Below, piece by piece: positions 1 through 64,000 of a stretch of 64,000 nucleotides of DNA. Source of the DNA: a virus; IMG/VR virus record IMGVR_UViG_3300029112_000175, positions 1,552-65,551 of that record. The stretch is one strand, 5' to 3'. The notes beneath the pieces were generated by a model. The model was given only the letters and a program-made list of their open reading frames with translations, ran no database searches and had not been told where the DNA came from. The translations under genes were made by a program, and so were the position numbers. Each line of letters begins with the position of its first letter. Positions within the stretch are counted from its first letter, which is position 1.

Positions 1-587
1 ACCTTCAAATATATCTCAGCATAATACACACCATTTTGTAGTGCTTCCTTATGTGTTGCTACTGCCATATCTACTTTGTTACCTTTAATAGCACCACCAG
101 TATCTTCAGCAATGTATTCTACTCCGTTGATCATAACCGTACTTCCTAAAGGAATGATACGTGGGTCTACGCTTAAAGAACCAGGATGTACTTTTGTACC
201 AAGCTTGGTTAAACCTGTTCCTGTACCACAAATATGTTTATGTGGTTCAATACAATAGTGAGAAACTTTAAACCTTCCTAATGGAATATATTCAGTTTCT
301 GTATCGGACAAATATTCGGATTTTATGTAAGCGTAACCCGCCTCTGTTGTGATCTTGGACCAACCATCTACATCTTCTACTACTTGAAATTCTGTGTTTA
401 GCAGAGTCTTTCCTAAAATAGTAGAGTCTGTGTTCGGTTCCTCTCGAATATTGACGTTGGCAGATGTTGCGTATTTATAAGTGTAGTTTTCCTCGATTAG
501 TGTATTAAGTTCTTCTGCCTGCCCGAAGACAGGCGTACATAATGATAGGGATATCGCAAGCATCCCTGTGGTAAGTAATTTAACCAT
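1..587 (-). CDS. Secreted SH3b + 3D-domain cell-wall binding / lytic-transglycosylase-like protein (partial; C-terminus lies beyond window start)
   Basis: Not in ORF track because it runs off the edge. Manual minus-strand translation from ATG at 585-587 gives MVKLLTTGMLAISLSLCTPVFGQAEE (signal peptide). An SH3b-like block follows (ANVNIREEPNTDSTILGKTLLNTEFQVVEDVDGWSKI). Then a 3D-domain-like block (YCIEPHKHICGTGTG...DTGGAIKGNKVDMAV). No stop before position 1. Confidence 0.5.
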   Translation of the reverse strand, partial: MVKLLTTGMLAISLSLCTPVFGQAEELNTLIEENYTYKYATSANVNIREEPNTDSTILGKTLLNTEFQVVEDVDGWSKITTEAGYAYIKSEYLSDTETEYIPLGRFKVSHYCIEPHKHICGTGTGLTKLGTKVHPGSLSVDPRIIPLGSTVMINGVEYIAEDTGGAIKGNKVDMAVATHKEALQNGVYYAEIYLK

Positions 588-701
588 TTTTATAACTTCC
601 TTTCGTATGTGTATTAACCAGACTGGCTGTTATATATAAACGCTCGTCAGCGCAATTGCTATAAAACCTCTTACAGCCTTATAGCAAGTCGGATATCTAA
701 A

Positions 702-769
702 AGGAGCTGAATGGAATCGAACCACCGACTGTTCATCGAACACGGATACCATATCCTATCTCTCACTCC
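702..769 (-). tRNA. tRNA-like element with noncanonical anticodon hairpin
   Basis: Minus-strand sequence GGAGTGA-GA-GATA-GGATATGG-TATC-C-GTGTTCGATGAACAG-TC-GGTGG-TTCGATT-CCATT-CAGCTCC. The D-arm (GATA/TATC) is perfect, the T-loop TTCGATT is classic, and the acceptor pairs 5 of 7. The middle hairpin is TGTTC-GAT-GAACA, a 3-nt loop rather than a 7-nt anticodon loop. Confidence 0.35.
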
Positions 770-808
770 ACCATCCGACATATTTATATTCTCAGATTTA
801 TTTTATTT

Positions 809-1354
809 TTATCCTCTGAGTGCAGCTTCATGAATATCAGTGGTTGAACCGAAACCACCGTTACGAACTTCGGTTACATTGTCTGTCGTTGTCAAACCAT
901 ACGGCATAAAGATACCCTGAGAAAATCCCTGTCCCTGTGGAACACTGTATGTTTTATTGATGCAGGAATCGTTAGCAAGTTTAATCATGATGTGACCTTC
1001 GTTATCAGAATAAAAGTAATCCATATCTATGATGCCAACTCCATTTGTCAGCTTAATGCCATACTTAAATCCATGACCAGATCTTGGATAAATTGCTAAG
1101 TACCAACCATTTTTAATCTCGCAACGAATACCAGTAGGAATCTTCAAAGTTTCACCTGGTTCAATTGTGAAATCAAATGGTGCAAAGAAATCATGACCGG
1201 CACTGCCTGCAGTTGCTCTGACAGGAAGTTTGATGTGATTATAAAATTCTTCGATTTCTTCATCGAAATACTTATGCCCAAAAGTATCAACCATATCTTT
1301 CTTGAACTGCTCTAAGCTAACCTTTTTAAATTCTGCTACTCTCATGTTCTCCAT
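809..1354 (-). CDS. dut: dUTP diphosphatase (dUTPase) with ~30 aa N-terminal extension
   Basis: Five dUTPase motifs are present: AGSAGHD, PRSGHG, GIIDMDYFYSDNEG, QGFSQG, RNGGFGSTT. Confidence 0.8.
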   Translation of the reverse strand: MENMRVAEFKKVSLEQFKKDMVDTFGHKYFDEEIEEFYNHIKLPVRATAGSAGHDFFAPFDFTIEPGETLKIPTGIRCEIKNGWYLAIYPRSGHGFKYGIKLTNGVGIIDMDYFYSDNEGHIMIKLANDSCINKTYSVPQGQGFSQGIFMPYGLTTTDNVTEVRNGGFGSTTDIHEAALRG

Positions 1355-1357
1355 TTA

Positions 1358-1681
1358 TCATTCCTCCATATATAAAATTTTTCTGTTATCTAATTCAGTG
1401 ACAACCTCATTGAAATTCCTAATAACTTCTTCTCTTACGAGGTCTCTGCAGGTATTAGGTGTATAATAGAATGTCGTATATGAAATTCCTGTATTGGCAT
1501 CAAGTACATCCCATTCAATAGGAAACTCATCGTCTGCGAGATCAATTTTGATAGTTAGTGTAATGCTATCCTTATATAATCTTTCTCTAAAACGAAAAAT
1601 ATTCTTCAATGAATAGGATGGTTTGAAGCCAGCTTTGATAAGCATGTCAGGAGTTACATTTTTGTGTAATCTCAGCTCCAT
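1358..1681 (-). CDS. hypothetical protein
   Basis: ORF in compact minus-strand array; no recognisable motif. Confidence 0.4.
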   Translation of the reverse strand: MELRLHKNVTPDMLIKAGFKPSYSLKNIFRFRERLYKDSITLTIKIDLADDEFPIEWDVLDANTGISYTTFYYTPNTCRDLVREEVIRNFNEVVTELDNRKILYMEE

Positions 1682-2155
1682 TTACTTATTCTCCAAAATA
1701 TTTTTATTTAGATACGAAATGTACTTATCCCATTTACCGATAGAATGAATATATTCTTTACCTTTTAATCCTTTTAGTTTCATATCCGCACGAAGCTGCT
1801 CCCAAGTGAGCTTTTTAGTGACTAATGATTTTAAAAATGAATTGGTGCTATGTGTTAGCTCTATAAAGCGTTCACGAGGTAATTTAGCCACTATTTCTTT
1901 GTAGACAACTAAATCTTCGTCTGGGATAATATAAGTGCTGCGACATAAGTTTTTCGCACTATAAGGACTAATGCCAGCGCCACTTGTTCTAGGTTTTAAT
2001 AATGGGATAATTTTGTCAGAATCGACAAACTTGAATTCGAATGTTACTTCTGCATCAGTTTTCCTGATATTGAAAATCATGCTTGGATCAATCTCATTGA
2101 TTGCTTTGATAATGTTGTTTCCACGACCAATAGACGGGATATATGCTTGTAGCAC
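1682..2155 (-). CDS. hypothetical protein
   Basis: ORF in compact minus-strand array; abuts neighbouring ORF. Confidence 0.4.
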   Translation of the reverse strand: MLQAYIPSIGRGNNIIKAINEIDPSMIFNIRKTDAEVTFEFKFVDSDKIIPLLKPRTSGAGISPYSAKNLCRSTYIIPDEDLVVYKEIVAKLPRERFIELTHSTNSFLKSLVTKKLTWEQLRADMKLKGLKGKEYIHSIGKWDKYISYLNKNILENK

Positions 2156-2328
2156 ATTTCTTCCTTGATAAAAAATCTGAATGTTATTCTGGCAAGCAAT
2201 ATACAGGTCTATATCTTCATATGTTCCATTCAGTTTTCGTGGAAAGTCATTTTTGCTTAGGTCAATAGGAACCAGAATTCTGTAGACTCCTTTAAATTTA
2301 TCTATTAGAAAACTCGTAATCTCACTCC

Positions 2329-2604
2329 TTAATATTCTTCATAATATGTTTCGTGTTTCACCGTTGATTTATTCTTTTCTGCATTCTTTACTTTCTGCAA
2401 GGCTGTTTTCCTGTCCTGAAATACAATTTTATCTAAATCAGTATAATGTAGGAGGTAAGCGTGACGATCACGCTTATCACTCCCTACAAAATAATCATCT
2501 TCCACAGTACGGATAATTAGTTCACAGACTTCAAAAATTCCTGTCTGTGGAATTGCTCTTGCATAGTAAAGGATGTCTTTTTTATGAACATCTTCTTTAG
2601 TCAC
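2329..2604 (-). CDS. hypothetical protein
   Basis: ORF overlapping the nrdG start by 8 nt. Confidence 0.4.
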   Translation of the reverse strand: MTKEDVHKKDILYYARAIPQTGIFEVCELIIRTVEDDYFVGSDKRDRHAYLLHYTDLDKIVFQDRKTALQKVKNAEKNKSTVKHETYYEEY

Positions 2605-3220
2605 AATATAAGACCACCTTTTGTTGTTTTAATGTTTCTGGAATATTGATAACACGCTGATTTTTGCTACCTCGCCACTTCGTTGTTACATCTCTCTGTG
2701 CATCTACATATGGTCCATCTACAAGAACATCTACCATTTTTACAATGTCAATACGCTTTTCTTCCTCTTCTGTTGGAATTGTATTGATAAGCAATGGTTG
2801 TAAAATCTGTTCCAATGTATAACCGGTATATAGCCAGATTGTTTTTGCGGGATATAAAAGGCGGATTTGATCGAAATTTTGTGATGAAAAATCACCCATT
2901 TTACAATGAATTTCAGGGGTCAAATTTGGAGAAGCAGGATATTCAGTGCGAATTTCTTGCAAAAGATCTAAGATACCATCAAGATTTGAAGACGCTAATG
3001 GTTCACCTCCAAGAATTGATATTCTTTTTATATACGGTTTGTCAATTAAATCTAAAAAGTGTTTTTTTGTATCATTATTCCATTCTTTTCCACCATTAAA
3101 ATCCCATGCTGTTGAATTAAAACAGTTGTAACATTGAAAAGGACAGCCTTGGACGAACAAAGATACTCCTATGTTCTCTCCATTTGTAATGTCCATAGAT
3201 CTCATAGAAGCATATCTCAT
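2597..3220 (-). CDS. nrdG: Anaerobic ribonucleoside-triphosphate reductase activating protein (radical SAM)
   Basis: GCPFQCYNCFN cluster motif near the N-terminus. Size is ~207 aa. It sits immediately downstream of nrdD with a start/stop overlap. Confidence 0.8.
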   Translation of the reverse strand: MRYASMRSMDITNGENIGVSLFVQGCPFQCYNCFNSTAWDFNGGKEWNNDTKKHFLDLIDKPYIKRISILGGEPLASSNLDGILDLLQEIRTEYPASPNLTPEIHCKMGDFSSQNFDQIRLLYPAKTIWLYTGYTLEQILQPLLINTIPTEEEEKRIDIVKMVDVLVDGPYVDAQRDVTTKWRGSKNQRVINIPETLKQQKVVLYCD

Positions 3221-5467
3221 TTAAATCTCCTCATCTTCAACATCGTCAAGATGGTAAACACGGTCGTGGATATCTCCATATCTTCCTTGGTTTCCACCAT
3301 TTTTTGCAGTTCCAATATATCCGCATACTCTGAAAGCAATATCCATCGTAGTATTGTCAGTATTCCCACAATTAGGGCATTCCCACTTTAATTTGTTGTT
3401 TTCATCTGCAACTAACGGAATGTCACCATCATATCCACATTTCTCACAATAACAACTCTTAGTATTGATTTCGGCATACATAATATTGTTATAAATGAAC
3501 TTAATTACTTCCAATAAAGCTGGGATGTTATGATTCATACTCGGAACCTCGATGTAAGAAATTGCTCCTCCTGGACTTAATTTCTGGAATTTTGATTCAA
3601 TTCTTAATTTTTCAAATGCAGTAATAGGTTCAAATACAGGAATATGATATGAATTCGTGATATAGTTTCTGTCAAACCCATCTAATTTTACAAAGACATC
3701 ATTTCCAAAACGAGATTTTAAACATTTTGCAAATTTATACGTTGTGCTCTCAATTGGGGATCCATATAAACTATAATCAATATTCTCTTTTTCTTTCCAC
3801 TGGTTGCATTTATCATTTAATGCCTGCATAACTTTTAATCCGAATTCTTCCCCAATGCCTTCATCTGAATGGGAATGACCTGTCATATATTTTACACATT
3901 CATATAAACCAGCATAACCTAATGAGATTGTTGAATATCCATCATATAAAAGTCTGTCAATTTTTTCATGCTTTTTCAATCTTGCATATGCACCATGCTG
4001 CCATAAAATAGGCGCTACATCTGATAAAGTTCCTAACAAACGATCATGCCTTGCTCTTAATGCTTTGTGACATAATTCTGTTCTTTCTTCAAAAATCTCC
4101 CAGAATCTATCGAAATCGCCTTCAGAAGACAAAGCAATGTCCGGTAAACTAATTGTTACTACACCTTGATTGAATCTTCCATAATATTTATGTTTGGTTG
4201 GATCAAAATTTTTAGAATTGGAAATATTCCCACATGTTTTAGAAAAGCGATCTACGGTAAGAAAACTGCGACAACCCATGCAAGTGTAAACATCGCCTTT
4301 TAATTCAAGCATCATTTTTTCAGAGATATAATCAGGAACAAGACGTTTAGAAGAGCATTCGGCAGCTAACTGTGTTAAAGACCAATATGGTGAATCTTCC
4401 TGGATGTTATCATTTTCAAGAACATAGATTAATTTAGGAAATGCGGGTGCAACATATGCCCCGTCTTCATTTTTTACTCCTAAAATTCGCTGACGAAGCA
4501 TTTCTTCGATTAGTAAAGCTAAATCATATTTTTCCTGTTCATTTTTTGCTTCATTTAAGTACATAAAAATACTGATAAATGGGGCCTGTCCGTTGGTTGT
4601 CATAAGAGTTACCAATTGATACTGGATTGTCTGAATTCCTTTTTCAATCTCTTCTTTTAATCGTTTTTCGACAATATTATTAATTAACTGTTCTTTAGAT
4701 AATACATAGATATTTTCAACTAAGGTTAATTCTTCATCTACCTGTTTGCGAATTTTTTGTCTGCTGATATCTACAAATGGAGCCAGATGAGCTAAGGAAA
4801 TACTTTGTCCACCATACTGATTACTAGCAATCTGTGCAATTGCCTGTGTAGCAATATTGCAAGCAGTAGAAAATGCATGTGGTTTTTCAATTAACACTTC
4901 GCTAATTACAGTATTATTCTGAAGCATATCTTCAAGATTAACTAATCCGCAGTTATGCATATGCTGGATAAAGTAATCTGCATCATGAAAATGAATCTGT
5001 CCTTCCATATGAGCCTGAATAATTTCAGGTGAAAGTAAATATCTTTTGGTTGCATCTGTACTTACCGATCCAGCAATATAATCTCTTTTAGTTGGATTTA
5101 ACACGGGATTTTTATTGGCATTTTCGTCTTTCCAATATTCATCAAGGTCTTCTACTAATCTTAAAATTTCATCATCTGTCGTATTACTATTTTCACGCTG
5201 AAATTCTCTGATGCTTCTATAACCCTCATATGCTTTTGCAGTAAGACGCTGTTTTTTTGTGATTAGTTTATCGTAAACCATTGATTCAATTTCGGAAATA
5301 TTTACCTCGTCTTTATCCTTGCATTCTAGTTCAATTTCTGTCGCAATATCCTCTGCAATTTTAGGTTTTACAATGCCTGAGCCATTCTTCATTGCCTTTA
5401 AAATAGCAGAAGAAATTTTAGACTTGTCAAATGGTACTTCTGTACAATCTCTTTTAATAACCTGCAT
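3221..5467 (-). CDS. nrdD: Anaerobic ribonucleoside-triphosphate reductase (class III RNR)
   Basis: N-terminal ATP-cone (VIKRDCTEVPFDKSKI). C-terminal Zn ribbon (CEKCGYDG...CPNCG). Glycyl-radical motif FRVCGYIG. Strong SD AGGAGGATAAG before the ATG. Confidence 0.9.
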   Translation of the reverse strand: MQVIKRDCTEVPFDKSKISSAILKAMKNGSGIVKPKIAEDIATEIELECKDKDEVNISEIESMVYDKLITKKQRLTAKAYEGYRSIREFQRENSNTTDDEILRLVEDLDEYWKDENANKNPVLNPTKRDYIAGSVSTDATKRYLLSPEIIQAHMEGQIHFHDADYFIQHMHNCGLVNLEDMLQNNTVISEVLIEKPHAFSTACNIATQAIAQIASNQYGGQSISLAHLAPFVDISRQKIRKQVDEELTLVENIYVLSKEQLINNIVEKRLKEEIEKGIQTIQYQLVTLMTTNGQAPFISIFMYLNEAKNEQEKYDLALLIEEMLRQRILGVKNEDGAYVAPAFPKLIYVLENDNIQEDSPYWSLTQLAAECSSKRLVPDYISEKMMLELKGDVYTCMGCRSFLTVDRFSKTCGNISNSKNFDPTKHKYYGRFNQGVVTISLPDIALSSEGDFDRFWEIFEERTELCHKALRARHDRLLGTLSDVAPILWQHGAYARLKKHEKIDRLLYDGYSTISLGYAGLYECVKYMTGHSHSDEGIGEEFGLKVMQALNDKCNQWKEKENIDYSLYGSPIESTTYKFAKCLKSRFGNDVFVKLDGFDRNYITNSYHIPVFEPITAFEKLRIESKFQKLSPGGAISYIEVPSMNHNIPALLEVIKFIYNNIMYAEINTKSCYCEKCGYDGDIPLVADENNKLKWECPNCGNTDNTTMDIAFRVCGYIGTAKNGGNQGRYGDIHDRVYHLDDVEDEEI

Positions 5468-5478
5468 CTCTTATCCTC

Positions 5479-5670
5479 CTATTTCCTACATGCATCTACG
5501 ATTGTTCGCCAATCTTCGATGAAAAATTTATAATTATTATCTTCATTGCAGAAATTCGTTAAGTTACTCCAACTTTGGTGATAACTTGGAACTGCTGTAC
5601 ATCGATAACATTTATCTTTCTTTTTGCATTTTTCTGCTAGACACATGGTAATATCAGCCATATATACCAC
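5479..5670 (-). CDS. small Cys-rich hypothetical protein
   Basis: ORF-track start is GTG; an internal ATG (MADITMC...) has SD GAGGTGG. Confidence 0.4.
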   Translation of the reverse strand: MVYMADITMCLAEKCKKKDKCYRCTAVPSYHQSWSNLTNFCNEDNNYKFFIEDWRTIVDACRK

Positions 5671-5671
5671 C

Positions 5672-5812
5672 TCACATATCCTTAATTAGCACTTTAAGTT
5701 TTTCCAAATGCTTATATTTTTCTGACGAATACTTTGTATGATCCTTGGCAATCATCTTGGTCTGTTTTTCACAGATTAACTCAATAAGCAACTTCTTATC
5801 ATTCTTTGTCAT
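5672..5812 (-). CDS. small hypothetical protein (46 aa, not in ORF track)
   Basis: Manual translation gives MTKNDKKLLIELICEKQTKMIAKDHTKYSSEKYKHLEKLKVLIKDM. Its ATG overlaps the TGA of the upstream ORF as ATGA. Confidence 0.35.
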   Translation of the reverse strand: MTKNDKKLLIELICEKQTKMIAKDHTKYSSEKYKHLEKLKVLIKDM

Positions 5813-5994
5813 CTTAACAAACACCCACTTCCTGTTTCTCTAATTTTTAAACACCTATGAGAACTTGGTGTGTCACCACATCCAAATACCCTTCCGATGT
5901 TCTCAATAATATATTCTCTATTATTTAGCATTACAGTGATAAAATCATTTTCCTTAAGTAATTCCTTTGCAAGCATTTCTGAATTAGTGATCAA
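5809..5994 (-). CDS. hypothetical protein
   Basis: ORF in array. Confidence 0.35.
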   Translation of the reverse strand: MITNSEMLAKELLKENDFITVMLNNREYIIENIGRVFGCGDTPSSHRCLKIRETGSGCLLR

Positions 5995-6563
5995 AACTTA
6001 ATATCACCACCGATCAGCTTAAGATATACGTCTGTCCAGTTATATAATCTTTCTCCATACCAATCTTTGTTCCACTCATATAAATCACCAAAACAGAATT
6101 TATACTGAGCATTTGATGTTCTAAGATTGTTAGCATTATCATCGATAAAGATACCGCCATACATATCTACACACGATTTATCATTATGTTTATCTAAATC
6201 TACACCAATGAATTTAATATCAGGGAATTGTGCTTTGATCCAAGCTTCTTTGAGAAGTAAATTAGGTGAATACCCATGAGATACAACTGTTACATCATAG
6301 GCTTTACAGAGAATTGAGATAACTTCTTTTGCCCACGGCATAAAGTTTAGCCTGTCAAAAAATCGCTGCTGATTAAAATAGCAGTCAATATAATCTGGTG
6401 TAGCACATTTACACTCTTTAAAGCACCATGTCTCCACCCTCCACCAAGGGACATACTGAAAATCAGGATAAGCGGCAAAATCTTCATTATATAAAGAAAT
6501 GATTCCTTCAATAGTATTTGTGATCACACCATCAAAATCTAAAAATAATTTCTTTCTTATCAT
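5991..6563 (-). CDS. HAD-family 5'(3')-deoxyribonucleotidase
   Basis: N-terminal DFDGVI motif (DxDx[TV]). Size and pattern match NT5C-like phage nucleotidases. Confidence 0.7.
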   Translation of the reverse strand: MIRKKLFLDFDGVITNTIEGIISLYNEDFAAYPDFQYVPWWRVETWCFKECKCATPDYIDCYFNQQRFFDRLNFMPWAKEVISILCKAYDVTVVSHGYSPNLLLKEAWIKAQFPDIKFIGVDLDKHNDKSCVDMYGGIFIDDNANNLRTSNAQYKFCFGDLYEWNKDWYGERLYNWTDVYLKLIGGDIKF

Positions 6564-7111
6564 ACATGATCCTCCAGATATTCATTAATATAGTTTAATG
6601 TCTGGTCAAGATCGTCATTGTAGTTGTTATAGCAGATTCTATCTACTACAGTTTCAAAGCCTTTAAAATCATCATTATCAGTTTTTACCCTACGCTCTGC
6701 TTCCTTATCATCATCTCCACGATCCTTTAATCTTTTCTTAATGGTAGAATTATTAGCATAGATATAAAGTAACTTATGCTGCACAGAATAATTCTCGGTG
6801 ATGTCTTTGTATCCAGCCGGTGTTACAATCAGCAAATCTTTTGGACCAGCATTTACTACATCTTCTGTCGCTACACCATAATGGCATCTACCAAATTCTG
6901 CATCATATACCTTATATTCTGCAAAAAATCCTTCTTCTATCTTTTTTTCGAACTCTTCTTCGGAAATAAAATGGTAGTCAATTCCATCTACTTCCTTATT
7001 TCTAATAGGTCTTGTAGTGTATGTGACAATTTTCTTGTATCCGAACTTTTTGCAAAGCTCAGATACAATTCTTGTCTTTCCACTACAGGTCTTACCTGCA
7101 ATAAAAATCAT
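6560..7111 (-). CDS. Guanylate kinase-like (d)NMP kinase
   Basis: P-loop GKTCSGKT, then TYTTRPIR (the Gmk TTR..R motif) and an EYKVYD..YG block. Confidence 0.7.
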   Translation of the reverse strand: MIFIAGKTCSGKTRIVSELCKKFGYKKIVTYTTRPIRNKEVDGIDYHFISEEEFEKKIEEGFFAEYKVYDAEFGRCHYGVATEDVVNAGPKDLLIVTPAGYKDITENYSVQHKLLYIYANNSTIKKRLKDRGDDDKEAERRVKTDNDDFKGFETVVDRICYNNYNDDLDQTLNYINEYLEDHV

Positions 7112-7347
7112 ACGTTATCTCTCCACATCTTCATATCTTTATAGAATTTATCCAGGACAACAGGATTAGATGTATTAATAGAAACAATACACTTCTTATT
7201 AAAACCTGCTGAAATTACGCCTAATAATGATTTGGCATCGACAACATAATGGTCAAATCTATAGTCGATGCTCTCTGTATATTCATTACACTGAGCAACA
7301 AATAAACCTGCATCCTGAACATTGTTTAATTGGATTATCATCTCCAT
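7108..7347 (-). CDS. HPr/Crh-like phosphocarrier-fold protein lacking the catalytic His15
   Basis: Alignable to HPr over its full length. GLFVAQ occupies the GIHARPA position, so His15 is Phe and Arg17 is Ala. The Ser46 region KSLLGVISAGFNKKCIVSI matches KSIMGVMSLGIAKGAEITI. Confidence 0.6.
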   Translation of the reverse strand: MEMIIQLNNVQDAGLFVAQCNEYTESIDYRFDHYVVDAKSLLGVISAGFNKKCIVSINTSNPVVLDKFYKDMKMWRDNV

Positions 7348-7362
7348 TTATATATTCTCCTT

Positions 7363-9357
7363 TTACTGATGAATCATTGCCATTAGCTCTTCTTCTGTAA
7401 TGATCGGAATACCTAATGATTTTGCTTTCTTATTCTTCGAGCTGCTAGAATTAATATCATTATTTACGAGGTATGAAGTCTTGGCGCTCACAGTATCAGA
7501 TACCTTACCACCATATGCCAAGATCTCCGCTTTAGCAGCGTCTCGAATGGTATAGTGATTTAAACTACCAGTAATGACAAATGTCCTACCTTCCAACTTT
7601 TTAGAGTCTACGGCATTCATAGCTTCTTTTAGTGGAGATACTGGCAGTTCAAAGATAAACTCTGTAGAAAGATCCATTACATCATCTATATGTTTCTTGA
7701 AATAAGTATTCATAGAGCCAATAAGTGAATCACCTACACCTGGCAGATGTCTGAAATAATCTGCTCCTTCTACAGTCATTACATGAATGAATGTTCCGTA
7801 ATCACTATCTACTGCTTCAGCGATTGCAGCACTTGCTGTCTTACCCAAAAGTGGAATTGAAAGTGAATATAGGAAACGAGATAAAGTTGTATTACGACTT
7901 GCTTCGATAGAGCTAAGAAGTTTATCTACAGACTTTTTGCCAAAACCATCTAAGGTTTTCATTACTTTTTCATGGGAATGTAGATAATAAATATCTTTAA
8001 TGGAAGTGAGCCAACCAAGAGAAATGAATTTTTCGATTGTTGACTCTGACAGGCCATCAATATTTAATGCATTGCGGCTTACTGCGTGAGTAAGTTTTCC
8101 AAGGAGTTTACCTTTACAATCTGGATTAGTACAAAAAAGCTGTTTGGAGTCATTTTCTTTTATAATCTGAGTCTTACCACCACAAATAGGACAAGTATCA
8201 GGAATGTGGATAAATTGAATATTTGCACTACAGCTATCAGTTTTTTCTCCCCATGTCACCTGCGGTATAATTTGGTTTTTCTTGCATACGCCAATTTCCT
8301 GACCTTTGAATGGTTTATGTAAAAGATCAGCCATAATAGAAATGTTATGCAATGAAGCCCTTTCAACAATTGTCTGTTCTAGTTCCACGGGTTCAAAGAC
8401 CGCAACAGGAGTTAAAACGCCAGTCTTACCCATTCCCCATTCAATATCTTTTAATGTGGTTGTAACTTCCTCATCATAAAATTTAAATGCTAAGGAATGT
8501 CTCGGATGATGTCCTGTCATACCAAGAGATTTACCATATTCTACATCATTGTATGTAATAACGAGACCATCGATAGGATATGATTTTTCTTCTGCGACAG
8601 CTTTTAATTCATCAATGATCTTATTAATGTCATCTTTATCACTGTTATAAAGAATGTATGGAACAACTTCAAAACCTTGCTCTTTTGCATAATTAAATCC
8701 ATCAGTAAATCTTGTAAATCCATATGGCACTTTCCATGCAACAAATCTTATATGACGTTCTTTTGCAATCTTACTATCCAGCTGACGTACCGATCCAGAA
8801 GCAAGATTTCTTGGATTCTTATACTTATCGTCCTCTGCTAATTTACTATTGATCTTTTCAAAATCTTCTTTGGTGATAATTGCTTCGCCTTCGATTTCAA
8901 ACTTATGCGTATTTGAAACCTTTAGCGGTAAATTATCAAAGACTTTAGCATTATGAGTGATCAATTCACCAATCTCACCATTGCCACGAGTTTCACCCTG
9001 AATTAAGCTGCCATTCTCAAAAGTACATAGTGTTGTTAATCCGTCTAACTTTAAAGAAATAATACAATCTCTTCCATCAGAAAACTTAACTAGATCATCT
9101 GTTGCTTTGGTTTTGTCCAAAGATAACATTGGATGTGAGTGTGTTATCTTTTCCAGTTTTGACTTTACTTCATACCCTACTGTCTGGGTAGGTGAGTTAC
9201 CATAAATAATATTCGTTTCATGCTCTAACTGCTCTAACTCATCATACAGATTGTCGTATTCATAATCACTCATTGGACTATTTGAGTTATTATAATACTG
9301 ATTACGAGCATCATTTAGAACTGTAATAAGCTCTTTAATTCTCTGTACTTTGTCCAT
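7363..9357 (-). CDS. ligA: NAD-dependent DNA ligase
   Basis: KLDG adenylation motif (ISLKLDGLT). Zn finger CPICGGK...CTNPDC. C-terminal HhH/BRCT region. 664 aa. SD AAGGAGCG before the ATG. Confidence 0.9.
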   Translation of the reverse strand: MDKVQRIKELITVLNDARNQYYNNSNSPMSDYEYDNLYDELEQLEHETNIIYGNSPTQTVGYEVKSKLEKITHSHPMLSLDKTKATDDLVKFSDGRDCIISLKLDGLTTLCTFENGSLIQGETRGNGEIGELITHNAKVFDNLPLKVSNTHKFEIEGEAIITKEDFEKINSKLAEDDKYKNPRNLASGSVRQLDSKIAKERHIRFVAWKVPYGFTRFTDGFNYAKEQGFEVVPYILYNSDKDDINKIIDELKAVAEEKSYPIDGLVITYNDVEYGKSLGMTGHHPRHSLAFKFYDEEVTTTLKDIEWGMGKTGVLTPVAVFEPVELEQTIVERASLHNISIMADLLHKPFKGQEIGVCKKNQIIPQVTWGEKTDSCSANIQFIHIPDTCPICGGKTQIIKENDSKQLFCTNPDCKGKLLGKLTHAVSRNALNIDGLSESTIEKFISLGWLTSIKDIYYLHSHEKVMKTLDGFGKKSVDKLLSSIEASRNTTLSRFLYSLSIPLLGKTASAAIAEAVDSDYGTFIHVMTVEGADYFRHLPGVGDSLIGSMNTYFKKHIDDVMDLSTEFIFELPVSPLKEAMNAVDSKKLEGRTFVITGSLNHYTIRDAAKAEILAYGGKVSDTVSAKTSYLVNNDINSSSSKNKKAKSLGIPIITEEELMAMIHQ

Positions 9358-9550
9358 TTTCGCTCCTTTCTTTCTTATCTAATTGTTCTAACAGATTACT
9401 GCCAAAACAAATAACTCCGTCTATAAAACTTACATATTCCTTATTTTCTACATCATACGCCCATTCTAACGAATCTTTAATAGTGGTAAATAAGGCGTTG
9501 AAAACATCATTTCTTCCCATAGTTTTATTCTCCTTTTTCAACAAAAACAT
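9335..9550 (-). CDS. hypothetical protein
   Basis: ORF in array. Confidence 0.35.
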   Translation of the reverse strand: MFLLKKENKTMGRNDVFNALFTTIKDSLEWAYDVENKEYVSFIDGVICFGSNLLEQLDKKERSENGQSTEN

Positions 9551-9574
9551 CTGATTTTAAGATACAAAATGCCC

Positions 9575-9640
9575 GAACACAAGCGTGTGAACCACTGCGC
9601 CGGATGGTTCTTTGTTCTCTACCCACTTTTTCATAGTATC
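9575..9640 (-). terminator. GC-rich hairpin cluster, candidate intrinsic terminator downstream of 9698..10411
   Basis: GAACCACTGCGCCGGATGGTTC is an inverted repeat and CACAAGCGTGTG is a palindrome. Both sit in an otherwise AT-rich intergenic gap, flanked by T-rich runs. Confidence 0.35.
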
Positions 9641-9697
9641 CTCCACAAAATCTTAATTTTGCTTACCATTCATGCTGCCCTGCTTTAATTTCAAACT

Positions 9698-10411
9698 TCA
9701 ATTCGTCTCTTTATGTGTTTCATAGAAATATTCATTATACAGATCGTATCTCTTCTGGATATCCGCCCAATCTACATCACCATATTTATCTTTTGCCCAA
9801 TTTATAAACCTCTTAATATATCCACATGTTTTGAATTCAGGACAACCAAATCTGTATATGCAGTTTGGTGTGAGTACATCAGATTCTGCCGGATGTGTTT
9901 TATGTAATGTTATTTTAAAATCTTCTGCTAATTCTCTTGCGTCTTTAGTACAACAGAAACATAATCTCTTACGCCAAACATCAATTAAATTCTGCATGTT
10001 AGCGTATCCATCAAAATTTACAGGATTTTTCTGTGGAGCGTCATCTCTGGATAATGGATGATATTCAATATTCTGTTTTGTAGTTTCATCCCATACTGTA
10101 TAACCTTTTTCAGTATTAAGTTCTGAAAATCCTCTATCGTCTCTTGCTGTAGATATAAATTTTTCATATTTGTGACGGCTCATTTCAGTGCTCAACCAAT
10201 ATTTAATTGCTTTCCAAGTCCAATCAAATTCAAGCAATCTAATAGGACTATGCTCAGAAATAAGCAGTTTTTTCTTAAAAATATCTGTAGCATCTTTTTC
10301 TGTAAAATCTTTGTTATCTGTTGTACGGCAATGATTCTTTACTCTTCTCCAATCATCGCCAATCCAATTAAAAACCGTTTTCATTTTCTTCCTTCTCCTC
10401 CCATTTTTCAT
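9698..10411 (-). CDS. Possible flavin-dependent thymidylate synthase (ThyX)-like protein; true start probably the second Met (10384)
   Basis: Weak ThyX-like segments EHSPIRLLEF and SRHKYEKFISTARDDRG (RHR..S..R-like). A strong SD GGAGGAGAAGGAAG precedes the internal ATG (MKTVFNW). Confidence 0.3.
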   Translation of the reverse strand: MKNGRRRKKMKTVFNWIGDDWRRVKNHCRTTDNKDFTEKDATDIFKKKLLISEHSPIRLLEFDWTWKAIKYWLSTEMSRHKYEKFISTARDDRGFSELNTEKGYTVWDETTKQNIEYHPLSRDDAPQKNPVNFDGYANMQNLIDVWRKRLCFCCTKDARELAEDFKITLHKTHPAESDVLTPNCIYRFGCPEFKTCGYIKRFINWAKDKYGDVDWADIQKRYDLYNEYFYETHKETN

Positions 10412-10698
10412 TTAATCTCATTGCTGACCAAGCACTTAACGTACACGGAAGCGCAAGCATTCCAATTACTGTTATTACTAATAGAATACAAATTATTCCC
10501 ATCATGAAATCTAGCATTATATTCTTCACTAGGCACCTCCACCATATGGTATTGTTGTAATTTTATAAATCCAGTTGTTAATGTTGAAAACTAATCCTGT
10601 AGAGATATATTTTCCTGATTTAGTTAAATATCCTACATATTTCTTCTTTAATACTTTTGAATTCATATGTATTTATCCTTTCTGATGAAACTGAACTT

Positions 10699-10944
10699 TT
10701 AGCGCCAAGAAATATTCCAAAAAGATTCATTATACTGAGAATCACTTTTTACTTTATAGCCCATTTTTCGTAATTTTTCTATAATAGCAAAGCTTAACGC
10801 ATCATCTCCACTAATAGAAAATTCTCCTTTGTCTATAGCTGCTCGAATTTCTGAATTGATCTCTGCCATTTTCTGTGATGTTAAATTATCAATACTCTGC
10901 TCTGTCATAGCTTTTGCTTCAGCAGCAGATAATAACTTTTCCAT
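10699..10944 (-). CDS. hypothetical protein
   Basis: ORF in array. Confidence 0.35.
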   Translation of the reverse strand: MEKLLSAAEAKAMTEQSIDNLTSQKMAEINSEIRAAIDKGEFSISGDDALSFAIIEKLRKMGYKVKSDSQYNESFWNISWR

Positions 10945-10995
10945 TTATATGTTCTCCTTTTTAATTGTTTTCTTGGAAATCTAAGCTGAACTGCT

Positions 10996-11343
10996 CTAAG
11001 AATTTTTATTTAAGATACTTCCTTTACTGTCCAAAAAAAATACATAATCGCCATTTTCTTGTTTGTAGTTAGAAATATCATTACTTTTAATGGTGATTTT
11101 TGTTCCCATTTCTAAACAACAATATTCCATAAAGAATTTATTACAAGAAGAAGCTGGAATAATTCTAAATGCATTTTCTCCTGCAACTTTAATATCAAAC
11201 GGAACTTCGACCTTAAAACATGAATCAACAACCTCAAGCACTCTAATTGTATTTAAAATAATATTCTTTTTTCGTAAATCACAATAACTTCCATTAAACA
11301 TTTCGGTTTCGTAAACTTTTACTAATTCTTCATGTTTTTCCAT
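10996..11343 (-). CDS. hypothetical protein
   Basis: ORF in array. Confidence 0.35.
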   Translation of the reverse strand: MEKHEELVKVYETEMFNGSYCDLRKKNIILNTIRVLEVVDSCFKVEVPFDIKVAGENAFRIIPASSCNKFFMEYCCLEMGTKITIKSNDISNYKQENGDYVFFLDSKGSILNKNS

Positions 11344-11375
11344 ACTTTATATTTCCTTATATTTTTAATTTTTCA

Positions 11376-11606
11376 CTAATAATATTTATTGGTAATTCCA
11401 ACTCCATTATTTTTCTGAATATCACTTCTGCTTGCTAAAATTTGATATTTAACCTTACAACAATTATGAGGATTGCCACCGCATTTAGTGATATCGTATC
11501 CATGTTCGCACCAAAAATGTTCATTATATCCTTCATAATAACAGCATTTATCTCCTAATTTGTTCTGCCATTTGTTAGGATCATGCCTTGGTTTGTTCTT
11601 TCCCAC
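11376..11606 (-). CDS. Cys-rich small protein
   Basis: Multiple CC/CxxC pairs. Confidence 0.35.
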   Translation of the reverse strand: MGKNKPRHDPNKWQNKLGDKCCYYEGYNEHFWCEHGYDITKCGGNPHNCCKVKYQILASRSDIQKNNGVGITNKYY

Positions 11607-11609
11607 ACT

Positions 11610-11810
11610 CTACTCCTTTGTATTTAAGTGGCAAATATGCCCTAATGGATTTCCAGCACATTTAATCACACCGATAAAAATCAAATCATCATGTCCTTTT
11701 AATTCTTCTAAATCCTTGTATGCTTCTGCTGCCGTATCTTTTCCTGTACATGTTATACTGTTCCCATACATATCCTTGCAGCAAGCATAATACTTATACT
11801 GCTTTGCCAT
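11610..11810 (-). CDS. Cys-rich small protein
   Basis: ORF abutting neighbours. Confidence 0.35.
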   Translation of the reverse strand: MAKQYKYYACCKDMYGNSITCTGKDTAAEAYKDLEELKGHDDLIFIGVIKCAGNPLGHICHLNTKE

Positions 11811-12271
11811 TATCTCAACTCCATTTCGCCATACTTCAGATCATTATTACTGAATACCTTGCATCCTCTATATTCTCCTAAATAATCTACTCCTAATCCT
11901 GGACTATCCATTGGTGACGCCACTAAAAATGAATCGATCATCTTGCCGTTTACAAATATGTATGGAGATCTTTTCTGTGAATTTTCATATAACTGGATTT
12001 CGGTCATAATTTTCTCCGAGTCAAGAATCGTCTTTAGAATTGAAAACTTTGCCATTTTATCACCGTTCAATCTTGGATTCTTACCAATTGATTTACACAT
12101 CTCTATATAATCATCTACAGCTTTATGGAACTCATCTTCGATTGTAGAAATATTCTCAGAATGAAAACTAACGGAATCATCAATATTGATAATTTCGCCA
12201 CAATAGACATCATCTTCTTGACTGTAGACGATTCTGGTTTTATAACCTTTGTATTCTAAAATTTTATTCAT
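11810..12271 (-). CDS. hypothetical protein
   Basis: ORF in array. Confidence 0.4.
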   Translation of the reverse strand: MNKILEYKGYKTRIVYSQEDDVYCGEIINIDDSVSFHSENISTIEDEFHKAVDDYIEMCKSIGKNPRLNGDKMAKFSILKTILDSEKIMTEIQLYENSQKRSPYIFVNGKMIDSFLVASPMDSPGLGVDYLGEYRGCKVFSNNDLKYGEMELR

Positions 12272-12287
12272 AATTTATTGTGCTTTC

Positions 12288-12506
12288 TTATTTAAAATAT
12301 TTTCTTGGAACAATAGGAAATTTTGTATAAGTATTATTTTGATCTTTAATTAAACCTAATGCTGAAAAATCAGAGATTGGTCTTAAAATATTACACTCTT
12401 TTATATCGCAGTTTGCGCCATATTCACAGGTGTAACAGCTAAAATTCCATGTAGAAAACAGACAATCTTCTGGTTTTTCTGGCATCTTATCTACTATGAT
12501 TTTCAT
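12288..12506 (-). CDS. Cys-rich small protein
   Basis: ORF in array. Confidence 0.35.
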   Translation of the reverse strand: MKIIVDKMPEKPEDCLFSTWNFSCYTCEYGANCDIKECNILRPISDFSALGLIKDQNNTYTKFPIVPRKYFK

Positions 12507-12519
12507 TGTTCTTCACCTT

Positions 12520-12900
12520 CTAATTTAAAATAATCCAACCGTCACGATGTTCTCCATTTTTACTACCTTTATCATCTTCTTTATATGGCCAATGATATGG
12601 CGCATCTGTATAAAATTCTGTATCTTGTGTAAAATGGATTTCATTATAAATTGGATTCCACAAAACACCATCCATCTCTGTAGCACAGCATTCCCAGCCA
12701 CTATTGGACATCAAATGTACATCTTCTGGAACGTTATTTTTCTCAATAATATTTTTCAACTGTTCGTATGTCATAATTCTTCTCCTTCTGTAGTTACCCA
12801 TTTCTTCTCTTTTTTCTTCTCGATCTTTAGCTCTCTGTCGTTTTAGCACTTTGCAATTATTACAATTATTCTTATTTTTACAGAACCAGCAACCATCCAC
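12520..12900 (-). CDS. hypothetical protein with N-terminal Cys cluster
   Basis: N-terminal CWFCKNKNNCNNC cluster. Confidence 0.35.
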   Translation of the reverse strand: MDGCWFCKNKNNCNNCKVLKRQRAKDREEKREEMGNYRRRRIMTYEQLKNIIEKNNVPEDVHLMSNSGWECCATEMDGVLWNPIYNEIHFTQDTEFYTDAPYHWPYKEDDKGSKNGEHRDGWIILN

Positions 12901-12975
12901 ATCTAACCAGAAATAACCTGGTGGTTGTGGTCTTGGTTTTCTTTTTGGTTTTCCCCATTATTTCATTCTCCAAAA

Positions 12976-13323
12976 TTATTTCAAATCAATAATATTATGT
13001 TTCTCAGATCCATCATCATATTTCTTAATTTCTAATGTTCCAATTGTATATTCTCCAATTTGATTAGAATATTTGTTATATATTTCATAACCAGATATAT
13101 CATAATCAACATCTTCATATTCAACTGTAATTTGATAGACTGCAGGATGAGTAATCATTGTTGTCGTCTTACCATTAAAGACTGGTGTGATATACCTTGC
13201 TCTGTGATATTTATCGACTATTTTTACCTGAACGGTATAATTTGTTGTACTGATTAATTTTTTACATCCAGATAAAAGTAAACAGCTAAGACTTACCGCC
13301 AATAAAAATATTCTTAAAATCAT
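12976..13323 (-). CDS. putative lipoprotein
   Basis: Signal peptide with lipobox LLLSGC at the N-terminus. Confidence 0.5.
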   Translation of the reverse strand: MILRIFLLAVSLSCLLLSGCKKLISTTNYTVQVKIVDKYHRARYITPVFNGKTTTMITHPAVYQITVEYEDVDYDISGYEIYNKYSNQIGEYTIGTLEIKKYDDGSEKHNIIDLK

Positions 13324-13350
13324 CTATTAATCCTCCAATGAAAGTGCGAT

Positions 13351-13584
13351 TTAATCTTCTTTCAGATAATCTTTATAAATGAAATATGGTGTACATTGAC
13401 TGGCTAACATTGCCGCAATTGCCATCCCATGTATAATTGCAAGTTTACACTGTTCATCACCTTCAAACACAGTAGAAGCAACCATTTTATTTAACTCATC
13501 AGATGCTATGTAGTCTATGATTTTTCGCTGAAGTTCTACGGGGTCTACAACAATTTTATAATCTGATAAATTGATGTCGTTCAT
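13351..13584 (-). CDS. hypothetical protein
   Basis: ORF in array. Confidence 0.4.
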   Translation of the reverse strand: MNDINLSDYKIVVDPVELQRKIIDYIASDELNKMVASTVFEGDEQCKLAIIHGMAIAAMLASQCTPYFIYKDYLKED

Positions 13585-13764
13585 TTATTCACAACCTTTC
13601 ATATATTTCATGGCATCTACATATTGCATACCTTTTATTTCTTCATACAAACACCATGCATGGTATTTACTGCATAATTTTTCCCAATCCTTTTCGTCTA
13701 CTATGTAATCAGGACATCTGGCGTCACAAAAATCGCAAAATGCATTTCTAATACAATATCCCAT
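13585..13764 (-). CDS. small Cys-rich protein (59 aa, not in ORF track)
   Basis: Manual translation gives MGYCIRNAFCDFCDARCPDYIVDEKDWEKLCSKYHAWCLYEEIKGMQYVDAMKYMKGCE. SD AGGAGAT sits 5 nt upstream. Its stop abuts the ATG of the next gene. Confidence 0.5.
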   Translation of the reverse strand: MGYCIRNAFCDFCDARCPDYIVDEKDWEKLCSKYHAWCLYEEIKGMQYVDAMKYMKGCE

Positions 13765-13774
13765 AATTTATCTC

Positions 13775-13936
13775 CTAAAACCCATGTTTGATCTCCGCAT
13801 AAACTAATACAATATAAATAATCACACAAACTAAAGTTGTAAAAAAGTTATATTTCCCAGTCATTCCATGATTTGCTAGTGCTATACCTAAATTCAGCAT
13901 CATTATGCAGCAGAAAATAATAAAATAAATATTCAT
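13775..13936 (-). CDS. small membrane protein (53 aa, not in ORF track)
   Basis: MNIYFIIFCCIMMLNLGIALANHG...VCVIIYIVLVYAEIKHGF has two hydrophobic segments. SD AAAGGA precedes the ATG. Confidence 0.45.
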   Translation of the reverse strand: MNIYFIIFCCIMMLNLGIALANHGMTGKYNFFTTLVCVIIYIVLVYAEIKHGF

Positions 13937-13947
13937 CTTTGATCCTT

Positions 13948-14118
13948 TCAATGATTGTATTTCATCTCTTTTTCAAAAATAGCCATAGCATCCCTCAATC
14001 CTTGATTATATGCTTGTGCAATTTTATACTCTTCGGATTCTTTAATACCTTTCATAGATGTATCCAAAATCTTCATGGATGTAAAAATTTCTTTTCTGAT
14101 TTGATCTATTTTATCCAT
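13948..14118 (-). CDS. small hypothetical protein (56 aa, not in ORF track)
   Basis: MDKIDQIRKEIFTSMKILDTSMKGIKESEEYKIAQAYNQGLRDAMAIFEKEMKYNH. SD GGAGACGG precedes the ATG. Confidence 0.45.
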   Translation of the reverse strand: MDKIDQIRKEIFTSMKILDTSMKGIKESEEYKIAQAYNQGLRDAMAIFEKEMKYNH

Positions 14119-14130
14119 ATCTGCCGTCTC

Positions 14131-14268
14131 CTATTGCACTTTTGAATATCTACAAGATAATGTATCCGCAACTGTTACATATCCATACCCTGTAGTTGAA
14201 CACTTTTTAAGCTGGCAAGTACCATTGTTTTTATGATAATAAATACATTCTTTACATTTGTTTCCCAT
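14131..14268 (-). CDS. small Cys-rich protein (45 aa, not in ORF track)
   Basis: MGNKCKECIYYHKNNGTCQLKKCSTTGYGYVTVADTLSCRYSKVQ. SD AAAGGTG precedes the ATG. Confidence 0.4.
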   Translation of the reverse strand: MGNKCKECIYYHKNNGTCQLKKCSTTGYGYVTVADTLSCRYSKVQ

Positions 14269-14293
14269 AGAACACCTTTCTCAGAAGCGCAGT

Positions 14294-14440
14294 TTATTCT
14301 TCTTCTAGTACCAAAATTGCTTTATAATATTTGCTATTGCAAGAACTTGCTTCTACTTTGTACCCTTCTGATAAATACTCGTTCATTTTATTTTCAAATT
14401 CTACTCTACTTTCAATTTCTAAAACTACACATTTTTTCAT
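14294..14440 (-). CDS. small hypothetical protein (48 aa, not in ORF track)
   Basis: MKKCVVLEIESRVEFENKMNEYLSEGYKVEASSCNSKYYKAILVLEEE. Strong SD AAGAGGAGAAAAC precedes the ATG. Confidence 0.45.
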   Translation of the reverse strand: MKKCVVLEIESRVEFENKMNEYLSEGYKVEASSCNSKYYKAILVLEEE

Positions 14441-14477
14441 ATTGTTTTCTCCTCTTGGAACTCACATTTCATGTTAA

Positions 14478-15086
14478 CTACAACCATCTTACTACCGGTT
14501 CAGATGTACTTCCTTTCTCCCAAACAAACCAAGCATGACACATAGTTGTCGCCCAACGTTTTCCTGTCTTTGGGTCTTTCTCTAATCCACTATTCCAAGT
14601 CGCCATTCTGTTTCTGAAAACATAAATGTACTTCGGCGGATATTTGTCAAATAACTCCTTCCTCTTAGCACCTTCCAAGAACTGGATTTTGAGAAACATA
14701 GCCATTTGACCATCATCTTCCAGTAACTCCATACCCTTTTCTACAAATTCCTTTGCGAGCGAGTACGGTGGATTTGTGATAATTCCTTCATATTTTTTAT
14801 CAGTTTTATATGTAAGGAAATCAGCAACAATTGTTCCAGGATATCCTCGATCTACTAAGTCCATCCCTGTAATTTCTCTCTTGGTTGTATAAAAATCATT
14901 GATTGCATTAGCGATATGCCCACCACCAACACAAGGCTCCAAAATTGTATGTGCATCAAATGTATATTTAGTCAGCAACATTTTTACTGCTTCTGGATTA
15001 GTTGCATAGTAATCATCTTCAACCCTTCCATTTTCTGGATTGCCGCCTGCAAGCTTTGCACCCGCTAATACTTTCTTGTTGTTCAT
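14478..15086 (-). CDS. DNA N6-adenine methyltransferase (orphan, small)
   Basis: Motif I EPCVGGGH followed by motif IV IITNPPYS. Confidence 0.65.
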   Translation of the reverse strand: MNNKKVLAGAKLAGGNPENGRVEDDYYATNPEAVKMLLTKYTFDAHTILEPCVGGGHIANAINDFYTTKREITGMDLVDRGYPGTIVADFLTYKTDKKYEGIITNPPYSLAKEFVEKGMELLEDDGQMAMFLKIQFLEGAKRKELFDKYPPKYIYVFRNRMATWNSGLEKDPKTGKRWATTMCHAWFVWEKGSTSEPVVRWL

Positions 15087-15169
15087 TTCTTCACCAGAAA
15101 GGTGACATGTCCTTAGTAGCTACCCTAACTTTTTCCTTTCTGATTTGTTATTCTCTTATTTATTAGATG

Positions 15170-15910
15170 TTAATTGCTATATTCTGTTACTCTTTTACTT
15201 CCTATTTCAAAAATGTCTTTATCCTTTTCGAAACAAATATAATTTCTTCCTGTGTTCATAGCTGCAATTGCTGTTGTACAACTACCGGCACAAGAATCCA
15301 AAATCAAATCGCCAGGATTAGAATATGTTTTAATAAGTTCCTCGATCAGAGCAACAGGTTTTTGTGTGCCATGATAGGCTGCTTTTTGAGTATCTTTAGC
15401 AAATGTCCATACTGACTTCGGATATCGTTTTGTAGAGTCATAATCCTGCCATTCGCTCTTACCATAATCCGTTGATTCTTTTGCATTTACATGATGTGCC
15501 GCCTTTAATACTTTTCTTTCATGACCGTCTGTCATTTGAGGATTATATGTAGGTGGTTTCTTGTAGAAAATACAGATATCTTCATGAGAACGTAACGGCA
15601 TTTTCTTGGCATTTAGAAATCCGGTTGGCTGTGTTTTCTGCCAGATAAGATTATATTTCCAAAGCTTACGATTACTCTCCATTAAATCAGCAGTGAACAT
15701 GCCACTCCCAAATAGAATAATTGCACCGTTATCTTTGATAATTCTTTCATACTGTTCCCATAATGACTCAAACGGAATAACCGAATCCCATTTATTGCGA
15801 CTGGTAATTCCGAAAGGAAGATCTGTGATGATTGCATCTATTGATTTATCATCAATTTTCTTCATACCTTCAAGGCAATCTTCATTGTAGATTTTATTGA
15901 TTTCTAACAT
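15170..15910 (-). CDS. DNA methyltransferase (beta-class N6A/N4C, orphan)
   Basis: Motif IV-like ITDLPFG near the N-terminus. Motif I LILDSCAGSCTTAIAA near the C-terminus. This is beta-class MTase architecture. Confidence 0.65.
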   Translation of the reverse strand: MLEINKIYNEDCLEGMKKIDDKSIDAIITDLPFGITSRNKWDSVIPFESLWEQYERIIKDNGAIILFGSGMFTADLMESNRKLWKYNLIWQKTQPTGFLNAKKMPLRSHEDICIFYKKPPTYNPQMTDGHERKVLKAAHHVNAKESTDYGKSEWQDYDSTKRYPKSVWTFAKDTQKAAYHGTQKPVALIEELIKTYSNPGDLILDSCAGSCTTAIAAMNTGRNYICFEKDKDIFEIGSKRVTEYSN

Positions 15911-15984
15911 CTAATACTTAGAGCAAATCATGATTTTACGCTGCAGCAAATCTCTTGCTCCTTTCGTATTGTTATTCTTTTAGT

Positions 15985-16263
15985 TTATTCTGGAATTTTT
16001 GAACAGAAACGCTCATTGATAGATACGACTTCTAATTTGATATGATTTTTGATAAGGTTATCAACTGCTTTATCTAAATTACCATTGACCGCTTTTATTT
16101 CATTTATTACTTTATATATGGCATCTTTCGTATACACTGTCGCATCATCTACAAATTCTTTTGCATCCTTCTCTAAAATAACTTTCACAGGTTTATCGTC
16201 TGCCGTAGGAAGAATGTAAATCTTATGATTTTCAACATCTCTGACTGCTATAATTTCCGTCAT
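15985..16263 (-). CDS. hypothetical protein
   Basis: ORF in array. Confidence 0.4.
   Translation of the reverse strand: MTEIIAVRDVENHKIYILPTADDKPVKVILEKDAKEFVDDATVYTKDAIYKVINEIKAVNGNLDKAVDNLIKNHIKLEVVSINERFCSKIPE
15989..16022 (-). promoter_or_regulatory. Copy 1 of a ~33-nt conserved motif (GGAATTTTTGAACAGAAACGCTCATTGATAGAT), upstream of the methyltransferase gene
   Basis: About 29/33 identity with copy 2 at 47557-47590. It overlaps the C-terminal codons of ORF 15985..16263. Confidence 0.35.
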
Positions 16264-16765
16264 GTTCTAACACCTCTTTAGGGCAAAAAACAATTTCCTT
16301 ACCAGCCTTTTGAGCTTTGCGAATCGTAGACCAAACACCGCCAGATTTGTTTCCGTCCCAAATTGCTAATAATACATCACAATGATCAACCATGTATTGA
16401 TCTCTTACATTATCACAGCCTTTATAGAATTCATCTGATAATTCTACCCATTCATCTGCATACTTCTTCATGTCTTTATAAAATGGATGCGATGAATTAT
16501 AATTTTTACATGGCAGAACACAATGTAACACTAATGGAATAATTCTATTTACTTTTGCTAATGCGGCTACAGTTCCAAATACAAAATCGCTTCCAGAAGC
16601 CATACCACAATAAACTTCCAAATTTTTTCCATTTAAATAAGAAACTTCATTCATTTTAAAAAGCTGTTCTATAATCCATTCTTCAATTTTCTTCCAGGCG
16701 ATATCTGATTCATCTTCTGGCAGTCCTAATCTTTGTGGTCTATGACCTGTTAATGCTACTCTCAT
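16232..16765 (-). CDS. SLOG-superfamily YpsA/DUF1273-like Rossmann protein
   Basis: ALTGHRP resembles the YpsA AITGYKP motif. CGMASGSDFVFGT and DVLLAIWDGNKSGG are also similar to YpsA blocks. Confidence 0.5.
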   Translation of the reverse strand: MRVALTGHRPQRLGLPEDESDIAWKKIEEWIIEQLFKMNEVSYLNGKNLEVYCGMASGSDFVFGTVAALAKVNRIIPLVLHCVLPCKNYNSSHPFYKDMKKYADEWVELSDEFYKGCDNVRDQYMVDHCDVLLAIWDGNKSGGVWSTIRKAQKAGKEIVFCPKEVLEHDGNYSSQRC

Positions 16766-16773
16766 ATATCCTC

Positions 16774-17079
16774 CTATAACAGTACCGCCTTCACATCACC
16801 ACAAGTAATATTGGGTTCATACGATGGTTTTTCTAAAGTGGCTGGTGTTGGCGTTCCTGTGATCTCCTGTCTAGTGGTAGGCAGTGGCGTATTGGTAATA
16901 GTCCAAAGTGGTTTTGGAATAGTCTGTGAGTTCTTACCATCATCATATCCTGCCTGGTAAACCTCATCTAAAATTTCTTTTAATCGTTTCTTATCAATAG
17001 AAACCTGATCGTTTCCAATATCTTCAAAATCAAAATATACTGCTGGCTTCATAAGTACATTCTCCTTCCATATCATCAT
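16774..17079 (-). CDS. hypothetical protein
   Basis: ORF in array. Confidence 0.35.
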   Translation of the reverse strand: MMIWKENVLMKPAVYFDFEDIGNDQVSIDKKRLKEILDEVYQAGYDDGKNSQTIPKPLWTITNTPLPTTRQEITGTPTPATLEKPSYEPNITCGDVKAVLL

Positions 17080-17105
17080 TTTTTAAATTCTTTGCTTCTA
17101 CAAAA

Positions 17106-17396
17106 CTATTGAACAAACCCCTCATTACATTTATCCAATAAACATTTGTTAACAACATCGTCTACTATCTCAAAAAGTTCATGACTCATTCTAAAACAAC
17201 GAAACTTTTTGTTCCTGTCTTTATTGTAATCACTTCTTAATGTACAAAATCCAGCTCTTTTTCTTTTGTTGTTATCCCAATGCTTAGGATCTGCATAAAA
17301 TACCTGTTTATCAGCTTTATATTTTTCCTTGTCGTGTCGTAATTGTTTCTCAATCCTTATTTTTCCATCTTCTAGGGATTTATTATATGGCGTCAT
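17106..17396 (-). CDS. hypothetical protein
   Basis: ORF in array. Confidence 0.35.
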   Translation of the reverse strand: MTPYNKSLEDGKIRIEKQLRHDKEKYKADKQVFYADPKHWDNNKRKRAGFCTLRSDYNKDRNKKFRCFRMSHELFEIVDDVVNKCLLDKCNEGFVQ

Positions 17397-17438
17397 TTAG
17401 CTCCTTCTGCACTCATGAAATTTCTCTTTTGTCTTATT

Positions 17439-17669
17439 CTATTTTCCTCTCATTTTCTTGTTCCATGCTTTTAAGGCATTTTCAGGTGTTTTGCATAATC
17501 CTGTTTTATTGTTATTAAGATCTCCATCTGTCCATTTGCATTCCCAACAAATAATTCTATATCCTCTAGTGTTAGTATTTGGGATAATATCTTTTTCCAC
17601 CACAATTCTTGGAATACAGCCGCATTTCCTACATTTTAATACATGGCTTTCAAAATACTCTTCTGTCAT
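17439..17669 (-). CDS. zinc-ribbon small protein
   Basis: CRKCGC...CWECKW four-Cys pattern. Confidence 0.4.
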   Translation of the reverse strand: MTEEYFESHVLKCRKCGCIPRIVVEKDIIPNTNTRGYRIICWECKWTDGDLNNNKTGLCKTPENALKAWNKKMRGK

Positions 17670-17732
17670 TTATTATCTTCTCCTTTTTTATTTTTTTAAA
17701 TAAAAATAAATTCAAACATCACTTTATCTTTT

Positions 17733-17951
17733 CTATGAAAAAACTTTTCTATTTTCATGAACACTAATCCCAATTGTAGAAACAGCTAATCCATAATATT
17801 TTGAAGCATCAGTCATCGAATCAAAACATTTACCGTCATTTAAACATTTAACTTTCTTTGAAAGAACCTCTTTTGTTCTTTCTATGGCTCTTTCCCAATT
17901 TTTTTCATTACCTAATCTAGTATATGGTAACATGTTATCCCTTCTCTTCAT
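17733..17951 (-). CDS. small protein translationally coupled to the radical-SAM gene
   Basis: Its ATG overlaps the radical-SAM TGA as ATGA, inside the repeated 14-mer TCATTCTGAAACGG. Confidence 0.45.
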   Translation of the reverse strand: MKRRDNMLPYTRLGNEKNWERAIERTKEVLSKKVKCLNDGKCFDSMTDASKYYGLAVSTIGISVHENRKVFS

Positions 17952-18859
17952 TCTGAAACGGCATCATATATCTTACCTACTTCATATTTGTAGTCCTCAA
18001 TCTTAGTTCTTCGGTAATAATCACAATAACAATGTCCATCAGTATCAATTACGTATTCAATACCTTTTGTAAGAATAGATGTATCCGATACTCCATGTAA
18101 GAAAAATACCCTCATGCCATCCTTTCTACGAAGCCTGCACCAATGAGAATCTGTTGTTTCTTCATAATTTATTGTATCAAATTGCCATCTTTCATTTTTA
18201 CTTTCAATAAGGTATTCATCAAATATCTTAAATTCTTTCCAAAAAACATCACATCTAAATCTAACAGAAATAAACCCGCATAATTTAGCCCAAGCAATAA
18301 ACATATCCCTCCATTGCCGAAAATTTTCAATTGGTCTAAATATAACCGCACACGCCGACACTGTAATTCCAATATTGTTTAAAGCTTTAATTATATATGT
18401 ATATTCTCCGATACCGATACAAAATCCTAATATTTCGTTTCTTCTATATGGACTCCAATCATGTACTGAAATATTTACATAATTTACAACATCTTTCATA
18501 TACGGGATAACTGCTTTAAGATTCGATCCATTGGATGTCAATGTCACTCTTAGAACTTTAGATTTAATATCATATTCTTTTAGTTTTATCAGCACATCCT
18601 TTAATAATTCAATATCTAATGTAGGCTCGCCACCAGTTATATCAAGAGAAACTGGATTTTTGTTACCAATCAGAGTAATGATATTGTCAAGCGAGGCCAT
18701 AAAGTTATATAAAAATTGTTCCTTGTCATATGATACTTGTTTATCTTTATTGTAACAAAACGGGCATTTGGCATTGCATCCGCTAGGTATCACTAATTTT
18801 ACAGTAATTACCTTATTGTAGTCTTTTCTTTCTATGTATTTCACATTAATCACCATCAT
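17948..18859 (-). CDS. Radical SAM enzyme of unknown function
   Basis: CNAKCPFC (CxxxCxxC) at residues ~28-35. GGEPT glycine-rich SAM motif. C-terminal Cys residues (HCYCDYY). Confidence 0.7.
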   Translation of the reverse strand: MMVINVKYIERKDYNKVITVKLVIPSGCNAKCPFCYNKDKQVSYDKEQFLYNFMASLDNIITLIGNKNPVSLDITGGEPTLDIELLKDVLIKLKEYDIKSKVLRVTLTSNGSNLKAVIPYMKDVVNYVNISVHDWSPYRRNEILGFCIGIGEYTYIIKALNNIGITVSACAVIFRPIENFRQWRDMFIAWAKLCGFISVRFRCDVFWKEFKIFDEYLIESKNERWQFDTINYEETTDSHWCRLRRKDGMRVFFLHGVSDTSILTKGIEYVIDTDGHCYCDYYRRTKIEDYKYEVGKIYDAVSE

Positions 18860-18976
18860 TCTGAAACGGACGTTTCATTAGTCTTCTGTGAATAACATAT
18901 CGGTAACCGAATCAACATCCCAATTGATCTCACCCATATATTCTCCATTTTCTGTCCATAATTTAGCATTCAACAT
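18856..18976 (-). CDS. small peptide gene(s) immediately upstream of the radical-SAM gene (two overlapping candidate frames)
   Basis: Frame A (18878..18976) gives MLNAKLWTENGEYMGEINWDVDSVTDMLFTED, 32 aa and acidic. Frame B (18856..18969) gives MLNYGQKMENIWVRSIGMLIRLPICYSQKTNETSVSE, 37 aa. Frame B has SD GGAG 9 nt upstream, and its TGA overlaps the radical-SAM ATG. Confidence 0.35.
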
Positions 18977-19037
18977 ATCTCCATTTTCTTCTAATGTTAA
19001 ACGTTTCCCACTCTCTAAAATAAAATCTAATATAATT

Positions 19038-19685
19038 TTACACCTCTATTTTATCGCTAATTGTTTTTAAACTATCCAGAAATTGTTTCATCCAAAGATT
19101 CTTCATTTCAGCATCTTTGATAGCTTCCTGCCAACGTTGATACGCACTTTTTACATTATCTTTTTCGTATTGCTTTTTATCATCTAAATACTCTTGTACT
19201 TCTTCATCTGTCCAAAATAATCCTGCATTATCCATATCTGCACTGCGTTTGTACCTTTGTAGGTCTCTGTCTGAAACAATGCAATAATCAATTTGATCTA
19301 AAGCAAATTTTTTTATTTCTTCATGATCAGCTGTGAGAGGAATCCACTTTAAGATTTCTTCTTTAATTTTTAAGTATTTTTTGTTGTTTTCAACACATTC
19401 TTTATAATACCTTCTGGAAGACTCTGCTTCTCTTTTATAAGCCTCAATTATATCCTGTTTTGCTTCTTCATAAGTCCTCAGCTGAATTTCATTATACCCT
19501 CTTACGGCTTTTTCATATTGCTGTTTATAATACGGATTAACTTCAAAATGAGTAGGTGTAGGAACCGATAATGGTTCATCTCTTAAATCCGAAGCAATTC
19601 CAAAATTTCTTGTACAGAGCTTTAGAAAATCTGCTCCATTTGTAATTGTTCCATCTTTTATAAATTCTGTATAAAGTGTTGGCAT
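19038..19685 (-). CDS. hypothetical protein
   Basis: ORF in array. Confidence 0.4.
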   Translation of the reverse strand: MPTLYTEFIKDGTITNGADFLKLCTRNFGIASDLRDEPLSVPTPTHFEVNPYYKQQYEKAVRGYNEIQLRTYEEAKQDIIEAYKREAESSRRYYKECVENNKKYLKIKEEILKWIPLTADHEEIKKFALDQIDYCIVSDRDLQRYKRSADMDNAGLFWTDEEVQEYLDDKKQYEKDNVKSAYQRWQEAIKDAEMKNLWMKQFLDSLKTISDKIEV

Positions 19686-19697
19686 AAACGTACCTCC

Positions 19698-20246
19698 CTA
19701 CAAAATTTCATCTACAATTCCATATTTGAACGCATCGCATGAATGAATATAAAAATCTTTTTTCTTTTCACGAATATCATCGATATCCTCTTTGGTAAGT
19801 TTGGTTCTTTCGATTACATATTCTTCAATTTCTTTGTTCATTAAATCTTTTTCGGTTCTGTCTTCAACATGATCTTGATATTTTCCACTACTATAATAAT
19901 GCATTTGATGATACATAAATGTAGAATGTTTATAACAATATCTTTTATGCCCAGCAAGAAAAATCTTAAAAGCTGCACTCATTGCGTATCCAGTGCAATA
20001 TGTATAAACAGGAGTCTTACTATTCTGGATTACATCAATTAAACCCCACATATCATAAACAGCACCGCCATATGAATTGATATAGAGTTTAATCGGTTCT
20101 CTCTTATAATCCTTTTCTTTCTTATCTTTTTCATCATCTTCTGCAATTTGATATAAAATACTCCACGTAAGTTGTCCAATAGAAGAATTATCTACATCGT
20201 CTGATAAAAAATATAATCGCTTTTCAATGTTTGTGTATGTATTCAT
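19698..20246 (-). CDS. ClpP-family serine peptidase-like protein
   Basis: YINSYGGAVYDMWGLID...YCTGYAMSAAFKIFLAG gives the Ser site. MYHQMH gives the His site. Spacing is ClpP-like. Confidence 0.55.
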   Translation of the reverse strand: MNTYTNIEKRLYFLSDDVDNSSIGQLTWSILYQIAEDDEKDKKEKDYKREPIKLYINSYGGAVYDMWGLIDVIQNSKTPVYTYCTGYAMSAAFKIFLAGHKRYCYKHSTFMYHQMHYYSSGKYQDHVEDRTEKDLMNKEIEEYVIERTKLTKEDIDDIREKKKDFYIHSCDAFKYGIVDEIL

Positions 20247-20256
20247 TTATACTCCT

Positions 20257-20526
20257 TTAAATACCATTAATTTCCTTAATTAAATCCAATCGCTCATTAC
20301 ATACTCTGTTTATATATGACAGACAAGCATTCTTTAATCTGTAAATTTTTTGGAACTCCCGTTCTATTTCAGCTTCATACTTTTTCTTCTCTTCATCGGT
20401 AAGAGATTCCCACCATTTATTCCGAAGATATTGCCTGTACCATACAATAGCATCCCATCCACGGATTAAATGCCAGTTATTCCTTTTCGTTTCTGCGTAC
20501 CACATCATGTCAAACACCTTCTCCAT
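20257..20526 (-). CDS. hypothetical protein
   Basis: ORF in array. Confidence 0.35.
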   Translation of the reverse strand: MEKVFDMMWYAETKRNNWHLIRGWDAIVWYRQYLRNKWWESLTDEEKKKYEAEIEREFQKIYRLKNACLSYINRVCNERLDLIKEINGI

Positions 20527-21034
20527 ACTCTAACATGTACTGATTAACCATATCTAACCAATCACAAAATTGTGAAACTTCGTCTTTCTTAAGCCAGAAT
20601 CTAAATCCTTGATTCGTCCAATTGTTGAATACCTCAAATTTATAAATATTATGTTTTTTATTATCAAAATCATAACATTTTTTTCTTTCAATTTTCCAAT
20701 CACCAGCAGGTTGTCCCATAGTTGGATAATCAAAAGTTTTACCAGTATTCACAACATCTTTGATTATTGTTGATAAATCTGGTAACATACTGCATTCATC
20801 CATTGACATATCAAAAAGTTTTTTGGTGCTTCTAGGTTGGATACTATTTTGGTCATTGCTTTTATAATATTGTCGAATTATAACCCAAGAATAATATACT
20901 TTATATACCTTTTCCCAATTCGTTGGTGGATCATCATTAAAACTGTGTACATGTGAACTTCTAGGATAGAAACGAATAACGTCCCTATAAAGACACTTAT
21001 CATCATAAATTGTAAAATCAAATTTACGCTTCAT
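20510..21034 (-). CDS. hypothetical protein
   Basis: ORF in array. Confidence 0.4.
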   Translation of the reverse strand: MKRKFDFTIYDDKCLYRDVIRFYPRSSHVHSFNDDPPTNWEKVYKVYYSWVIIRQYYKSNDQNSIQPRSTKKLFDMSMDECSMLPDLSTIIKDVVNTGKTFDYPTMGQPAGDWKIERKKCYDFDNKKHNIYKFEVFNNWTNQGFRFWLKKDEVSQFCDWLDMVNQYMLEYGEGV

Positions 21035-21046
21035 ACACTTATTCTC

Positions 21047-21289
21047 CTACACCATCTCAGGATATTCACTAAACATCTCAAAGAATTTACTCTCATCGTT
21101 CTTATCAGAACACCATAACTCTAATTCTTCACCGTACTCTCCTAGCAGTTTTGCAATAGCAATGTACTGCGTTAGCTTAGATTTGAGATTAAGTTTGTCT
21201 CCATATACCGATGTCAAGATCACATCTCCACTACACTTATCTACTGTTGCCAGAAAGGCTTCTACATCTTTAATATTTTTGATTTTCAT
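21047..21289 (-). CDS. hypothetical protein
   Basis: ORF in array. Confidence 0.35.
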   Translation of the reverse strand: MKIKNIKDVEAFLATVDKCSGDVILTSVYGDKLNLKSKLTQYIAIAKLLGEYGEELELWCSDKNDESKFFEMFSEYPEMV

Positions 21290-21468
21290 TTATTTATTCT
21301 CCTGTTTTTGCAATTTACACTTCCGCCAGCATCAATATCTCCCGTAACATTTCCACATGATACAGAACCTCCGGCATTAATATCACCAACACATCCTGAT
21401 ACATTGCAAGAACCTCCACAACTAATCATTTCTGCATCACCATTAACCGTAACTGATCTATTCTCCAT
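21286..21468 (-). CDS. bactofilin-like beta-helical repeat mini-protein
   Basis: Tandem repeats SGCVGDINAGGSVSC and GNVTGDIDAGGSVNC. Confidence 0.35.
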   Translation of the reverse strand: MENRSVTVNGDAEMISCGGSCNVSGCVGDINAGGSVSCGNVTGDIDAGGSVNCKNRRINK

Positions 21469-21877
21469 CTTTTATAAACTCAACTTCTCCATTACAGTTG
21501 CTACGCATTTCCCAGCCTTTCATAGTAACATAAGTCTGTTTGTATCCATATTTCTTTCTCCACTTTTTGTTTATTCTCTTCTTTTTATGTCTTCTACACT
21601 GAACAACTTTAGAAACCTGAATATCATACTTATCTGGCATTTTTGCTTCATCAAGGCCAAGTATTTTACAAAGTTCATCTGTATCTAACGGTTTTTCGAA
21701 ATTAAGAGCACATGTCCCTCTTTTCCCTCGATTCATAAGTTCACCTTTAAAATTCACAGTATCTTTTTGATTGATTGTAAGATCTATACTCTTAACATCG
21801 TTAGCTTCTCCAAGCTTTTCATTAGTTTCAGCGTTGAACATGCAAAATAAATTTCTACCTTCTGTTTTAACTGGCAT
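21458..21877 (-). CDS. hypothetical basic protein
   Basis: ORF with a Lys/Arg-rich segment. Confidence 0.4.
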   Translation of the reverse strand: MPVKTEGRNLFCMFNAETNEKLGEANDVKSIDLTINQKDTVNFKGELMNRGKRGTCALNFEKPLDTDELCKILGLDEAKMPDKYDIQVSKVVQCRRHKKKRINKKWRKKYGYKQTYVTMKGWEMRSNCNGEVEFIKDGE

Positions 21878-22082
21878 TATTGTCCTCCAAATATTTCTTC
21901 ATAATCTCACATGCGAGTACACATGCTTCATTGATTTTGCTCATAACTTCGTTATCTGATAATCCGTCTTCTCTCATCTGATAAATCACACCTGCAGATG
22001 TTTTAGGGTATAAAATCCAAATCGCTTCTTCTACTGTCATACAATCTTCTCCATATCGTAGTTCTCTCGAATATAGTCGCAT
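21867..22082 (-). CDS. hypothetical protein
   Basis: ORF in array. Confidence 0.3.
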   Translation of the reverse strand: MRLYSRELRYGEDCMTVEEAIWILYPKTSAGVIYQMREDGLSDNEVMSKINEACVLACEIMKKYLEDNNAS

Positions 22083-22252
22083 AATTCATTCATAGTCGTG
22101 ATAATATGCTGATCATCCTTTAATTCAGGATGTAGTTTACAATAACAGGAATTTTCAGGACCATCCTGGCGGAACTTCTGTAGATTAAAACCAATCCACA
22201 ATAATGGGATCTTTGTGAAATTACGAGTTAATAATTTTGAAATGAATTTCAT
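22037..22252 (-). CDS. hypothetical protein
   Basis: ORF in array. Confidence 0.3.
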   Translation of the reverse strand: MKFISKLLTRNFTKIPLLWIGFNLQKFRQDGPENSCYCKLHPELKDDQHIITTMNELCDYIRENYDMEKIV

Positions 22253-22280
22253 TGGTTCGCACCTCCTATAGTATTATTCT

Positions 22281-22820
22281 CTAATGTAAATAATTTTTTA
22301 GATAATATTCAAAGTACCCTCGAATGAATAATCCTGAATACTGATTATTCGGCATAAACATAACTGGAATATTATATTTGAACCAAAAACTATGAATCGA
22401 AGCCCAAAATGACTTCTTATTATATTGTGTGTTATAATTACCAGTTGCTATATCTGAATAATTGGCATTCTCAATCAATAACACTTTTATAGGTGGAGCA
22501 AGGCATAATTCTTTTTCAAATCGATCCCTACCCTGTGTTAAATTGCCGCTGATTTCTTCCAAACTGGCTTTTCGTTCCACTACTACCTGTTTATCAAAGT
22601 ATAAAGCTCTTGGGATAGATAGCTTTTCATTAGCTGGCAGCATGAAGCTATAGTCTCCATAATTAAGTGCTTTCTTTTTATATTTGATTTCTTTTCTGTC
22701 GAAATAATCTGTGATATGATTCGCTTGCTTTTCGCGTGTATCGATAAGGATAGTGATGGAAGAGATTAACTCTTCCATCTCCTTATCTGTATATTTGAAA
22801 TTATTAATCATCTTCCTCAC
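22281..22820 (-). CDS. ERCC4/XPF-type (Hef/Mus81-like) nuclease
   Basis: ILIDTREK, GDYSF and VVVERKASLEEISGNLTQGRDRFEKE fit the GDY...ERK...GR..Q nuclease signature. Confidence 0.45.
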   Translation of the reverse strand: MRKMINNFKYTDKEMEELISSITILIDTREKQANHITDYFDRKEIKYKKKALNYGDYSFMLPANEKLSIPRALYFDKQVVVERKASLEEISGNLTQGRDRFEKELCLAPPIKVLLIENANYSDIATGNYNTQYNKKSFWASIHSFWFKYNIPVMFMPNNQYSGLFIRGYFEYYLKNYLH

Positions 22821-25800
22821 CGTCCTCTACGTCATTTTTAACTACAAATTTTCCAAGCCAATATTCGAATTTATCTGGAACTTCCTTATAAATCTTCTTG
22901 CCAGTTTTAGGATTAACCTCGCCTGTTGGTTCTTTTTTATTTTTCTTTTCAAGGGATGTTATATAAAGAATCGAACCTTCGCTGAATGGATCACGGTTAT
23001 ATGCGCTTGTCCACATCTTGACTGTACGTGTTTTACCGCTATAGATTTCATAGAGGGAAATATTTACAATTGATTTTTTTACATCCAGTTCGGAAACATA
23101 ATAAATTCTTTTGTTCATAGTTGGAACTACAATATTGACAATTCCAAGAATCTCTCTTTGATTATCTAACGTTTCTTTTAATGTCAGCTCTTTGAATGGA
23201 ATTTGAGAAATTAAATAATTTAAAAGTCCTATAGAATCAACTTTATTAAACTGTTTTTCTGTTTCATGACCGTACTCTTTCAGAACTGCTAAAGATATAT
23301 TGTTTTTCTCTGCCTTTTCTTTTGAAATTTGCTTAATTCCATACAATAAATCATAATATGACATAATAGATAAAAGTGTATTAATATCTCCATATTTCTT
23401 GAAATAATTTATTCGAATCAATTTATCTACAATTGTCTTACTAATAGAATTGGATAACAAAGCTGTAATAACATCGACAAATGTACTATATTTTTCATTG
23501 CCTAACTGATACAGAGTTTCTGCAACACCTTCTCCAAAACCTTTTACACTGGATAAATTAGGATATATAATCTTATTCTCTTCATTGATGTTTACTTTTC
23601 TATTATCTGTTCCAAACTCATAGTCACCTAATTTATATCCCCAAAATTTAATTGCTTCTTTTACTAATGCGTCAATCTTATCTTTTTTATTTTTTAACTG
23701 ATAATGTCGGATTGCTTCTTCATAAAAGGTTTTTGTATGATGTGCCTTAAACCATGCTTGATATGCAGAGTCACCGCCCATCGAATAAGCATGGGGGGAA
23801 TTAAATGCATATCGAGAAGAATCCTCTATTACATTCCATACATTTTTAAAATTATTGGTATTATTGAATTCTTCTGCCCAAGAATGATTTAATTCTGTTA
23901 AAAGATGTTCTTTCTTTTCACCTTTTAATTTCTTTTTGGAGATAGATTTAATTACCCCATAAGTTTCACCCATTTTAAGGTGTAGAAAAGATAAAACCTT
24001 CATAATTGATTCCTGGTAAATCATAAAATGTGCGGTATCAGATAATAATTCATCAATCTTTTTTTCACCTGTAGTATATGGCTCTCGATTTAAAAATGTA
24101 TTAAGTAATGAAGCAAATCCTGGACGAATTGCAGCAATAAAACTACTTAACTCTGCAAGATTTTGGGGCTTGTATTTTTTTACACGATTCGTAGTCGCTT
24201 CTTTTTCACATTGATTTATACAACAAGTGATACCCTTTTCATAAATATCCCAAGTTTTTTTATCTCCATCTATCATATGTCTTAATTCATCAAAAGTAGG
24301 AACTTCCATTCCAATTGCATGAAAAAATTTATATGTTAAATAAACGCTATCTACGATAAGAAAATCCTCTTTAACATACCCAAATTCATCTAAATATCCG
24401 CCCTCAATAGCAGCGCAAATTGTTCTCTTTCCAGTAGTTTCAGAAACTGCACTGATTAGACCTACTTCTCTACGGATATCTCCATCAAAAATAAAGTGAC
24501 CACATGCATGAACTTTCAAATTAATAGTGATTCCTTGATATTCATTACTTTGTCGGAATAAATTGATATACTCAGAAGGAATATAATCTTCTACATTAAT
24601 ATTCTCTTTTTCTTCATCGTCTGCATATTTTAATGCTTTATTATATTCATCCAGATATTTTGAAATTTTATTCGCATCTTCTGGTTTTACATCATTTGCA
24701 CCAGCATATAGCTGCCATGCAGCTTTTTCTTTTAATTTTTCAATTGCCATTAATGGATAACAGCCATATTCACCAAGAAGTTTCCTAGATGCTTTTACAA
24801 ATGGTTCTTGGGTCGCAACGTTCAGGTCAATATCCGGCATTTGGCCTGCCAATACACGTTCTTTTGTCAAGAAACGTTCAGGATAAATAGGGATATCTGC
24901 ATTAAATCGATCCACAGTAGTAAGACCCAATAGTTTATTTGTAATAAATGAAGCAGCACTACCTCTGGATGTAGTTGTTAAAATACCTCCTTCATTATTT
25001 ACAGCATCATCAACGATAGCTTTACTTGTTAAGAAATAATCGACAACACCTGCTTCCATTACTTGTTTTGCTTCATATCTGGCACCATCGGCTTTTTCTT
25101 TTGACTTCTCTTTTTCTTTAGAATAAGCTTTATTTAAAATATTTTTATAGATATTACATTTTTCATCATATGTTTTATCCTTGTGGACGCTTGGTATTTT
25201 GAACTTTTTATCAAAAATAATATCCTCACACTCAGATACAAAAACATTTGTATTCATAATTGCAATCAGAATTTCCTCATCCGTCAAAATTCCTTGTTTT
25301 TTAAATCTTTTAATTACTGTCTTTGTATCAGGATAATCCATGTACCAACCTGTTTCTTCTGGATATGTAATATTTTTATATTTAAGAATCTGATCACGTT
25401 TTACTGAATTTTCTTCTGAAATATAATGACTATCAAGACCACAAATAATTTGAATATCATTTTCTTTTGCAATTCTAATAATTTTTTTGTTTAATTCCTT
25501 CTGTATATCAGTGTCATGATATTGGAGTTCTAAAAAGAAATTATCTCCAAAATACTGATGAACTTTTAACCAAATTTTTTCTGCATCACCATAATTCCAA
25601 CCTGCGATACATGCAGATGTGACGATTACATTATCTTTTGGAATATTAAATAATAACTCTAAATCTATCCTGGGTTTATAATAATAACCATCGATGTTTG
25701 CCATAGATAAAGCAAAATTAATATCCTCACGACCTTCCGCATTTTTCGCAGCTATAATCATATGGCAATTCGCACGATCTTTTTCTTTTCTATCTTTTAC

Positions 25801-26127
25801 CCAATAAGCTTCAGTTGAATGAATATATTTTAAATGTTCTGCTTCTGCTACTTTATATACTTGGAATTGGTTGCCCTGAGACCCGTGTTCTCCTGAATAC
25901 AGACATTTTGTATTAAATTCTTTTATTCTCTTTGCATAATTCTCAATAAATTCAGCACAATCTGGTGTTGACGTATTGCTAAAATCTTTATGGCAATGAT
26001 AATTCTCAAGATATAAATTCTTTGCATAATCTTCTGCTGAATATGGAAACTTAAATTTTAATGTTGGAATGATTTTTTTTACTAAATCAAGATCAAAAAT
26101 ACTAATCAGCCTCCCCAATCTCATCAC
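22804..26127 (-). CDS. DnaE-type (Pol III alpha-like, PHP domain) replicative DNA polymerase
   Basis: N-terminal PHP motif NYHCHKDFS...SGEHG. Palm motif LAGQMPDIDLNV corresponds to the MPDFDVDF catalytic aspartates. 1107 aa. Confidence 0.7.
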   Translation of the reverse strand: MMRLGRLISIFDLDLVKKIIPTLKFKFPYSAEDYAKNLYLENYHCHKDFSNTSTPDCAEFIENYAKRIKEFNTKCLYSGEHGSQGNQFQVYKVAEAEHLKYIHSTEAYWVKDRKEKDRANCHMIIAAKNAEGREDINFALSMANIDGYYYKPRIDLELLFNIPKDNVIVTSACIAGWNYGDAEKIWLKVHQYFGDNFFLELQYHDTDIQKELNKKIIRIAKENDIQIICGLDSHYISEENSVKRDQILKYKNITYPEETGWYMDYPDTKTVIKRFKKQGILTDEEILIAIMNTNVFVSECEDIIFDKKFKIPSVHKDKTYDEKCNIYKNILNKAYSKEKEKSKEKADGARYEAKQVMEAGVVDYFLTSKAIVDDAVNNEGGILTTTSRGSAASFITNKLLGLTTVDRFNADIPIYPERFLTKERVLAGQMPDIDLNVATQEPFVKASRKLLGEYGCYPLMAIEKLKEKAAWQLYAGANDVKPEDANKISKYLDEYNKALKYADDEEKENINVEDYIPSEYINLFRQSNEYQGITINLKVHACGHFIFDGDIRREVGLISAVSETTGKRTICAAIEGGYLDEFGYVKEDFLIVDSVYLTYKFFHAIGMEVPTFDELRHMIDGDKKTWDIYEKGITCCINQCEKEATTNRVKKYKPQNLAELSSFIAAIRPGFASLLNTFLNREPYTTGEKKIDELLSDTAHFMIYQESIMKVLSFLHLKMGETYGVIKSISKKKLKGEKKEHLLTELNHSWAEEFNNTNNFKNVWNVIEDSSRYAFNSPHAYSMGGDSAYQAWFKAHHTKTFYEEAIRHYQLKNKKDKIDALVKEAIKFWGYKLGDYEFGTDNRKVNINEENKIIYPNLSSVKGFGEGVAETLYQLGNEKYSTFVDVITALLSNSISKTIVDKLIRINYFKKYGDINTLLSIMSYYDLLYGIKQISKEKAEKNNISLAVLKEYGHETEKQFNKVDSIGLLNYLISQIPFKELTLKETLDNQREILGIVNIVVPTMNKRIYYVSELDVKKSIVNISLYEIYSGKTRTVKMWTSAYNRDPFSEGSILYITSLEKKNKKEPTGEVNPKTGKKIYKEVPDKFEYWLGKFVVKNDVEDGEEDD

Positions 26128-27700
26128 AAACTGCTTTTAACACAAACTTCCTACCCAAAAATCCACTATCAAGTCCACATACCACTTCCAACTTATCATT
26201 CATCATCGCATGATCGTCCATCTCATCAAATGATCCATCAAAATTCCATTTAATAATCAGAAGATAGTCATTCGGCTTAATAGTCAGATGCTTATGGTCG
26301 CTCATATTTCCGATTTCATACTCATTAATGCCATCAATAAATGCACGTATAGGCTTAAAATTTGTACCAGAAATATAATCTATCTTCTTAATATTCTCTA
26401 CTAAACGCCTGGTAACATCGGTTACGTCTAACTGAATATCTACATTAATAACTGGTTCTTTAAATTCTGGAAGATGTGTCTCGATATAAGACAAGAATTT
26501 TTCAAGATTTTCTTTTTTAATTTGGATACCAGCGGCAAGTTCATGACCATCTACTTGTGCCAGTCCACTTTCATTACAAATCGCTCTAAAATCATCGACT
26601 CCTACTGCCCGCATAGAACCGGCATAAATACTTCCAGCATCCTTTAAAACCAAGATAGGACGTTGATACTTTTCAAGAAGTTTATTGCCTAATAATCCTG
26701 AGATTCCATATGGAGTATCAATAAAAACTGTAATTATTTTATTATTTGACTGTTTCTCACATTGCTCTAATACATCTGGTAGTAGTCTCTTTACTTCTTC
26801 ATCCTGATCAGTTTTACATTGCTTTAGCTGTTTCACATAAGCTAATGCTTCTTTATTATCATCCGTCAGAAATGCAGCCATAGCAATTTCATTTCTACCC
26901 ATACGGTTTGCTGCATTGATTAATGGTGCAATACTAAAAGCAATAGCTGTGGAATTAAATTCAAAACTGCCAACAATCTTCTTAATTGCAATAGTTCGAA
27001 TCTTCTCAAGACCTTTCGATACAATATATCGATTTTCCATAACAGTCATATCCATCATATCGCCTACGAGACCTACAGCTCCAAGATCTACTAATTCATC
27101 TGCATAAGATGTATGATTGAAAAAGTCTAAGTATTTACAGAACTTCCATACTACGCCTGCTCCTGATAACTGTGGGTTTCCATAATGCCTCTGAGATGAT
27201 ATCAGAATAACATACTCATCATATGGCTCGGTTTCTTTGATTGCATGGTGATCCAGAATAATGATATCAACACCAACTTCTTTTAATTTCCTGTATTGTG
27301 ATACATCTTTGTCCAAACTATCTACAATAATAAGTAAATCCAATTTCATAAATTGCTGTAGATCCTGACCTATAAGACCATGCTGCTTCCCCTGATCAAT
27401 AAACGTCTGGATATTATTCGTATAATTCCTTGAATAACGTGTCATAATTGCACCAGATCCCACACCATCAGTGTCTGTATCGAACAATATTCCAATCAGT
27501 TCATTATCACGGAATGCTTTAATTACTCTTTGCGCTGCCTCTTCAATTCGATACATCGAATCTAACGGCAATAGATCATCTTCTGTAGGATTAAAGAAAT
27601 GATCAGGATCTGTAATACATCTCTGCTCAAGAATTGTCTCAAGTACCTCTTCTTCATCCATTCCTCTACAATCATTTAAAATATTATAGTTCTTCTTCAT
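26102..27700 (-). CDS. DHH/DHHA1 phosphoesterase (RecJ-like exonuclease)
   Basis: DTDTDGVGSG, IIILDHHAI (DHH) and DGHELAAGI (the GGGH-type DHHA1 motif). Confidence 0.55.
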   Translation of the reverse strand: MKKNYNILNDCRGMDEEEVLETILEQRCITDPDHFFNPTEDDLLPLDSMYRIEEAAQRVIKAFRDNELIGILFDTDTDGVGSGAIMTRYSRNYTNNIQTFIDQGKQHGLIGQDLQQFMKLDLLIIVDSLDKDVSQYRKLKEVGVDIIILDHHAIKETEPYDEYVILISSQRHYGNPQLSGAGVVWKFCKYLDFFNHTSYADELVDLGAVGLVGDMMDMTVMENRYIVSKGLEKIRTIAIKKIVGSFEFNSTAIAFSIAPLINAANRMGRNEIAMAAFLTDDNKEALAYVKQLKQCKTDQDEEVKRLLPDVLEQCEKQSNNKIITVFIDTPYGISGLLGNKLLEKYQRPILVLKDAGSIYAGSMRAVGVDDFRAICNESGLAQVDGHELAAGIQIKKENLEKFLSYIETHLPEFKEPVINVDIQLDVTDVTRRLVENIKKIDYISGTNFKPIRAFIDGINEYEIGNMSDHKHLTIKPNDYLLIIKWNFDGSFDEMDDHAMMNDKLEVVCGLDSGFLGRKFVLKAVCDEIGEAD

Positions 27701-28709
27701 CCATATCTCCTGTCACTGTAATTTCATTTTCTAATATGTACTCAAATTTTTCTATTCCCATATCCGTGGGAGAAACTTTTGGAGCATAATATGATTTTGT
27801 CCAATCCCAATATCCAATTTCAAATTCTGAAAATCTGGAATAATGACGTAAAATGTCTAAATTCTTTTTAATGTTCTCATATTCATATCCCTGGTCGTGC
27901 ATAAAAATAACTTTCTTAGGATGTGCCTCAATTATCAGCTTCGCCTGTTGAGAACTTAAACTGCCACTCATTAGTGCTACTGCATTTCTATATCCATACG
28001 AATGACATTGAAGGACGAACTTTTCGGCTTCTCCAACTAGAATTGTGTTCCCCACAAGATGAGGATAATTCTGGCAATATCCAAATAAAGTGGTGCTGCA
28101 TCTGCCAGGATGAGAATAGAAATATTTCATCTCTCCATCTGGAATATCATAATTAAAGCGTTCCTTGGTCCCGATTAGTTCTCCATACTCATTTCTAATA
28201 GGAATAACAATTCCCTGTGACTCAATATCATATCTAATGCCAAAATACCGTTGGGACGCTAATGAAATGTGATCTTTTAGAAACCTTAGATTACCATTGA
28301 AGGCAAAAGAATTTAGAATATCTTCATCATAAACTTTAGATTTACTTATAATTCGTTTTCGTATCTTCTCATAAAATCCGCCAAAAATTCCTCTTTTATC
28401 AAAATACTCTGAATAATCAGTGATATTAAGAACTTTCTTTACTTCATTTAAAACATCAATGAATTCCACATGACGTTGATTGGTGATATATGAGAAGATA
28501 TCTGTCTGAATATTTCTGGCATAATCATGAACATAAAGCCAGTTATTGTTTTCCAGCTTTATAGTAATACTCTTTTTAGAAGATTGTTCATCTCTTCCGA
28601 ATTGCATATATGTAGGTCTTATTACTATGTTACAGTATCCATAATGCTCTAAAACGTCCTTTATTTTTTCTGGATCTTTTAACAGTTCTTTTTTAATATC
28701 TTCTAACAT
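27684..28709 (-). CDS. putative primase (Toprim-like C-terminal domain)
   Basis: TILVGEAEKFVL...KVIFMHDQGYE resembles the Toprim E...DxD arrangement. Located between exonuclease and helicase. Confidence 0.35.
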   Translation of the reverse strand: MLEDIKKELLKDPEKIKDVLEHYGYCNIVIRPTYMQFGRDEQSSKKSITIKLENNNWLYVHDYARNIQTDIFSYITNQRHVEFIDVLNEVKKVLNITDYSEYFDKRGIFGGFYEKIRKRIISKSKVYDEDILNSFAFNGNLRFLKDHISLASQRYFGIRYDIESQGIVIPIRNEYGELIGTKERFNYDIPDGEMKYFYSHPGRCSTTLFGYCQNYPHLVGNTILVGEAEKFVLQCHSYGYRNAVALMSGSLSSQQAKLIIEAHPKKVIFMHDQGYEYENIKKNLDILRHYSRFSEFEIGYWDWTKSYYAPKVSPTDMGIEKFEYILENEITVTGDMDEEEL

Positions 28710-28737
28710 ATATCACCACCAAGTTGTTATTTTATTT

Positions 28738-29673
28738 CTAATTACTATATACGCTATATTCACCGTACATTTGTTTTTCAGTTTCTTCTTCTATCCTACA
28801 AGCTTCTTCAAATGACTCAAAGCGACCAATATATTTTTTCTTAATAACAACATACCATTTATCTCCCTTTTTCTGAACATTCTTATGACCAGATGTATTA
28901 TGAGAAGGAGTCATTTTATTTAATGCATTTTCCTGTAATTTACAAATTCGAAGTTCAGATTTTCTATTATCATCAACTACATGATGGATATGATCTACTT
29001 CGTACCCATCTGGACAATTCATCACTACTCTATGAAGCCAAACAGTTTTTCTAGTATATGGATCATAGGCTACTACATACCCGTTAGTGTCTTTTCTCCA
29101 ACAATATTCTTTTACTTTGTCATAATCCTCAGTATCAAAAATGAATTTTGAATTATCATAACAAATACCTATCATATACCCATTCCCTATTTGATACTTG
29201 TTATACTTTTTTCGTTGTTTTGACAGACGTTCTGCTGATAATCTATCATGAAGACATCCGCATGATTTAGTTGTCCCATTTTTCAACGCACTATATTGGA
29301 TGTTTTTTGCAATTTTCCCGCATTTGCAAAGACAGTTACAGTAAATTAATGATTTATTCGTCTTTCTACAAGCATCTATAATTGTTAAGTCTCCATATTC
29401 CTCGCCAATCAAGTCATCTAAATCATATTTTGTCATCAAGCCTCTAACAATTTCTTTTTGAAGACATCCACATGACCTTGTAGATCCATCTTTTAAGGCT
29501 GAATATCTTATATGAGATTTGTGACCGCCACATACGCAGTCACAATCACACATAATATGTTTTCCTTCGCGATATGTTTTTACAATTTTTAATCGATCAT
29601 AAACCTCTCCGATTAATTTTGTTTCATCTATTCTTGCTCCCATTATCTTATTTCTCCATGTTTTGGATAACAT
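28738..29673 (-). CDS. HNH endonuclease with duplicated N-terminal Cys-rich repeats
   Basis: GYEVDHIHHVVDDN...N matches the HNH motif. Two repeats CxCxCxCG...YSALK.G.T.SCGCL. Inserted between primase and helicase genes. Confidence 0.65.
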   Translation of the reverse strand: MLSKTWRNKIMGARIDETKLIGEVYDRLKIVKTYREGKHIMCDCDCVCGGHKSHIRYSALKDGSTRSCGCLQKEIVRGLMTKYDLDDLIGEEYGDLTIIDACRKTNKSLIYCNCLCKCGKIAKNIQYSALKNGTTKSCGCLHDRLSAERLSKQRKKYNKYQIGNGYMIGICYDNSKFIFDTEDYDKVKEYCWRKDTNGYVVAYDPYTRKTVWLHRVVMNCPDGYEVDHIHHVVDDNRKSELRICKLQENALNKMTPSHNTSGHKNVQKKGDKWYVVIKKKYIGRFESFEEACRIEEETEKQMYGEYSVYSN

Positions 29674-31205
29674 TGCGCAATTTCTCTAAAAATAGAGTGA
29701 TCACCGTCATATTTTAAAATATATGCTTTTCCGTTATCCTGAGAGTTTGCACCGTTTCGTGCTTTCTCAACAAAAAGACATCTGTATACTCCATTTGGAT
29801 CAACTTTATATTCTTCTTCAATCCACTTATCATTAATCTTCTTTAGTCTAAATGGACGGCAATAATATTTACTTTTTTCATCAAATTCTTCTGGATACAT
29901 ATTTCTCATCAAGAAATAATTCTCCAAAATTTCTTTTAATTGACGGGAGTTCGAAGTGTTCATAGATGAAAGAAATAATTGACCTCTAGTAGATTCAGAA
30001 AGTTGCACGGATGCAAGCATAATCAAATTATATTTCTTTGCCAATTTATGTAAATCTCTACTGTCCCGAATTAAAGCTAAGTCTTGTCTTGCATTTGACA
30101 TGTCTGCTTCTTGCATTTTAAAAGTATCATATAGTACAGTATCATAACCATACCTAAGAACATTTTCTCTAATCTTCTTTTTTACGACACTCATATTCGC
30201 ATCATCAATTGCGATAAATTTAACTTTACCTTTATAATTTTCTCGCCAAAACTTTTGAACAGAGGAAAGCTGCTCTCGATCTTCTTTCGAAATATTTCCA
30301 GCAGTCATTTTCTTTTTAGTAAGCTTAAAATATCTATTATGTTTTCCAAGGAGCCAAACCATGAATTTGATTTTAAATTTTTTTACATTTTCCTCATTAG
30401 AGATGATTAAAATTTTTCTATCATAATGAAGAAGTGCCATAATGATTGTGACATACCAGCTACTCTTTCCACAGCTACTATATCCCCCCATCATACTAAA
30501 TGTACCTTCCAACAGCCCCATTGTCTGCCCAGACAAAAACGGGAAACAGTTGATCTCTTCACCATTCACATCATAGCCAGCAATATCAAATGGGACACCA
30601 TTCTCCTCACCTTCTGCACATGACTCAATAAACTCGTCATCAAAGTCGATTTCTTCTTCTTCAAGAATCTTGCTGGAATATCCTGTGCCGTAAGAATTAA
30701 TTCTTGCATCGTACCAGTCCGTTACCTCTTCTGCTGTCATCTTCCGAAATAGCTTTAGCGGCACCACCGGCTTGTCATTTACCATGATCTCTTTAAGAAG
30801 ATTAAATCCATCATCATGCATATGTAGGAGTATATTCTCTCTATAGAGGATATCTATGTATGTATCGAAATTTTGGACATTTATGATATCTATTTGGTGT
30901 TGAATGGCTTCCCAGCCTCCACAGTCCTCATAACGCCCAATAACGTCCTCATTCATATTGGATAAAATCGTGATTTCATCCAGAGAATAAAAGCCCTTTT
31001 TACGCAGATTTTTGAGCATAGAAAAATAGAAAAGTCCGTCTGCTGTGATAAAATCCTTTTGTTCGAAGGTCGTATCGTCCAAAAGCAGCATATCTTTGAA
31101 GAAACAACTGATAACATTGCCTTCTGCCTCAATTCTTCCTTTTAGAAGTGCCGCTGGATATTTTTCTTTTACACCTGTAATAAACTCAGCCATATTAGTC
31201 TCCAA
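29643..31205 (-). CDS. DnaB-family replicative helicase
   Basis: RecA-fold Walker A GGYSSCGKSS. 520 aa. Adjacent to primase-like gene. Confidence 0.5.
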   Translation of the reverse strand: METNMAEFITGVKEKYPAALLKGRIEAEGNVISCFFKDMLLLDDTTFEQKDFITADGLFYFSMLKNLRKKGFYSLDEITILSNMNEDVIGRYEDCGGWEAIQHQIDIINVQNFDTYIDILYRENILLHMHDDGFNLLKEIMVNDKPVVPLKLFRKMTAEEVTDWYDARINSYGTGYSSKILEEEEIDFDDEFIESCAEGEENGVPFDIAGYDVNGEEINCFPFLSGQTMGLLEGTFSMMGGYSSCGKSSWYVTIIMALLHYDRKILIISNEENVKKFKIKFMVWLLGKHNRYFKLTKKKMTAGNISKEDREQLSSVQKFWRENYKGKVKFIAIDDANMSVVKKKIRENVLRYGYDTVLYDTFKMQEADMSNARQDLALIRDSRDLHKLAKKYNLIMLASVQLSESTRGQLFLSSMNTSNSRQLKEILENYFLMRNMYPEEFDEKSKYYCRPFRLKKINDKWIEEEYKVDPNGVYRCLFVEKARNGANSQDNGKAYILKYDGDHSIFREIAQCYPKHGEIR

Positions 31206-31695
31206 TTTCCTGTTCTATCTGTTCCAGGCTACGTTTTTTCTTCTTTCTTCTGTAACGAACTTCTTCTATATCAACAGATACTTCTACGAGCTTCTTAGGT
31301 TCTTCCACTACAACATTCTCTGAATAGTCATGAAGTTTATTACGCAGAATAGTTGAGAAATATCTGATCTTTCCATATTCTTTACTGGTAAGGCGATGGA
31401 TTACATCATAGAGATAATCGAAATTTTCTTTTAGATATGAAGAAATCATTGTATAGCCGTATGTCTCTATCAATGGATTAATTTCTTTGTATAATGCTGT
31501 ATTTACAATCGTATAACCAAAAATCTGATTAATCAGGTCATACATCATTTTCTTGTCTCCACGTTCTTTCAAAATAGCCAGGTATTCTTCTTCATTGCAG
31601 TAGTAGGCGTTTTTACCGCCCACTACCACTTTGAATGCATCATTCCTGTCAATCTTTTGCCCACAGGCTCTGCACTTGACTAGCAAGATGATCAT
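31195..31695 (-). CDS. hypothetical protein with N-terminal Zn-ribbon
   Basis: CRACGQK...YYCNEEE. Confidence 0.4.
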   Translation of the reverse strand: MIILLVKCRACGQKIDRNDAFKVVVGGKNAYYCNEEEYLAILKERGDKKMMYDLINQIFGYTIVNTALYKEINPLIETYGYTMISSYLKENFDYLYDVIHRLTSKEYGKIRYFSTILRNKLHDYSENVVVEEPKKLVEVSVDIEEVRYRRKKKKRSLEQIEQEIGD

Positions 31696-32849
31696 CCTTT
31701 CATCATGTCATAAATTTTCTTAAGTCCTTCTTCGTCTACGTCATTTAACTTACCGTATTCAGTAATTACTTTCTTAACGTCAGCCTTTATGTCCTTATCA
31801 GTACATTCTTTAAACATAGTACGAATTGTATCTGCAAGGTCTTCTGGATAATCTCTTGTTTCGTCTACAGTATCATCAATATCTTCCTTCTCTTCCTCAT
31901 CGAATGGAAGTTCTTCGTCCATATAATCTGGTTCTGGAATTGCCGTTGGAGTTTCTTTTACTGGGGCGGATGGGTTAGAATTTTTAGATGTGAATTCATT
32001 TTTCTTAGAATTCTTAATGGCATCTTTTAATGCTGTACGAAGAGCATCTGCATCAAGAGGAATTTCATTAACAATGCCAGCAAATCTGGACTTACTATCT
32101 ACACTATATGAATCGTCTCTAAATACAATCTTCCTCTTCTCGTCTTTTACCTTATTTACAGTAATTTCTTTGTGGTTAATGATATTTGTTCTGCCAGTAC
32201 CTTCAGCCTCAATAGATCTGTCTACACAAGCAACACCAACAACATGAACTTTTGTCTTAAAATCGTTGAAGTATCTCTGAGCCATATTAGATGTCAGTGT
32301 TGTATATGCTGCGCTTGTTACAGGATCAATAATGTCTTTTGTTTTTGAGTGACAGGTGTACCAAACTTTCACACCAACCTTACCTAATGCCCTTACTTTG
32401 TCATAAATCATATCAAATACGACATCATAACCTGCGCCAAATCCACCCTGAACACTATTTAAAGTCTTTGCGGGTTTAAAATTCTTATTGCCAAGATTTT
32501 CTTTGTTCCAATCTGCAATCGCTTGAGTTTCCGTACAAGCAATGAGCTGATCAAGTGTATCTACAATAACTACTCTTAAATCTGGATATTCGGTGTTTTT
32601 ATTTTTTACAATGTCATTGCAAATCTCAACGAACTTCTTATATGTTGGGACATCTTCGTATGTAACACCATCAATAGCAGAAACACCTTCTTCATCGCCT
32701 GTATTCAGTAATAAATATCCATCAGGGCCAAATTCTTTTTCACAAAGTTCACTGATTACGGTTGTCTTACCAACACCAGATTCACCACAAATCATGATAG
32801 AATAATCGTATAAGTTGTCACTGATCTTACTTCTCTTTCCAAATGCCAT
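31692..32849 (-). CDS. RecA-like AAA ATPase (Sak4-like) with acidic C-terminal region
   Basis: Walker A ICGESGVGKTT. Walker B VVIVDTLD. Confidence 0.5.
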   Translation of the reverse strand: MAFGKRSKISDNLYDYSIMICGESGVGKTTVISELCEKEFGPDGYLLLNTGDEEGVSAIDGVTYEDVPTYKKFVEICNDIVKNKNTEYPDLRVVIVDTLDQLIACTETQAIADWNKENLGNKNFKPAKTLNSVQGGFGAGYDVVFDMIYDKVRALGKVGVKVWYTCHSKTKDIIDPVTSAAYTTLTSNMAQRYFNDFKTKVHVVGVACVDRSIEAEGTGRTNIINHKEITVNKVKDEKRKIVFRDDSYSVDSKSRFAGIVNEIPLDADALRTALKDAIKNSKKNEFTSKNSNPSAPVKETPTAIPEPDYMDEELPFDEEEKEDIDDTVDETRDYPEDLADTIRTMFKECTDKDIKADVKKVITEYGKLNDVDEEGLKKIYDMMKG

Positions 32850-32915
32850 ATGTATATTCTCCTTTAAATTCGTATTTATTTTGTTTTATAAAAGAAAGGG
32901 CTTAAGCCCAGCCTC

Positions 32916-34133
32916 TTACAGCTCATCATCGTCAGTTGCACTTTCTTCTTCAAATAAGTTCTCATCATCAGAAGATTCTGTTTCAATTGGCTTAATTACC
33001 ATATCATCAGAAGTATAGATTGTATCCTGACGCCCTTTGGTAAATCCTCTGGCTGGTTTTAAAAACTGATATTCTTTAACTCTGTCACCATATACACTTC
33101 CGCCTAATTCAGCTCGAATATCATCCATAGTAATCAGCCCGCAATCTAAGTCTTCTCGCTGATCCTCAGTCAGCATGTCCTCTGTAATCTCTACCTTCTG
33201 AGCACCGTTCAGCATATTGACGATTACTCCGTACTCCTTATATGTATCGTCATCTACCATGAATTTGTGCTTAAGAGACTCAATTCTTCTCTTACCCTTG
33301 TCATCAGCATTTGGATCAACAGGAATAGTAATTGTAACTGGCACTGGGATATTCGCCTTACGGTTGTTCTCATACTCCATCATGAAACCACTCACATAAT
33401 ACTTACCCTTTTCTTCAACGCTCATCTCATCAAGAGCATCTGCACCATAGATAATATTAAATGTTGCTGTTGAACACTCTTCTGCATCATCTGCTGCTAA
33501 ATAAATACGATTTGGGATATAAGACTCATAGACCTGCTGCTTAGAATCAGAATACTGATATTCACCATTGCCACGAATAAAGAACTTCTTATCTGTATAC
33601 TTACCACTGTCAATTACTTTTTTGATGAATTCTGCAAAATCCCATTCAGAGATAAACTCATGTCTCTTCTTAATACTCTTCTTTAAAGCTTCATCCGCTT
33701 CTTCTTTAGAAGTGAGACCAACTTCTTTAAGCTGTTCATCGGTAACTTCCTTACCCTCACGGATACCATCTACCATGTTCTGAAGCTTATATCTTCTACC
33801 AGGTAATTCCAGATCTACGATAAACTTTTTGAACTCTGCAATCTCAGCAAGTTTCGGAGAAGTAAGTCTTTCCTTAAATGGGATTCTAATTGATTCACCT
33901 TTTACTTTCTTACCGTTCTCATCTACACTGCCCTTAGTAAAACTAAACACATCACCGTGTCCATCTTCAAAAGCACCGGCGGTTACAGTAAGCATGTGAC
34001 GATTATCACCACAAGTTACATTAAACATAAGCTGTCTGCGAACCCAACCAGACGGATATGTTTTTTCGCTCCATGGATGAAACTTCTCTGTCTCCTTAGA
34101 AATACTCAGTTTTCCTGTCATTTCGAAATTCAT
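32916..34133 (-). CDS. hypothetical protein with acidic C-terminal tail (possible ssDNA-binding); start corrected
   Basis: The ORF track extends to 34385, but the first 84 codons read like translated AT-rich spacer. Internal ATG at 34131-34133 (MNFEMTGK...) is preceded by a perfect SD TAGGAGGA 8 nt upstream. C-terminus is DDENLFEEESATDDDEL. Confidence 0.45.
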   Translation of the reverse strand: MNFEMTGKLSISKETEKFHPWSEKTYPSGWVRRQLMFNVTCGDNRHMLTVTAGAFEDGHGDVFSFTKGSVDENGKKVKGESIRIPFKERLTSPKLAEIAEFKKFIVDLELPGRRYKLQNMVDGIREGKEVTDEQLKEVGLTSKEEADEALKKSIKKRHEFISEWDFAEFIKKVIDSGKYTDKKFFIRGNGEYQYSDSKQQVYESYIPNRIYLAADDAEECSTATFNIIYGADALDEMSVEEKGKYYVSGFMMEYENNRKANIPVPVTITIPVDPNADDKGKRRIESLKHKFMVDDDTYKEYGVIVNMLNGAQKVEITEDMLTEDQREDLDCGLITMDDIRAELGGSVYGDRVKEYQFLKPARGFTKGRQDTIYTSDDMVIKPIETESSDDENLFEEESATDDDEL

Positions 34134-34136
34134 AAA

Positions 34137-34404
34137 ATGAATCCTCCTAATATAATAATTTTTATTAATAACCAATTTATCTAAACGCCTTCTCAGGCGG
34201 AACACAGAAGGTAAATCTATAAGATAAACATCTATGTTAAACAGTGGTTTTTGAGTATAAGAACCCAAGGGTATGCTGTTCTTCCACCCATACAAATGTT
34301 TTCCGTATTTATTCTCTTGTTCTGTCTCGATTTTTATATAATTTTTGTGACATTTTGTTTTGGAATTTTGAACTGATTTGTTCAAGACTGATTAGATATT
34401 TTAA
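34137..34404 (-). terminator. intergenic region with GC hairpin (CGCCTTCTCAGGCGG), likely terminator after 34405..34713
   Basis: Inverted repeat CCTTCT...AGAAGG / CGCC..GGCG followed by TTTAG on the minus strand. Confidence 0.3.
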
Positions 34405-34713
34405 TTACTTTTTACTTGCTTCCCATAAACATTCCAATATATTAGTTTTGTTTTTATCTTGAAATTTATAGTCCATTTCATAATCTGTAAAACTAATTGT
34501 TACCTTTTTCTTATGCTCAATTTTCCCAGTTATAGGATTCCATTCATCCCAACAAGTAATTTCTATCTTTGCATTATTTAAATTTGAAATATCAATTCCA
34601 ATATTTATACTTTCTGATTTGTCTTTAATAGTGCCTTTCGCATCTATATGCATGTTCTCTAATTTATCAAGAATAATATCTGATAAGTTTATAAGATCCT
34701 CTATCTTTCTCAC
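34405..34713 (-). CDS. hypothetical protein
   Basis: ORF in array. Confidence 0.4.
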   Translation of the reverse strand: MRKIEDLINLSDIILDKLENMHIDAKGTIKDKSESINIGIDISNLNNAKIEITCWDEWNPITGKIEHKKKVTISFTDYEMDYKFQDKNKTNILECLWEASKK

Positions 34714-34788
34714 CTCCTCAAAATCCGAATGAAACAGTGATTTACTGTGACTGCTTCACTTACTTATTCTCCCGTTTTATAAATTTAT

Positions 34789-35019
34789 TTAAGATAAACT
34801 TTCTTCAACCAATATATTTAATTTTTTCCAACAAGAAATACATATATGGAATGGCTGACTTTGTAATCTGAACGATTTTAGATATATGATTTTTTCATTA
34901 CTTAATTCTTTATCACAAATTTTACATCTACATTTTTTAGTATTTCTTACTTCAAATTCGTTAAATTCATGTATAAAACTTTTATCCATTTTCCCCCTCC
35001 ATATATGTTTATTCTCCAT
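34789..35019 (-). CDS. zinc-ribbon small protein
   Basis: CRCKIC...CISCW. Confidence 0.4.
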   Translation of the reverse strand: MENKHIWRGKMDKSFIHEFNEFEVRNTKKCRCKICDKELSNEKIIYLKSFRLQSQPFHICISCWKKLNILVEESLS

Positions 35020-35067
35020 TCGATTTTCATTTATATTGGAAATTGTTAGCTGAATCGCTAAGATTAA

Positions 35068-35571
35068 TTATTCAAGATTTTTCATCTTGCAAATAACATT
35101 CTTATTCCTGATTGTTTCTGCTAAATTATTCAAACCAAGCTGAGTATCTATGTGATATGTATCAACAAATCTTGGTTGACTCTTATCATCATGAATTGCA
35201 TCTTTATATGTTTTAATAAATTTTTCTATCCCAACTTCATCACGATATTGACTCATTTCTTTCTCATAGATCGGATTATAAGATTGAGTAATTGGAGGTT
35301 CGTTTCCACAATGACCACCTGCTCTAATATTTAGCTCTTTATATTTCTCATATATTTTGTTTGCTATATCCAACGGCATATCTCCATCGCAAACCCAATA
35401 TGTCCAAGCTCTATAAAATACAAAGCCATTTAAGATACCAATATATCTTGTTTTTACTTCTGTATTCATATAATACGGTAATCTAAATACTGGAATATTT
35501 GCTAACCGAAGTTCTTCTTTTACTTTGTCATCAATTGTTCCATCATATTCATGTCTTGCAAAATTATCCAT
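35068..35571 (-). CDS. hypothetical protein
   Basis: ORF in array. Confidence 0.4.
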   Translation of the reverse strand: MDNFARHEYDGTIDDKVKEELRLANIPVFRLPYYMNTEVKTRYIGILNGFVFYRAWTYWVCDGDMPLDIANKIYEKYKELNIRAGGHCGNEPPITQSYNPIYEKEMSQYRDEVGIEKFIKTYKDAIHDDKSQPRFVDTYHIDTQLGLNNLAETIRNKNVICKMKNLE

Positions 35572-35597
35572 TTTCTCACCTCCAACTATACATTCTC

Positions 35598-35921
35598 TTA
35601 TTTTCTTCGCTCTTTTCTATCAACTACATGCTTATGACCTTTAGGACAAACACTATATAAAATATCAGCATATCCATCTACATAATCGTTACCACCTGAA
35701 TTAATAGGATCTTCATACACGCAAATCTTTGTAGGAATAGTTTCTTTCTCTGAAAAGAAAGATTTTGTAAGATAATAGTCCTTGCACTCCTCACAATATG
35801 TAAGTTTACCATTGATGATGTTTTTCGCTGTTTTGATATCATCTTCATATTGTTTTAAAGCATCTAATTTTTCACTATCTCTTGCTCTTGAAATAATGAT
35901 GTCTTCGATATTTTTTAACAT
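35598..35921 (-). CDS. hypothetical protein
   Basis: ORF in array. Confidence 0.4.
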   Translation of the reverse strand: MLKNIEDIIISRARDSEKLDALKQYEDDIKTAKNIINGKLTYCEECKDYYLTKSFFSEKETIPTKICVYEDPINSGGNDYVDGYADILYSVCPKGHKHVVDRKERRK

Positions 35922-35963
35922 TTTTCTTACCTCCCATAGCCAAGAAATGTCCGTTTCATTCGA

Positions 35964-36209
35964 TTATAAATCAACATCTTCCATGACTGCTCTTGCTTCA
36001 AGAATCGCAATATAATCAGTCATAGCCTTAATTTGCATATTATATGTACTTCTTGGGCAAGTTGGCTCAAAACTTAATGTCCCCTCATCCCATTTTGTAA
36101 GCATTGATTTAAGACCTCTATATCTTGTAACCAGCTGATAATACTCAGCTTTAAACCTTTCCTTATAGTCGTTGCTATTCATCATTTCTACTGTATCTTT
36201 TAATGTCAT
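35964..36209 (-). CDS. hypothetical protein
   Basis: ORF in array. Confidence 0.35.
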   Translation of the reverse strand: MTLKDTVEMMNSNDYKERFKAEYYQLVTRYRGLKSMLTKWDEGTLSFEPTCPRSTYNMQIKAMTDYIAILEARAVMEDVDL

Positions 36210-36229
36210 AATTATATTCTCCTTTATTT

Positions 36230-37108
36230 TTACTCTTCACCAACAAAAACTAATCTATCAATATATTCTCTACCTTCGCCCTTGAAAATAGGGATATCTA
36301 TATCAATAATCCACTCATTTTCAGACTTAGAAGTATCTCTTAACTGCGCAGTTGTCATGACACTATCAGTTTCAATAACAATCTTATTTCTTACACAACA
36401 GCTTCCTCTCTTCTGATAAGTCGGTAAATCGTTCCAGTTAATACCTTTCTGAGTAATAAGCATATCCTGAATATCATTGCATGATTTATTCTGTAATTCT
36501 TTATGTGAGAAATTAGCTTGACCTACCATCTGAATTGAGTTATGAGAAGCGTCTAATTGCCTCCAATATACGAGATTTGTTACTTCTTCTTTTGGAATAT
36601 TGAAACAACGAGCATCGAACATTGCACCTTTGTCAACTGCTTTTGTGTAAATTTGACACATTTCATATTCTGGTGTACCTTTCCCATACCACCCATTGAT
36701 TTCATGTTCTGTTGCATAACACTGTTCAAAATCCTCTACATTCTTGGAAAAAGCTTTATTAAAAGCCATCGTAGCCATACTTGCCGCAATACTACAAATC
36801 TTCTGTACTTCATAATCAAACCATGCTGAAGATGTGAGCTTCTTATAATCAACAAGAATCAATGTAATCTCATCTGACTGCGTGTAACCAAGAACACAGC
36901 CCTGAATATTCTCGCATAAGTATTTCATTGTTTCCTGCATTGACTTAATTAACACTTCATCAAACGGCTTATGGAATCCTCTTGTGAATGTATGGAACGC
37001 CTTTCCATCAATTCTGATAGCAACTGGACACCTTCTCATTAATTTTGTCTTAGGAATCTGCTCATAAAATGTCTTCATGCGACAGCCTAAATCATCATGT
37101 ACTGGCAT
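36230..37108 (-). CDS. Thg1-like protein (tRNA-His guanylyltransferase family, 3'-5' nucleotidyltransferase)
   Basis: N-terminal block FYEQ...RCPVAIRIDGKAFHTFTRGFHKPFDEVLIKSMQETMKYL...GYTQSDEITLIL aligns closely with eukaryotic Thg1 (YVVVRLDGRNFHRFA..KPND..AYGQSDEYSF). SD AGAGAGGT precedes the ATG. Confidence 0.75.
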   Translation of the reverse strand: MPVHDDLGCRMKTFYEQIPKTKLMRRCPVAIRIDGKAFHTFTRGFHKPFDEVLIKSMQETMKYLCENIQGCVLGYTQSDEITLILVDYKKLTSSAWFDYEVQKICSIAASMATMAFNKAFSKNVEDFEQCYATEHEINGWYGKGTPEYEMCQIYTKAVDKGAMFDARCFNIPKEEVTNLVYWRQLDASHNSIQMVGQANFSHKELQNKSCNDIQDMLITQKGINWNDLPTYQKRGSCCVRNKIVIETDSVMTTAQLRDTSKSENEWIIDIDIPIFKGEGREYIDRLVFVGEE

Positions 37109-37147
37109 ATATGTACCTCTCTTTCAATATTTTATTCTCCTTTATAA

Positions 37148-37561
37148 CTACCATCTGCTCGTATATCTACTATCTATAAACAGCTCTTCTTTTGGTCTTG
37201 GATCTTTCAAATCACGACTATCTAATCTAAGACTATTACCATAATATCCATTCCACGAACCACAACCTCTTACATTTACCCTTCCATCAAAAAAGATACT
37301 AGTAATTTGATAAGCAGGTTTATCACAACATTGCCAATAACTGATTTTGAAGCAGTTATCCTTATTTACATTCTCTAAATGTTCTGGCACAGATCCCCAA
37401 ATTTCACACTCGTCATTGATTTGCTTTAACGTATATCCTTCATTAAGCATATCATTAGCTTTTTCAATTCTTTTGTGTCTTGTTTCACAAGCTAAAGCAT
37501 CATCAGGTGTGTCAAATAATTTTCCACATTCAGAACATTTATATTTAATTACTTTCTCCAA
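37148..37561 (-). CDS. hypothetical protein with N-terminal Zn-ribbon
   Basis: CSECGK...CETRH. Confidence 0.4.
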   Translation of the reverse strand: MEKVIKYKCSECGKLFDTPDDALACETRHKRIEKANDMLNEGYTLKQINDECEIWGSVPEHLENVNKDNCFKISYWQCCDKPAYQITSIFFDGRVNVRGCGSWNGYYGNSLRLDSRDLKDPRPKEELFIDSRYTSRW

Positions 37562-37590
37562 GATTTTACCTCTTCATAAGAAATCAAATT

Positions 37591-38097
37591 TTACTGCGAG
37601 TTTTTACTTTCTAAGTAATCTTCTCTTAATATCTCATACGATTTCTTATCATAATATTCTCCGTCATAGCACTTAAATTCCTTACGCCAGGTTCCAATAA
37701 TTCTTCCATTGTATTTTTTAATCATTTTGTCATACGACTTTTCAATTGGATTTCCAATTACAACACAAAACGTAAGTTTGCGAAATTTAAACTTGTCGAA
37801 GATATCCTGTAATGCACGACCAAGATCCATCCCGAATGTCGTCTTGTTATCTGAAAAATTGTAAATGCACAATCCATTACAACTATTATCTTGACGAGAC
37901 ACATTATATCTTATATAGCCAATTACATTTCCGTCTTTATCAACAGATACAAACTGATGTTTATTCCATGTATTACCTTCAATTTTTTCTTCTTCACAAT
38001 ATGTATTTGCATGTACAAATTTATACTTATCTGTAAACCATGTATCTACAAGCTTTTTCTGCAACTCTTCTTTATGTTTAATTGCTAAATCTAACAC
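37591..38097 (-). CDS. hypothetical protein (possible GNAT-like fold)
   Basis: Weak resemblance only. Confidence 0.3.
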   Translation of the reverse strand: MLDLAIKHKEELQKKLVDTWFTDKYKFVHANTYCEEEKIEGNTWNKHQFVSVDKDGNVIGYIRYNVSRQDNSCNGLCIYNFSDNKTTFGMDLGRALQDIFDKFKFRKLTFCVVIGNPIEKSYDKMIKKYNGRIIGTWRKEFKCYDGEYYDKKSYEILREDYLESKNSQ

Positions 38098-38143
38098 CTT
38101 TTCATCTCCTCGTATGAAACCGATATTTCTTGTTTAATTTGTT

Positions 38144-38182
38144 ACTGTATATAGTAGTTTTATCTGACTACTATATACAGTA
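38144..38182 (-). promoter_or_regulatory. perfect 16-bp inverted repeat TACTGTATATAGTAGT-N7-ACTACTATATACAGTA
   Basis: Sits in the 128-bp gap between 38226..38633 and 37591..38097. T-run on the plus side. Confidence 0.45.
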
Positions 38183-38225
38183 TACGTTTTTATTAAATAT
38201 ACTACTTATAGTATTATTCTCTCTT

Positions 38226-38633
38226 TTACTTCAATAAAGCAGCAATCTCATCAATTTCCAGCTCTGTTTTCTTATCATCAGAAAGCAACTTGTCCAACTT
38301 GCTCTCCATTTTCTTCAAATCAGACTCTTCTTTCTTCAGACCAGATACCTCCAACTTACTCTTAATATCTTTAATCCATGCTGTCACACTATATCCTGAA
38401 ATTTCAAAATCAGCCATATTAAGATCCTTTGCAGACATTAAATATGAATTCAATCTAATCAAAAGTAATAATAATGCATCATCTGAACACACATTTAGAT
38501 TAATTGTTATTCCATCCATATTAAGAACGCAATTTGTTTCAGGAATAAATCTGATCTTCTTCTCAGAAATTGATTTCTTCTTGACTTCAATCTGTTTCTT
38601 TAATTCTAAAATTCTGTCATCGTTTTTACTCAT
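38226..38633 (-). CDS. hypothetical protein
   Basis: ORF in array. Confidence 0.4.
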   Translation of the reverse strand: MSKNDDRILELKKQIEVKKKSISEKKIRFIPETNCVLNMDGITINLNVCSDDALLLLLIRLNSYLMSAKDLNMADFEISGYSVTAWIKDIKSKLEVSGLKKEESDLKKMESKLDKLLSDDKKTELEIDEIAALLK

Positions 38634-39793
38634 TTAATTTCGTACTCCTTTTTATATTCTCTACCATTTGCTAAATATTTTTGAATATACATCGGCTTCA
38701 TCACTTCAAAAATCTTTTTTATCGTAACTGGAATCATATGCTTTTCTTCAATATCTTTGTATGGATAACGGTTTGATTTAACCATTTTAAATGTAGTCGG
38801 GAAAATATTGGTTACTTCATGCCTACTCGTATTATCTTTCATACGAACAATAAATAAGTTATTATTTTTGTCTTCTGGATAAATCTCAAACTCATATTTA
38901 TTTCTACCGTAATATTCACTTATAAATTGTCTTTCGCTCCAACGACCAGAAGATGATCTTTTCTCAAACTCTTCAAAAGTGAGATATTTGTATTCATTTT
39001 TTGAACTGTCGTATGGAGAATACTCACAGTTTCTTTCTAAATTATTGTAAATATTTGCATATTTTTCACTGCATTTGTTATCAATACATTTGATAAATTT
39101 ATTCTTTGGTAAAGATTTATAATGTTCAAAAATACCATTATGCCAAAACCAAAAATGCTTACCTTTACTTGTTCCTTCCCAATAGTCAAAAGCTTCAAAT
39201 TTACCCATATAAATCCAGTTCTCATTATCTTTTGTAAGATATGTAGCACCGATAATTAAATCTTTTGCTTTAATGGTTTCATTGTTATGGATAATTTTAT
39301 TAAACTCACTAATTTGCTTATAGTCAGGTGACTCAACTGGCATAAGAACTAAATCCTTACCATCCCATCCATATATAAATTCTCCTTCAAGCCCCTTACC
39401 CTTGATACAATTCGCATTTTCAAGAATGTACAATAAATTTTCAATGGTAATTTCAAACTCAAATCCTCTTGGATCATATACTCTACAATAAGCATGTCGG
39501 TAATCCCATCCTGTAGAGTAATCACCAGCTTTCTTATTTAGTACAAATCCTTCTGTTGGGACATTATCAAATTCATCATTCGGAATTTTATCGTCACGCC
39601 AACTATTCCATGATGCTTCTTTTCGCAGTTTGCCTTTTTCATCATAGTAAATAACATAGGCAAGTTTTCCTGTATAAGTTCCTGAACGATTTTGATATCC
39701 AACATTTATCGTTTTAGGAACAAAAATGCTACTGTTCAATCTATTATCTTCTCCTTGCTTTGCGTAAACCTTATGTATACAATCTATTAACAT
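38630..39793 (-). CDS. hypothetical protein
   Basis: 387 aa ORF; no motif recognised. Confidence 0.45.
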   Translation of the reverse strand: MLIDCIHKVYAKQGEDNRLNSSIFVPKTINVGYQNRSGTYTGKLAYVIYYDEKGKLRKEASWNSWRDDKIPNDEFDNVPTEGFVLNKKAGDYSTGWDYRHAYCRVYDPRGFEFEITIENLLYILENANCIKGKGLEGEFIYGWDGKDLVLMPVESPDYKQISEFNKIIHNNETIKAKDLIIGATYLTKDNENWIYMGKFEAFDYWEGTSKGKHFWFWHNGIFEHYKSLPKNKFIKCIDNKCSEKYANIYNNLERNCEYSPYDSSKNEYKYLTFEEFEKRSSSGRWSERQFISEYYGRNKYEFEIYPEDKNNNLFIVRMKDNTSRHEVTNIFPTTFKMVKSNRYPYKDIEEKHMIPVTIKKIFEVMKPMYIQKYLANGREYKKEYEIK

Positions 39794-39842
39794 ATAGTAA
39801 CTATCTGATTGATTACTCTTTCAAAATACTTTCTATATACTA

Positions 39843-40109
39843 TTATTTTCTTCCACGAATAAGATTAAATTGAATTGTGTATTTGTCATTTTCTGTACTC
39901 AAAGCTGCTAAATAACCATCTACAAACACATTCAATAAACGAGAGCATCTTGGACACAACTCCCTTTTTACTGGTTCAACAGTTTCTCCGAATGGCATTA
40001 TTTTATTACCAGCCTTGTCTGTCGCATATCTTTGCACTCGCTTTGGTAACATATATTCTGTTACCGAATTTGTTTCTTTGTTACATACATCACAATATGT
40101 TCTTGTCAT
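39843..40109 (-). CDS. zinc-ribbon small protein
   Basis: CDVCNK...CPRCS. Confidence 0.4.
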   Translation of the reverse strand: MTRTYCDVCNKETNSVTEYMLPKRVQRYATDKAGNKIMPFGETVEPVKRELCPRCSRLLNVFVDGYLAALSTENDKYTIQFNLIRGRK

Positions 40110-40247
40110 AAAATTCCTCCGCTTTATCCTTATATCGCCTTTGCAATCGACTTAACCTAATTATCAAAATATTTTACAATTAATCTTTTCTTGACTAGGC
40201 TCAATCCTTTATTAAATTCAAAAGTATCATCCTTATAGCATGTGGTT

Positions 40248-40439
40248 TCAATTTTCAAACAATTCATCATAAAGGTCATTTAATTTATTCTCTTTTTGCG
40301 AAAACAAATAATAAACTTTTCCAATATATGTAGAAATTCGTAGTGCCAAATAGAAAACTCCAAATAAAACTATAAGAGCTATTGCGACACCAATACAAAA
40401 TACAATAATTGCACCTAAACCAAATAACAATGTCAACAC
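40248..40439 (-). CDS. small membrane protein
   Basis: Two hydrophobic helices. Confidence 0.4.
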   Translation of the reverse strand: MLTLLFGLGAIIVFCIGVAIALIVLFGVFYLALRISTYIGKVYYLFSQKENKLNDLYDELFEN

Positions 40440-40446
40440 CTCACTA

Positions 40447-41433
40447 CTACTGCATATTTACGATTGGAGTAGCACTACCCTGAACCTGTGGGACTTCACC
40501 TTTCCACTTCTCGATTTTCTGCTTTTCAATCAGTTCAGGAGTAAGAGATGCTGCAATCTTAGCATTAGCAGTTGCTTCTGCCTCAGATTTAATTCTCATA
40601 GCTTCAGCTTCACCTTCTGCCTGAATCTTTTTCTGCTCTGCAACAATAGAAGCCTTTTCTTTTTCCTGTTCTGCTGCAATAAGAGCAACTTCCTTATCCT
40701 TATCAGCCTGAACCTTCGCAGTTTTTGCCTCAATATTAGCGAGTTCTAATTCCTGCTGTGCAGTTACTTTCTTCTGAATTGCAGCAGATGTTTCAGAATC
40801 TGTGGAAATATTGGTAAAGTTTACTGTGTCAATGATAATTCCATATGGCTCGAATTTCTGTTTTAAATATACATCAAGTGCTTCGTTCAGTTCCTGACGC
40901 TTATCACCGAATACATCAGTTACAGGATACTTAGCAGTTACTTCCTGCGTCCATGCTCTCATCTTTGGTTTAATAAATGTATCTTTAATAGACTTTCCAG
41001 GCTGTCCTTTAAACATAATAAATGTATCTGCAATCTTTGTCTGATCAAACTTATATGAAAATTCAAGATCAACTTTTAACGACTTACCATCAGATGTTGG
41101 AGTGGAAAAACTTTCGTCTGCTGGGGAATCCCCTTTTTCTTCTGATGTAAGATAAGACTGTTCAATACCAATAGAATATGTAGTTACTTTTTTTGTTGGA
41201 GCCACAAAATGCCATCCCTGTGTGATAACTTCTCCATCAACTCCTCCATTCATACTGTTGTATACGATTCCCACATATCCAGCTGGAATTTTCTCTGTAC
41301 ACTTAATTCCTACAAACAGACCACCAGCAATTAATACTGCTAAACCTACTCCACCAATTAAACCTTTACTCATTCTCTTTATTCTCCTCTTTCTTTTCTT
41401 TTTCGTTACCTTTAAGTGCTTTTTTAACATCAT
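40447..41433 (-). CDS. SPFH/Band-7 (stomatin/prohibitin/HflK-like) membrane protein
   Basis: Basic N-terminus then a TM helix (LIGGVGLAVLIAGGLFVGI). SPFH core (AGYVGIV...). Long Ala/Glu/Lys-rich coiled coil. Confidence 0.6.
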   Translation of the reverse strand: MMLKKHLKVTKKKRKRRIKRMSKGLIGGVGLAVLIAGGLFVGIKCTEKIPAGYVGIVYNSMNGGVDGEVITQGWHFVAPTKKVTTYSIGIEQSYLTSEEKGDSPADESFSTPTSDGKSLKVDLEFSYKFDQTKIADTFIMFKGQPGKSIKDTFIKPKMRAWTQEVTAKYPVTDVFGDKRQELNEALDVYLKQKFEPYGIIIDTVNFTNISTDSETSAAIQKKVTAQQELELANIEAKTAKVQADKDKEVALIAAEQEKEKASIVAEQKKIQAEGEAEAMRIKSEAEATANAKIAASLTPELIEKQKIEKWKGEVPQVQGSATPIVNMQ

Positions 41434-41539
41434 TCCAAAGAAGTTCTAAAATTGCACCTACAGGTTTAAAAATTGCTGCCAACAGAAACCATAATATGAT
41501 TGCTGCCACAATAACTAAAGGAAACATAATTGGATTCAT

Positions 41540-41857
41540 TTATTTCTTCTCCTTCTTTACAAAACTACTCTTATTACCAATTCTCTTAACATTGTCCATT
41601 AGTTTCAGATTGTCATTAATCATAAGAGCCAGCGCCTGATCCTCAGTAAATCCAACATTCAGATAGGCATCATACATATTCTTCTTAACCTTTGCTACAA
41701 TTGCAGGATACTCAGTATTTTCAGAATAATCCTTATATACATTGACAAATTCCTGTGCTACTCCATAAGCCACTGGTTTGTACTTCTCGACATACATCTT
41801 CGCTGCTTCTAACAGTACATCAGGATTTTCTAATAACTTTGCTAATAACTCTTCCAT
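41540..41857 (-). CDS. hypothetical protein
   Basis: ORF in array. Confidence 0.4.
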   Translation of the reverse strand: MEELLAKLLENPDVLLEAAKMYVEKYKPVAYGVAQEFVNVYKDYSENTEYPAIVAKVKKNMYDAYLNVGFTEDQALALMINDNLKLMDNVKRIGNKSSFVKKEKK

Positions 41858-42017
41858 TTACTTATTCTCCTTCTTCTCATTCTTTTTTGTTTCTTTCTTA
41901 GCTGCCATTTTCTCCTTAGCAAGTTCATTATTAAGCTTTGCCATAATGCTTCCCATCTTACCAATTGACTTACATGTGATTCCCATACTGTTTTCCTCTT
42001 TTCTTTTTTTTAATTAT

Positions 42018-42788
42018 TTACAATACCTGTACGATCTGCTCATACAGGATCATATCCTTATCATTGATTGCTCTATTGACATGCATATGTCCCATGAACC
42101 AATACTTATATTCGGTTTCTGCTCTAATATTCTCCAAATACTTCGTAAGAATATCCTGTTCATACAAACCTTGTCCTAACAATGCAATAACTGATGCAGG
42201 CGGACTATGAGTGATAATATAATCTACTACATTATTATTCTCTTTTAATTTGTCCAATCCATATTGCATTTCCTGATCAGTTGGAAGTTCTTCTTCCCAC
42301 CAAGTCAGATCTTTTACACGGTACATCCATTTACCGTTTACTTCCAATTCCTTGGCTTGTTCTCGCCAATCCTCATCGTTATAATCAAGAATACCATCTG
42401 AAATATCGTGCGAACTTGCACCACCGAATGTAAAGAATTTTTTACCCTGAATATTGAAAACCTCACCACGCATCATATGTAGAACATGTGGTCTAATTTC
42501 ATGAATCATACCACCATGCCATTCTTTTACAGGATATGTAGCCATTCTTTTATGGTTCTCATGGTTCCCATCTACAAATAGTGTTGTGAATGGTTTATCT
42601 TCTAACCAGTCTAACCAATAATGCTCTGATTTTCTTTCACAATCACGCTGCCATACAAGACCAAAATCACCACAGATGATTACAAAATTTTCATCCTTGT
42701 TTCCGCTAAAATCTTTTTGTTCATAGAAACAATCTTTACTGAACCTGCTTACATCCGCATGGCAATCGCCTGTTACAAATACACTCAA
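42018..42788 (-). CDS. calcineurin-like metallophosphoesterase
   Basis: VFVTGDCHAD, IICGDFG, FVDGNHENH and a GGASSHD..THSPP motif series. Confidence 0.65.
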   Translation of the reverse strand: MSVFVTGDCHADVSRFSKDCFYEQKDFSGNKDENFVIICGDFGLVWQRDCERKSEHYWLDWLEDKPFTTLFVDGNHENHKRMATYPVKEWHGGMIHEIRPHVLHMMRGEVFNIQGKKFFTFGGASSHDISDGILDYNDEDWREQAKELEVNGKWMYRVKDLTWWEEELPTDQEMQYGLDKLKENNNVVDYIITHSPPASVIALLGQGLYEQDILTKYLENIRAETEYKYWFMGHMHVNRAINDKDMILYEQIVQVL

Positions 42789-42817
42789 TATTTATCACTC
42801 CTTTTTATTTTTATTAC

Positions 42818-42886
42818 TTCCTCATCTTGGACTCGAACCAAGTTTTGCAGAGTGAGCTGCCGTGCTTCCTATTACACCAATGAGAA
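42818..42886 (-). tRNA. tRNA-like gene; anticodon loop noncanonical (6-nt loop CUCACU), identity undetermined
   Basis: Minus-strand sequence TTCTCAT-TG-GTGT-AATAGGAA-GCAC-G-GCAG-CTCACT-CTGC-AAAA-CTTGG-TTCGAGT-CCAAG-ATGAGGA-A. Acceptor stem is perfect at 7 bp. T-arm is CTTGG/CCAAG with loop TTCGAGT. D-arm has a GG loop. No encoded CCA. Confidence 0.5.
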
Positions 42887-43034
42887 ACCATAAACGTTTT
42901 ATTAAGTGGCTCTGTTGCTTAAGTCTGCGCATCAACCAAGCAATAACAATCCGATGGGAAATTTGTTTTTAAAGTTTTACATCCTCTTGCCACCGTTCTG
43001 CGACTTTCCACATCACAGATGAATCAGAGCCAAC

Positions 43035-43106
43035 GGCGAATACCGGATTTGAACCGATACTTCTGAGATCAAACCTCAGTGTACTACCTGATTATACTAA
43101 TTCGCT
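43035..43106 (-). tRNA. tRNA-Gln (anticodon UUG)
   Basis: Anticodon stem CTGAG/CTCAG with loop GTTTGAT, giving U33, UUG and A37. T-arm ATCGG/CCGGT with loop TTCAAAT. D-arm GTAT/GTAC with GG loop. Acceptor GCGAAT/ATTCGC. No encoded CCA. Confidence 0.7.
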
Positions 43107-43142
43107 AGATGTGACTGATTTCTCAGCCACTTATTTATTCTC

Positions 43143-43409
43143 TTATTCCTTCTGAAGATTTACTAATGCTTCATTATAATATCCAATCTGATCCATCATT
43201 TCACGTAAATGTTCAATAAACATTTCATAAGACTTTGCATAAGCAGGATATGTCTCGATCCACTGTAAAGACTCTTTGATACTTTCGCATTCCTGAATTT
43301 TTAACAGCGTATCTTTATCATCTTTATAGATATTCTCTAGTTCTTTCATAATCTCATCTGCACTTAATCCTTTTAACATTTCTACTTCATTTTCAGTCAA
43401 CTTTCTCAT
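43143..43409 (-). CDS. hypothetical protein
   Basis: ORF in array. Confidence 0.4.
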   Translation of the reverse strand: MRKLTENEVEMLKGLSADEIMKELENIYKDDKDTLLKIQECESIKESLQWIETYPAYAKSYEMFIEHLREMMDQIGYYNEALVNLQKE

Positions 43410-43424
43410 ATTGTCTTTCCTCTC

Positions 43425-43685
43425 TTATTCTTTATTTTTATTCCATTTAACTACAACCAGTCTTACAATTGCGCCACCCCATGCAATAAACCAAATCACT
43501 GGACCAGCAAAACAGAACTTCAAGAAATTCCATCCGATTATTCCCCATGTTAATGCTCCTGATCCGTATGCAGCATAGCAGTCAAGAATTGGTTTAATTA
43601 ACATCAGCCATCCACCTACATACAAACCAATAAGAAATCCTAAAACTAAAATTACATCTCCAATTTTATTTCTCATCTTTATCAT
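43425..43685 (-). CDS. small membrane protein
   Basis: Hydrophobic helices. Confidence 0.4.
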   Translation of the reverse strand: MIKMRNKIGDVILVLGFLIGLYVGGWLMLIKPILDCYAAYGSGALTWGIIGWNFLKFCFAGPVIWFIAWGGAIVRLVVVKWNKNKE

Positions 43686-43896
43686 CTTCTCCTAATTTTT
43701 CTACTTTCTTATACAGAAAGTGCCATGTATATAATAGTACATCACTTATAATAATAGACGTCAGAAACACTGTCATATTATCATCAATGCAAATCATATA
43801 ATATTCTGCAAAGAAAATAATAATCATTATTGTAGCCTGTACTACACCAGCAGCAATAATATACAATAGCTGTTTAGTTTTATTATTTAATTCCAT
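43666..43896 (-). CDS. small membrane protein
   Basis: Hydrophobic helices. Confidence 0.4.
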   Translation of the reverse strand: MELNNKTKQLLYIIAAGVVQATIMIIIFFAEYYMICIDDNMTVFLTSIIISDVLLYTWHFLYKKVEKLGEDDKDEK

Positions 43897-44146
43897 CTAA
43901 ACTTACTCTCCTATTCCATGCCTCAATTGCCTTACCGGCAGTAAAAGCCTCCTCTATTGGATCACCATTTGCTAATGAATTATATAATATTGACTTATAA
44001 GTAGTTCTTTCGCATCCACATGTGCCACCTCTTGCATGGCAACTATTACATCTCACAGAATATATACTTCTGCCATTTCTTGATTTCTTGTCAACTTTCA
44101 ATTTATTACTGCCGCAAAACGGACAAGGTTTTAATGTCTGTTCCAT
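43883..44146 (-). CDS. Lar-family restriction-alleviation-like Zn-ribbon protein
   Basis: N-terminal KPCPFCGS...C.SC pattern typical of the Lar family. Confidence 0.45.
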   Translation of the reverse strand: MEQTLKPCPFCGSNKLKVDKKSRNGRSIYSVRCNSCHARGGTCGCERTTYKSILYNSLANGDPIEEAFTAGKAIEAWNRRVSLDGIK

Positions 44147-44273
44147 ATATTTATTCTCCTTTAGTAAACTTTTTGGTAAGGAAATATATGTCCCTACCAG
44201 AAATATTCTCTAAATTATTTTCCACCAATAGTCATAAACTTTTTTATAAAAACGACCTCTATGTATTATGGTT

Positions 44274-44696
44274 TTATCTTTCCTCACAGCACGATTTGCC
44301 ATCTTTTTGTAATATCCGGCTAAATTTCCATGTCCTTTTTTTAGAAAGCCAGCATCTCTTATATCGTGCGATTTCGCCTAATGTATATGAGCCATTTTGG
44401 AAATTCCATTTTTCTAAAGGTTTACCATTTCGATCAACTGGATATACAGGCGAAGGATACCTTTTAAGATTATCAGAAAGAAATTTTAGATGTGTCTTAT
44501 ATTTATTCTCTGAATTTTTCCAATCACGGGATTTTTTCTTCTTATAATCGGTGGCTGTAAGTCTAATTTTTCTGGATGAAAGATGAGTTTCATCGGAAAT
44601 TTTTTCTATATATTGTGGTAATTCATCTTCAAATATACAATATATAGTATTGCATTTTTGATAAACACCAAAATATGGACAGCTATCACACAACAT
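44274..44696 (-). CDS. hypothetical protein
   Basis: ORF in array. Confidence 0.4.
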   Translation of the reverse strand: MLCDSCPYFGVYQKCNTIYCIFEDELPQYIEKISDETHLSSRKIRLTATDYKKKKSRDWKNSENKYKTHLKFLSDNLKRYPSPVYPVDRNGKPLEKWNFQNGSYTLGEIARYKRCWLSKKRTWKFSRILQKDGKSCCEER

Positions 44697-44703
44697 ATAT
44701 TTT

Positions 44704-45144
44704 TCACCACCACAAATGTCTAAAATATTTAGAAAACAGCTCTAGTCCTTCTTTAATTGCTTCATTCCGTCTATCCTGCTCTGTATCTCGATTATTTTCA
44801 ATCTCTTTGGCCCAATCGTCTATACGAAAATGAAATAATGTTTTTTTATCTTTATCTATTTCTATATGAATGCCATCCGAATAATCATATCTCGGATCAT
44901 CAACCCACCAATCATCATCCGTAACGATATACTCAAAAGCAGTAATCATCTTCTGTAAAATATCTTGCCACTTATTCATAGTATCTGCTTCATCATAACC
45001 AGGAAAACCTAAACTATTTTCTTTGAATTTAATTAGCCTTGGCAGTACAAACTTCGCCACAGTATAATCCAAATTCCATAATTCTTTCGGAGCAATATAT
45101 TGGCCATGTTTCTTAAGCCATTTCTTTCTTGTTCTCTGTCTCAT
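44704..45144 (-). CDS. hypothetical protein
   Basis: Its ATG overlaps the upstream reading frame's TGA as ATGA. Confidence 0.4.
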   Translation of the reverse strand: MRQRTRKKWLKKHGQYIAPKELWNLDYTVAKFVLPRLIKFKENSLGFPGYDEADTMNKWQDILQKMITAFEYIVTDDDWWVDDPRYDYSDGIHIEIDKDKKTLFHFRIDDWAKEIENNRDTEQDRRNEAIKEGLELFSKYFRHLWW

Positions 45145-45421
45145 TCTTTATATTCCTCCAATTCATACAATCCATTGATCTTATTATCCAACTCAGCCAC
45201 TTCTTGTCTTAATTTATTTGCTTTTTTCTTACTATCTGTTTTAATATATTCAGTCCATTTTTTCTTACGTAAGTTTGTCACTTCCTTGTACAACTCATCG
45301 CAGTCTTTTTCATCTACAACTGCCAGCTCAATCTTCTCTCCACAATTGCCAGCTTCTGAGCGATAGTGGATTTACCACTACCACTCAGCCCAACAAGTAA
45401 CATCAATTTAGGTTTATTCAT
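45141..45421 (-). pseudogene. P-loop nucleotide/polynucleotide-kinase-like gene remnant, frameshifted
   Basis: ATG at 45419-45421 gives MNKPKLMLLVGLSGSGKSTIAQKLAIVERRLSWQL, then TAG. The -1 frame continues ...EKIELAVVDEKDCDELYKEVTNLRKKKWTEYIK...EYKE and ends in a TGA overlapping the next ATG. No intact ORF of 60 aa or more. Confidence 0.45.
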
Positions 45422-46733
45422 TAACCGTCTCCTTATATAATTCTTCTGCTTCTTCCATATCAGGTGCATCAGATGTGTCCTTAATTAAACCCTCACATAC
45501 TTTAAATTCAAACACTTTGTCCTTAAAAGCAGTAAATGTAGGTCTATTATCAATACGAATAACTACACCCTCTGCAATATGTGTTTTGCCAATCTCATCT
45601 GCTGGCATTCCATCAATATATTTATGTACTCTTTCCTGGAGATCTTCTGGTGTTGTAAAAATAAACTTTTCTAAGTCAGGTACATGCTTAACTCCAAGCT
45701 TATCGCACCATACTTTAACAGTTTCCCAAGGAACTTCAAACACAGTTCCATCTGCTGTTGTTGCGGTCATTCGATATACATACATTTCATTTTCGCCAGG
45801 TTTACAACCATAAGAGAATGTTGTAGTATCTCCGAATTTCTTAGTGAATTCTTTTTCTTTTACACCTCTATTAGAAACAGACCCCATAATTGGAGTAGAT
45901 TCATTTACCCATCCTACAATCTCATAAAAAACCGATAATCCTTCTGGAAGTCTGTCTTTTAATAAATCATGATATTTTTTTCTAAAACTATTATCAGAAT
46001 AATATCCATCATTCTTAGTCATATCCTTTAGCACAACTCTTCTGCTACCAGATACCACAGAAACTTCTTTAAAGATTTTCGGCGGCATATGTAATAATTT
46101 TCTCAGCCGATTAGTTTTCTTTGTAACCTTGACTGTTTTCATTGTCCTGGCTGAAGTACCGTGGAGTTTGCGAGTAATATAAATAGTATCTCCTGGTTTA
46201 AAAGCAGACATATTGTATGCAAGCTGTGCAGTATCTTTATGCTCTTCAAAGAATGGATAAGATACAGTTTCTTTAGAATTTTTATGACTCTTTTTGGAAC
46301 TTCCAGTATTATTTCTTACTCGATTTTTACCTTTGGGAATATATTTACGACAAATCTCATGACCATCCAGAACAGTGATCTGATCACCATCTTTTAATTT
46401 AGAAATGTTAGTGTATTTAGAAAGTGTTTCAATTGGTAATACAAGACCTTCAGATTTTTCTCCTCGAAGTCTGATGGCTGTTACATTTCTTTTATCAGGG
46501 TCCATATAGCCACCAGTATTATTACCATTTTCATCTTTTACTCTTATCAAATTGTTCTCTGTTGCATATTCTAATGAAAGCTGTCCATCAGAAGGAAAGA
46601 AAATAACTTTCTGACCTTCTTTATAACTTAAATCTACAATTACATTCTGCCCAAATACTTCTACACACTGCAGCCTATCTGCATTACTGTGTTTTCTCAA
46701 ACCTTTTAACGTTGTTACATAAGCACAATACAT
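45414..46733 (-). CDS. ATP-dependent RNA ligase (Rnl2-like nucleotidyltransferase) with N-terminal Myf/EMAP-type tRNA-binding OB domain
   Basis: N-terminal YVTTLKGLRKHSNADRLQCVEVFGQNVIVD...IRLRGEKSEGLVLPIETL matches the tRNA_bind (HPNADKL...LRGVxSEGM) pattern. Ligase motifs: I ITRKLHGTSAR, III FYEIVGW, IV IAEGVVIRID, V FKDKVFEFK. Confidence 0.6.
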   Translation of the reverse strand: MYCAYVTTLKGLRKHSNADRLQCVEVFGQNVIVDLSYKEGQKVIFFPSDGQLSLEYATENNLIRVKDENGNNTGGYMDPDKRNVTAIRLRGEKSEGLVLPIETLSKYTNISKLKDGDQITVLDGHEICRKYIPKGKNRVRNNTGSSKKSHKNSKETVSYPFFEEHKDTAQLAYNMSAFKPGDTIYITRKLHGTSARTMKTVKVTKKTNRLRKLLHMPPKIFKEVSVVSGSRRVVLKDMTKNDGYYSDNSFRKKYHDLLKDRLPEGLSVFYEIVGWVNESTPIMGSVSNRGVKEKEFTKKFGDTTTFSYGCKPGENEMYVYRMTATTADGTVFEVPWETVKVWCDKLGVKHVPDLEKFIFTTPEDLQERVHKYIDGMPADEIGKTHIAEGVVIRIDNRPTFTAFKDKVFEFKVCEGLIKDTSDAPDMEEAEELYKETVNE

Positions 46734-46803
46734 AAGTTCCTCTTACCTTAGTAAGTAGTGCGCACTTTATCCTATAGGAACTTTTCTATTTTTTCCTTTC
46801 TTC

Positions 46804-47505
46804 TTAATTTTCTAATTTGTTACCTTTAGCTTCATTACAAGGCTTACACATTGTTTGATAGTTACTAATATCATCAATACCACCTTTTGAGCGTGGTAAA
46901 ATATGATCTTTTGTCATTAAAATTTCTGTACCATTATCATCAACTGCATATAAATTCAGATGATATGCTTTATCTTGTAAATGTCTTTCTTTTGCAAAAT
47001 ATTTTCCTTCAATTCCACAAATTGCGCATTTACAACCTTTTGTGAAAAAAGTCTGATATCTTTGACTGTTACCCTTAATCAAATCTCCATCGAAATCAAT
47101 CTTTACATTTCTCTTATCTTTTTCAAATAGAATGTCTTTTACTTTTTCTCTAACTTCATCAATGGAATATACTTCTTTGCGAATCAAGTCCTCGTGTTTT
47201 TGTTTTTGCTTTAGTTTTGATTTGCAAAATTGCTTAGTTAATAAAGTATTACAAATATCTTCATTACTCAAAATAATTAACAAATCTTTTACTGTTTTAA
47301 TCTGGTTAGGAATATAATCAGAAAGTAAATGTCTATTCCAAACAATCTTAAAAATTTCTGTATCCAAATTTGGTGATAATGGATTATTGTTCTTGGGAAA
47401 ACTCGTATTTAAGAAATCTTCAATAGTTTTATATTTGTCTAATAACTCCTTATCATTAAAACGATAATGAAATTTAAGACCTTTAAAAAAATTCTTTTTG
47501 CTCAT
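46804..47505 (-). CDS. HNH endonuclease
   Basis: C-terminal DHILPRSKGGIDDISNYQTMCKPCNEAKGN. Confidence 0.65.
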   Translation of the reverse strand: MSKKNFFKGLKFHYRFNDKELLDKYKTIEDFLNTSFPKNNNPLSPNLDTEIFKIVWNRHLLSDYIPNQIKTVKDLLIILSNEDICNTLLTKQFCKSKLKQKQKHEDLIRKEVYSIDEVREKVKDILFEKDKRNVKIDFDGDLIKGNSQRYQTFFTKGCKCAICGIEGKYFAKERHLQDKAYHLNLYAVDDNGTEILMTKDHILPRSKGGIDDISNYQTMCKPCNEAKGNKLEN

Positions 47506-47556
47506 AGTGACATCTCCTTTAAAATTTTATTGTCACTTATATATTCTCTCTTTTAT

Positions 47557-47590
47557 TTGGAAATTGTGAACAGAAACGCTCTTAGATAAA
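47557..47590 (-). promoter_or_regulatory. Copy 2 of the ~33-nt conserved motif (GGAAATTGTGAACAGAAACGCTCTTAGATAAAA), in the leader of the HNH gene
   Basis: See copy 1 at 15989-16022. Confidence 0.35.
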
Positions 47591-47618
47591 ATCAACAAGA
47601 AATGCTTCTTTATTAAGA

Positions 47619-47891
47619 TTATTTATTAGTAGCCTTTTTCAAAAATTCTTCCATACTATCAGCATTTTTATCAGTGATACTTTTTAATTTTTCATAACAT
47701 TTTTCAGTCATCATAAGTGTATTATTAACCAAAATTATTTTAGTGTTATCTGGTACAATTTTCATACCGTATTTTTTCAACCACTTTTTATTAACACGCT
47801 TTTTCTTATTGATTCTTTTTTGAATATTTTTAGTGATATACTCAGTTATGAGAATTTTATAACCTAAATCTTCGATTGTTTGTATGTTCAT
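47619..47891 (-). CDS. hypothetical protein
   Basis: ORF in array. Confidence 0.35.
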   Translation of the reverse strand: MNIQTIEDLGYKILITEYITKNIQKRINKKKRVNKKWLKKYGMKIVPDNTKIILVNNTLMMTEKCYEKLKSITDKNADSMEEFLKKATNK

Positions 47892-48327
47892 TTATTCTTC
47901 CATCCGATCTACGATACTCTATAACTAATTCTTCGTCCTTAATGATACACGTTTCTTTCATTATCCAATCTTCATATCTATTATCTTGAAGTAGCTGTTG
48001 ATATAAATTTATCCAACCCTGTGCAGAAAATTTATATCTCCACTTATAATTTATCCATTTTTCATTATTGAACGGTTTAAGTGCAACTAATTCTATACAT
48101 TTGCGACATTTCTTATAAAGGTTAATTGCGTACCAATCTGACCATTTTTTGTTATAAACATTTATAAATGCTTCAGTCGGATCATACCTACTTCTCATAT
48201 CAGTAAGAGTTCTGTCATACAGCTCAGTTTTTGCGTTGTATAAAACATGAAGTAAAAAATAAATATCCTCATAGTCACTATTTAATTTTTTGACACTATT
48301 TTCTAAATCCCAATATATTTTTCTCAC
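47857..48327 (-). CDS. hypothetical protein
   Basis: ORF in array. Confidence 0.4.
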   Translation of the reverse strand: MRKIYWDLENSVKKLNSDYEDIYFLLHVLYNAKTELYDRTLTDMRSRYDPTEAFINVYNKKWSDWYAINLYKKCRKCIELVALKPFNNEKWINYKWRYKFSAQGWINLYQQLLQDNRYEDWIMKETCIIKDEELVIEYRRSDGRINEHTNNRRFRL

Positions 48328-48373
48328 CTACTTCCATAGCCAAATGAAATGTGCGTTTCTTTCTAATGCAATT

Positions 48374-48427
48374 TATATACCATATATAGCATATATTATA
48401 TTTTGCAATTACTATATATGGTATATT
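48374..48427 (-). promoter_or_regulatory. 15-bp inverted repeat TATATACCATATATAG-N22-CTATATATGGTATATT
   Basis: Sits in the 240-bp gap upstream of 47857..48327. Shares a TATATAG/CTATATA core with the 38144-38182 palindrome. Confidence 0.4.
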
Positions 48428-48567
48428 GATAGAGTTAGTAGGCTATGACACCTACCAACTCTTGAATTATTTATTCTTCTTACGTTTTCCTACGATAAAA
48501 CCTACTCCAAAGCATACACCAAGACAGATTAAGAAAACACCAATATTTAGTACAATCATTTATTCTC

Positions 48568-50178
48568 CTATTCGATACACTTAAAAGATACATCTGTTCT
48601 ACGATTCATAGCCTTATGTTCATCTGTATCATTATCTACTATAGGTTTACTAGATCCATTACCTACAGTAATAATTCTATCAGCAGAAATTCCATTTAAT
48701 ACAAAATACTGTTTTACAGTTTCTGCTCTCTGCTGAGATAACATCTTATTGGCAGTATCTTCAGGATCAGAATATGGATTAGGGTCAGTATTACCAGCAA
48801 TCTCAATAATTGTTCCATCCAGAACTTTCGCAATACTGATAAAGTCATCTAATTTCTGAGTAGCTTCAGCGGAGTCAGTAAACTTTGCGGTATTAATAAT
48901 AAAGTTTACCGTTGCAGATTTCTGTAATAATGCAGTAGTATCAAGTACCTCCTGTTTATTCTCTTCTGTGACAGTTACATTTACATCAGTCTTTGTAATA
49001 TCCTGTGCATCGTACTTAGTTTCCAGTTTAGAAACATAAGTATTATCAAAAATAGTATTTAATAAATCCCTATTTACAGTTTCACCAATAGATTCCCAAA
49101 CTCCACACATATCAGAAAAAATTGTCTTTGCAGTTCCATTAAGTAAACTCATGTTATCAGCATATGTGCATAATTTTGCAGATTCACAATTTCCTAAAAT
49201 ATCCTCATCAGAGGCAGTAGAAAACATCGGCATGACAGACTTAATAGTAGTTAAATCAGTAGTGTATAAATCAGCCGCCTGAAAAGCGCCATCAATAAAT
49301 GCAGTTACAGTATCTGGATATTTCTTTGCAAAATCATCATTAAATAAAATTCCATCCATAATTAAACTGGAAGAACTTGCAGTGCTAAATAGGATATGTG
49401 CATCAGACATATTCTGTGCCTGAGTTAAATATGGTTCCCATGTTGCAGCTACATCAATCTGGCCTGCAAAGAAAGCTTTTGCTGCTTCATCTGGTGTTTC
49501 AAAATATACAAGATTATTAATAATAGAATCTTTTTCTTCCTGGGTTAAATCAGACTGGTTTACAAACCAAACCACTAAAGAATGAGCCTCTGAGAACTGT
49601 GGAACGCCAATTTTTGCATTTACTAAATCAGATACAGAATTAATAGAAGATTTTGTGATAATGCCATCTCCACCATTAGAGAAATTGCTGATGTATGGCA
49701 TAATTACATTTAGGCCTGCGTCCTGAAACTTTTTAGATAAGAAAGCGGTTCTGTTAATGGTATAGCCTGCTGCATCTAATTTCCCACTAATTAAAGCGTT
49801 GCTAGACTGGGTTGCATCATTGATGATGCTAATATTTACTTTTATTCCAAGTTTGTCATAGATGGAACCTGGTTGTGTGGTAAGCCCGTTGTTGGCGTCA
49901 ATAATTGGTTTCCAACCGATCCACTCATCAAGAGACACATTGATTGTTTTATCATCTACCTTATCAGTGTTAATTACGTTACCATCATCATCCGCTGCTA
50001 CAGGAGCTGCCATCTCTGGCTGTTTAGAGGTGTTTTCTGTCTTTGTAGTTTCTTTTTTACTGTGTTTAATAAATCCTGTTTTTAATCCTAAAACTACACC
50101 GCCACCAATTAATGCCATGATAAGAATCATGATCAATACTTTTGCTGCTTTAGTCAGCCGAAATCTTCTTGTACTCAT
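48568..50178 (-). CDS. Membrane-anchored NMT1/SsuA-like substrate-binding domain fused to C-terminal OmpA/MotB peptidoglycan-binding domain
   Basis: N-terminal TM helix (VLIMILIMALIGGGVVLGL). Central periplasmic-binding-protein-like region. C-terminal OmpA signature NTDPN...AMNRRTDVSF. Confidence 0.5.
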   Translation of the reverse strand: MSTRRFRLTKAAKVLIMILIMALIGGGVVLGLKTGFIKHSKKETTKTENTSKQPEMAAPVAADDDGNVINTDKVDDKTINVSLDEWIGWKPIIDANNGLTTQPGSIYDKLGIKVNISIINDATQSSNALISGKLDAAGYTINRTAFLSKKFQDAGLNVIMPYISNFSNGGDGIITKSSINSVSDLVNAKIGVPQFSEAHSLVVWFVNQSDLTQEEKDSIINNLVYFETPDEAAKAFFAGQIDVAATWEPYLTQAQNMSDAHILFSTASSSSLIMDGILFNDDFAKKYPDTVTAFIDGAFQAADLYTTDLTTIKSVMPMFSTASDEDILGNCESAKLCTYADNMSLLNGTAKTIFSDMCGVWESIGETVNRDLLNTIFDNTYVSKLETKYDAQDITKTDVNVTVTEENKQEVLDTTALLQKSATVNFIINTAKFTDSAEATQKLDDFISIAKVLDGTIIEIAGNTDPNPYSDPEDTANKMLSQQRAETVKQYFVLNGISADRIITVGNGSSKPIVDNDTDEHKAMNRRTDVSFKCIE

Positions 50179-50190
50179 ATATGTTCTCTC

Positions 50191-50928
50191 CTACTTATTA
50201 TATTTTTTCTTTAAAGAATCCAGATAATCATTACTACTATTTTTTCTCGCTTCAACTTCTGCTTTTGCTAATTTGGTAGACATTTTATTTTCATGAACTA
50301 CCCTAGAACCTTCTACAATAGCATTAAGATCTTTATTTTTTTCTCTTACAGAATCAAGCATTTTATCAGTAGCAGTGACATTTTTCAATTCGTCCATGTC
50401 ATCATAGACTTCCTGCAACTGTTTCTTTACTTTCATATTCTCTACAACTTCTTTACTCTCACGCTTCAATTTTCTGAGATTCTGTTCGCAGCGTTCTTGA
50501 GTTTCTTTCGCAGCAGCTGTTGCTTTTTCATACGCAGCCACAAGCTCCGTACAACGATTAATATCGGCAATAACTTCTTCTCTTTCTTCTGCTTTCAACT
50601 GTGCCAGATCCATCTTGCCCGCTTTTACTAAAGACTCACAATCAGTTTCCGTCTTCTTTAACTTATTTTTAAGAACTTCCATGTCCTTTTTAGCATTGCT
50701 TAGTTTACCAGCAGCAAGCTTATAAGCATTATCAGCTTTGTTGTAGGAATCTTGTGCCTGACTAATTTTCTCACCATAGATAGCTTCTGCTCCTTCTGGT
50801 GTAGTAGCCATATCTTTAATGAATAGTCTTGTCCATCCCATTAAAAGTGTTCTTGCTTCTGGGAACATAATTAGAATTACAACAAAAAGAAAAATAACCA
50901 CGCCAACAACAATAGTTTTCAGATCCAT
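50191..50928 (-). CDS. PspA/IM30-like coiled-coil membrane-stress protein
   Basis: N-terminal TM helix, then a PspA-like helical pattern (...EGAEAIYGEKISQAQDSYNKADNAYKLAAGKLSNAKKDMEVLKNKL...). Confidence 0.4.
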   Translation of the reverse strand: MDLKTIVVGVVIFLFVVILIMFPEARTLLMGWTRLFIKDMATTPEGAEAIYGEKISQAQDSYNKADNAYKLAAGKLSNAKKDMEVLKNKLKKTETDCESLVKAGKMDLAQLKAEEREEVIADINRCTELVAAYEKATAAAKETQERCEQNLRKLKRESKEVVENMKVKKQLQEVYDDMDELKNVTATDKMLDSVREKNKDLNAIVEGSRVVHENKMSTKLAKAEVEARKNSSNDYLDSLKKKYNK

Positions 50929-51464
50929 TAGACCTCACCTCCTACAAATGAAATCAACTTATTAATTCTATTTGCTTCAACAACAATAGTTTCAGTAGAA
51001 GCTTTTAACTCGGCCTGTTCCTGTGCAATATTTTTTTCTAATTCTGCAATTGTTTCTTTAGCTGCTTCAATTCTTTCCTGATAATCAGCAATCAAACTGT
51101 CTTTTTCAGAAGTAATTTTATTTAAAGCAGCGTTTAAAACTTCTACTCTTTTATTGCCATCTGCGACAACTTCTTCTGATGTAAGACCAAATACTCCAAG
51201 GGCAGATAACACACTGTTCTTTTTTGTTTCAGTAACCATTTCTTTTGGCAGAGCATTCATCAAATCTTCAATCTTAAAGATGGATTTAGACTGATCGTAT
51301 AATTCATTCTGTGCGTAAATATCAGATACAAGCGTTTCTGTATTTACCACATCAAGATTGATATTCGCGTCTTCTTCATAAATTGAGTCGCTTGTTTCTA
51401 ATCTCTGTTCCATTAGAGTGTCATCAACTTCTTCAACTAATCCAAGTTTTTTTAATAATCCCAT
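50928..51464 (-). CDS. coiled-coil hypothetical protein
   Basis: ORF abutting neighbours. Confidence 0.4.
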   Translation of the reverse strand: MGLLKKLGLVEEVDDTLMEQRLETSDSIYEEDANINLDVVNTETLVSDIYAQNELYDQSKSIFKIEDLMNALPKEMVTETKKNSVLSALGVFGLTSEEVVADGNKRVEVLNAALNKITSEKDSLIADYQERIEAAKETIAELEKNIAQEQAELKASTETIVVEANRINKLISFVGGEV

Positions 51465-51479
51465 ATTGTCTCTCCTCTT

Positions 51480-52091
51480 TTATAAATTTATAATCACATC
51501 ACACATTTTCTTTGCTTCTTCATTACTGTGTGTAACTATGATCACTGTATTATTCTCTACTTTATGTTGTTTTAACACGAGATTCTGCATTGTAGTTCTA
51601 GTTTGCGGATCAAGTGCAGATAACGGTTCATCCATTAATATAATTGCCGGTTTTGTAAATAATGTTCTGGCTAAAGCTAATCGTTGTCGCTGCCCTCCAG
51701 ATAATTGTTTCGGAAACTTTTTTTCGTAATTTTCAAGACCGACCTGTTTTAAAAAATCTTTTGCCAATTTAACATCTTCTTTTGTAACAGATCTTTTTAT
51801 TTTAACTGGCAATAAAATATTCTCTAAACAGTTCATCCAATCAAATGAAGTATAATTTTGGTGCATCATGAAAATATTGTTCTTTGAAGCTTTGGTTATT
51901 TTTTCTCCATCTACAATTATTTCACCATTTAATGGCTTCATTAATCCGGCAATTGTTCTAAGCAACGTTGTTTTTCCACAGCCAGATTCTCCTAAAATTC
52001 CATAAATTTTTTTATCGAATTTCATTGAATAATTTTTTAGTAATGGCTTATCTCTACTATAGCCAGTGGTTAGATCTTTTAATTTAATCAT
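51480..52091 (-). CDS. ABC transporter ATP-binding protein (NitT/TauT-type)
   Basis: Walker A GESGCGKTT. Signature LSGGQRQRLALAR. Walker B IILMDEPLSALD. Confidence 0.75.
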   Translation of the reverse strand: MIKLKDLTTGYSRDKPLLKNYSMKFDKKIYGILGESGCGKTTLLRTIAGLMKPLNGEIIVDGEKITKASKNNIFMMHQNYTSFDWMNCLENILLPVKIKRSVTKEDVKLAKDFLKQVGLENYEKKFPKQLSGGQRQRLALARTLFTKPAIILMDEPLSALDPQTRTTMQNLVLKQHKVENNTVIIVTHSNEEAKKMCDVIINL

Positions 52092-52830
52092 CTAAATACC
52101 TCCATTTAAATGCCCATTTAATTATTCTCTTACTAGCCCAATCAAATATGACGCTGATAATCATAATTACCATAATTGCCATAAAAACCATATCCGTTCT
52201 TCCTCTTGAGGAGCTTTGCTGAATAATCCATCCCAATCCGTAATGTGCATTAATTGTTTCTGCCACGGCAATGTATGTAAAACCGATACCGTACATCATT
52301 ACGAAGCTATTTAATATACTTGGCAGTGAAGCAGGAAGCTGAATTTTATATACAGTTTGTAGTTTATTCATTCCTATAGTCAAACCCGTATCAATCAAAT
52401 CCTGATTCACTTCTTCCAAACAGAGAATTACAGATGGCATCATATATACGAATGTTGCGATAAATAAGAACACAATCTTCATAAGTTCATCAATCCCAAA
52501 CCACATAATAAGTAAAGGATAAAATGCTGTAACTGGGATATATCTTAATGCACTGATAATTGGATTTAAAAAATCTTTTATTAATGGAATATTGAAAATT
52601 AATAGAGCTATTGGTAAAGAAATTATTGATGAAAGAATTGCTGCTATAGTCACTCTAAAAAAAGAATATTTAATCGCAATAAATATTTCTCCATTACATA
52701 TCAATACATATAAATTCCTAAATACGCTTTTAGGACTTGGTACAAAAATAGGATTATAATATCGTGCAGTAGTTGACCAGATCAAAAAAATACACAGAAT
52801 CAATAAAAATCTTTTTAATATATTTTTCAT
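52084..52830 (-). CDS. ABC transporter permease (TauC/SsuC-like)
   Basis: Six predicted TM segments. EAA-like loop IAVAETINAHYGLGW. Confidence 0.55.
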   Translation of the reverse strand: MKNILKRFLLILCIFLIWSTTARYYNPIFVPSPKSVFRNLYVLICNGEIFIAIKYSFFRVTIAAILSSIISLPIALLIFNIPLIKDFLNPIISALRYIPVTAFYPLLIMWFGIDELMKIVFLFIATFVYMMPSVILCLEEVNQDLIDTGLTIGMNKLQTVYKIQLPASLPSILNSFVMMYGIGFTYIAVAETINAHYGLGWIIQQSSSRGRTDMVFMAIMVIMIISVIFDWASKRIIKWAFKWRYLDD

Positions 52831-52933
52831 TTTGTTTTCTTTCTATAAATTTATGCCCAATGAAACGATCATTTCAACATAATTTTTGTTTCCAAAAACC
52901 CTTTATTTAAGCCATTTTTTAGATGTTAATTTT

Positions 52934-53203
52934 TTATTTTTCAATAACCTCAAACTCATATACGGAATTTCGTGTTTCTACCACTATCTTTCCATCTTCA
53001 AAAATAAAATCTTCCACTGCTGATGTAACAAGACATCTATCTGTCTGATCATCCCATAATAAGAAAAATGATCCATGAACTTTAACAGAGTGTTGATAGA
53101 TCCATTCGCCAGACATAGAAGGATGATTCTGTCTTAATTCTTCCATAAATTCTGTTTTCTCATTACCATCTTTATCTTTAACTGAAATGATTTTTAACTT
53201 CAT
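52934..53203 (-). CDS. hypothetical protein (start corrected to internal Met)
   Basis: The ORF track starts at 53254, overlapping the upstream gene by 47 nt. Internal ATG at 53201-53203 (MKLKIISVKD...) has SD GGAGAA 8 nt upstream. Confidence 0.4.
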   Translation of the reverse strand: MKLKIISVKDKDGNEKTEFMEELRQNHPSMSGEWIYQHSVKVHGSFFLLWDDQTDRCLVTSAVEDFIFEDGKIVVETRNSVYEFEVIEK

Positions 53204-53207
53204 ATAT

Positions 53208-53606
53208 TTATTCTCCATTTCCAACAACATTCTCAATGTTATGCAACATTTCAAGAATCTCTACTGCATTTCCACTAAACATATTGCCAGTGGTTTTAAT
53301 CTCATACTGCCACTTGTTTTTATCAGAAATGGTGATAACTGGAATGCTGCCGTACAAAACTGTTCCTGCCGGTATGCTCCATGCTGGTGTATACCATGAT
53401 CCTTTGCAGTGCCATTCATTTTTAAGAACCTTTAATTGCTGCTGACAATTCTTGTTATATGATCTCATGCCAGCTCTATTGACTGGATATACTCTCGGAT
53501 ACTCCACGCCTTCGATGTACAATGGTTCAAACTTGTTTACAACAAGTAAAACTCCATCTGTAATTCTGTAAATATCCTGATATTCTGTCTGTACTACTGC
53601 CTTCAT
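53208..53606 (-). CDS. hypothetical protein
   Basis: ORF in array. Confidence 0.4.
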   Translation of the reverse strand: MKAVVQTEYQDIYRITDGVLLVVNKFEPLYIEGVEYPRVYPVNRAGMRSYNKNCQQQLKVLKNEWHCKGSWYTPAWSIPAGTVLYGSIPVITISDKNKWQYEIKTTGNMFSGNAVEILEMLHNIENVVGNGE

Positions 53607-53610
53607 ATGC

Positions 53611-54825
53611 TCACCTCAATTCAATCAGATACTTAATAGTACATTGCTCTTCTTTGTAAACAATAATCTCATCATTACGCAGCATATCTCCCGCATGAGC
53701 GTGTAAACAATTCGCACCAGGACAAACGGATTGAAGTTTACTGTAATCAAAGCTGTAATATTTACTATCGAAGGAATACACATCATATGGTTTACCATAA
53801 GCTACATCCATTAATGCCATAAAACCAAAATTGGAATCACCTCTAACCCAATAGCTTCCACTCAAACTGGTATAACCAAGAGATTTTCTAGCTTTTGGTG
53901 CATAATAAATACCATACCCAAACATCTTACCCGTGATGACAGCATTAGTTGGTTTTAAGACAAGACCACTATTGATGATGAACCACCAATTTTCATTCCT
54001 GCTACCATGGAACAATAACTTTGTCTCCGTAATATTATTCTCTTTTACAAAATCATCAAAACGTTTCTGCGTCTTAAGGTTTTTGACTTTCCATGCCTTA
54101 TGGAATTTATCAGAGCATGATCCAAGTGCATCTTTAATAATAGCGATATCCTTTTTATCACATTCTTCGAATACCAGTCCCAACTGCTCAAGAATTGTAT
54201 TCTTGATTTTTACATCATTTTCCGCTTTTGTTTCTTCAATGACCTGTTTCTGTACGACCTGTCCTTTCATAACATCGAGCAGATCCTGTTCTTTTTGAAT
54301 AATCTCAGAGAAATTATTGCTAGACTTAGCAAGATAATCTGAAACGTATCCCATTTTTCTAGGAATAACAGTAAAGAGTTTTAACAGAATATTATTAAAT
54401 TCTTCAACTTCTTTAATATCAAGTAAACTTGTCAAAACATCTTGTGCTTCATCCACCATTGCCTGAGTTACTTTGTTAGAAGAAATCGTATAATTGTCGC
54501 TGATAGCTTTTCGTGCCATTGCTTGTAATCGTTCTACAATCTCAGCAATAACTTTATTTTCAATTTCTTTATATTCTGAGTTTTTAGGTTTTTCAACCTG
54601 AATTAAGTCTTCTACAAGTTCACTCTGATCAACATAGCCTTTGCGAAGTTTTTCTTTATATTTTGATTCCCACTGACTCATAGAATACTCTCTATGTTGT
54701 GGACTGCTTCCTACCCTTCCGTATTCAGCAGTCCAACTATCTCCATGAGGAATCTGTTTATAATATTTATTATTATTCGCAGAAGCAGTGACCATCACTA
54801 AATATCTTGGTTTGATCTCTGCCAT
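53611..54825 (-). CDS. PARP-like ADP-ribosyltransferase (WGR domain + helical domain + H-Y-E catalytic domain)
   Basis: N-terminal WGR-like HGDSWTAEYGRVGSS. C-terminal LLFHGSRNENWWFIINSGL...TGKMFGYGIYYAPKARKS...DEIIVYKEE aligns with PARP1 LLWHGSR...TGYMFGKGIYFAD...NEYIVY. His, Tyr and the catalytic Glu are all present. Confidence 0.75.
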   Translation of the reverse strand: MAEIKPRYLVMVTASANNNKYYKQIPHGDSWTAEYGRVGSSPQHREYSMSQWESKYKEKLRKGYVDQSELVEDLIQVEKPKNSEYKEIENKVIAEIVERLQAMARKAISDNYTISSNKVTQAMVDEAQDVLTSLLDIKEVEEFNNILLKLFTVIPRKMGYVSDYLAKSSNNFSEIIQKEQDLLDVMKGQVVQKQVIEETKAENDVKIKNTILEQLGLVFEECDKKDIAIIKDALGSCSDKFHKAWKVKNLKTQKRFDDFVKENNITETKLLFHGSRNENWWFIINSGLVLKPTNAVITGKMFGYGIYYAPKARKSLGYTSLSGSYWVRGDSNFGFMALMDVAYGKPYDVYSFDSKYYSFDYSKLQSVCPGANCLHAHAGDMLRNDEIIVYKEEQCTIKYLIELR

Positions 54826-54834
54826 ATATTCTCC

Positions 54835-55272
54835 TTATAATGTACAAACTAAAATCTCAATATCAGTATCAAAAAATACATCCTCTAACATTTCATATAC
54901 TCGATCCCATTCAAGCTGATCGAGGCCACACCCAATACGTGGCATTGCGATTTTAGTGATGTCATATTCTTCACAATAATCACGCATATCCACTAAAGTA
55001 TCATATAATGTTTCATATATAGGTTTGTGATAGCAACGAGGCTTTGTAACCAGATTAAATACGTTGTCAATGAGTAATGCTTTTCCTACATTATCGTATT
55101 TTTCTCCTTCTGGAATTGGATACTGACTATGTAATTTATATCTCATGTTATATACATCTACAAACTGCTTTGCAATACCAGCACCTAACGCATAATCACC
55201 ACTGATACAATGGGCCAAATAATAACCCTGTGGTACTGTAAATAAATCTCTCTGTTCTTCTTTAATATTCAT
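54835..55272 (-). CDS. macro-domain-like protein (ADP-ribose binding/hydrolase)
   Basis: LAHCISGDYALGAGIAKQF and IAMPRIGCGLDQLEW resemble macro-domain Gly-rich loops. Immediately upstream of, and co-directional with, the PARP gene. Confidence 0.5.
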   Translation of the reverse strand: MNIKEEQRDLFTVPQGYYLAHCISGDYALGAGIAKQFVDVYNMRYKLHSQYPIPEGEKYDNVGKALLIDNVFNLVTKPRCYHKPIYETLYDTLVDMRDYCEEYDITKIAMPRIGCGLDQLEWDRVYEMLEDVFFDTDIEILVCTL

Positions 55273-55315
55273 ATTATTTTCCTCCTATGAAATAAAACTT
55301 TCAGTTGGTTATTCT

Positions 55316-55612
55316 CTAAACAATAATTATTTCATTATATCTACGCAAAAGCTCTTCTCTATTTTCTATAACATATCTTTTTGCGTAATTATATCTTGAT
55401 TTTTTTATATTTCCTTTAAGAACACTACCATCAATTAGACTAATAACAGCCTCTTTGTCTTGATATTGAATATGAACATGCGGGAGATTATGACCGTTTT
55501 CTTTTGTGTGCATAATTATTTTGATGCCAAAATCGCTATATAATATGTTATAATAACGTTCATCTTCAAATATATATATTGCAAATTTTAGTCCATACTC
55601 TCCCATATTCAT
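55316..55612 (-). CDS. DUF4160-like small protein
   Basis: NGHNLPHVHIQY motif. Confidence 0.4.
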   Translation of the reverse strand: MNMGEYGLKFAIYIFEDERYYNILYSDFGIKIIMHTKENGHNLPHVHIQYQDKEAVISLIDGSVLKGNIKKSRYNYAKRYVIENREELLRRYNEIIIV

Positions 55613-55635
55613 TTCTCCTTTTTGTATCTATTCTA

Positions 55636-56361
55636 TTACTCTAAATTCTCTCTTGAAAATAACTGACATGCGATTCCGCAATCTTCCATTACTTCAAGAT
55701 CCATACGTCCACGTTTAGGATCAAGTTCATCCAGGAATACACCTTTGATACAGCTATGACCAATTTCTCTTTCCTCCTTGGCTCTGCGTTCAAAAACTTC
55801 GGGGAAATCTACTCGAATTTTATTCCAGTAGCCCATGCCACCTTTTACGCATCCAACGCAATTGTTGTTAGGATAACCTAACTCATACATCATTGGTCTC
55901 TTTAATCCAAGTTTCTTCGCCAATGCATGACAATCTTCTTTCGTAAATTTATTCTCGATTAATGGAAATTCATGATCATAATCTGTCATGGTATTTACTA
56001 AACGATCAGCTCTACGCTGCTCATTCATATCATATCCCCATACATAAATATGGTGATCTGGATGTTCTTTCTCCCATTGTTTTCGCACTTCTTTCTTTAA
56101 AAACTTAGTACAAGGCGCACCATATGGTGTATTAATACAACGAGTCTTCATAATCACATCATCAACATCTTTAAATCTGGTAGATTGCAATATTGTGATC
56201 TTTCTACCAAGAAGTTTCTCGCAATCATGCAGAAATCTCAGACTATCAGGATGCTGATTAGGAACGTGAGTATAAATAATCTCATCTACGTCCTTTGCTA
56301 AATAACATGCTACAAAACTACTAATTCCTGTACTAAACCAACAAACTTTCACACCAGCCAC
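55636..56361 (-). CDS. PAPS-reductase-family (PP-loop ATP pyrophosphatase, CysH-like) protein
   Basis: N-terminal VKVCWFSTGISSFVACYL (PP-loop-like). C-terminal Cys pair NNCVGCVKGG. Confidence 0.5.
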   Translation of the reverse strand: MAGVKVCWFSTGISSFVACYLAKDVDEIIYTHVPNQHPDSLRFLHDCEKLLGRKITILQSTRFKDVDDVIMKTRCINTPYGAPCTKFLKKEVRKQWEKEHPDHHIYVWGYDMNEQRRADRLVNTMTDYDHEFPLIENKFTKEDCHALAKKLGLKRPMMYELGYPNNNCVGCVKGGMGYWNKIRVDFPEVFERRAKEEREIGHSCIKGVFLDELDPKRGRMDLEVMEDCGIACQLFSRENLE

Positions 56362-56548
56362 AAACCAAAATCCTTGGTACGCGGCAATATAACAATCGGC
56401 TTGGATGCATTATTAAGTGCTTAGTGAGGCACAGCCACTCCGTTCTACTTTACGCTATCATTCACCAGACTAATCTGATAGCAACCTAGTTTCACTAGGA
56501 TAAGGTGTTCTCCTCTCTCGTTATATTATTTTTCATTATTTAATTTCC
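56362..56548 (-). ncRNA. 187-nt structured leader / candidate cis-regulatory RNA upstream of the PAPS-reductase-like gene
   Basis: Unusually long non-coding gap for this genome. Several hairpins on the minus strand (CCTAGTGAAACTAGG, CTATCAGA...TGATAG, AGTGGCTGTGCCTCACT). No ORF. Confidence 0.25.
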
Positions 56549-56917
56549 TTAATACAATTCTCTCTCACACCCACAGTCAGGAAAGAAACCTTCACAGTCT
56601 TTTACATATTCTCTATAGTCGACAACGCCATGTTCCAAATCATTCATCCAGTTAATGATTTCATGTAAAACCTCTGTAAATCGATCCTGACCAGGATAAT
56701 AAGCACATCCAACAAAATAATCATCATAGTCCAAAACTGACACCTGGATAACATATTGCTTCTCTGAAAAATACTTATCTTTCCAAACAATTAGATACAT
56801 AAATGGTTTTCTGCAGAAACATCCGTTCCAGTCAAAATGGACGCTACTTTCTACGCAAAGCCATTCGTACTCTTTCTTCTGACTGCGAGTAGATATTGCT
56901 TCTATTTTCATATTCAC
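56549..56917 (-). CDS. Cys-rich hypothetical protein
   Basis: ORF in array. Confidence 0.4.
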   Translation of the reverse strand: MNMKIEAISTRSQKKEYEWLCVESSVHFDWNGCFCRKPFMYLIVWKDKYFSEKQYVIQVSVLDYDDYFVGCAYYPGQDRFTEVLHEIINWMNDLEHGVVDYREYVKDCEGFFPDCGCERELY

Positions 56918-57161
56918 CCTCTATTTAATTGTTTTATATTGGATTTCTGAGCGAAATACTCATGATATTCTATAGAATTATTCTCTACTCAACTATGTAT
57001 TTGAATGATAATGGACAACCAAATTCTAATTCACCACCAAAACAATCTTTGTTATCTAACAAACACTCATATTCACTATAACCAGTATCATATTCATAAT
57101 ATGAACATTTACAATATTCACAGTCTTCCCAATCGTTTTCAAAAACTTCTTTTTCCATATC

Positions 57162-57749
57162 TTACGCCTGTTTATCTGCGATGCATTTAATATTGTTCTC
57201 AATCTGTCTATATGTATCATTTGCGCTGAGAATACTTAAAACAGCATTAGACAACATGGACTTGGTAGAATTATCAAAAGTTTCTTTCATTGTTGTATTT
57301 ACCTGTTTACGAATATCATCCATAAATGTATCTAATTCTTTTTTAATTTCTTCAGAAGGATCAAACTGACGAGAAATATATGTCTCAAAGCTTACTTCTT
57401 CGTAATTATTTGTATAACGACCGTAACTATCCTGCTTCTTTAATTTTAGTTTTTTCGAATCTAACTTTTCCTTCAGCTGCTGCTTAATATACTGCTCTAC
57501 TGTATATTCCTGCTCAGGTTCATTATCCCAATAAGATCCGCCTATCTTAATTTTCTTTGTTGTAATATACTCGTCAACAAAGTGCTGGAAATTCTCAGAA
57601 ACCTGTGCATTGATAGTATCTTTCATTAAATTATCAGCAGTCTTTTTTACAATATCAGCAATCTGTTCTTTTACAACATTTTCAAGATTTTTTTCTAATG
57701 TTGTCTGTACTATATTCTCAAGATTATCCAACTCAAGTGTTACTTTCAT
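57162..57749 (-). CDS. hypothetical protein
   Basis: ORF in array. Confidence 0.4.
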   Translation of the reverse strand: MKVTLELDNLENIVQTTLEKNLENVVKEQIADIVKKTADNLMKDTINAQVSENFQHFVDEYITTKKIKIGGSYWDNEPEQEYTVEQYIKQQLKEKLDSKKLKLKKQDSYGRYTNNYEEVSFETYISRQFDPSEEIKKELDTFMDDIRKQVNTTMKETFDNSTKSMLSNAVLSILSANDTYRQIENNIKCIADKQA

Positions 57750-57961
57750 ATCGTTATTCTCCTTTCGTATGAAAACAAAATTTCAAATTTCTTTCAATTT
57801 TTGATCTACTATAATATCAAAATCGCGACTTATTTCTTTTATGAATTGTTCTTTGCAATTTTGTATATTATTCGCTTCAAATTTAATAATGATTCCATTA
57901 TTAGGCTGCATATCTATCCTGTAGATTCCAAGACCTTCGTATTTTATATCTTTTATCCACA

Positions 57962-58186
57962 TTATTCTTCCTCGACTTCTTCGATTTTAAACGGCTGTCC
58001 ATCATAGTCTGCATCCTCTAAACTATAATCATCCAGCACAAAATCAAGATAATCTGTATAACTGTCATTTCTTAACTTATCTAAAGTGTCTTCTTTTGAT
58101 TCTGCTTCGATAATCCCTTCTCTGTGTCCATACCTCAGATAACCCTGTACATAATTTGCATCCTGTGTGACTCTAAATTTCTTCAT
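57962..58186 (-). CDS. hypothetical acidic protein
   Basis: ORF in array. Confidence 0.35.
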   Translation of the reverse strand: MKKFRVTQDANYVQGYLRYGHREGIIEAESKEDTLDKLRNDSYTDYLDFVLDDYSLEDADYDGQPFKIEEVEEE

Positions 58187-58436
58187 CTTTATTCTCCTTT
58201 CATTTTAAATCGCCACTAATGCAGCCTATAATTGCGCAAACAACGTAAAAATGATTTGTATTTAATGGAATATTAGGCAAAAATGATTTTAAAGCATCAA
58301 TAAAAATCTCATCTACATCAAACCATGTTAAAATCCATGCAGTTATTAAACCGTAAATTATTCCTTCTAACATTAGATCTCTCCTTTTACAACTCTCTCA
58401 TTAACACTTGCCATAAATTCATTTACTGCATTATAA

Positions 58437-59399
58437 TCAGGATTCTCTGGTAAAGAAGTATTTTTTCTTATCATAAGCTAATCTTTTATCCAACTCATCC
58501 ACCAACTCATAAAATTCAGGAATCGGCTGATCGTTACCGTCCAGATATTTACCATTGCGAATATCCATCAATAAGTCATGTTCTTTTCCTCTGTATGTAA
58601 CAATTTTTTCATTCTCTAAAATGTCAAAACACATATAATAAAGACGAACTAAATGCATCATGTGTTTTCCTAGTTTTCCATGTTCGATAGCATTCTGATT
58701 ACGCTTCCCAATCTTCGCATAATCTTTTACTACACAGTTCATTTCAGACCACATTGCTTTATAATCTCTCAATGGATAATGTTTAAAATTCATATCCATG
58801 AAAATTTCTGTATTATAATCTTCTTTATCTGACTTATCAATATAGAGCTTAAGTGAATCTTCTGGATAATAAGCATATTTGCTAGGAAATGTATATACGG
58901 CATTCATAATACTATTGAGAATATGTTGTTCTCTTTCTTCTTGCCCTACTACTCTTGCCGCCTTATTACTTAAACGCCGAAGCTGCTGGTTCGCATAACC
59001 ACCAAAAGAATACACAGCTTTCCTGGATAAAAATAAATGGGCATTATCTAATAATTCCTGACCAATCGGTGTTACGTATAAATAATGCTCAGGCTTTAAT
59101 CCTAACAACTCAATAGTATTAGGATTTACATTCAGTAATAACGAAACTAACTTATTGAACGAATATATTGTTGTATCAGTCTGTTCATTTACGAACTGTT
59201 CAAAATTCTGATTAGTCAAAATATCCATCTTGCTATTTAAGGCACAGCCGCGGCAATCCAAGTCCGAATTCTCTACATTAGTGCCATAGGCATAACTACC
59301 ACCCAAACCAAGAAGAATAATATTCTTTCCAAGATGCTCATTGGTTCTTAGAAAATCATATTCTCCACTACTGACTTTTTTCTTAATCTCATCAATCAT
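58437..59399 (-). CDS. Pol-beta-superfamily nucleotidyltransferase
   Basis: LLGLGGSYAYGTNVENSDLDCRG matches the GS-x(9-13)-DxD minimal NTase motif. A helical C-terminal domain follows. Confidence 0.5.
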   Translation of the reverse strand: MIDEIKKKVSSGEYDFLRTNEHLGKNIILLGLGGSYAYGTNVENSDLDCRGCALNSKMDILTNQNFEQFVNEQTDTTIYSFNKLVSLLLNVNPNTIELLGLKPEHYLYVTPIGQELLDNAHLFLSRKAVYSFGGYANQQLRRLSNKAARVVGQEEREQHILNSIMNAVYTFPSKYAYYPEDSLKLYIDKSDKEDYNTEIFMDMNFKHYPLRDYKAMWSEMNCVVKDYAKIGKRNQNAIEHGKLGKHMMHLVRLYYMCFDILENEKIVTYRGKEHDLLMDIRNGKYLDGNDQPIPEFYELVDELDKRLAYDKKKYFFTRES

Positions 59400-59668
59400 A
59401 TATTCACCTATTTATTCTCTTATTTATGGAAATTTTAAGCGATCTGCTTCAAGAAATTTTATTTAACTGCATAACAATCAGACTTTTTATCATAGATACC
59501 AATTATATCATCTACATTGGCAAATCGTATTTTTGCTCTTTTACCTCTAATCATACAAAGGCCAGAATCGTCTACCTTTCTAACTTTACCATGCAATACA
59601 GGTCTCATGCCTTTCTGACGAAATGCCACCCATTTATCAACAAAGTAAGAGTTTGTGCGAATCTTCTC

Positions 59669-60340
59669 CTAAAATCCTGTCTGGTGTGTTTCAAAATTAA
59701 TATTTCCTTTACCAATTACACTAACTTCGTCATCAATAATTTCAAAGTTTACTTCTCCATCAAAATCCTTGATCAATGTGGTTGTCCATGGTTTGGTAAT
59801 ATAATCATCATAGTCTGGATTATACTTCAGAACTTCATCCAGAAGAAATACTGCCACCCCACCTACATCGGCGCAAAATTCTCCAAGTTTCTCTTTGGTA
59901 TCAGAGTTATAAGTTGTACAACTCCAATCACCATATAAAGTATCACGACTAATATATGTATGAATTCCAAGGACTTCCATATTTTCACCTAAATTAGACT
60001 TTTCCCAATCATCCTTATTTAGCTCATAATACTTATTCAATGCTTCTTTGTATTTCTTATTGCATTCCTCATATATCTTAGATACATAATGTGTTCTTGG
60101 ATGTTTCTTACGATATTCAGGATCTGTATAGCCCAAAACTTTATCTATCTGTTCTAGCACCTTTATCATTTCTGGACATTCTTTGCTAATATCAATTACT
60201 TCTCTCACTGCATCAGGATACTTTTCAATATCTGTCCCATAGGTAAAATAATCATCTCTTTTCGGATATTCTCCAACTTGCTCTTTTTCCTTACAGATAT
60301 AACACGGATCTGTGATGATAATATCTCCTTTAAATCTCAT
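59669..60340 (-). CDS. hypothetical protein
   Basis: ORF in array. Confidence 0.4.
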   Translation of the reverse strand: MRFKGDIIITDPCYICKEKEQVGEYPKRDDYFTYGTDIEKYPDAVREVIDISKECPEMIKVLEQIDKVLGYTDPEYRKKHPRTHYVSKIYEECNKKYKEALNKYYELNKDDWEKSNLGENMEVLGIHTYISRDTLYGDWSCTTYNSDTKEKLGEFCADVGGVAVFLLDEVLKYNPDYDDYITKPWTTTLIKDFDGEVNFEIIDDEVSVIGKGNINFETHQTGF

Positions 60341-60505
60341 CTACCCACCTTCAATATATTTAAAACATCTTTATCAGTTAATGGTCTTACTGTACCATCA
60401 GATTCTTTTATCATTGGTTTGTCGTATTTATCCGATAACTCTAAACCATATTTCTCGCATAGGCGATAGAATAGATCTCTGTCAAATGATTTACTATCTA
60501 CCATT

Positions 60506-60694
60506 TTAATTCCCACCTGTTATTAACCATGCGGCGATAATTAACATTGACATTAAAATTGCTTCGCCTAAGCATATTTGAACTTTTTCTTTGAAATCAA
60601 AATCGTAGCCACATATTATTACAATAAAAATTGTTACGACTAACATCATTAACCAATATCCTACAAGTTCCATAATACTATTCTCCAATCGCAA
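60506..60694 (-). CDS. small membrane protein
   Basis: Two hydrophobic helices. Confidence 0.4.
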   Translation of the reverse strand: MRLENSIMELVGYWLMMLVVTIFIVIICGYDFDFKEKVQICLGEAILMSMLIIAAWLITGGN

Positions 60695-60955
60695 TCCATA
60701 ATTTTCGTTTTTTACTTACCTTTAATCCATCAATAAAATCTAAATGGTCCAAAGTGACTACCAACTGTGGCTTATTCCTACGGATCTCACTGATAGACGG
60801 ATAAATACCAATATCCACAAGAATTCTTGGCAAGAAACGCTCTTCTGTATAATAAGTTTCTCTTTTTCTATTCTATTCCAGTCATCTTCGTCTAAAGCAA
60901 ATAAATGCTGTGGCTCTACAACCGGCTTTCCTATTACAATATTCTCTACATACAT
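60678..60955 (-). pseudogene. small gene split by a -1 frameshift at an A-run (GAAAAAG)
   Basis: Frame 1 gives MYVENIVIGKPVVEPQHLFALDEDDWNRIEKEK. The -1 frame then reads a protein-like sequence RETYYTEERFLPRILVDIGIYPSISEIRRNKPQLVVTLDHLDFIDGLKVSKKRKLWIAIGE to TAG at 60678. Confidence 0.4.
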
Positions 60956-60966
60956 TGCTTTTCACC

Positions 60967-61320
60967 TCAAAATTGCTTTCCTTCTGAATTGTATTTCTCT
61001 TGTACCTTTGCAAAATTAGAGACACAATTTTCGAAAGACTCTCTTGGTGTATCGCCATAGCCAAGGATACTAGAGCAACCAAAATCACGACTCATTACCC
61101 TATAACATGTTTCCCATAGATGTTCTTCACCCCAAATGATGTTTGTACGTCTTGTAACGTATTTCTCACCTTTTTCTCTCCAAGGGCTATTCAGAAACAT
61201 AGCCCATTCTTTTAATTCTTCCTCTGGTATTTTATTCTTATTTTTATCATAGAAATCGACAAAATTATTTGTATAATAATAAACTTCGTCTTCAACATCA
61301 TACATACCTGCAATCATCAT
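60967..61320 (-). CDS. hypothetical protein
   Basis: ORF in array. Confidence 0.4.
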   Translation of the reverse strand: MMIAGMYDVEDEVYYYTNNFVDFYDKNKNKIPEEELKEWAMFLNSPWREKGEKYVTRRTNIIWGEEHLWETCYRVMSRDFGCSSILGYGDTPRESFENCVSNFAKVQEKYNSEGKQF

Positions 61321-61330
61321 AATTTATCAC

Positions 61331-61471
61331 CTACCATTCTCCTAACCATCGTCCAAATAAGATTAAAAATGTAAGCCAACAAATATAATAAACAATTAAT
61401 GTTGGCATCATCGTATAATCCTTTCCAGTTTTAAGACAATAGTTCTTCCATTTGTTCCATAATCTTCTCAT
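61331..61471 (-). CDS. small membrane protein (start corrected)
   Basis: Internal ATG at 61469-61471 (MRRLWNKW...) has SD GGAGAAAT. This removes the overlap with the upstream ORF. Confidence 0.35.
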   Translation of the reverse strand: MRRLWNKWKNYCLKTGKDYTMMPTLIVYYICWLTFLILFGRWLGEW

Positions 61472-61496
61472 TATATTTCTCCATGAAACACGTATT

Positions 61497-62174
61497 TCAA
61501 CAATCAAAATTGAAAATAATTCGTACATCTTCCTCTGTACCACCATCAGGAACAAGTTCTTCTAACGCTGGAATTGTGTCCTTTAAAAAATTGTAACAAC
61601 ACTCTCTATATGTAATTGGTTTGAAATCCACTTGTACATAATATTTAAGTCGATCATTTCTACTGATAGTTTTATTTAAAATCTTGTCCATAGTATCCGC
61701 CGATACTACAACAATATCCCACCCAGAAGTATCTCCACTCCAGCTATCTGGATTCTTTCCTATTCTTTTCATTTCTATATACTGAGCTTCACTAATAACA
61801 CCTACATGAATGACTTTCTGATCCCAATCATAATCTTTCAATTCCTTTAATGTATAATATGAGTTTGCATATCCATCATTCCATAAAAGTTCTTTTACTT
61901 CGTCTGTAATATCTTCTGGCAGTCCTTTAGGTGTACTAATTGGATTAAACCCATAAGAAGTCCTACATCCAGCGAAACCAGTTCCATTTCTTACATCTGC
62001 AAGAATTGCAAATAAATCATAATTTCGACCATCATAAGGTCGATCAGTATATGGCCGATTCCATTCGTCAATTACTCTATCTTCGCGATACCAAGGATTT
62101 TTAAATACACTTTCTACCTTTGTCCATTTCTTATTTTTACGAACTTCTGCAAACATAGTAATATCTGTTCCCAT
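61497..62174 (-). CDS. hypothetical protein
   Basis: ORF in array. Confidence 0.45.
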   Translation of the reverse strand: MGTDITMFAEVRKNKKWTKVESVFKNPWYREDRVIDEWNRPYTDRPYDGRNYDLFAILADVRNGTGFAGCRTSYGFNPISTPKGLPEDITDEVKELLWNDGYANSYYTLKELKDYDWDQKVIHVGVISEAQYIEMKRIGKNPDSWSGDTSGWDIVVVSADTMDKILNKTISRNDRLKYYVQVDFKPITYRECCYNFLKDTIPALEELVPDGGTEEDVRIIFNFDC

Positions 62175-62189
62175 ATTTATTCCTTTCTC

Positions 62190-62519
62190 TTAATCAACAA
62201 ATTCAATCTTCTCACCTACAAAATGTGCCAACTTTTCATTTATATCTACTGGATATTTTTTAATAACATAATAATCAGTATATATAAATATCTTTGTGAT
62301 AATATTCTCATCATTAATCCAAATTCCACCCACAGTACCTCCAGGAATTCTAATTGCAAGACACTTGTCCTTTATCATTGAATCATTGGCCAGAATATAA
62401 TGCTTCCAGTATTGATCTAGTGATAATCCAAGAAACTGATCTATTTCTCGTGTTAGATCACAATAGTATTCTTGAAGACCTGAGCGATTTTCGTTTGGAA
62501 ATCTATTTGTTAATAACAT
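62190..62519 (-). CDS. hypothetical protein
   Basis: ORF in array. Confidence 0.4.
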   Translation of the reverse strand: MLLTNRFPNENRSGLQEYYCDLTREIDQFLGLSLDQYWKHYILANDSMIKDKCLAIRIPGGTVGGIWINDENIITKIFIYTDYYVIKKYPVDINEKLAHFVGEKIEFVD

Positions 62520-62544
62520 AATCTGCCCCTTATAAAACCAACAT

Positions 62545-63012
62545 TTAATCGGCTTCTGTTTTCATATTCTTTTCATACCATGCATCTAAAGTAACCAATA
62601 GCATTTCACCTTTTTCGGTAAGCCAACAACCTGTGATACTACTACCATGCTCTATGAATTCATGTTCATCTAAAATATACATCATGAACTGAAGCAATCC
62701 AAATTGATTGTTGTCATTGTAATCAACATGTAAATCTCTTTTATACCTATTAAGAACTTCGGTATATTCAAGTTTATTTTCTCTCCAATCCTGACGAATA
62801 TATAAAAATTTTCTGATTACTTCATATGTATATTCAGGGCGTCCACAACCACATAAGTCTAAATCTTCATACATCCAATAGCTCATAAGTGGTTCGATTA
62901 ATGATTCCTCATACCAATCTTCTCTACAGCCATTAACAACAGTATAATTTGGCACCATACAACAGTCTGGATTATTTTTTACTATCCATTCTGCAATTTC
63001 ACTTAATCTCAT
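62545..63012 (-). CDS. hypothetical protein
   Basis: ORF in array. Confidence 0.4.
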   Translation of the reverse strand: MRLSEIAEWIVKNNPDCCMVPNYTVVNGCREDWYEESLIEPLMSYWMYEDLDLCGCGRPEYTYEVIRKFLYIRQDWRENKLEYTEVLNRYKRDLHVDYNDNNQFGLLQFMMYILDEHEFIEHGSSITGCWLTEKGEMLLVTLDAWYEKNMKTEAD

Positions 63013-63016
63013 GTTT

Positions 63017-64000
63017 TTACCTCAATCTAATATCTTCTCTTGTTTCTCCATCAGAATAATATATATTCCAACCTTTAAATAGGCTAATCAATTCTTCGTC
63101 GTCCCAGTCACATTCATTGCAATGCATAAGTGCTAATGATTTCTTATTTCCAAAATCTCCTACATCCTTACTGCATCTGTTATACAATTCTTTTAAATCT
63201 AATGTTCCATATCTCAATGTATCCTGGAATGGATTTGGTATATTAGTTTTATCAAAAATATATTTGTTGATCTGATTTTTATCACACTCTGATGGAAATT
63301 TTCCTGTACCATGCCGTGTAAGATATGTACGAGACACATAACAAGTTTCAATGTTTATCTCTTCATTCCATTCACCATTTTCAATTATTCTCTTGGGATT
63401 TTTAATACCTGTATTAGATGGTGTTAGATGTGGAAAATATTCTGTGTTATTCTGATCAAGCAATAAACCTTGTGCAGCTTCAAATACAATATTATCAAAC
63501 TGATTTAAGAAATAATTATCTGATATAGCCAATGAGTGATTATTCATAAAATCCCAATCATCTAAAAAGTGTTCAAATATACCATTATCAAGGAATATTC
63601 TTGACCATTCATCTGTTAATATAATATTCTCTCTTTCAAATTGTTCTAAGTAATATTCCCTGATATGATCATCTACATCAGTTATACCAGCTTTATATCT
63701 TTTGATAGTTTCAAAAATTCCCAAGCCACAACTACCATGTTTATTTTTTCCACGATTTTCCTCTATAATCTGATTTGCCATCATATCAAAAGGTGTAGTC
63801 AACATACAATCTTGATTGATATAAACATTTGGGATATATCCTAATTTCATCAACTCATCATATTCCTGCTTAAAAATAATTGGATTAACAATAAAATCCT
63901 CAGATAAATATGTACTTGCATGAGTGAATGTTCCAGATCCAAAATGATGAAAGACATGTCTGATTCCATCAGGCGTTGTTACGGTATGTCCTCTCTGAGC
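63017..64000 (-). CDS. Adenylosuccinate-synthetase (PurA)-family protein, divergent (partial; N-terminus beyond window end)
   Basis: The ORF stays open in frame to the window edge; the ORF track begins at a TTG. The upstream translation AQRGHTVTTPDGIRHVFHHFGSG matches PurA GGHNAGHTLV..LHLIPSG. ENRGKNKHGSCGLGIFETIKR matches GTTGRGIGPAYEDK. FEAAQGLLLDQNNTEYFPHLTPSNT matches [24 protein letters not shown]. Confidence 0.6.
   Translation of the reverse strand, partial: AQRGHTVTTPDGIRHVFHHFGSGTFTHASTYLSEDFIVNPIIFKQEYDELMKLGYIPNVYINQDCMLTTPFDMMANQIIEENRGKNKHGSCGLGIFETIKRYKAGITDVDDHIREYYLEQFERENIILTDEWSRIFLDNGIFEHFLDDWDFMNNHSLAISDNYFLNQFDNIVFEAAQGLLLDQNNTEYFPHLTPSNTGIKNPKRIIENGEWNEEINIETCYVSRTYLTRHGTGKFPSECDKNQINKYIFDKTNIPNPFQDTLRYGTLDLKELYNRCSKDVGDFGNKKSLALMHCNECDWDDEELISLFKGWNIYYSDGETREDIRLR

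Follow-up and report, generated by a model that had tools for sequence, protein, structure and literature searches.

The window analyzed here (the whole stretch of 64,000 nt) comes from a phage of Clostridia of the human gut with a genome of roughly 150 kb; it has a G+C content of 33% and carries 92 ORFs judged to be real, all of them on the minus strand. At its edge, at positions 63017-64000 of the minus strand, a frame of 327 codons remains open up to the stop codon at 63017-63019, while its N-terminus is cut off by the end of the window. Its translation, a match to Pfam family PF00709 and an AlphaFold2 (AF2) model of the product identify the frame as the C-terminal part of a gene for a PurA-like protein of 365 aa. 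A preliminary description of this DNA had read the ORF as adenylosuccinate-synthetase-like with diverged substrate loops. This reading stands: the blocks quoted there, GHTV...HHFGSG, FEAAQGLLLD and GSCGLGIFETI, the last one replacing GTTGRGIGPAY, are all seen in the translation and in the alignment, and the matches in Pfam, PHROG and PDB are much stronger than chance would give.

The full gene extending beyond position 64000 was obtained from a 150,943-bp Logan contig (L001), which was reached via an exact-sequence look-up of the ORF situated downstream of the PurA-like gene (the same phage is present on many contigs) and which overlaps the window by 1001 nt at 100% identity. The complete gene lies at L001:8899-9996. 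The contig supplies the 38 N-terminal residues absent from the window, including the P-loop GANFGDCGKG; the full 365-aa protein starts with MKDIKIVIGANFGDCGKGLMTDYF, and its start codon is situated ∼114 nt past the window end, at a position equivalent to 64114 of the window. Upstream of the PurA-like gene, out of the window and also on the minus strand, there are two more genes. The first one codes for a 292-aa protein with a predicted von Willebrand factor A (vWA) fold and a MIDAS motif (L001:8003-8881, equivalent to window positions 64132-65010); the second one codes for a Met/Gly-rich protein of 203 aa, which we call C4 (L001:7390-8001, equivalent to 65012-65623). On the downstream side, the ORF list has a gene for a 155-aa protein at 62545-63012 of the minus strand, separated from the PurA-like gene by a gap of 4 nt. 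In comparison with PHROGs the immediate neighbours of the PurA-like gene, the 155-aa ORF among them, matched only families of unknown function. The downstream ORF was also absent from the conserved neighbour clusters, and it does not belong to the conserved cassette of other lineages.

Several genes of nucleotide metabolism and DNA modification are present farther away in the window. We confirmed most of those named in the preliminary description: the guanylate-kinase-like gene (6560-7111), the gene of the NT5C 5'-deoxynucleotidase (5991-6563), the dUTPase gene (809-1354) and an N6/N4 DNA methylase gene (15170-15910); for the second methylase (14478-15086) only a weak match was found. Other replication and nucleotide genes of the window code for DnaB, a RecJ-like DHH protein, an NAD-dependent ligase and NrdD/NrdG. 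There are also RNA repair genes (a Thg1-like protein, an RNA ligase and an RlaP nucleotidyltransferase), as well as genes for a PARP-like protein, a macro-like protein and an ABC transporter. Close relatives of the PurA-like gene reside in IMG/VR contigs of 90-215 kb as well as in assemblies of Lachnospiraceae and Ruminococcus; one relative belongs to a prophage adjoining an integrase gene in a 2.78-Mb contig.

The product of the edge gene has the adenylosuccinate synthetase (PurA) fold, as judged from its predicted structure. The window fragment matched Pfam PF00709 (Adenylsucc_synt) with an E-value of 2.7e-22, the match covering only positions 36-284 of the 416 positions of the profile. The PurA-like protein matched PHROG 1211 at 1.7e-50, and its full-length sequence matched PurA chains in PDB with E-values down to 3.3e-16. 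The AF2 model was built with pLDDT of 95.1 and pTM of 0.93; in the Foldseek search the top PDB entries were bacterial PurA structures (1.4e-20 for H. pylori, TM-score of 0.73-0.75 for B. anthracis, 0.71-0.75 over the top matches), and all 43 PDB matches at E≤0.001 were chains of PurA, PurZ or PurZ0.

The gene is a member of a large family. At 50% identity, a limit of E≤1e-3 gave 6877 representatives and a limit of E<1e-30 gave 2366. Among cultured phages it is carried by ∼200 mycobacteriophages of cluster C (I3 and its relatives), by Rhizobium phages RHph_TM30/TM40 and their relatives and by 190-kb Vibrio phages. We regard this family as uncharacterized, mostly phage-borne and distinct from both canonical PurA and PurZ; it was placed relative to the two by its HMM scores, by hallmark residues and by the ranking of folds. 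In the full-text literature, within its incomplete coverage, we found no paper on the pair of PurA-like and vWA genes and none that ascribes a function to the PurA-like genes of mycobacteriophages or of the Rhizobium and Vibrio phages.

The preliminary description had suggested that the gene might code for a PurZ-type enzyme and that the phage might have a Z-base pathway; a PurZ or PurZ0 enzyme would turn dGMP, with Asp and (d)ATP, into dSMP, the precursor of 2-aminoadenine, and the phage would then have a Z-genome, with 2-aminoadenine standing for adenine in virion DNA. There are reasons to consider this option: the protein is a phage homolog of PurA that shares a remote-homology PHROG (1211) with PurZ of phage phiVC8, and the genome carries genes for a dUTPase and a guanylate-kinase-like protein. 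Some PurZ0 phages are described as reusing the dUTPase family as a dATP/dGTP hydrolase (PMC12884076). The hallmark of PurZ is a P-loop serine at the position of Asp13 of PurA (S14 in phiVC8, S23 in S-2L; PMC8342488; bioRxiv 10.1101/2025.10.22.683976). With PurZ of phiVC8 and S-2L (from GenBank records) and E. coli PurA as controls, we saw that the P-loop reads GSTGKG in the PurZ controls and GDCGKG in the query, with Asp in every one of the 48 family members. The NCBIfam model of PurZ, NF038379, gave 40.8 bits to the query against a cut-off of 300, while the scores of the controls were 397.2 (phiVC8 PurZ), 349.8 (S-2L PurZ) and 126.7 bits (E. coli PurA). Conversely, the profile of the PurA-like family gave 127 bits to E. 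coli PurA and only 23-33 bits to PurZ. BLASTp alignments of the query with PurZ were limited to the first 50-90 residues; in the fold ranking bacterial PurA came first, PurZ0 was at rank 23 and PurZ at rank 28 or lower; and the central helical insert was kept in the query but absent from the two PurZ sequences in the alignment.

PurZ is expected to be accompanied by enzymes that remove dATP and supply dGMP (the HD hydrolase DatZ, MazZ/DUF550 or DutZ), usually together with a Z-selective polymerase (DpoZ). Of these companions, DatZ, MazZ and DpoZ were not seen. A Pfam scan found no HD/DatZ, MazG/MazZ or PolA/DpoZ domains among 50 window ORFs, and tblastn with DatZ, MazZ, DpoZ and PrimPol of phiVC8 and S-2L gave no match in the window, in the 9 kb beyond it (from L001) or in a 176-kb GenBank relative, MT835469; on the phage itself this search covered 64 kb and ∼9 kb, about half of the genome, and the relative has only 6.2 kb of DNA alignable with the window. 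The replicase found in the window is a DnaE-type Pol III alpha subunit. Given the hallmark residue, the model scores, the fold ranking and the outcome of the search for companion genes, we rejected the PurZ and Z-genome reading, which we regard as hardly credible.

Some confusion may come from gene names. In hundreds of cultured phage genomes the gene is labelled ‘PurA-like’, while a newer automatic annotation, ‘2-aminooxy adenylosuccinate synthetase’, appears to propagate the label of PHROG 1211, which is the RefSeq name of phiVC8 PurZ. The label is common to phiVC8 PurZ and to the PurA-like genes of mycobacteriophages; therefore, it does not discriminate between the two, and we did not accept it as evidence for PurZ. 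Its wording invites the wrong inference that the carrier phages have Z-DNA; to our knowledge, there is no report of Z-DNA for cluster C mycobacteriophages, which are cultured carriers of the gene.

Next to be considered is the relation to canonical PurA. Models of canonical PurA, including TIGR00184 and NF002223 (EC 6.3.4.4), were run against the query; the three best equivalog models scored 98.9, 88.7 and 81.5 bits against cut-offs of 395-445, and the matches ended at residue ∼286 of the query, which corresponds to PurA position 290. To compare individual residues we used an alignment of 48 diverse family members, whose identity to PurA is 20-27%; the numbering below is that of E. coli PurA. 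The catalytic set was kept: Asp13, Lys16, Gly40-His41, Gln224 and Thr239 in all 48 members, Thr42 in 45, residue 128 (Ser/Thr) as Ser in 47 and Arg272 in 46-47. In PurA, Asp13, Lys16, His41 and Gln224 serve to phosphorylate the 6-oxo group of a purine nucleotide, and Thr239 and Ser/Thr128 (Thr128/129) are ligands of the 5'-phosphate. Since this set is kept, the chemistry of the first half-reaction looks intact, and the enzyme is probably catalytically competent.

A different picture was observed at other positions. Asn38 was replaced by Gln (47 of 48), Thr129 by Cys (42 of 48), Arg131 by a hydrophobic residue (M/L/V/A/C), Pro135 by Glu and Val273 by His (both in 48 of 48). In the loop that follows, Thr300 was changed to an aromatic residue (Phe/Tyr/His) and Thr301 to Gln (48 of 48), Arg303 was deleted (a gap in the alignment), Arg304 was variable and Arg305 was replaced by Leu/Ile/Phe/Met; Arg306 alone was kept at the aspartate site (motif GATTGRRRR in PurA). 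The alignment of this loop is ambiguous by a few residues; the arginines, however, are not restored in any register. The guanine-specific (N/T)KxD motif falls into a weakly aligned region, where Lys331 was replaced by His in 44 of 48 members and position 333 was occupied by Asn in 28 and by Asp in 20. Along with the losses the family has acquired new invariant residues: Glu at 135, His at 273 and Gln at 301. Judging by these replacements, the pocket of the third substrate looks altered, from a strongly cationic one to a neutral or acidic one.

The L-aspartate site of E. coli PurA has been described as comprising Arg131, Arg303 and Arg304 (Wang et al. 1995, as cited in PMC8342488). On the other hand, PurZ is devoid of Arg131 and of a proper Arg303 and still uses aspartate (PMC8342488); therefore, loss of these residues does not prove that the use of aspartate is lost. 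One could suppose that the protein is a rapidly evolving adenylosuccinate synthetase of the ordinary kind (IMP + L-aspartate + GTP), encoded by an auxiliary metabolic gene that would boost the supply of AMP and dATP. PurB of the host would complete the pathway, and the vWA protein would be an accessory or stabilizing subunit or would provide the aspartate site through the metal of its MIDAS. The PurA fold with every catalytic residue of the first step in place, the position of the family nearer to bacterial PurA than to PurZ and the presence in the genome of nucleotide-supply genes (NrdD/NrdG, dUTPase, guanylate-kinase-like protein, NT5C) agree with such a role. Still, we consider it unlikely, though quite conceivable, as the equivalog scores are far below the cut-offs, all of Arg131, Thr300/301 and Arg303-305 are replaced while new Glu, His and Gln became invariant, and canonical purA has no counterpart to the near-obligate pairing with a vWA gene described below. 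We rejected canonical PurA identity proper on the scores (81-99 bits with cut-offs near 400) and the lost Arg and Thr residues of the aspartate site. Purine salvage, the other function named in the preliminary description, stays among the candidates, but it leaves the lost aspartate-site residues and the near-obligate vWA partner unexplained.

In 78 of 80 IMG/VR loci the PurA-like gene is directly preceded by the vWA gene in the same orientation; of the two exceptions, one is a truncated locus and the other (L031) has the enzyme gene and no upstream vWA gene. In a few IMG/VR loci a gene for a 357-aa protein is inserted between the two. The same arrangement was seen in 76 of 80 loci from bacterial genomes in GTDB, with gaps between the paired genes ranging from -37 to +174 nt (barring L167, where a start-call artefact makes it -132); of the four remaining loci, three were cut at contig ends and one (L170) had a truncated PurA-like ORF with no vWA match. 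Furthermore, phages of Vibrio, Rhizobium and cluster C Mycobacterium have a vWA homolog of ∼300 aa encoded upstream of the PurA-like gene (BLASTp E-values 1e-40 to 1e-53), and in the phage database the record counts for the two genes are equal: 202 for Mycobacterium, 10 for Rhizobium, 6 for Vibrio and 1 for Mycolicibacterium. The PurA-like and vWA genes are co-inherited head-to-tail in four unrelated phage lineages and in chromosomes of Clostridia.

The vWA (integrin I-domain) fold of the partner was revealed by structure prediction only; searches against Pfam (E≤1) and, with a profile of 23 sequences, against PDB returned nothing meaningful. The predicted model superposes on the vWA domains of BchD and NorD. 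A MIDAS motif of the DxSxS type is present, with invariant D73-x-T75-x-S77 (DxTxS); also invariant are the loops QxxQFExDxRI and GGGN..ESY, and every aligned family member begins with Met1-Gly2.

Clustering of neighbours in 86 loci showed what else accompanies the pair. Upstream of the vWA gene there is one of two genes, C4 (∼200 aa) or a gene for a DnaJ-pseudokinase (∼340 aa). The C4 protein consists of a small domain rich in beta structure and a tail rich in Met and Gly, the tail being acidic in the gut-phage copies; proteins of Vibrio and Rhizobium phages have a C4-like architecture, BLAST giving no link between them and C4. The DnaJ-pseudokinase, exemplified by gp270 of mycobacteriophage I3, combines a DnaJ domain with the HPD motif and a kinase-like domain missing the catalytic Asp, both features being noted by inspection of sequences. 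A regulator of the NrtR type is located within the cluster in 61 of the 86 loci; it has the NrtR winged helix and a Nudix domain, in which the Nudix box seems to be intact by inspection of the sequence. In Desulfosporosinus hippei a cassette of NrtR, DnaJ-kinase-like, vWA and PurA-like genes is situated amid ordinary chromosomal genes and not in a prophage. No NrtR, PncA or DnaJ-kinase gene was found in the window or in L001; a PncA-like gene was seen only in a variant contig (L002). According to Rodionov 2008, as cited in PMC9503650, NrtR proteins sense ADP-ribose, which suggests that the bacterial cassette is induced when NAD+ is being broken down. In bacteria the cassette makes a separate, NrtR-linked unit. 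Another purA of the ordinary kind would presumably be superfluous in these genomes, which may be one more point against an ordinary adenylosuccinate synthetase.

The company of the enzyme also brings to mind a function outside of biosynthesis. The enzyme could be an NTP-driven switch or effector that, with the vWA protein as adaptor, remodels or modifies a protein target or depletes GTP or IMP in a conflict system. Two-component systems of a P-loop NTPase and a vWA-MIDAS protein occur repeatedly (MoxR-type NorQ-NorD, CbbQ-CbbO and BchI-BchD), the match of the partner model to the BchD and NorD vWA domains fits into this design, and the PurA-like/vWA pair is accompanied by chaperone-type accessories (DnaJ HPD, Met/Gly-rich) and by an ADP-ribose-sensing regulator. 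However, residues making contacts with the NMP and the base (Gln224, Thr239, Ser128 and Arg272) are as strictly conserved as the NTP site, which argues for a small-molecule purine nucleotide as substrate; also, none of the four proteins compared with the PADLOC defence models (PurA-like, vWA, C4 and the DnaJ-pseudokinase of Clostridia) gave a match. We regard a switch as very unlikely.

The reading that we prefer, with a probability of about 0.6, is an active PurA-type ligase with an altered site for the third substrate, acting with the vWA partner. Substrate, nucleophile and NTP are assigned below from residue conservation at 20-27% identity to PurA, and should be taken as provisional. The enzyme may retain the two-step chemistry of PurA, where an IMP-like nucleotide would be phosphorylated at O6 by an NTP and the phosphate would then give way to an amine. 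With the amine site remodelled, the nucleophile might be something other than free aspartate, or else it might be held by the MIDAS metal of the partner and not by arginines. Synteny suggests that the enzyme would act as a complex with the vWA protein; the Met/Gly-rich protein or the DnaJ-pseudokinase encoded upstream could assist this complex in a chaperone-like manner. The phage would likely use such a system to reshape pools of purine nucleotides during infection.

One could speculate further that aspartate has no part in the reaction. The enzyme might activate IMP, or another 6-oxopurine nucleotide related to it, and join it to ammonia, a one-step conversion of IMP to AMP bypassing PurB, or to the invariant free N-terminal Gly of the vWA partner, giving a covalent protein-N6-adenylate conjugate; in that case the cassette (chaperone-like, vWA and PurA-like genes, NrtR being present or not) would represent a hitherto unrecognized ADP-ribose-responsive nucleotide-conflict module of phages and bacteria. 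This more specific scheme we consider improbable as it stands.

The kept PurA core, the lost aspartate-site residues and the pairing with a vWA/MIDAS protein set the family apart from PurA and PurZ, and the PurA-like/vWA cassette presents a concrete, testable system of two or three proteins. Cluster C mycobacteriophages growing on M. smegmatis, which are well studied and tractable, carry the pair; hence its function is directly testable. Should the nucleophile be other than aspartate, the system would add a new reaction to the purine metabolism of phages or be a novel type of nucleotide modification.

In comparison with known systems, the closest one by fold is canonical PurA (E. coli, PDB 1ADE/1CG0; H. 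pylori, 6ZXQ; Foldseek E-value 1.4e-20, TM-score about 0.7). The query has in common with it the P-loop GDxGKG with the catalytic Asp, the His of GHT, Gln224, Thr239, the TR-x-G motifs and the central helical region; identity to E. coli PurA is 26.6% over 290 aa. The query is shorter, 365 aa against about 430 aa, as it has no segment between the TKLD and STGPDR motifs, and it differs by Gln for Asn38, His for Val273, Glu for Pro135 and His for Lys331, as well as by replacement of Arg131, Thr300/301 and Arg303-305. PurZ and PurZ0 (succino-amino-deoxyadenylate synthases of Z-genome phages; PDB 6FM1, 7ODX, 7VF6) are likewise phage-encoded, shortened homologs of PurA in PHROG 1211 with the P-loop Lys18 changed to Leu; unlike the family described here, the PurZ neighbourhoods of phiVC8 and S-2L have no vWA gene listed. 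Proteins of cluster C mycobacteriophages (Bixzunavirus; gp273 of I3), of Rhizobium phages RHph_TM30/TM40 and of Vibrio phages TDDLMA/pv27 belong to the same family, with 27-36% identity over >90% of the length, but are longer than the query (370-442 aa); in mycobacteriophages a DnaJ-kinase-like gene precedes the pair, and a gene for a 112-aa protein separates the vWA gene from the PurA-like gene. As for the partner, although NTPases of the BchI, NorQ, CbbQ and RavA type form MoxR-type AAA+ rings and are not PurA-type, making the likeness one of design and not of enzyme homology, the pair follows the same two-gene plan as BchI-BchD of magnesium chelatase, NorQ-NorD, CbbQ-CbbO and RavA-ViaA: a nucleotide-using enzyme together with a MIDAS vWA adaptor.

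Two kinds of addition were seen around the vWA/PurA-like gene pair in other loci. In some relatives a gene of 357 aa sits exactly between the two genes (L018:4915-5988, and also loci L024, L029, L032, L033 and L045); it may be a selfish insert of the homing-endonuclease type. The other is a protein of ∼670 aa recurring in about 10 bacterial loci (L113:8244-10226, L115, L122, L123, L138 and L155 among them), with a SAM-dependent methyltransferase domain at the C-terminus and a further domain at the N-terminus. In some Lachnospiraceae loci it is located one to a few kilobases downstream of the PurA-like gene and the gene of the Nudix-type regulator NrtR; the methyltransferase-domain protein may be an additional component of the cassette.

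Within the window, the minus strand at 53611-55272 encodes two proteins in succession: first one of 404 aa that has a PARP catalytic domain and matches WGR faintly, then one of 145 aa. The latter matches PHROG 335, labelled ‘phosphatase’; judged by eye, its sequence looks like a macro domain. The two proteins would be an ADP-ribosylation writer/eraser pair adjoining a hypervariable region. Contigs L001-L006, near-identical elsewhere, vary in cargo downstream of the PARP-like gene: in one variant the cargo includes an isochorismatase/PncA-like gene as well as a P-type cation ATPase (L002:11830-12357 and 19762 onward), and in another three TerD genes replace the PARP-like gene itself (L003:18188-20468). 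This downstream region looks like an accessory region of the swap-in type.

Unusual cargo for a phage is what appears to be an ABC importer, encoded on the minus strand at 48568-52830: an NMT1/THI5-type substrate-binding protein with a fused OmpA-like C-terminus (48568-50178), a PspA/IM30-like protein (weak match; 50191-50928), an ABC ATPase (51480-52091) and, as permease, a BPD_transp_1 protein (52084-52830).

Four RNA-repair genes, all on the minus strand, are dispersed over the window rather than clustered: a Thg1-like 3′-5′ nucleotidyltransferase (36230-37108), a calcineurin-like phosphoesterase (42018-42788), an RNA ligase that bears a PHA02142 OB domain (45414-46733) and an RlaP nucleotidyltransferase (58437-59399). 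This set probably acts against tRNA-cleaving defences of the host.

The same strand also codes for a YpsA-type SLOG domain protein (16232-16765), a radical-SAM protein distinct from NrdG (17948-18859), a ClpP-like protease (19698-20246), an SPFH/Band 7 protein (40447-41433) and a 241-aa protein (55636-56361) matching PHROG 424, ‘phosphoadenosine phosphosulfate reductase’. The family so labelled consists of PP-loop ATPases and, in phages, is often tied to DNA or base modification rather than to sulfate assimilation.

A question of naming concerns the PurA-like genes. RefSeq and Pharokka-style annotation call them ‘2-aminooxy adenylosuccinate synthetase’ (e.g. NC_031080, NC_054720, NC_070966 and PP083315), which is the name of the phiVC8 PurZ. 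These PurA-like genes retain Asp at the hallmark P-loop position, where PurA has Asp and PurZ has Ser. The PurZ name on Asp-bearing genes is likely a systematic mis-annotation, one that implies Z-DNA in phages not expected to have any.
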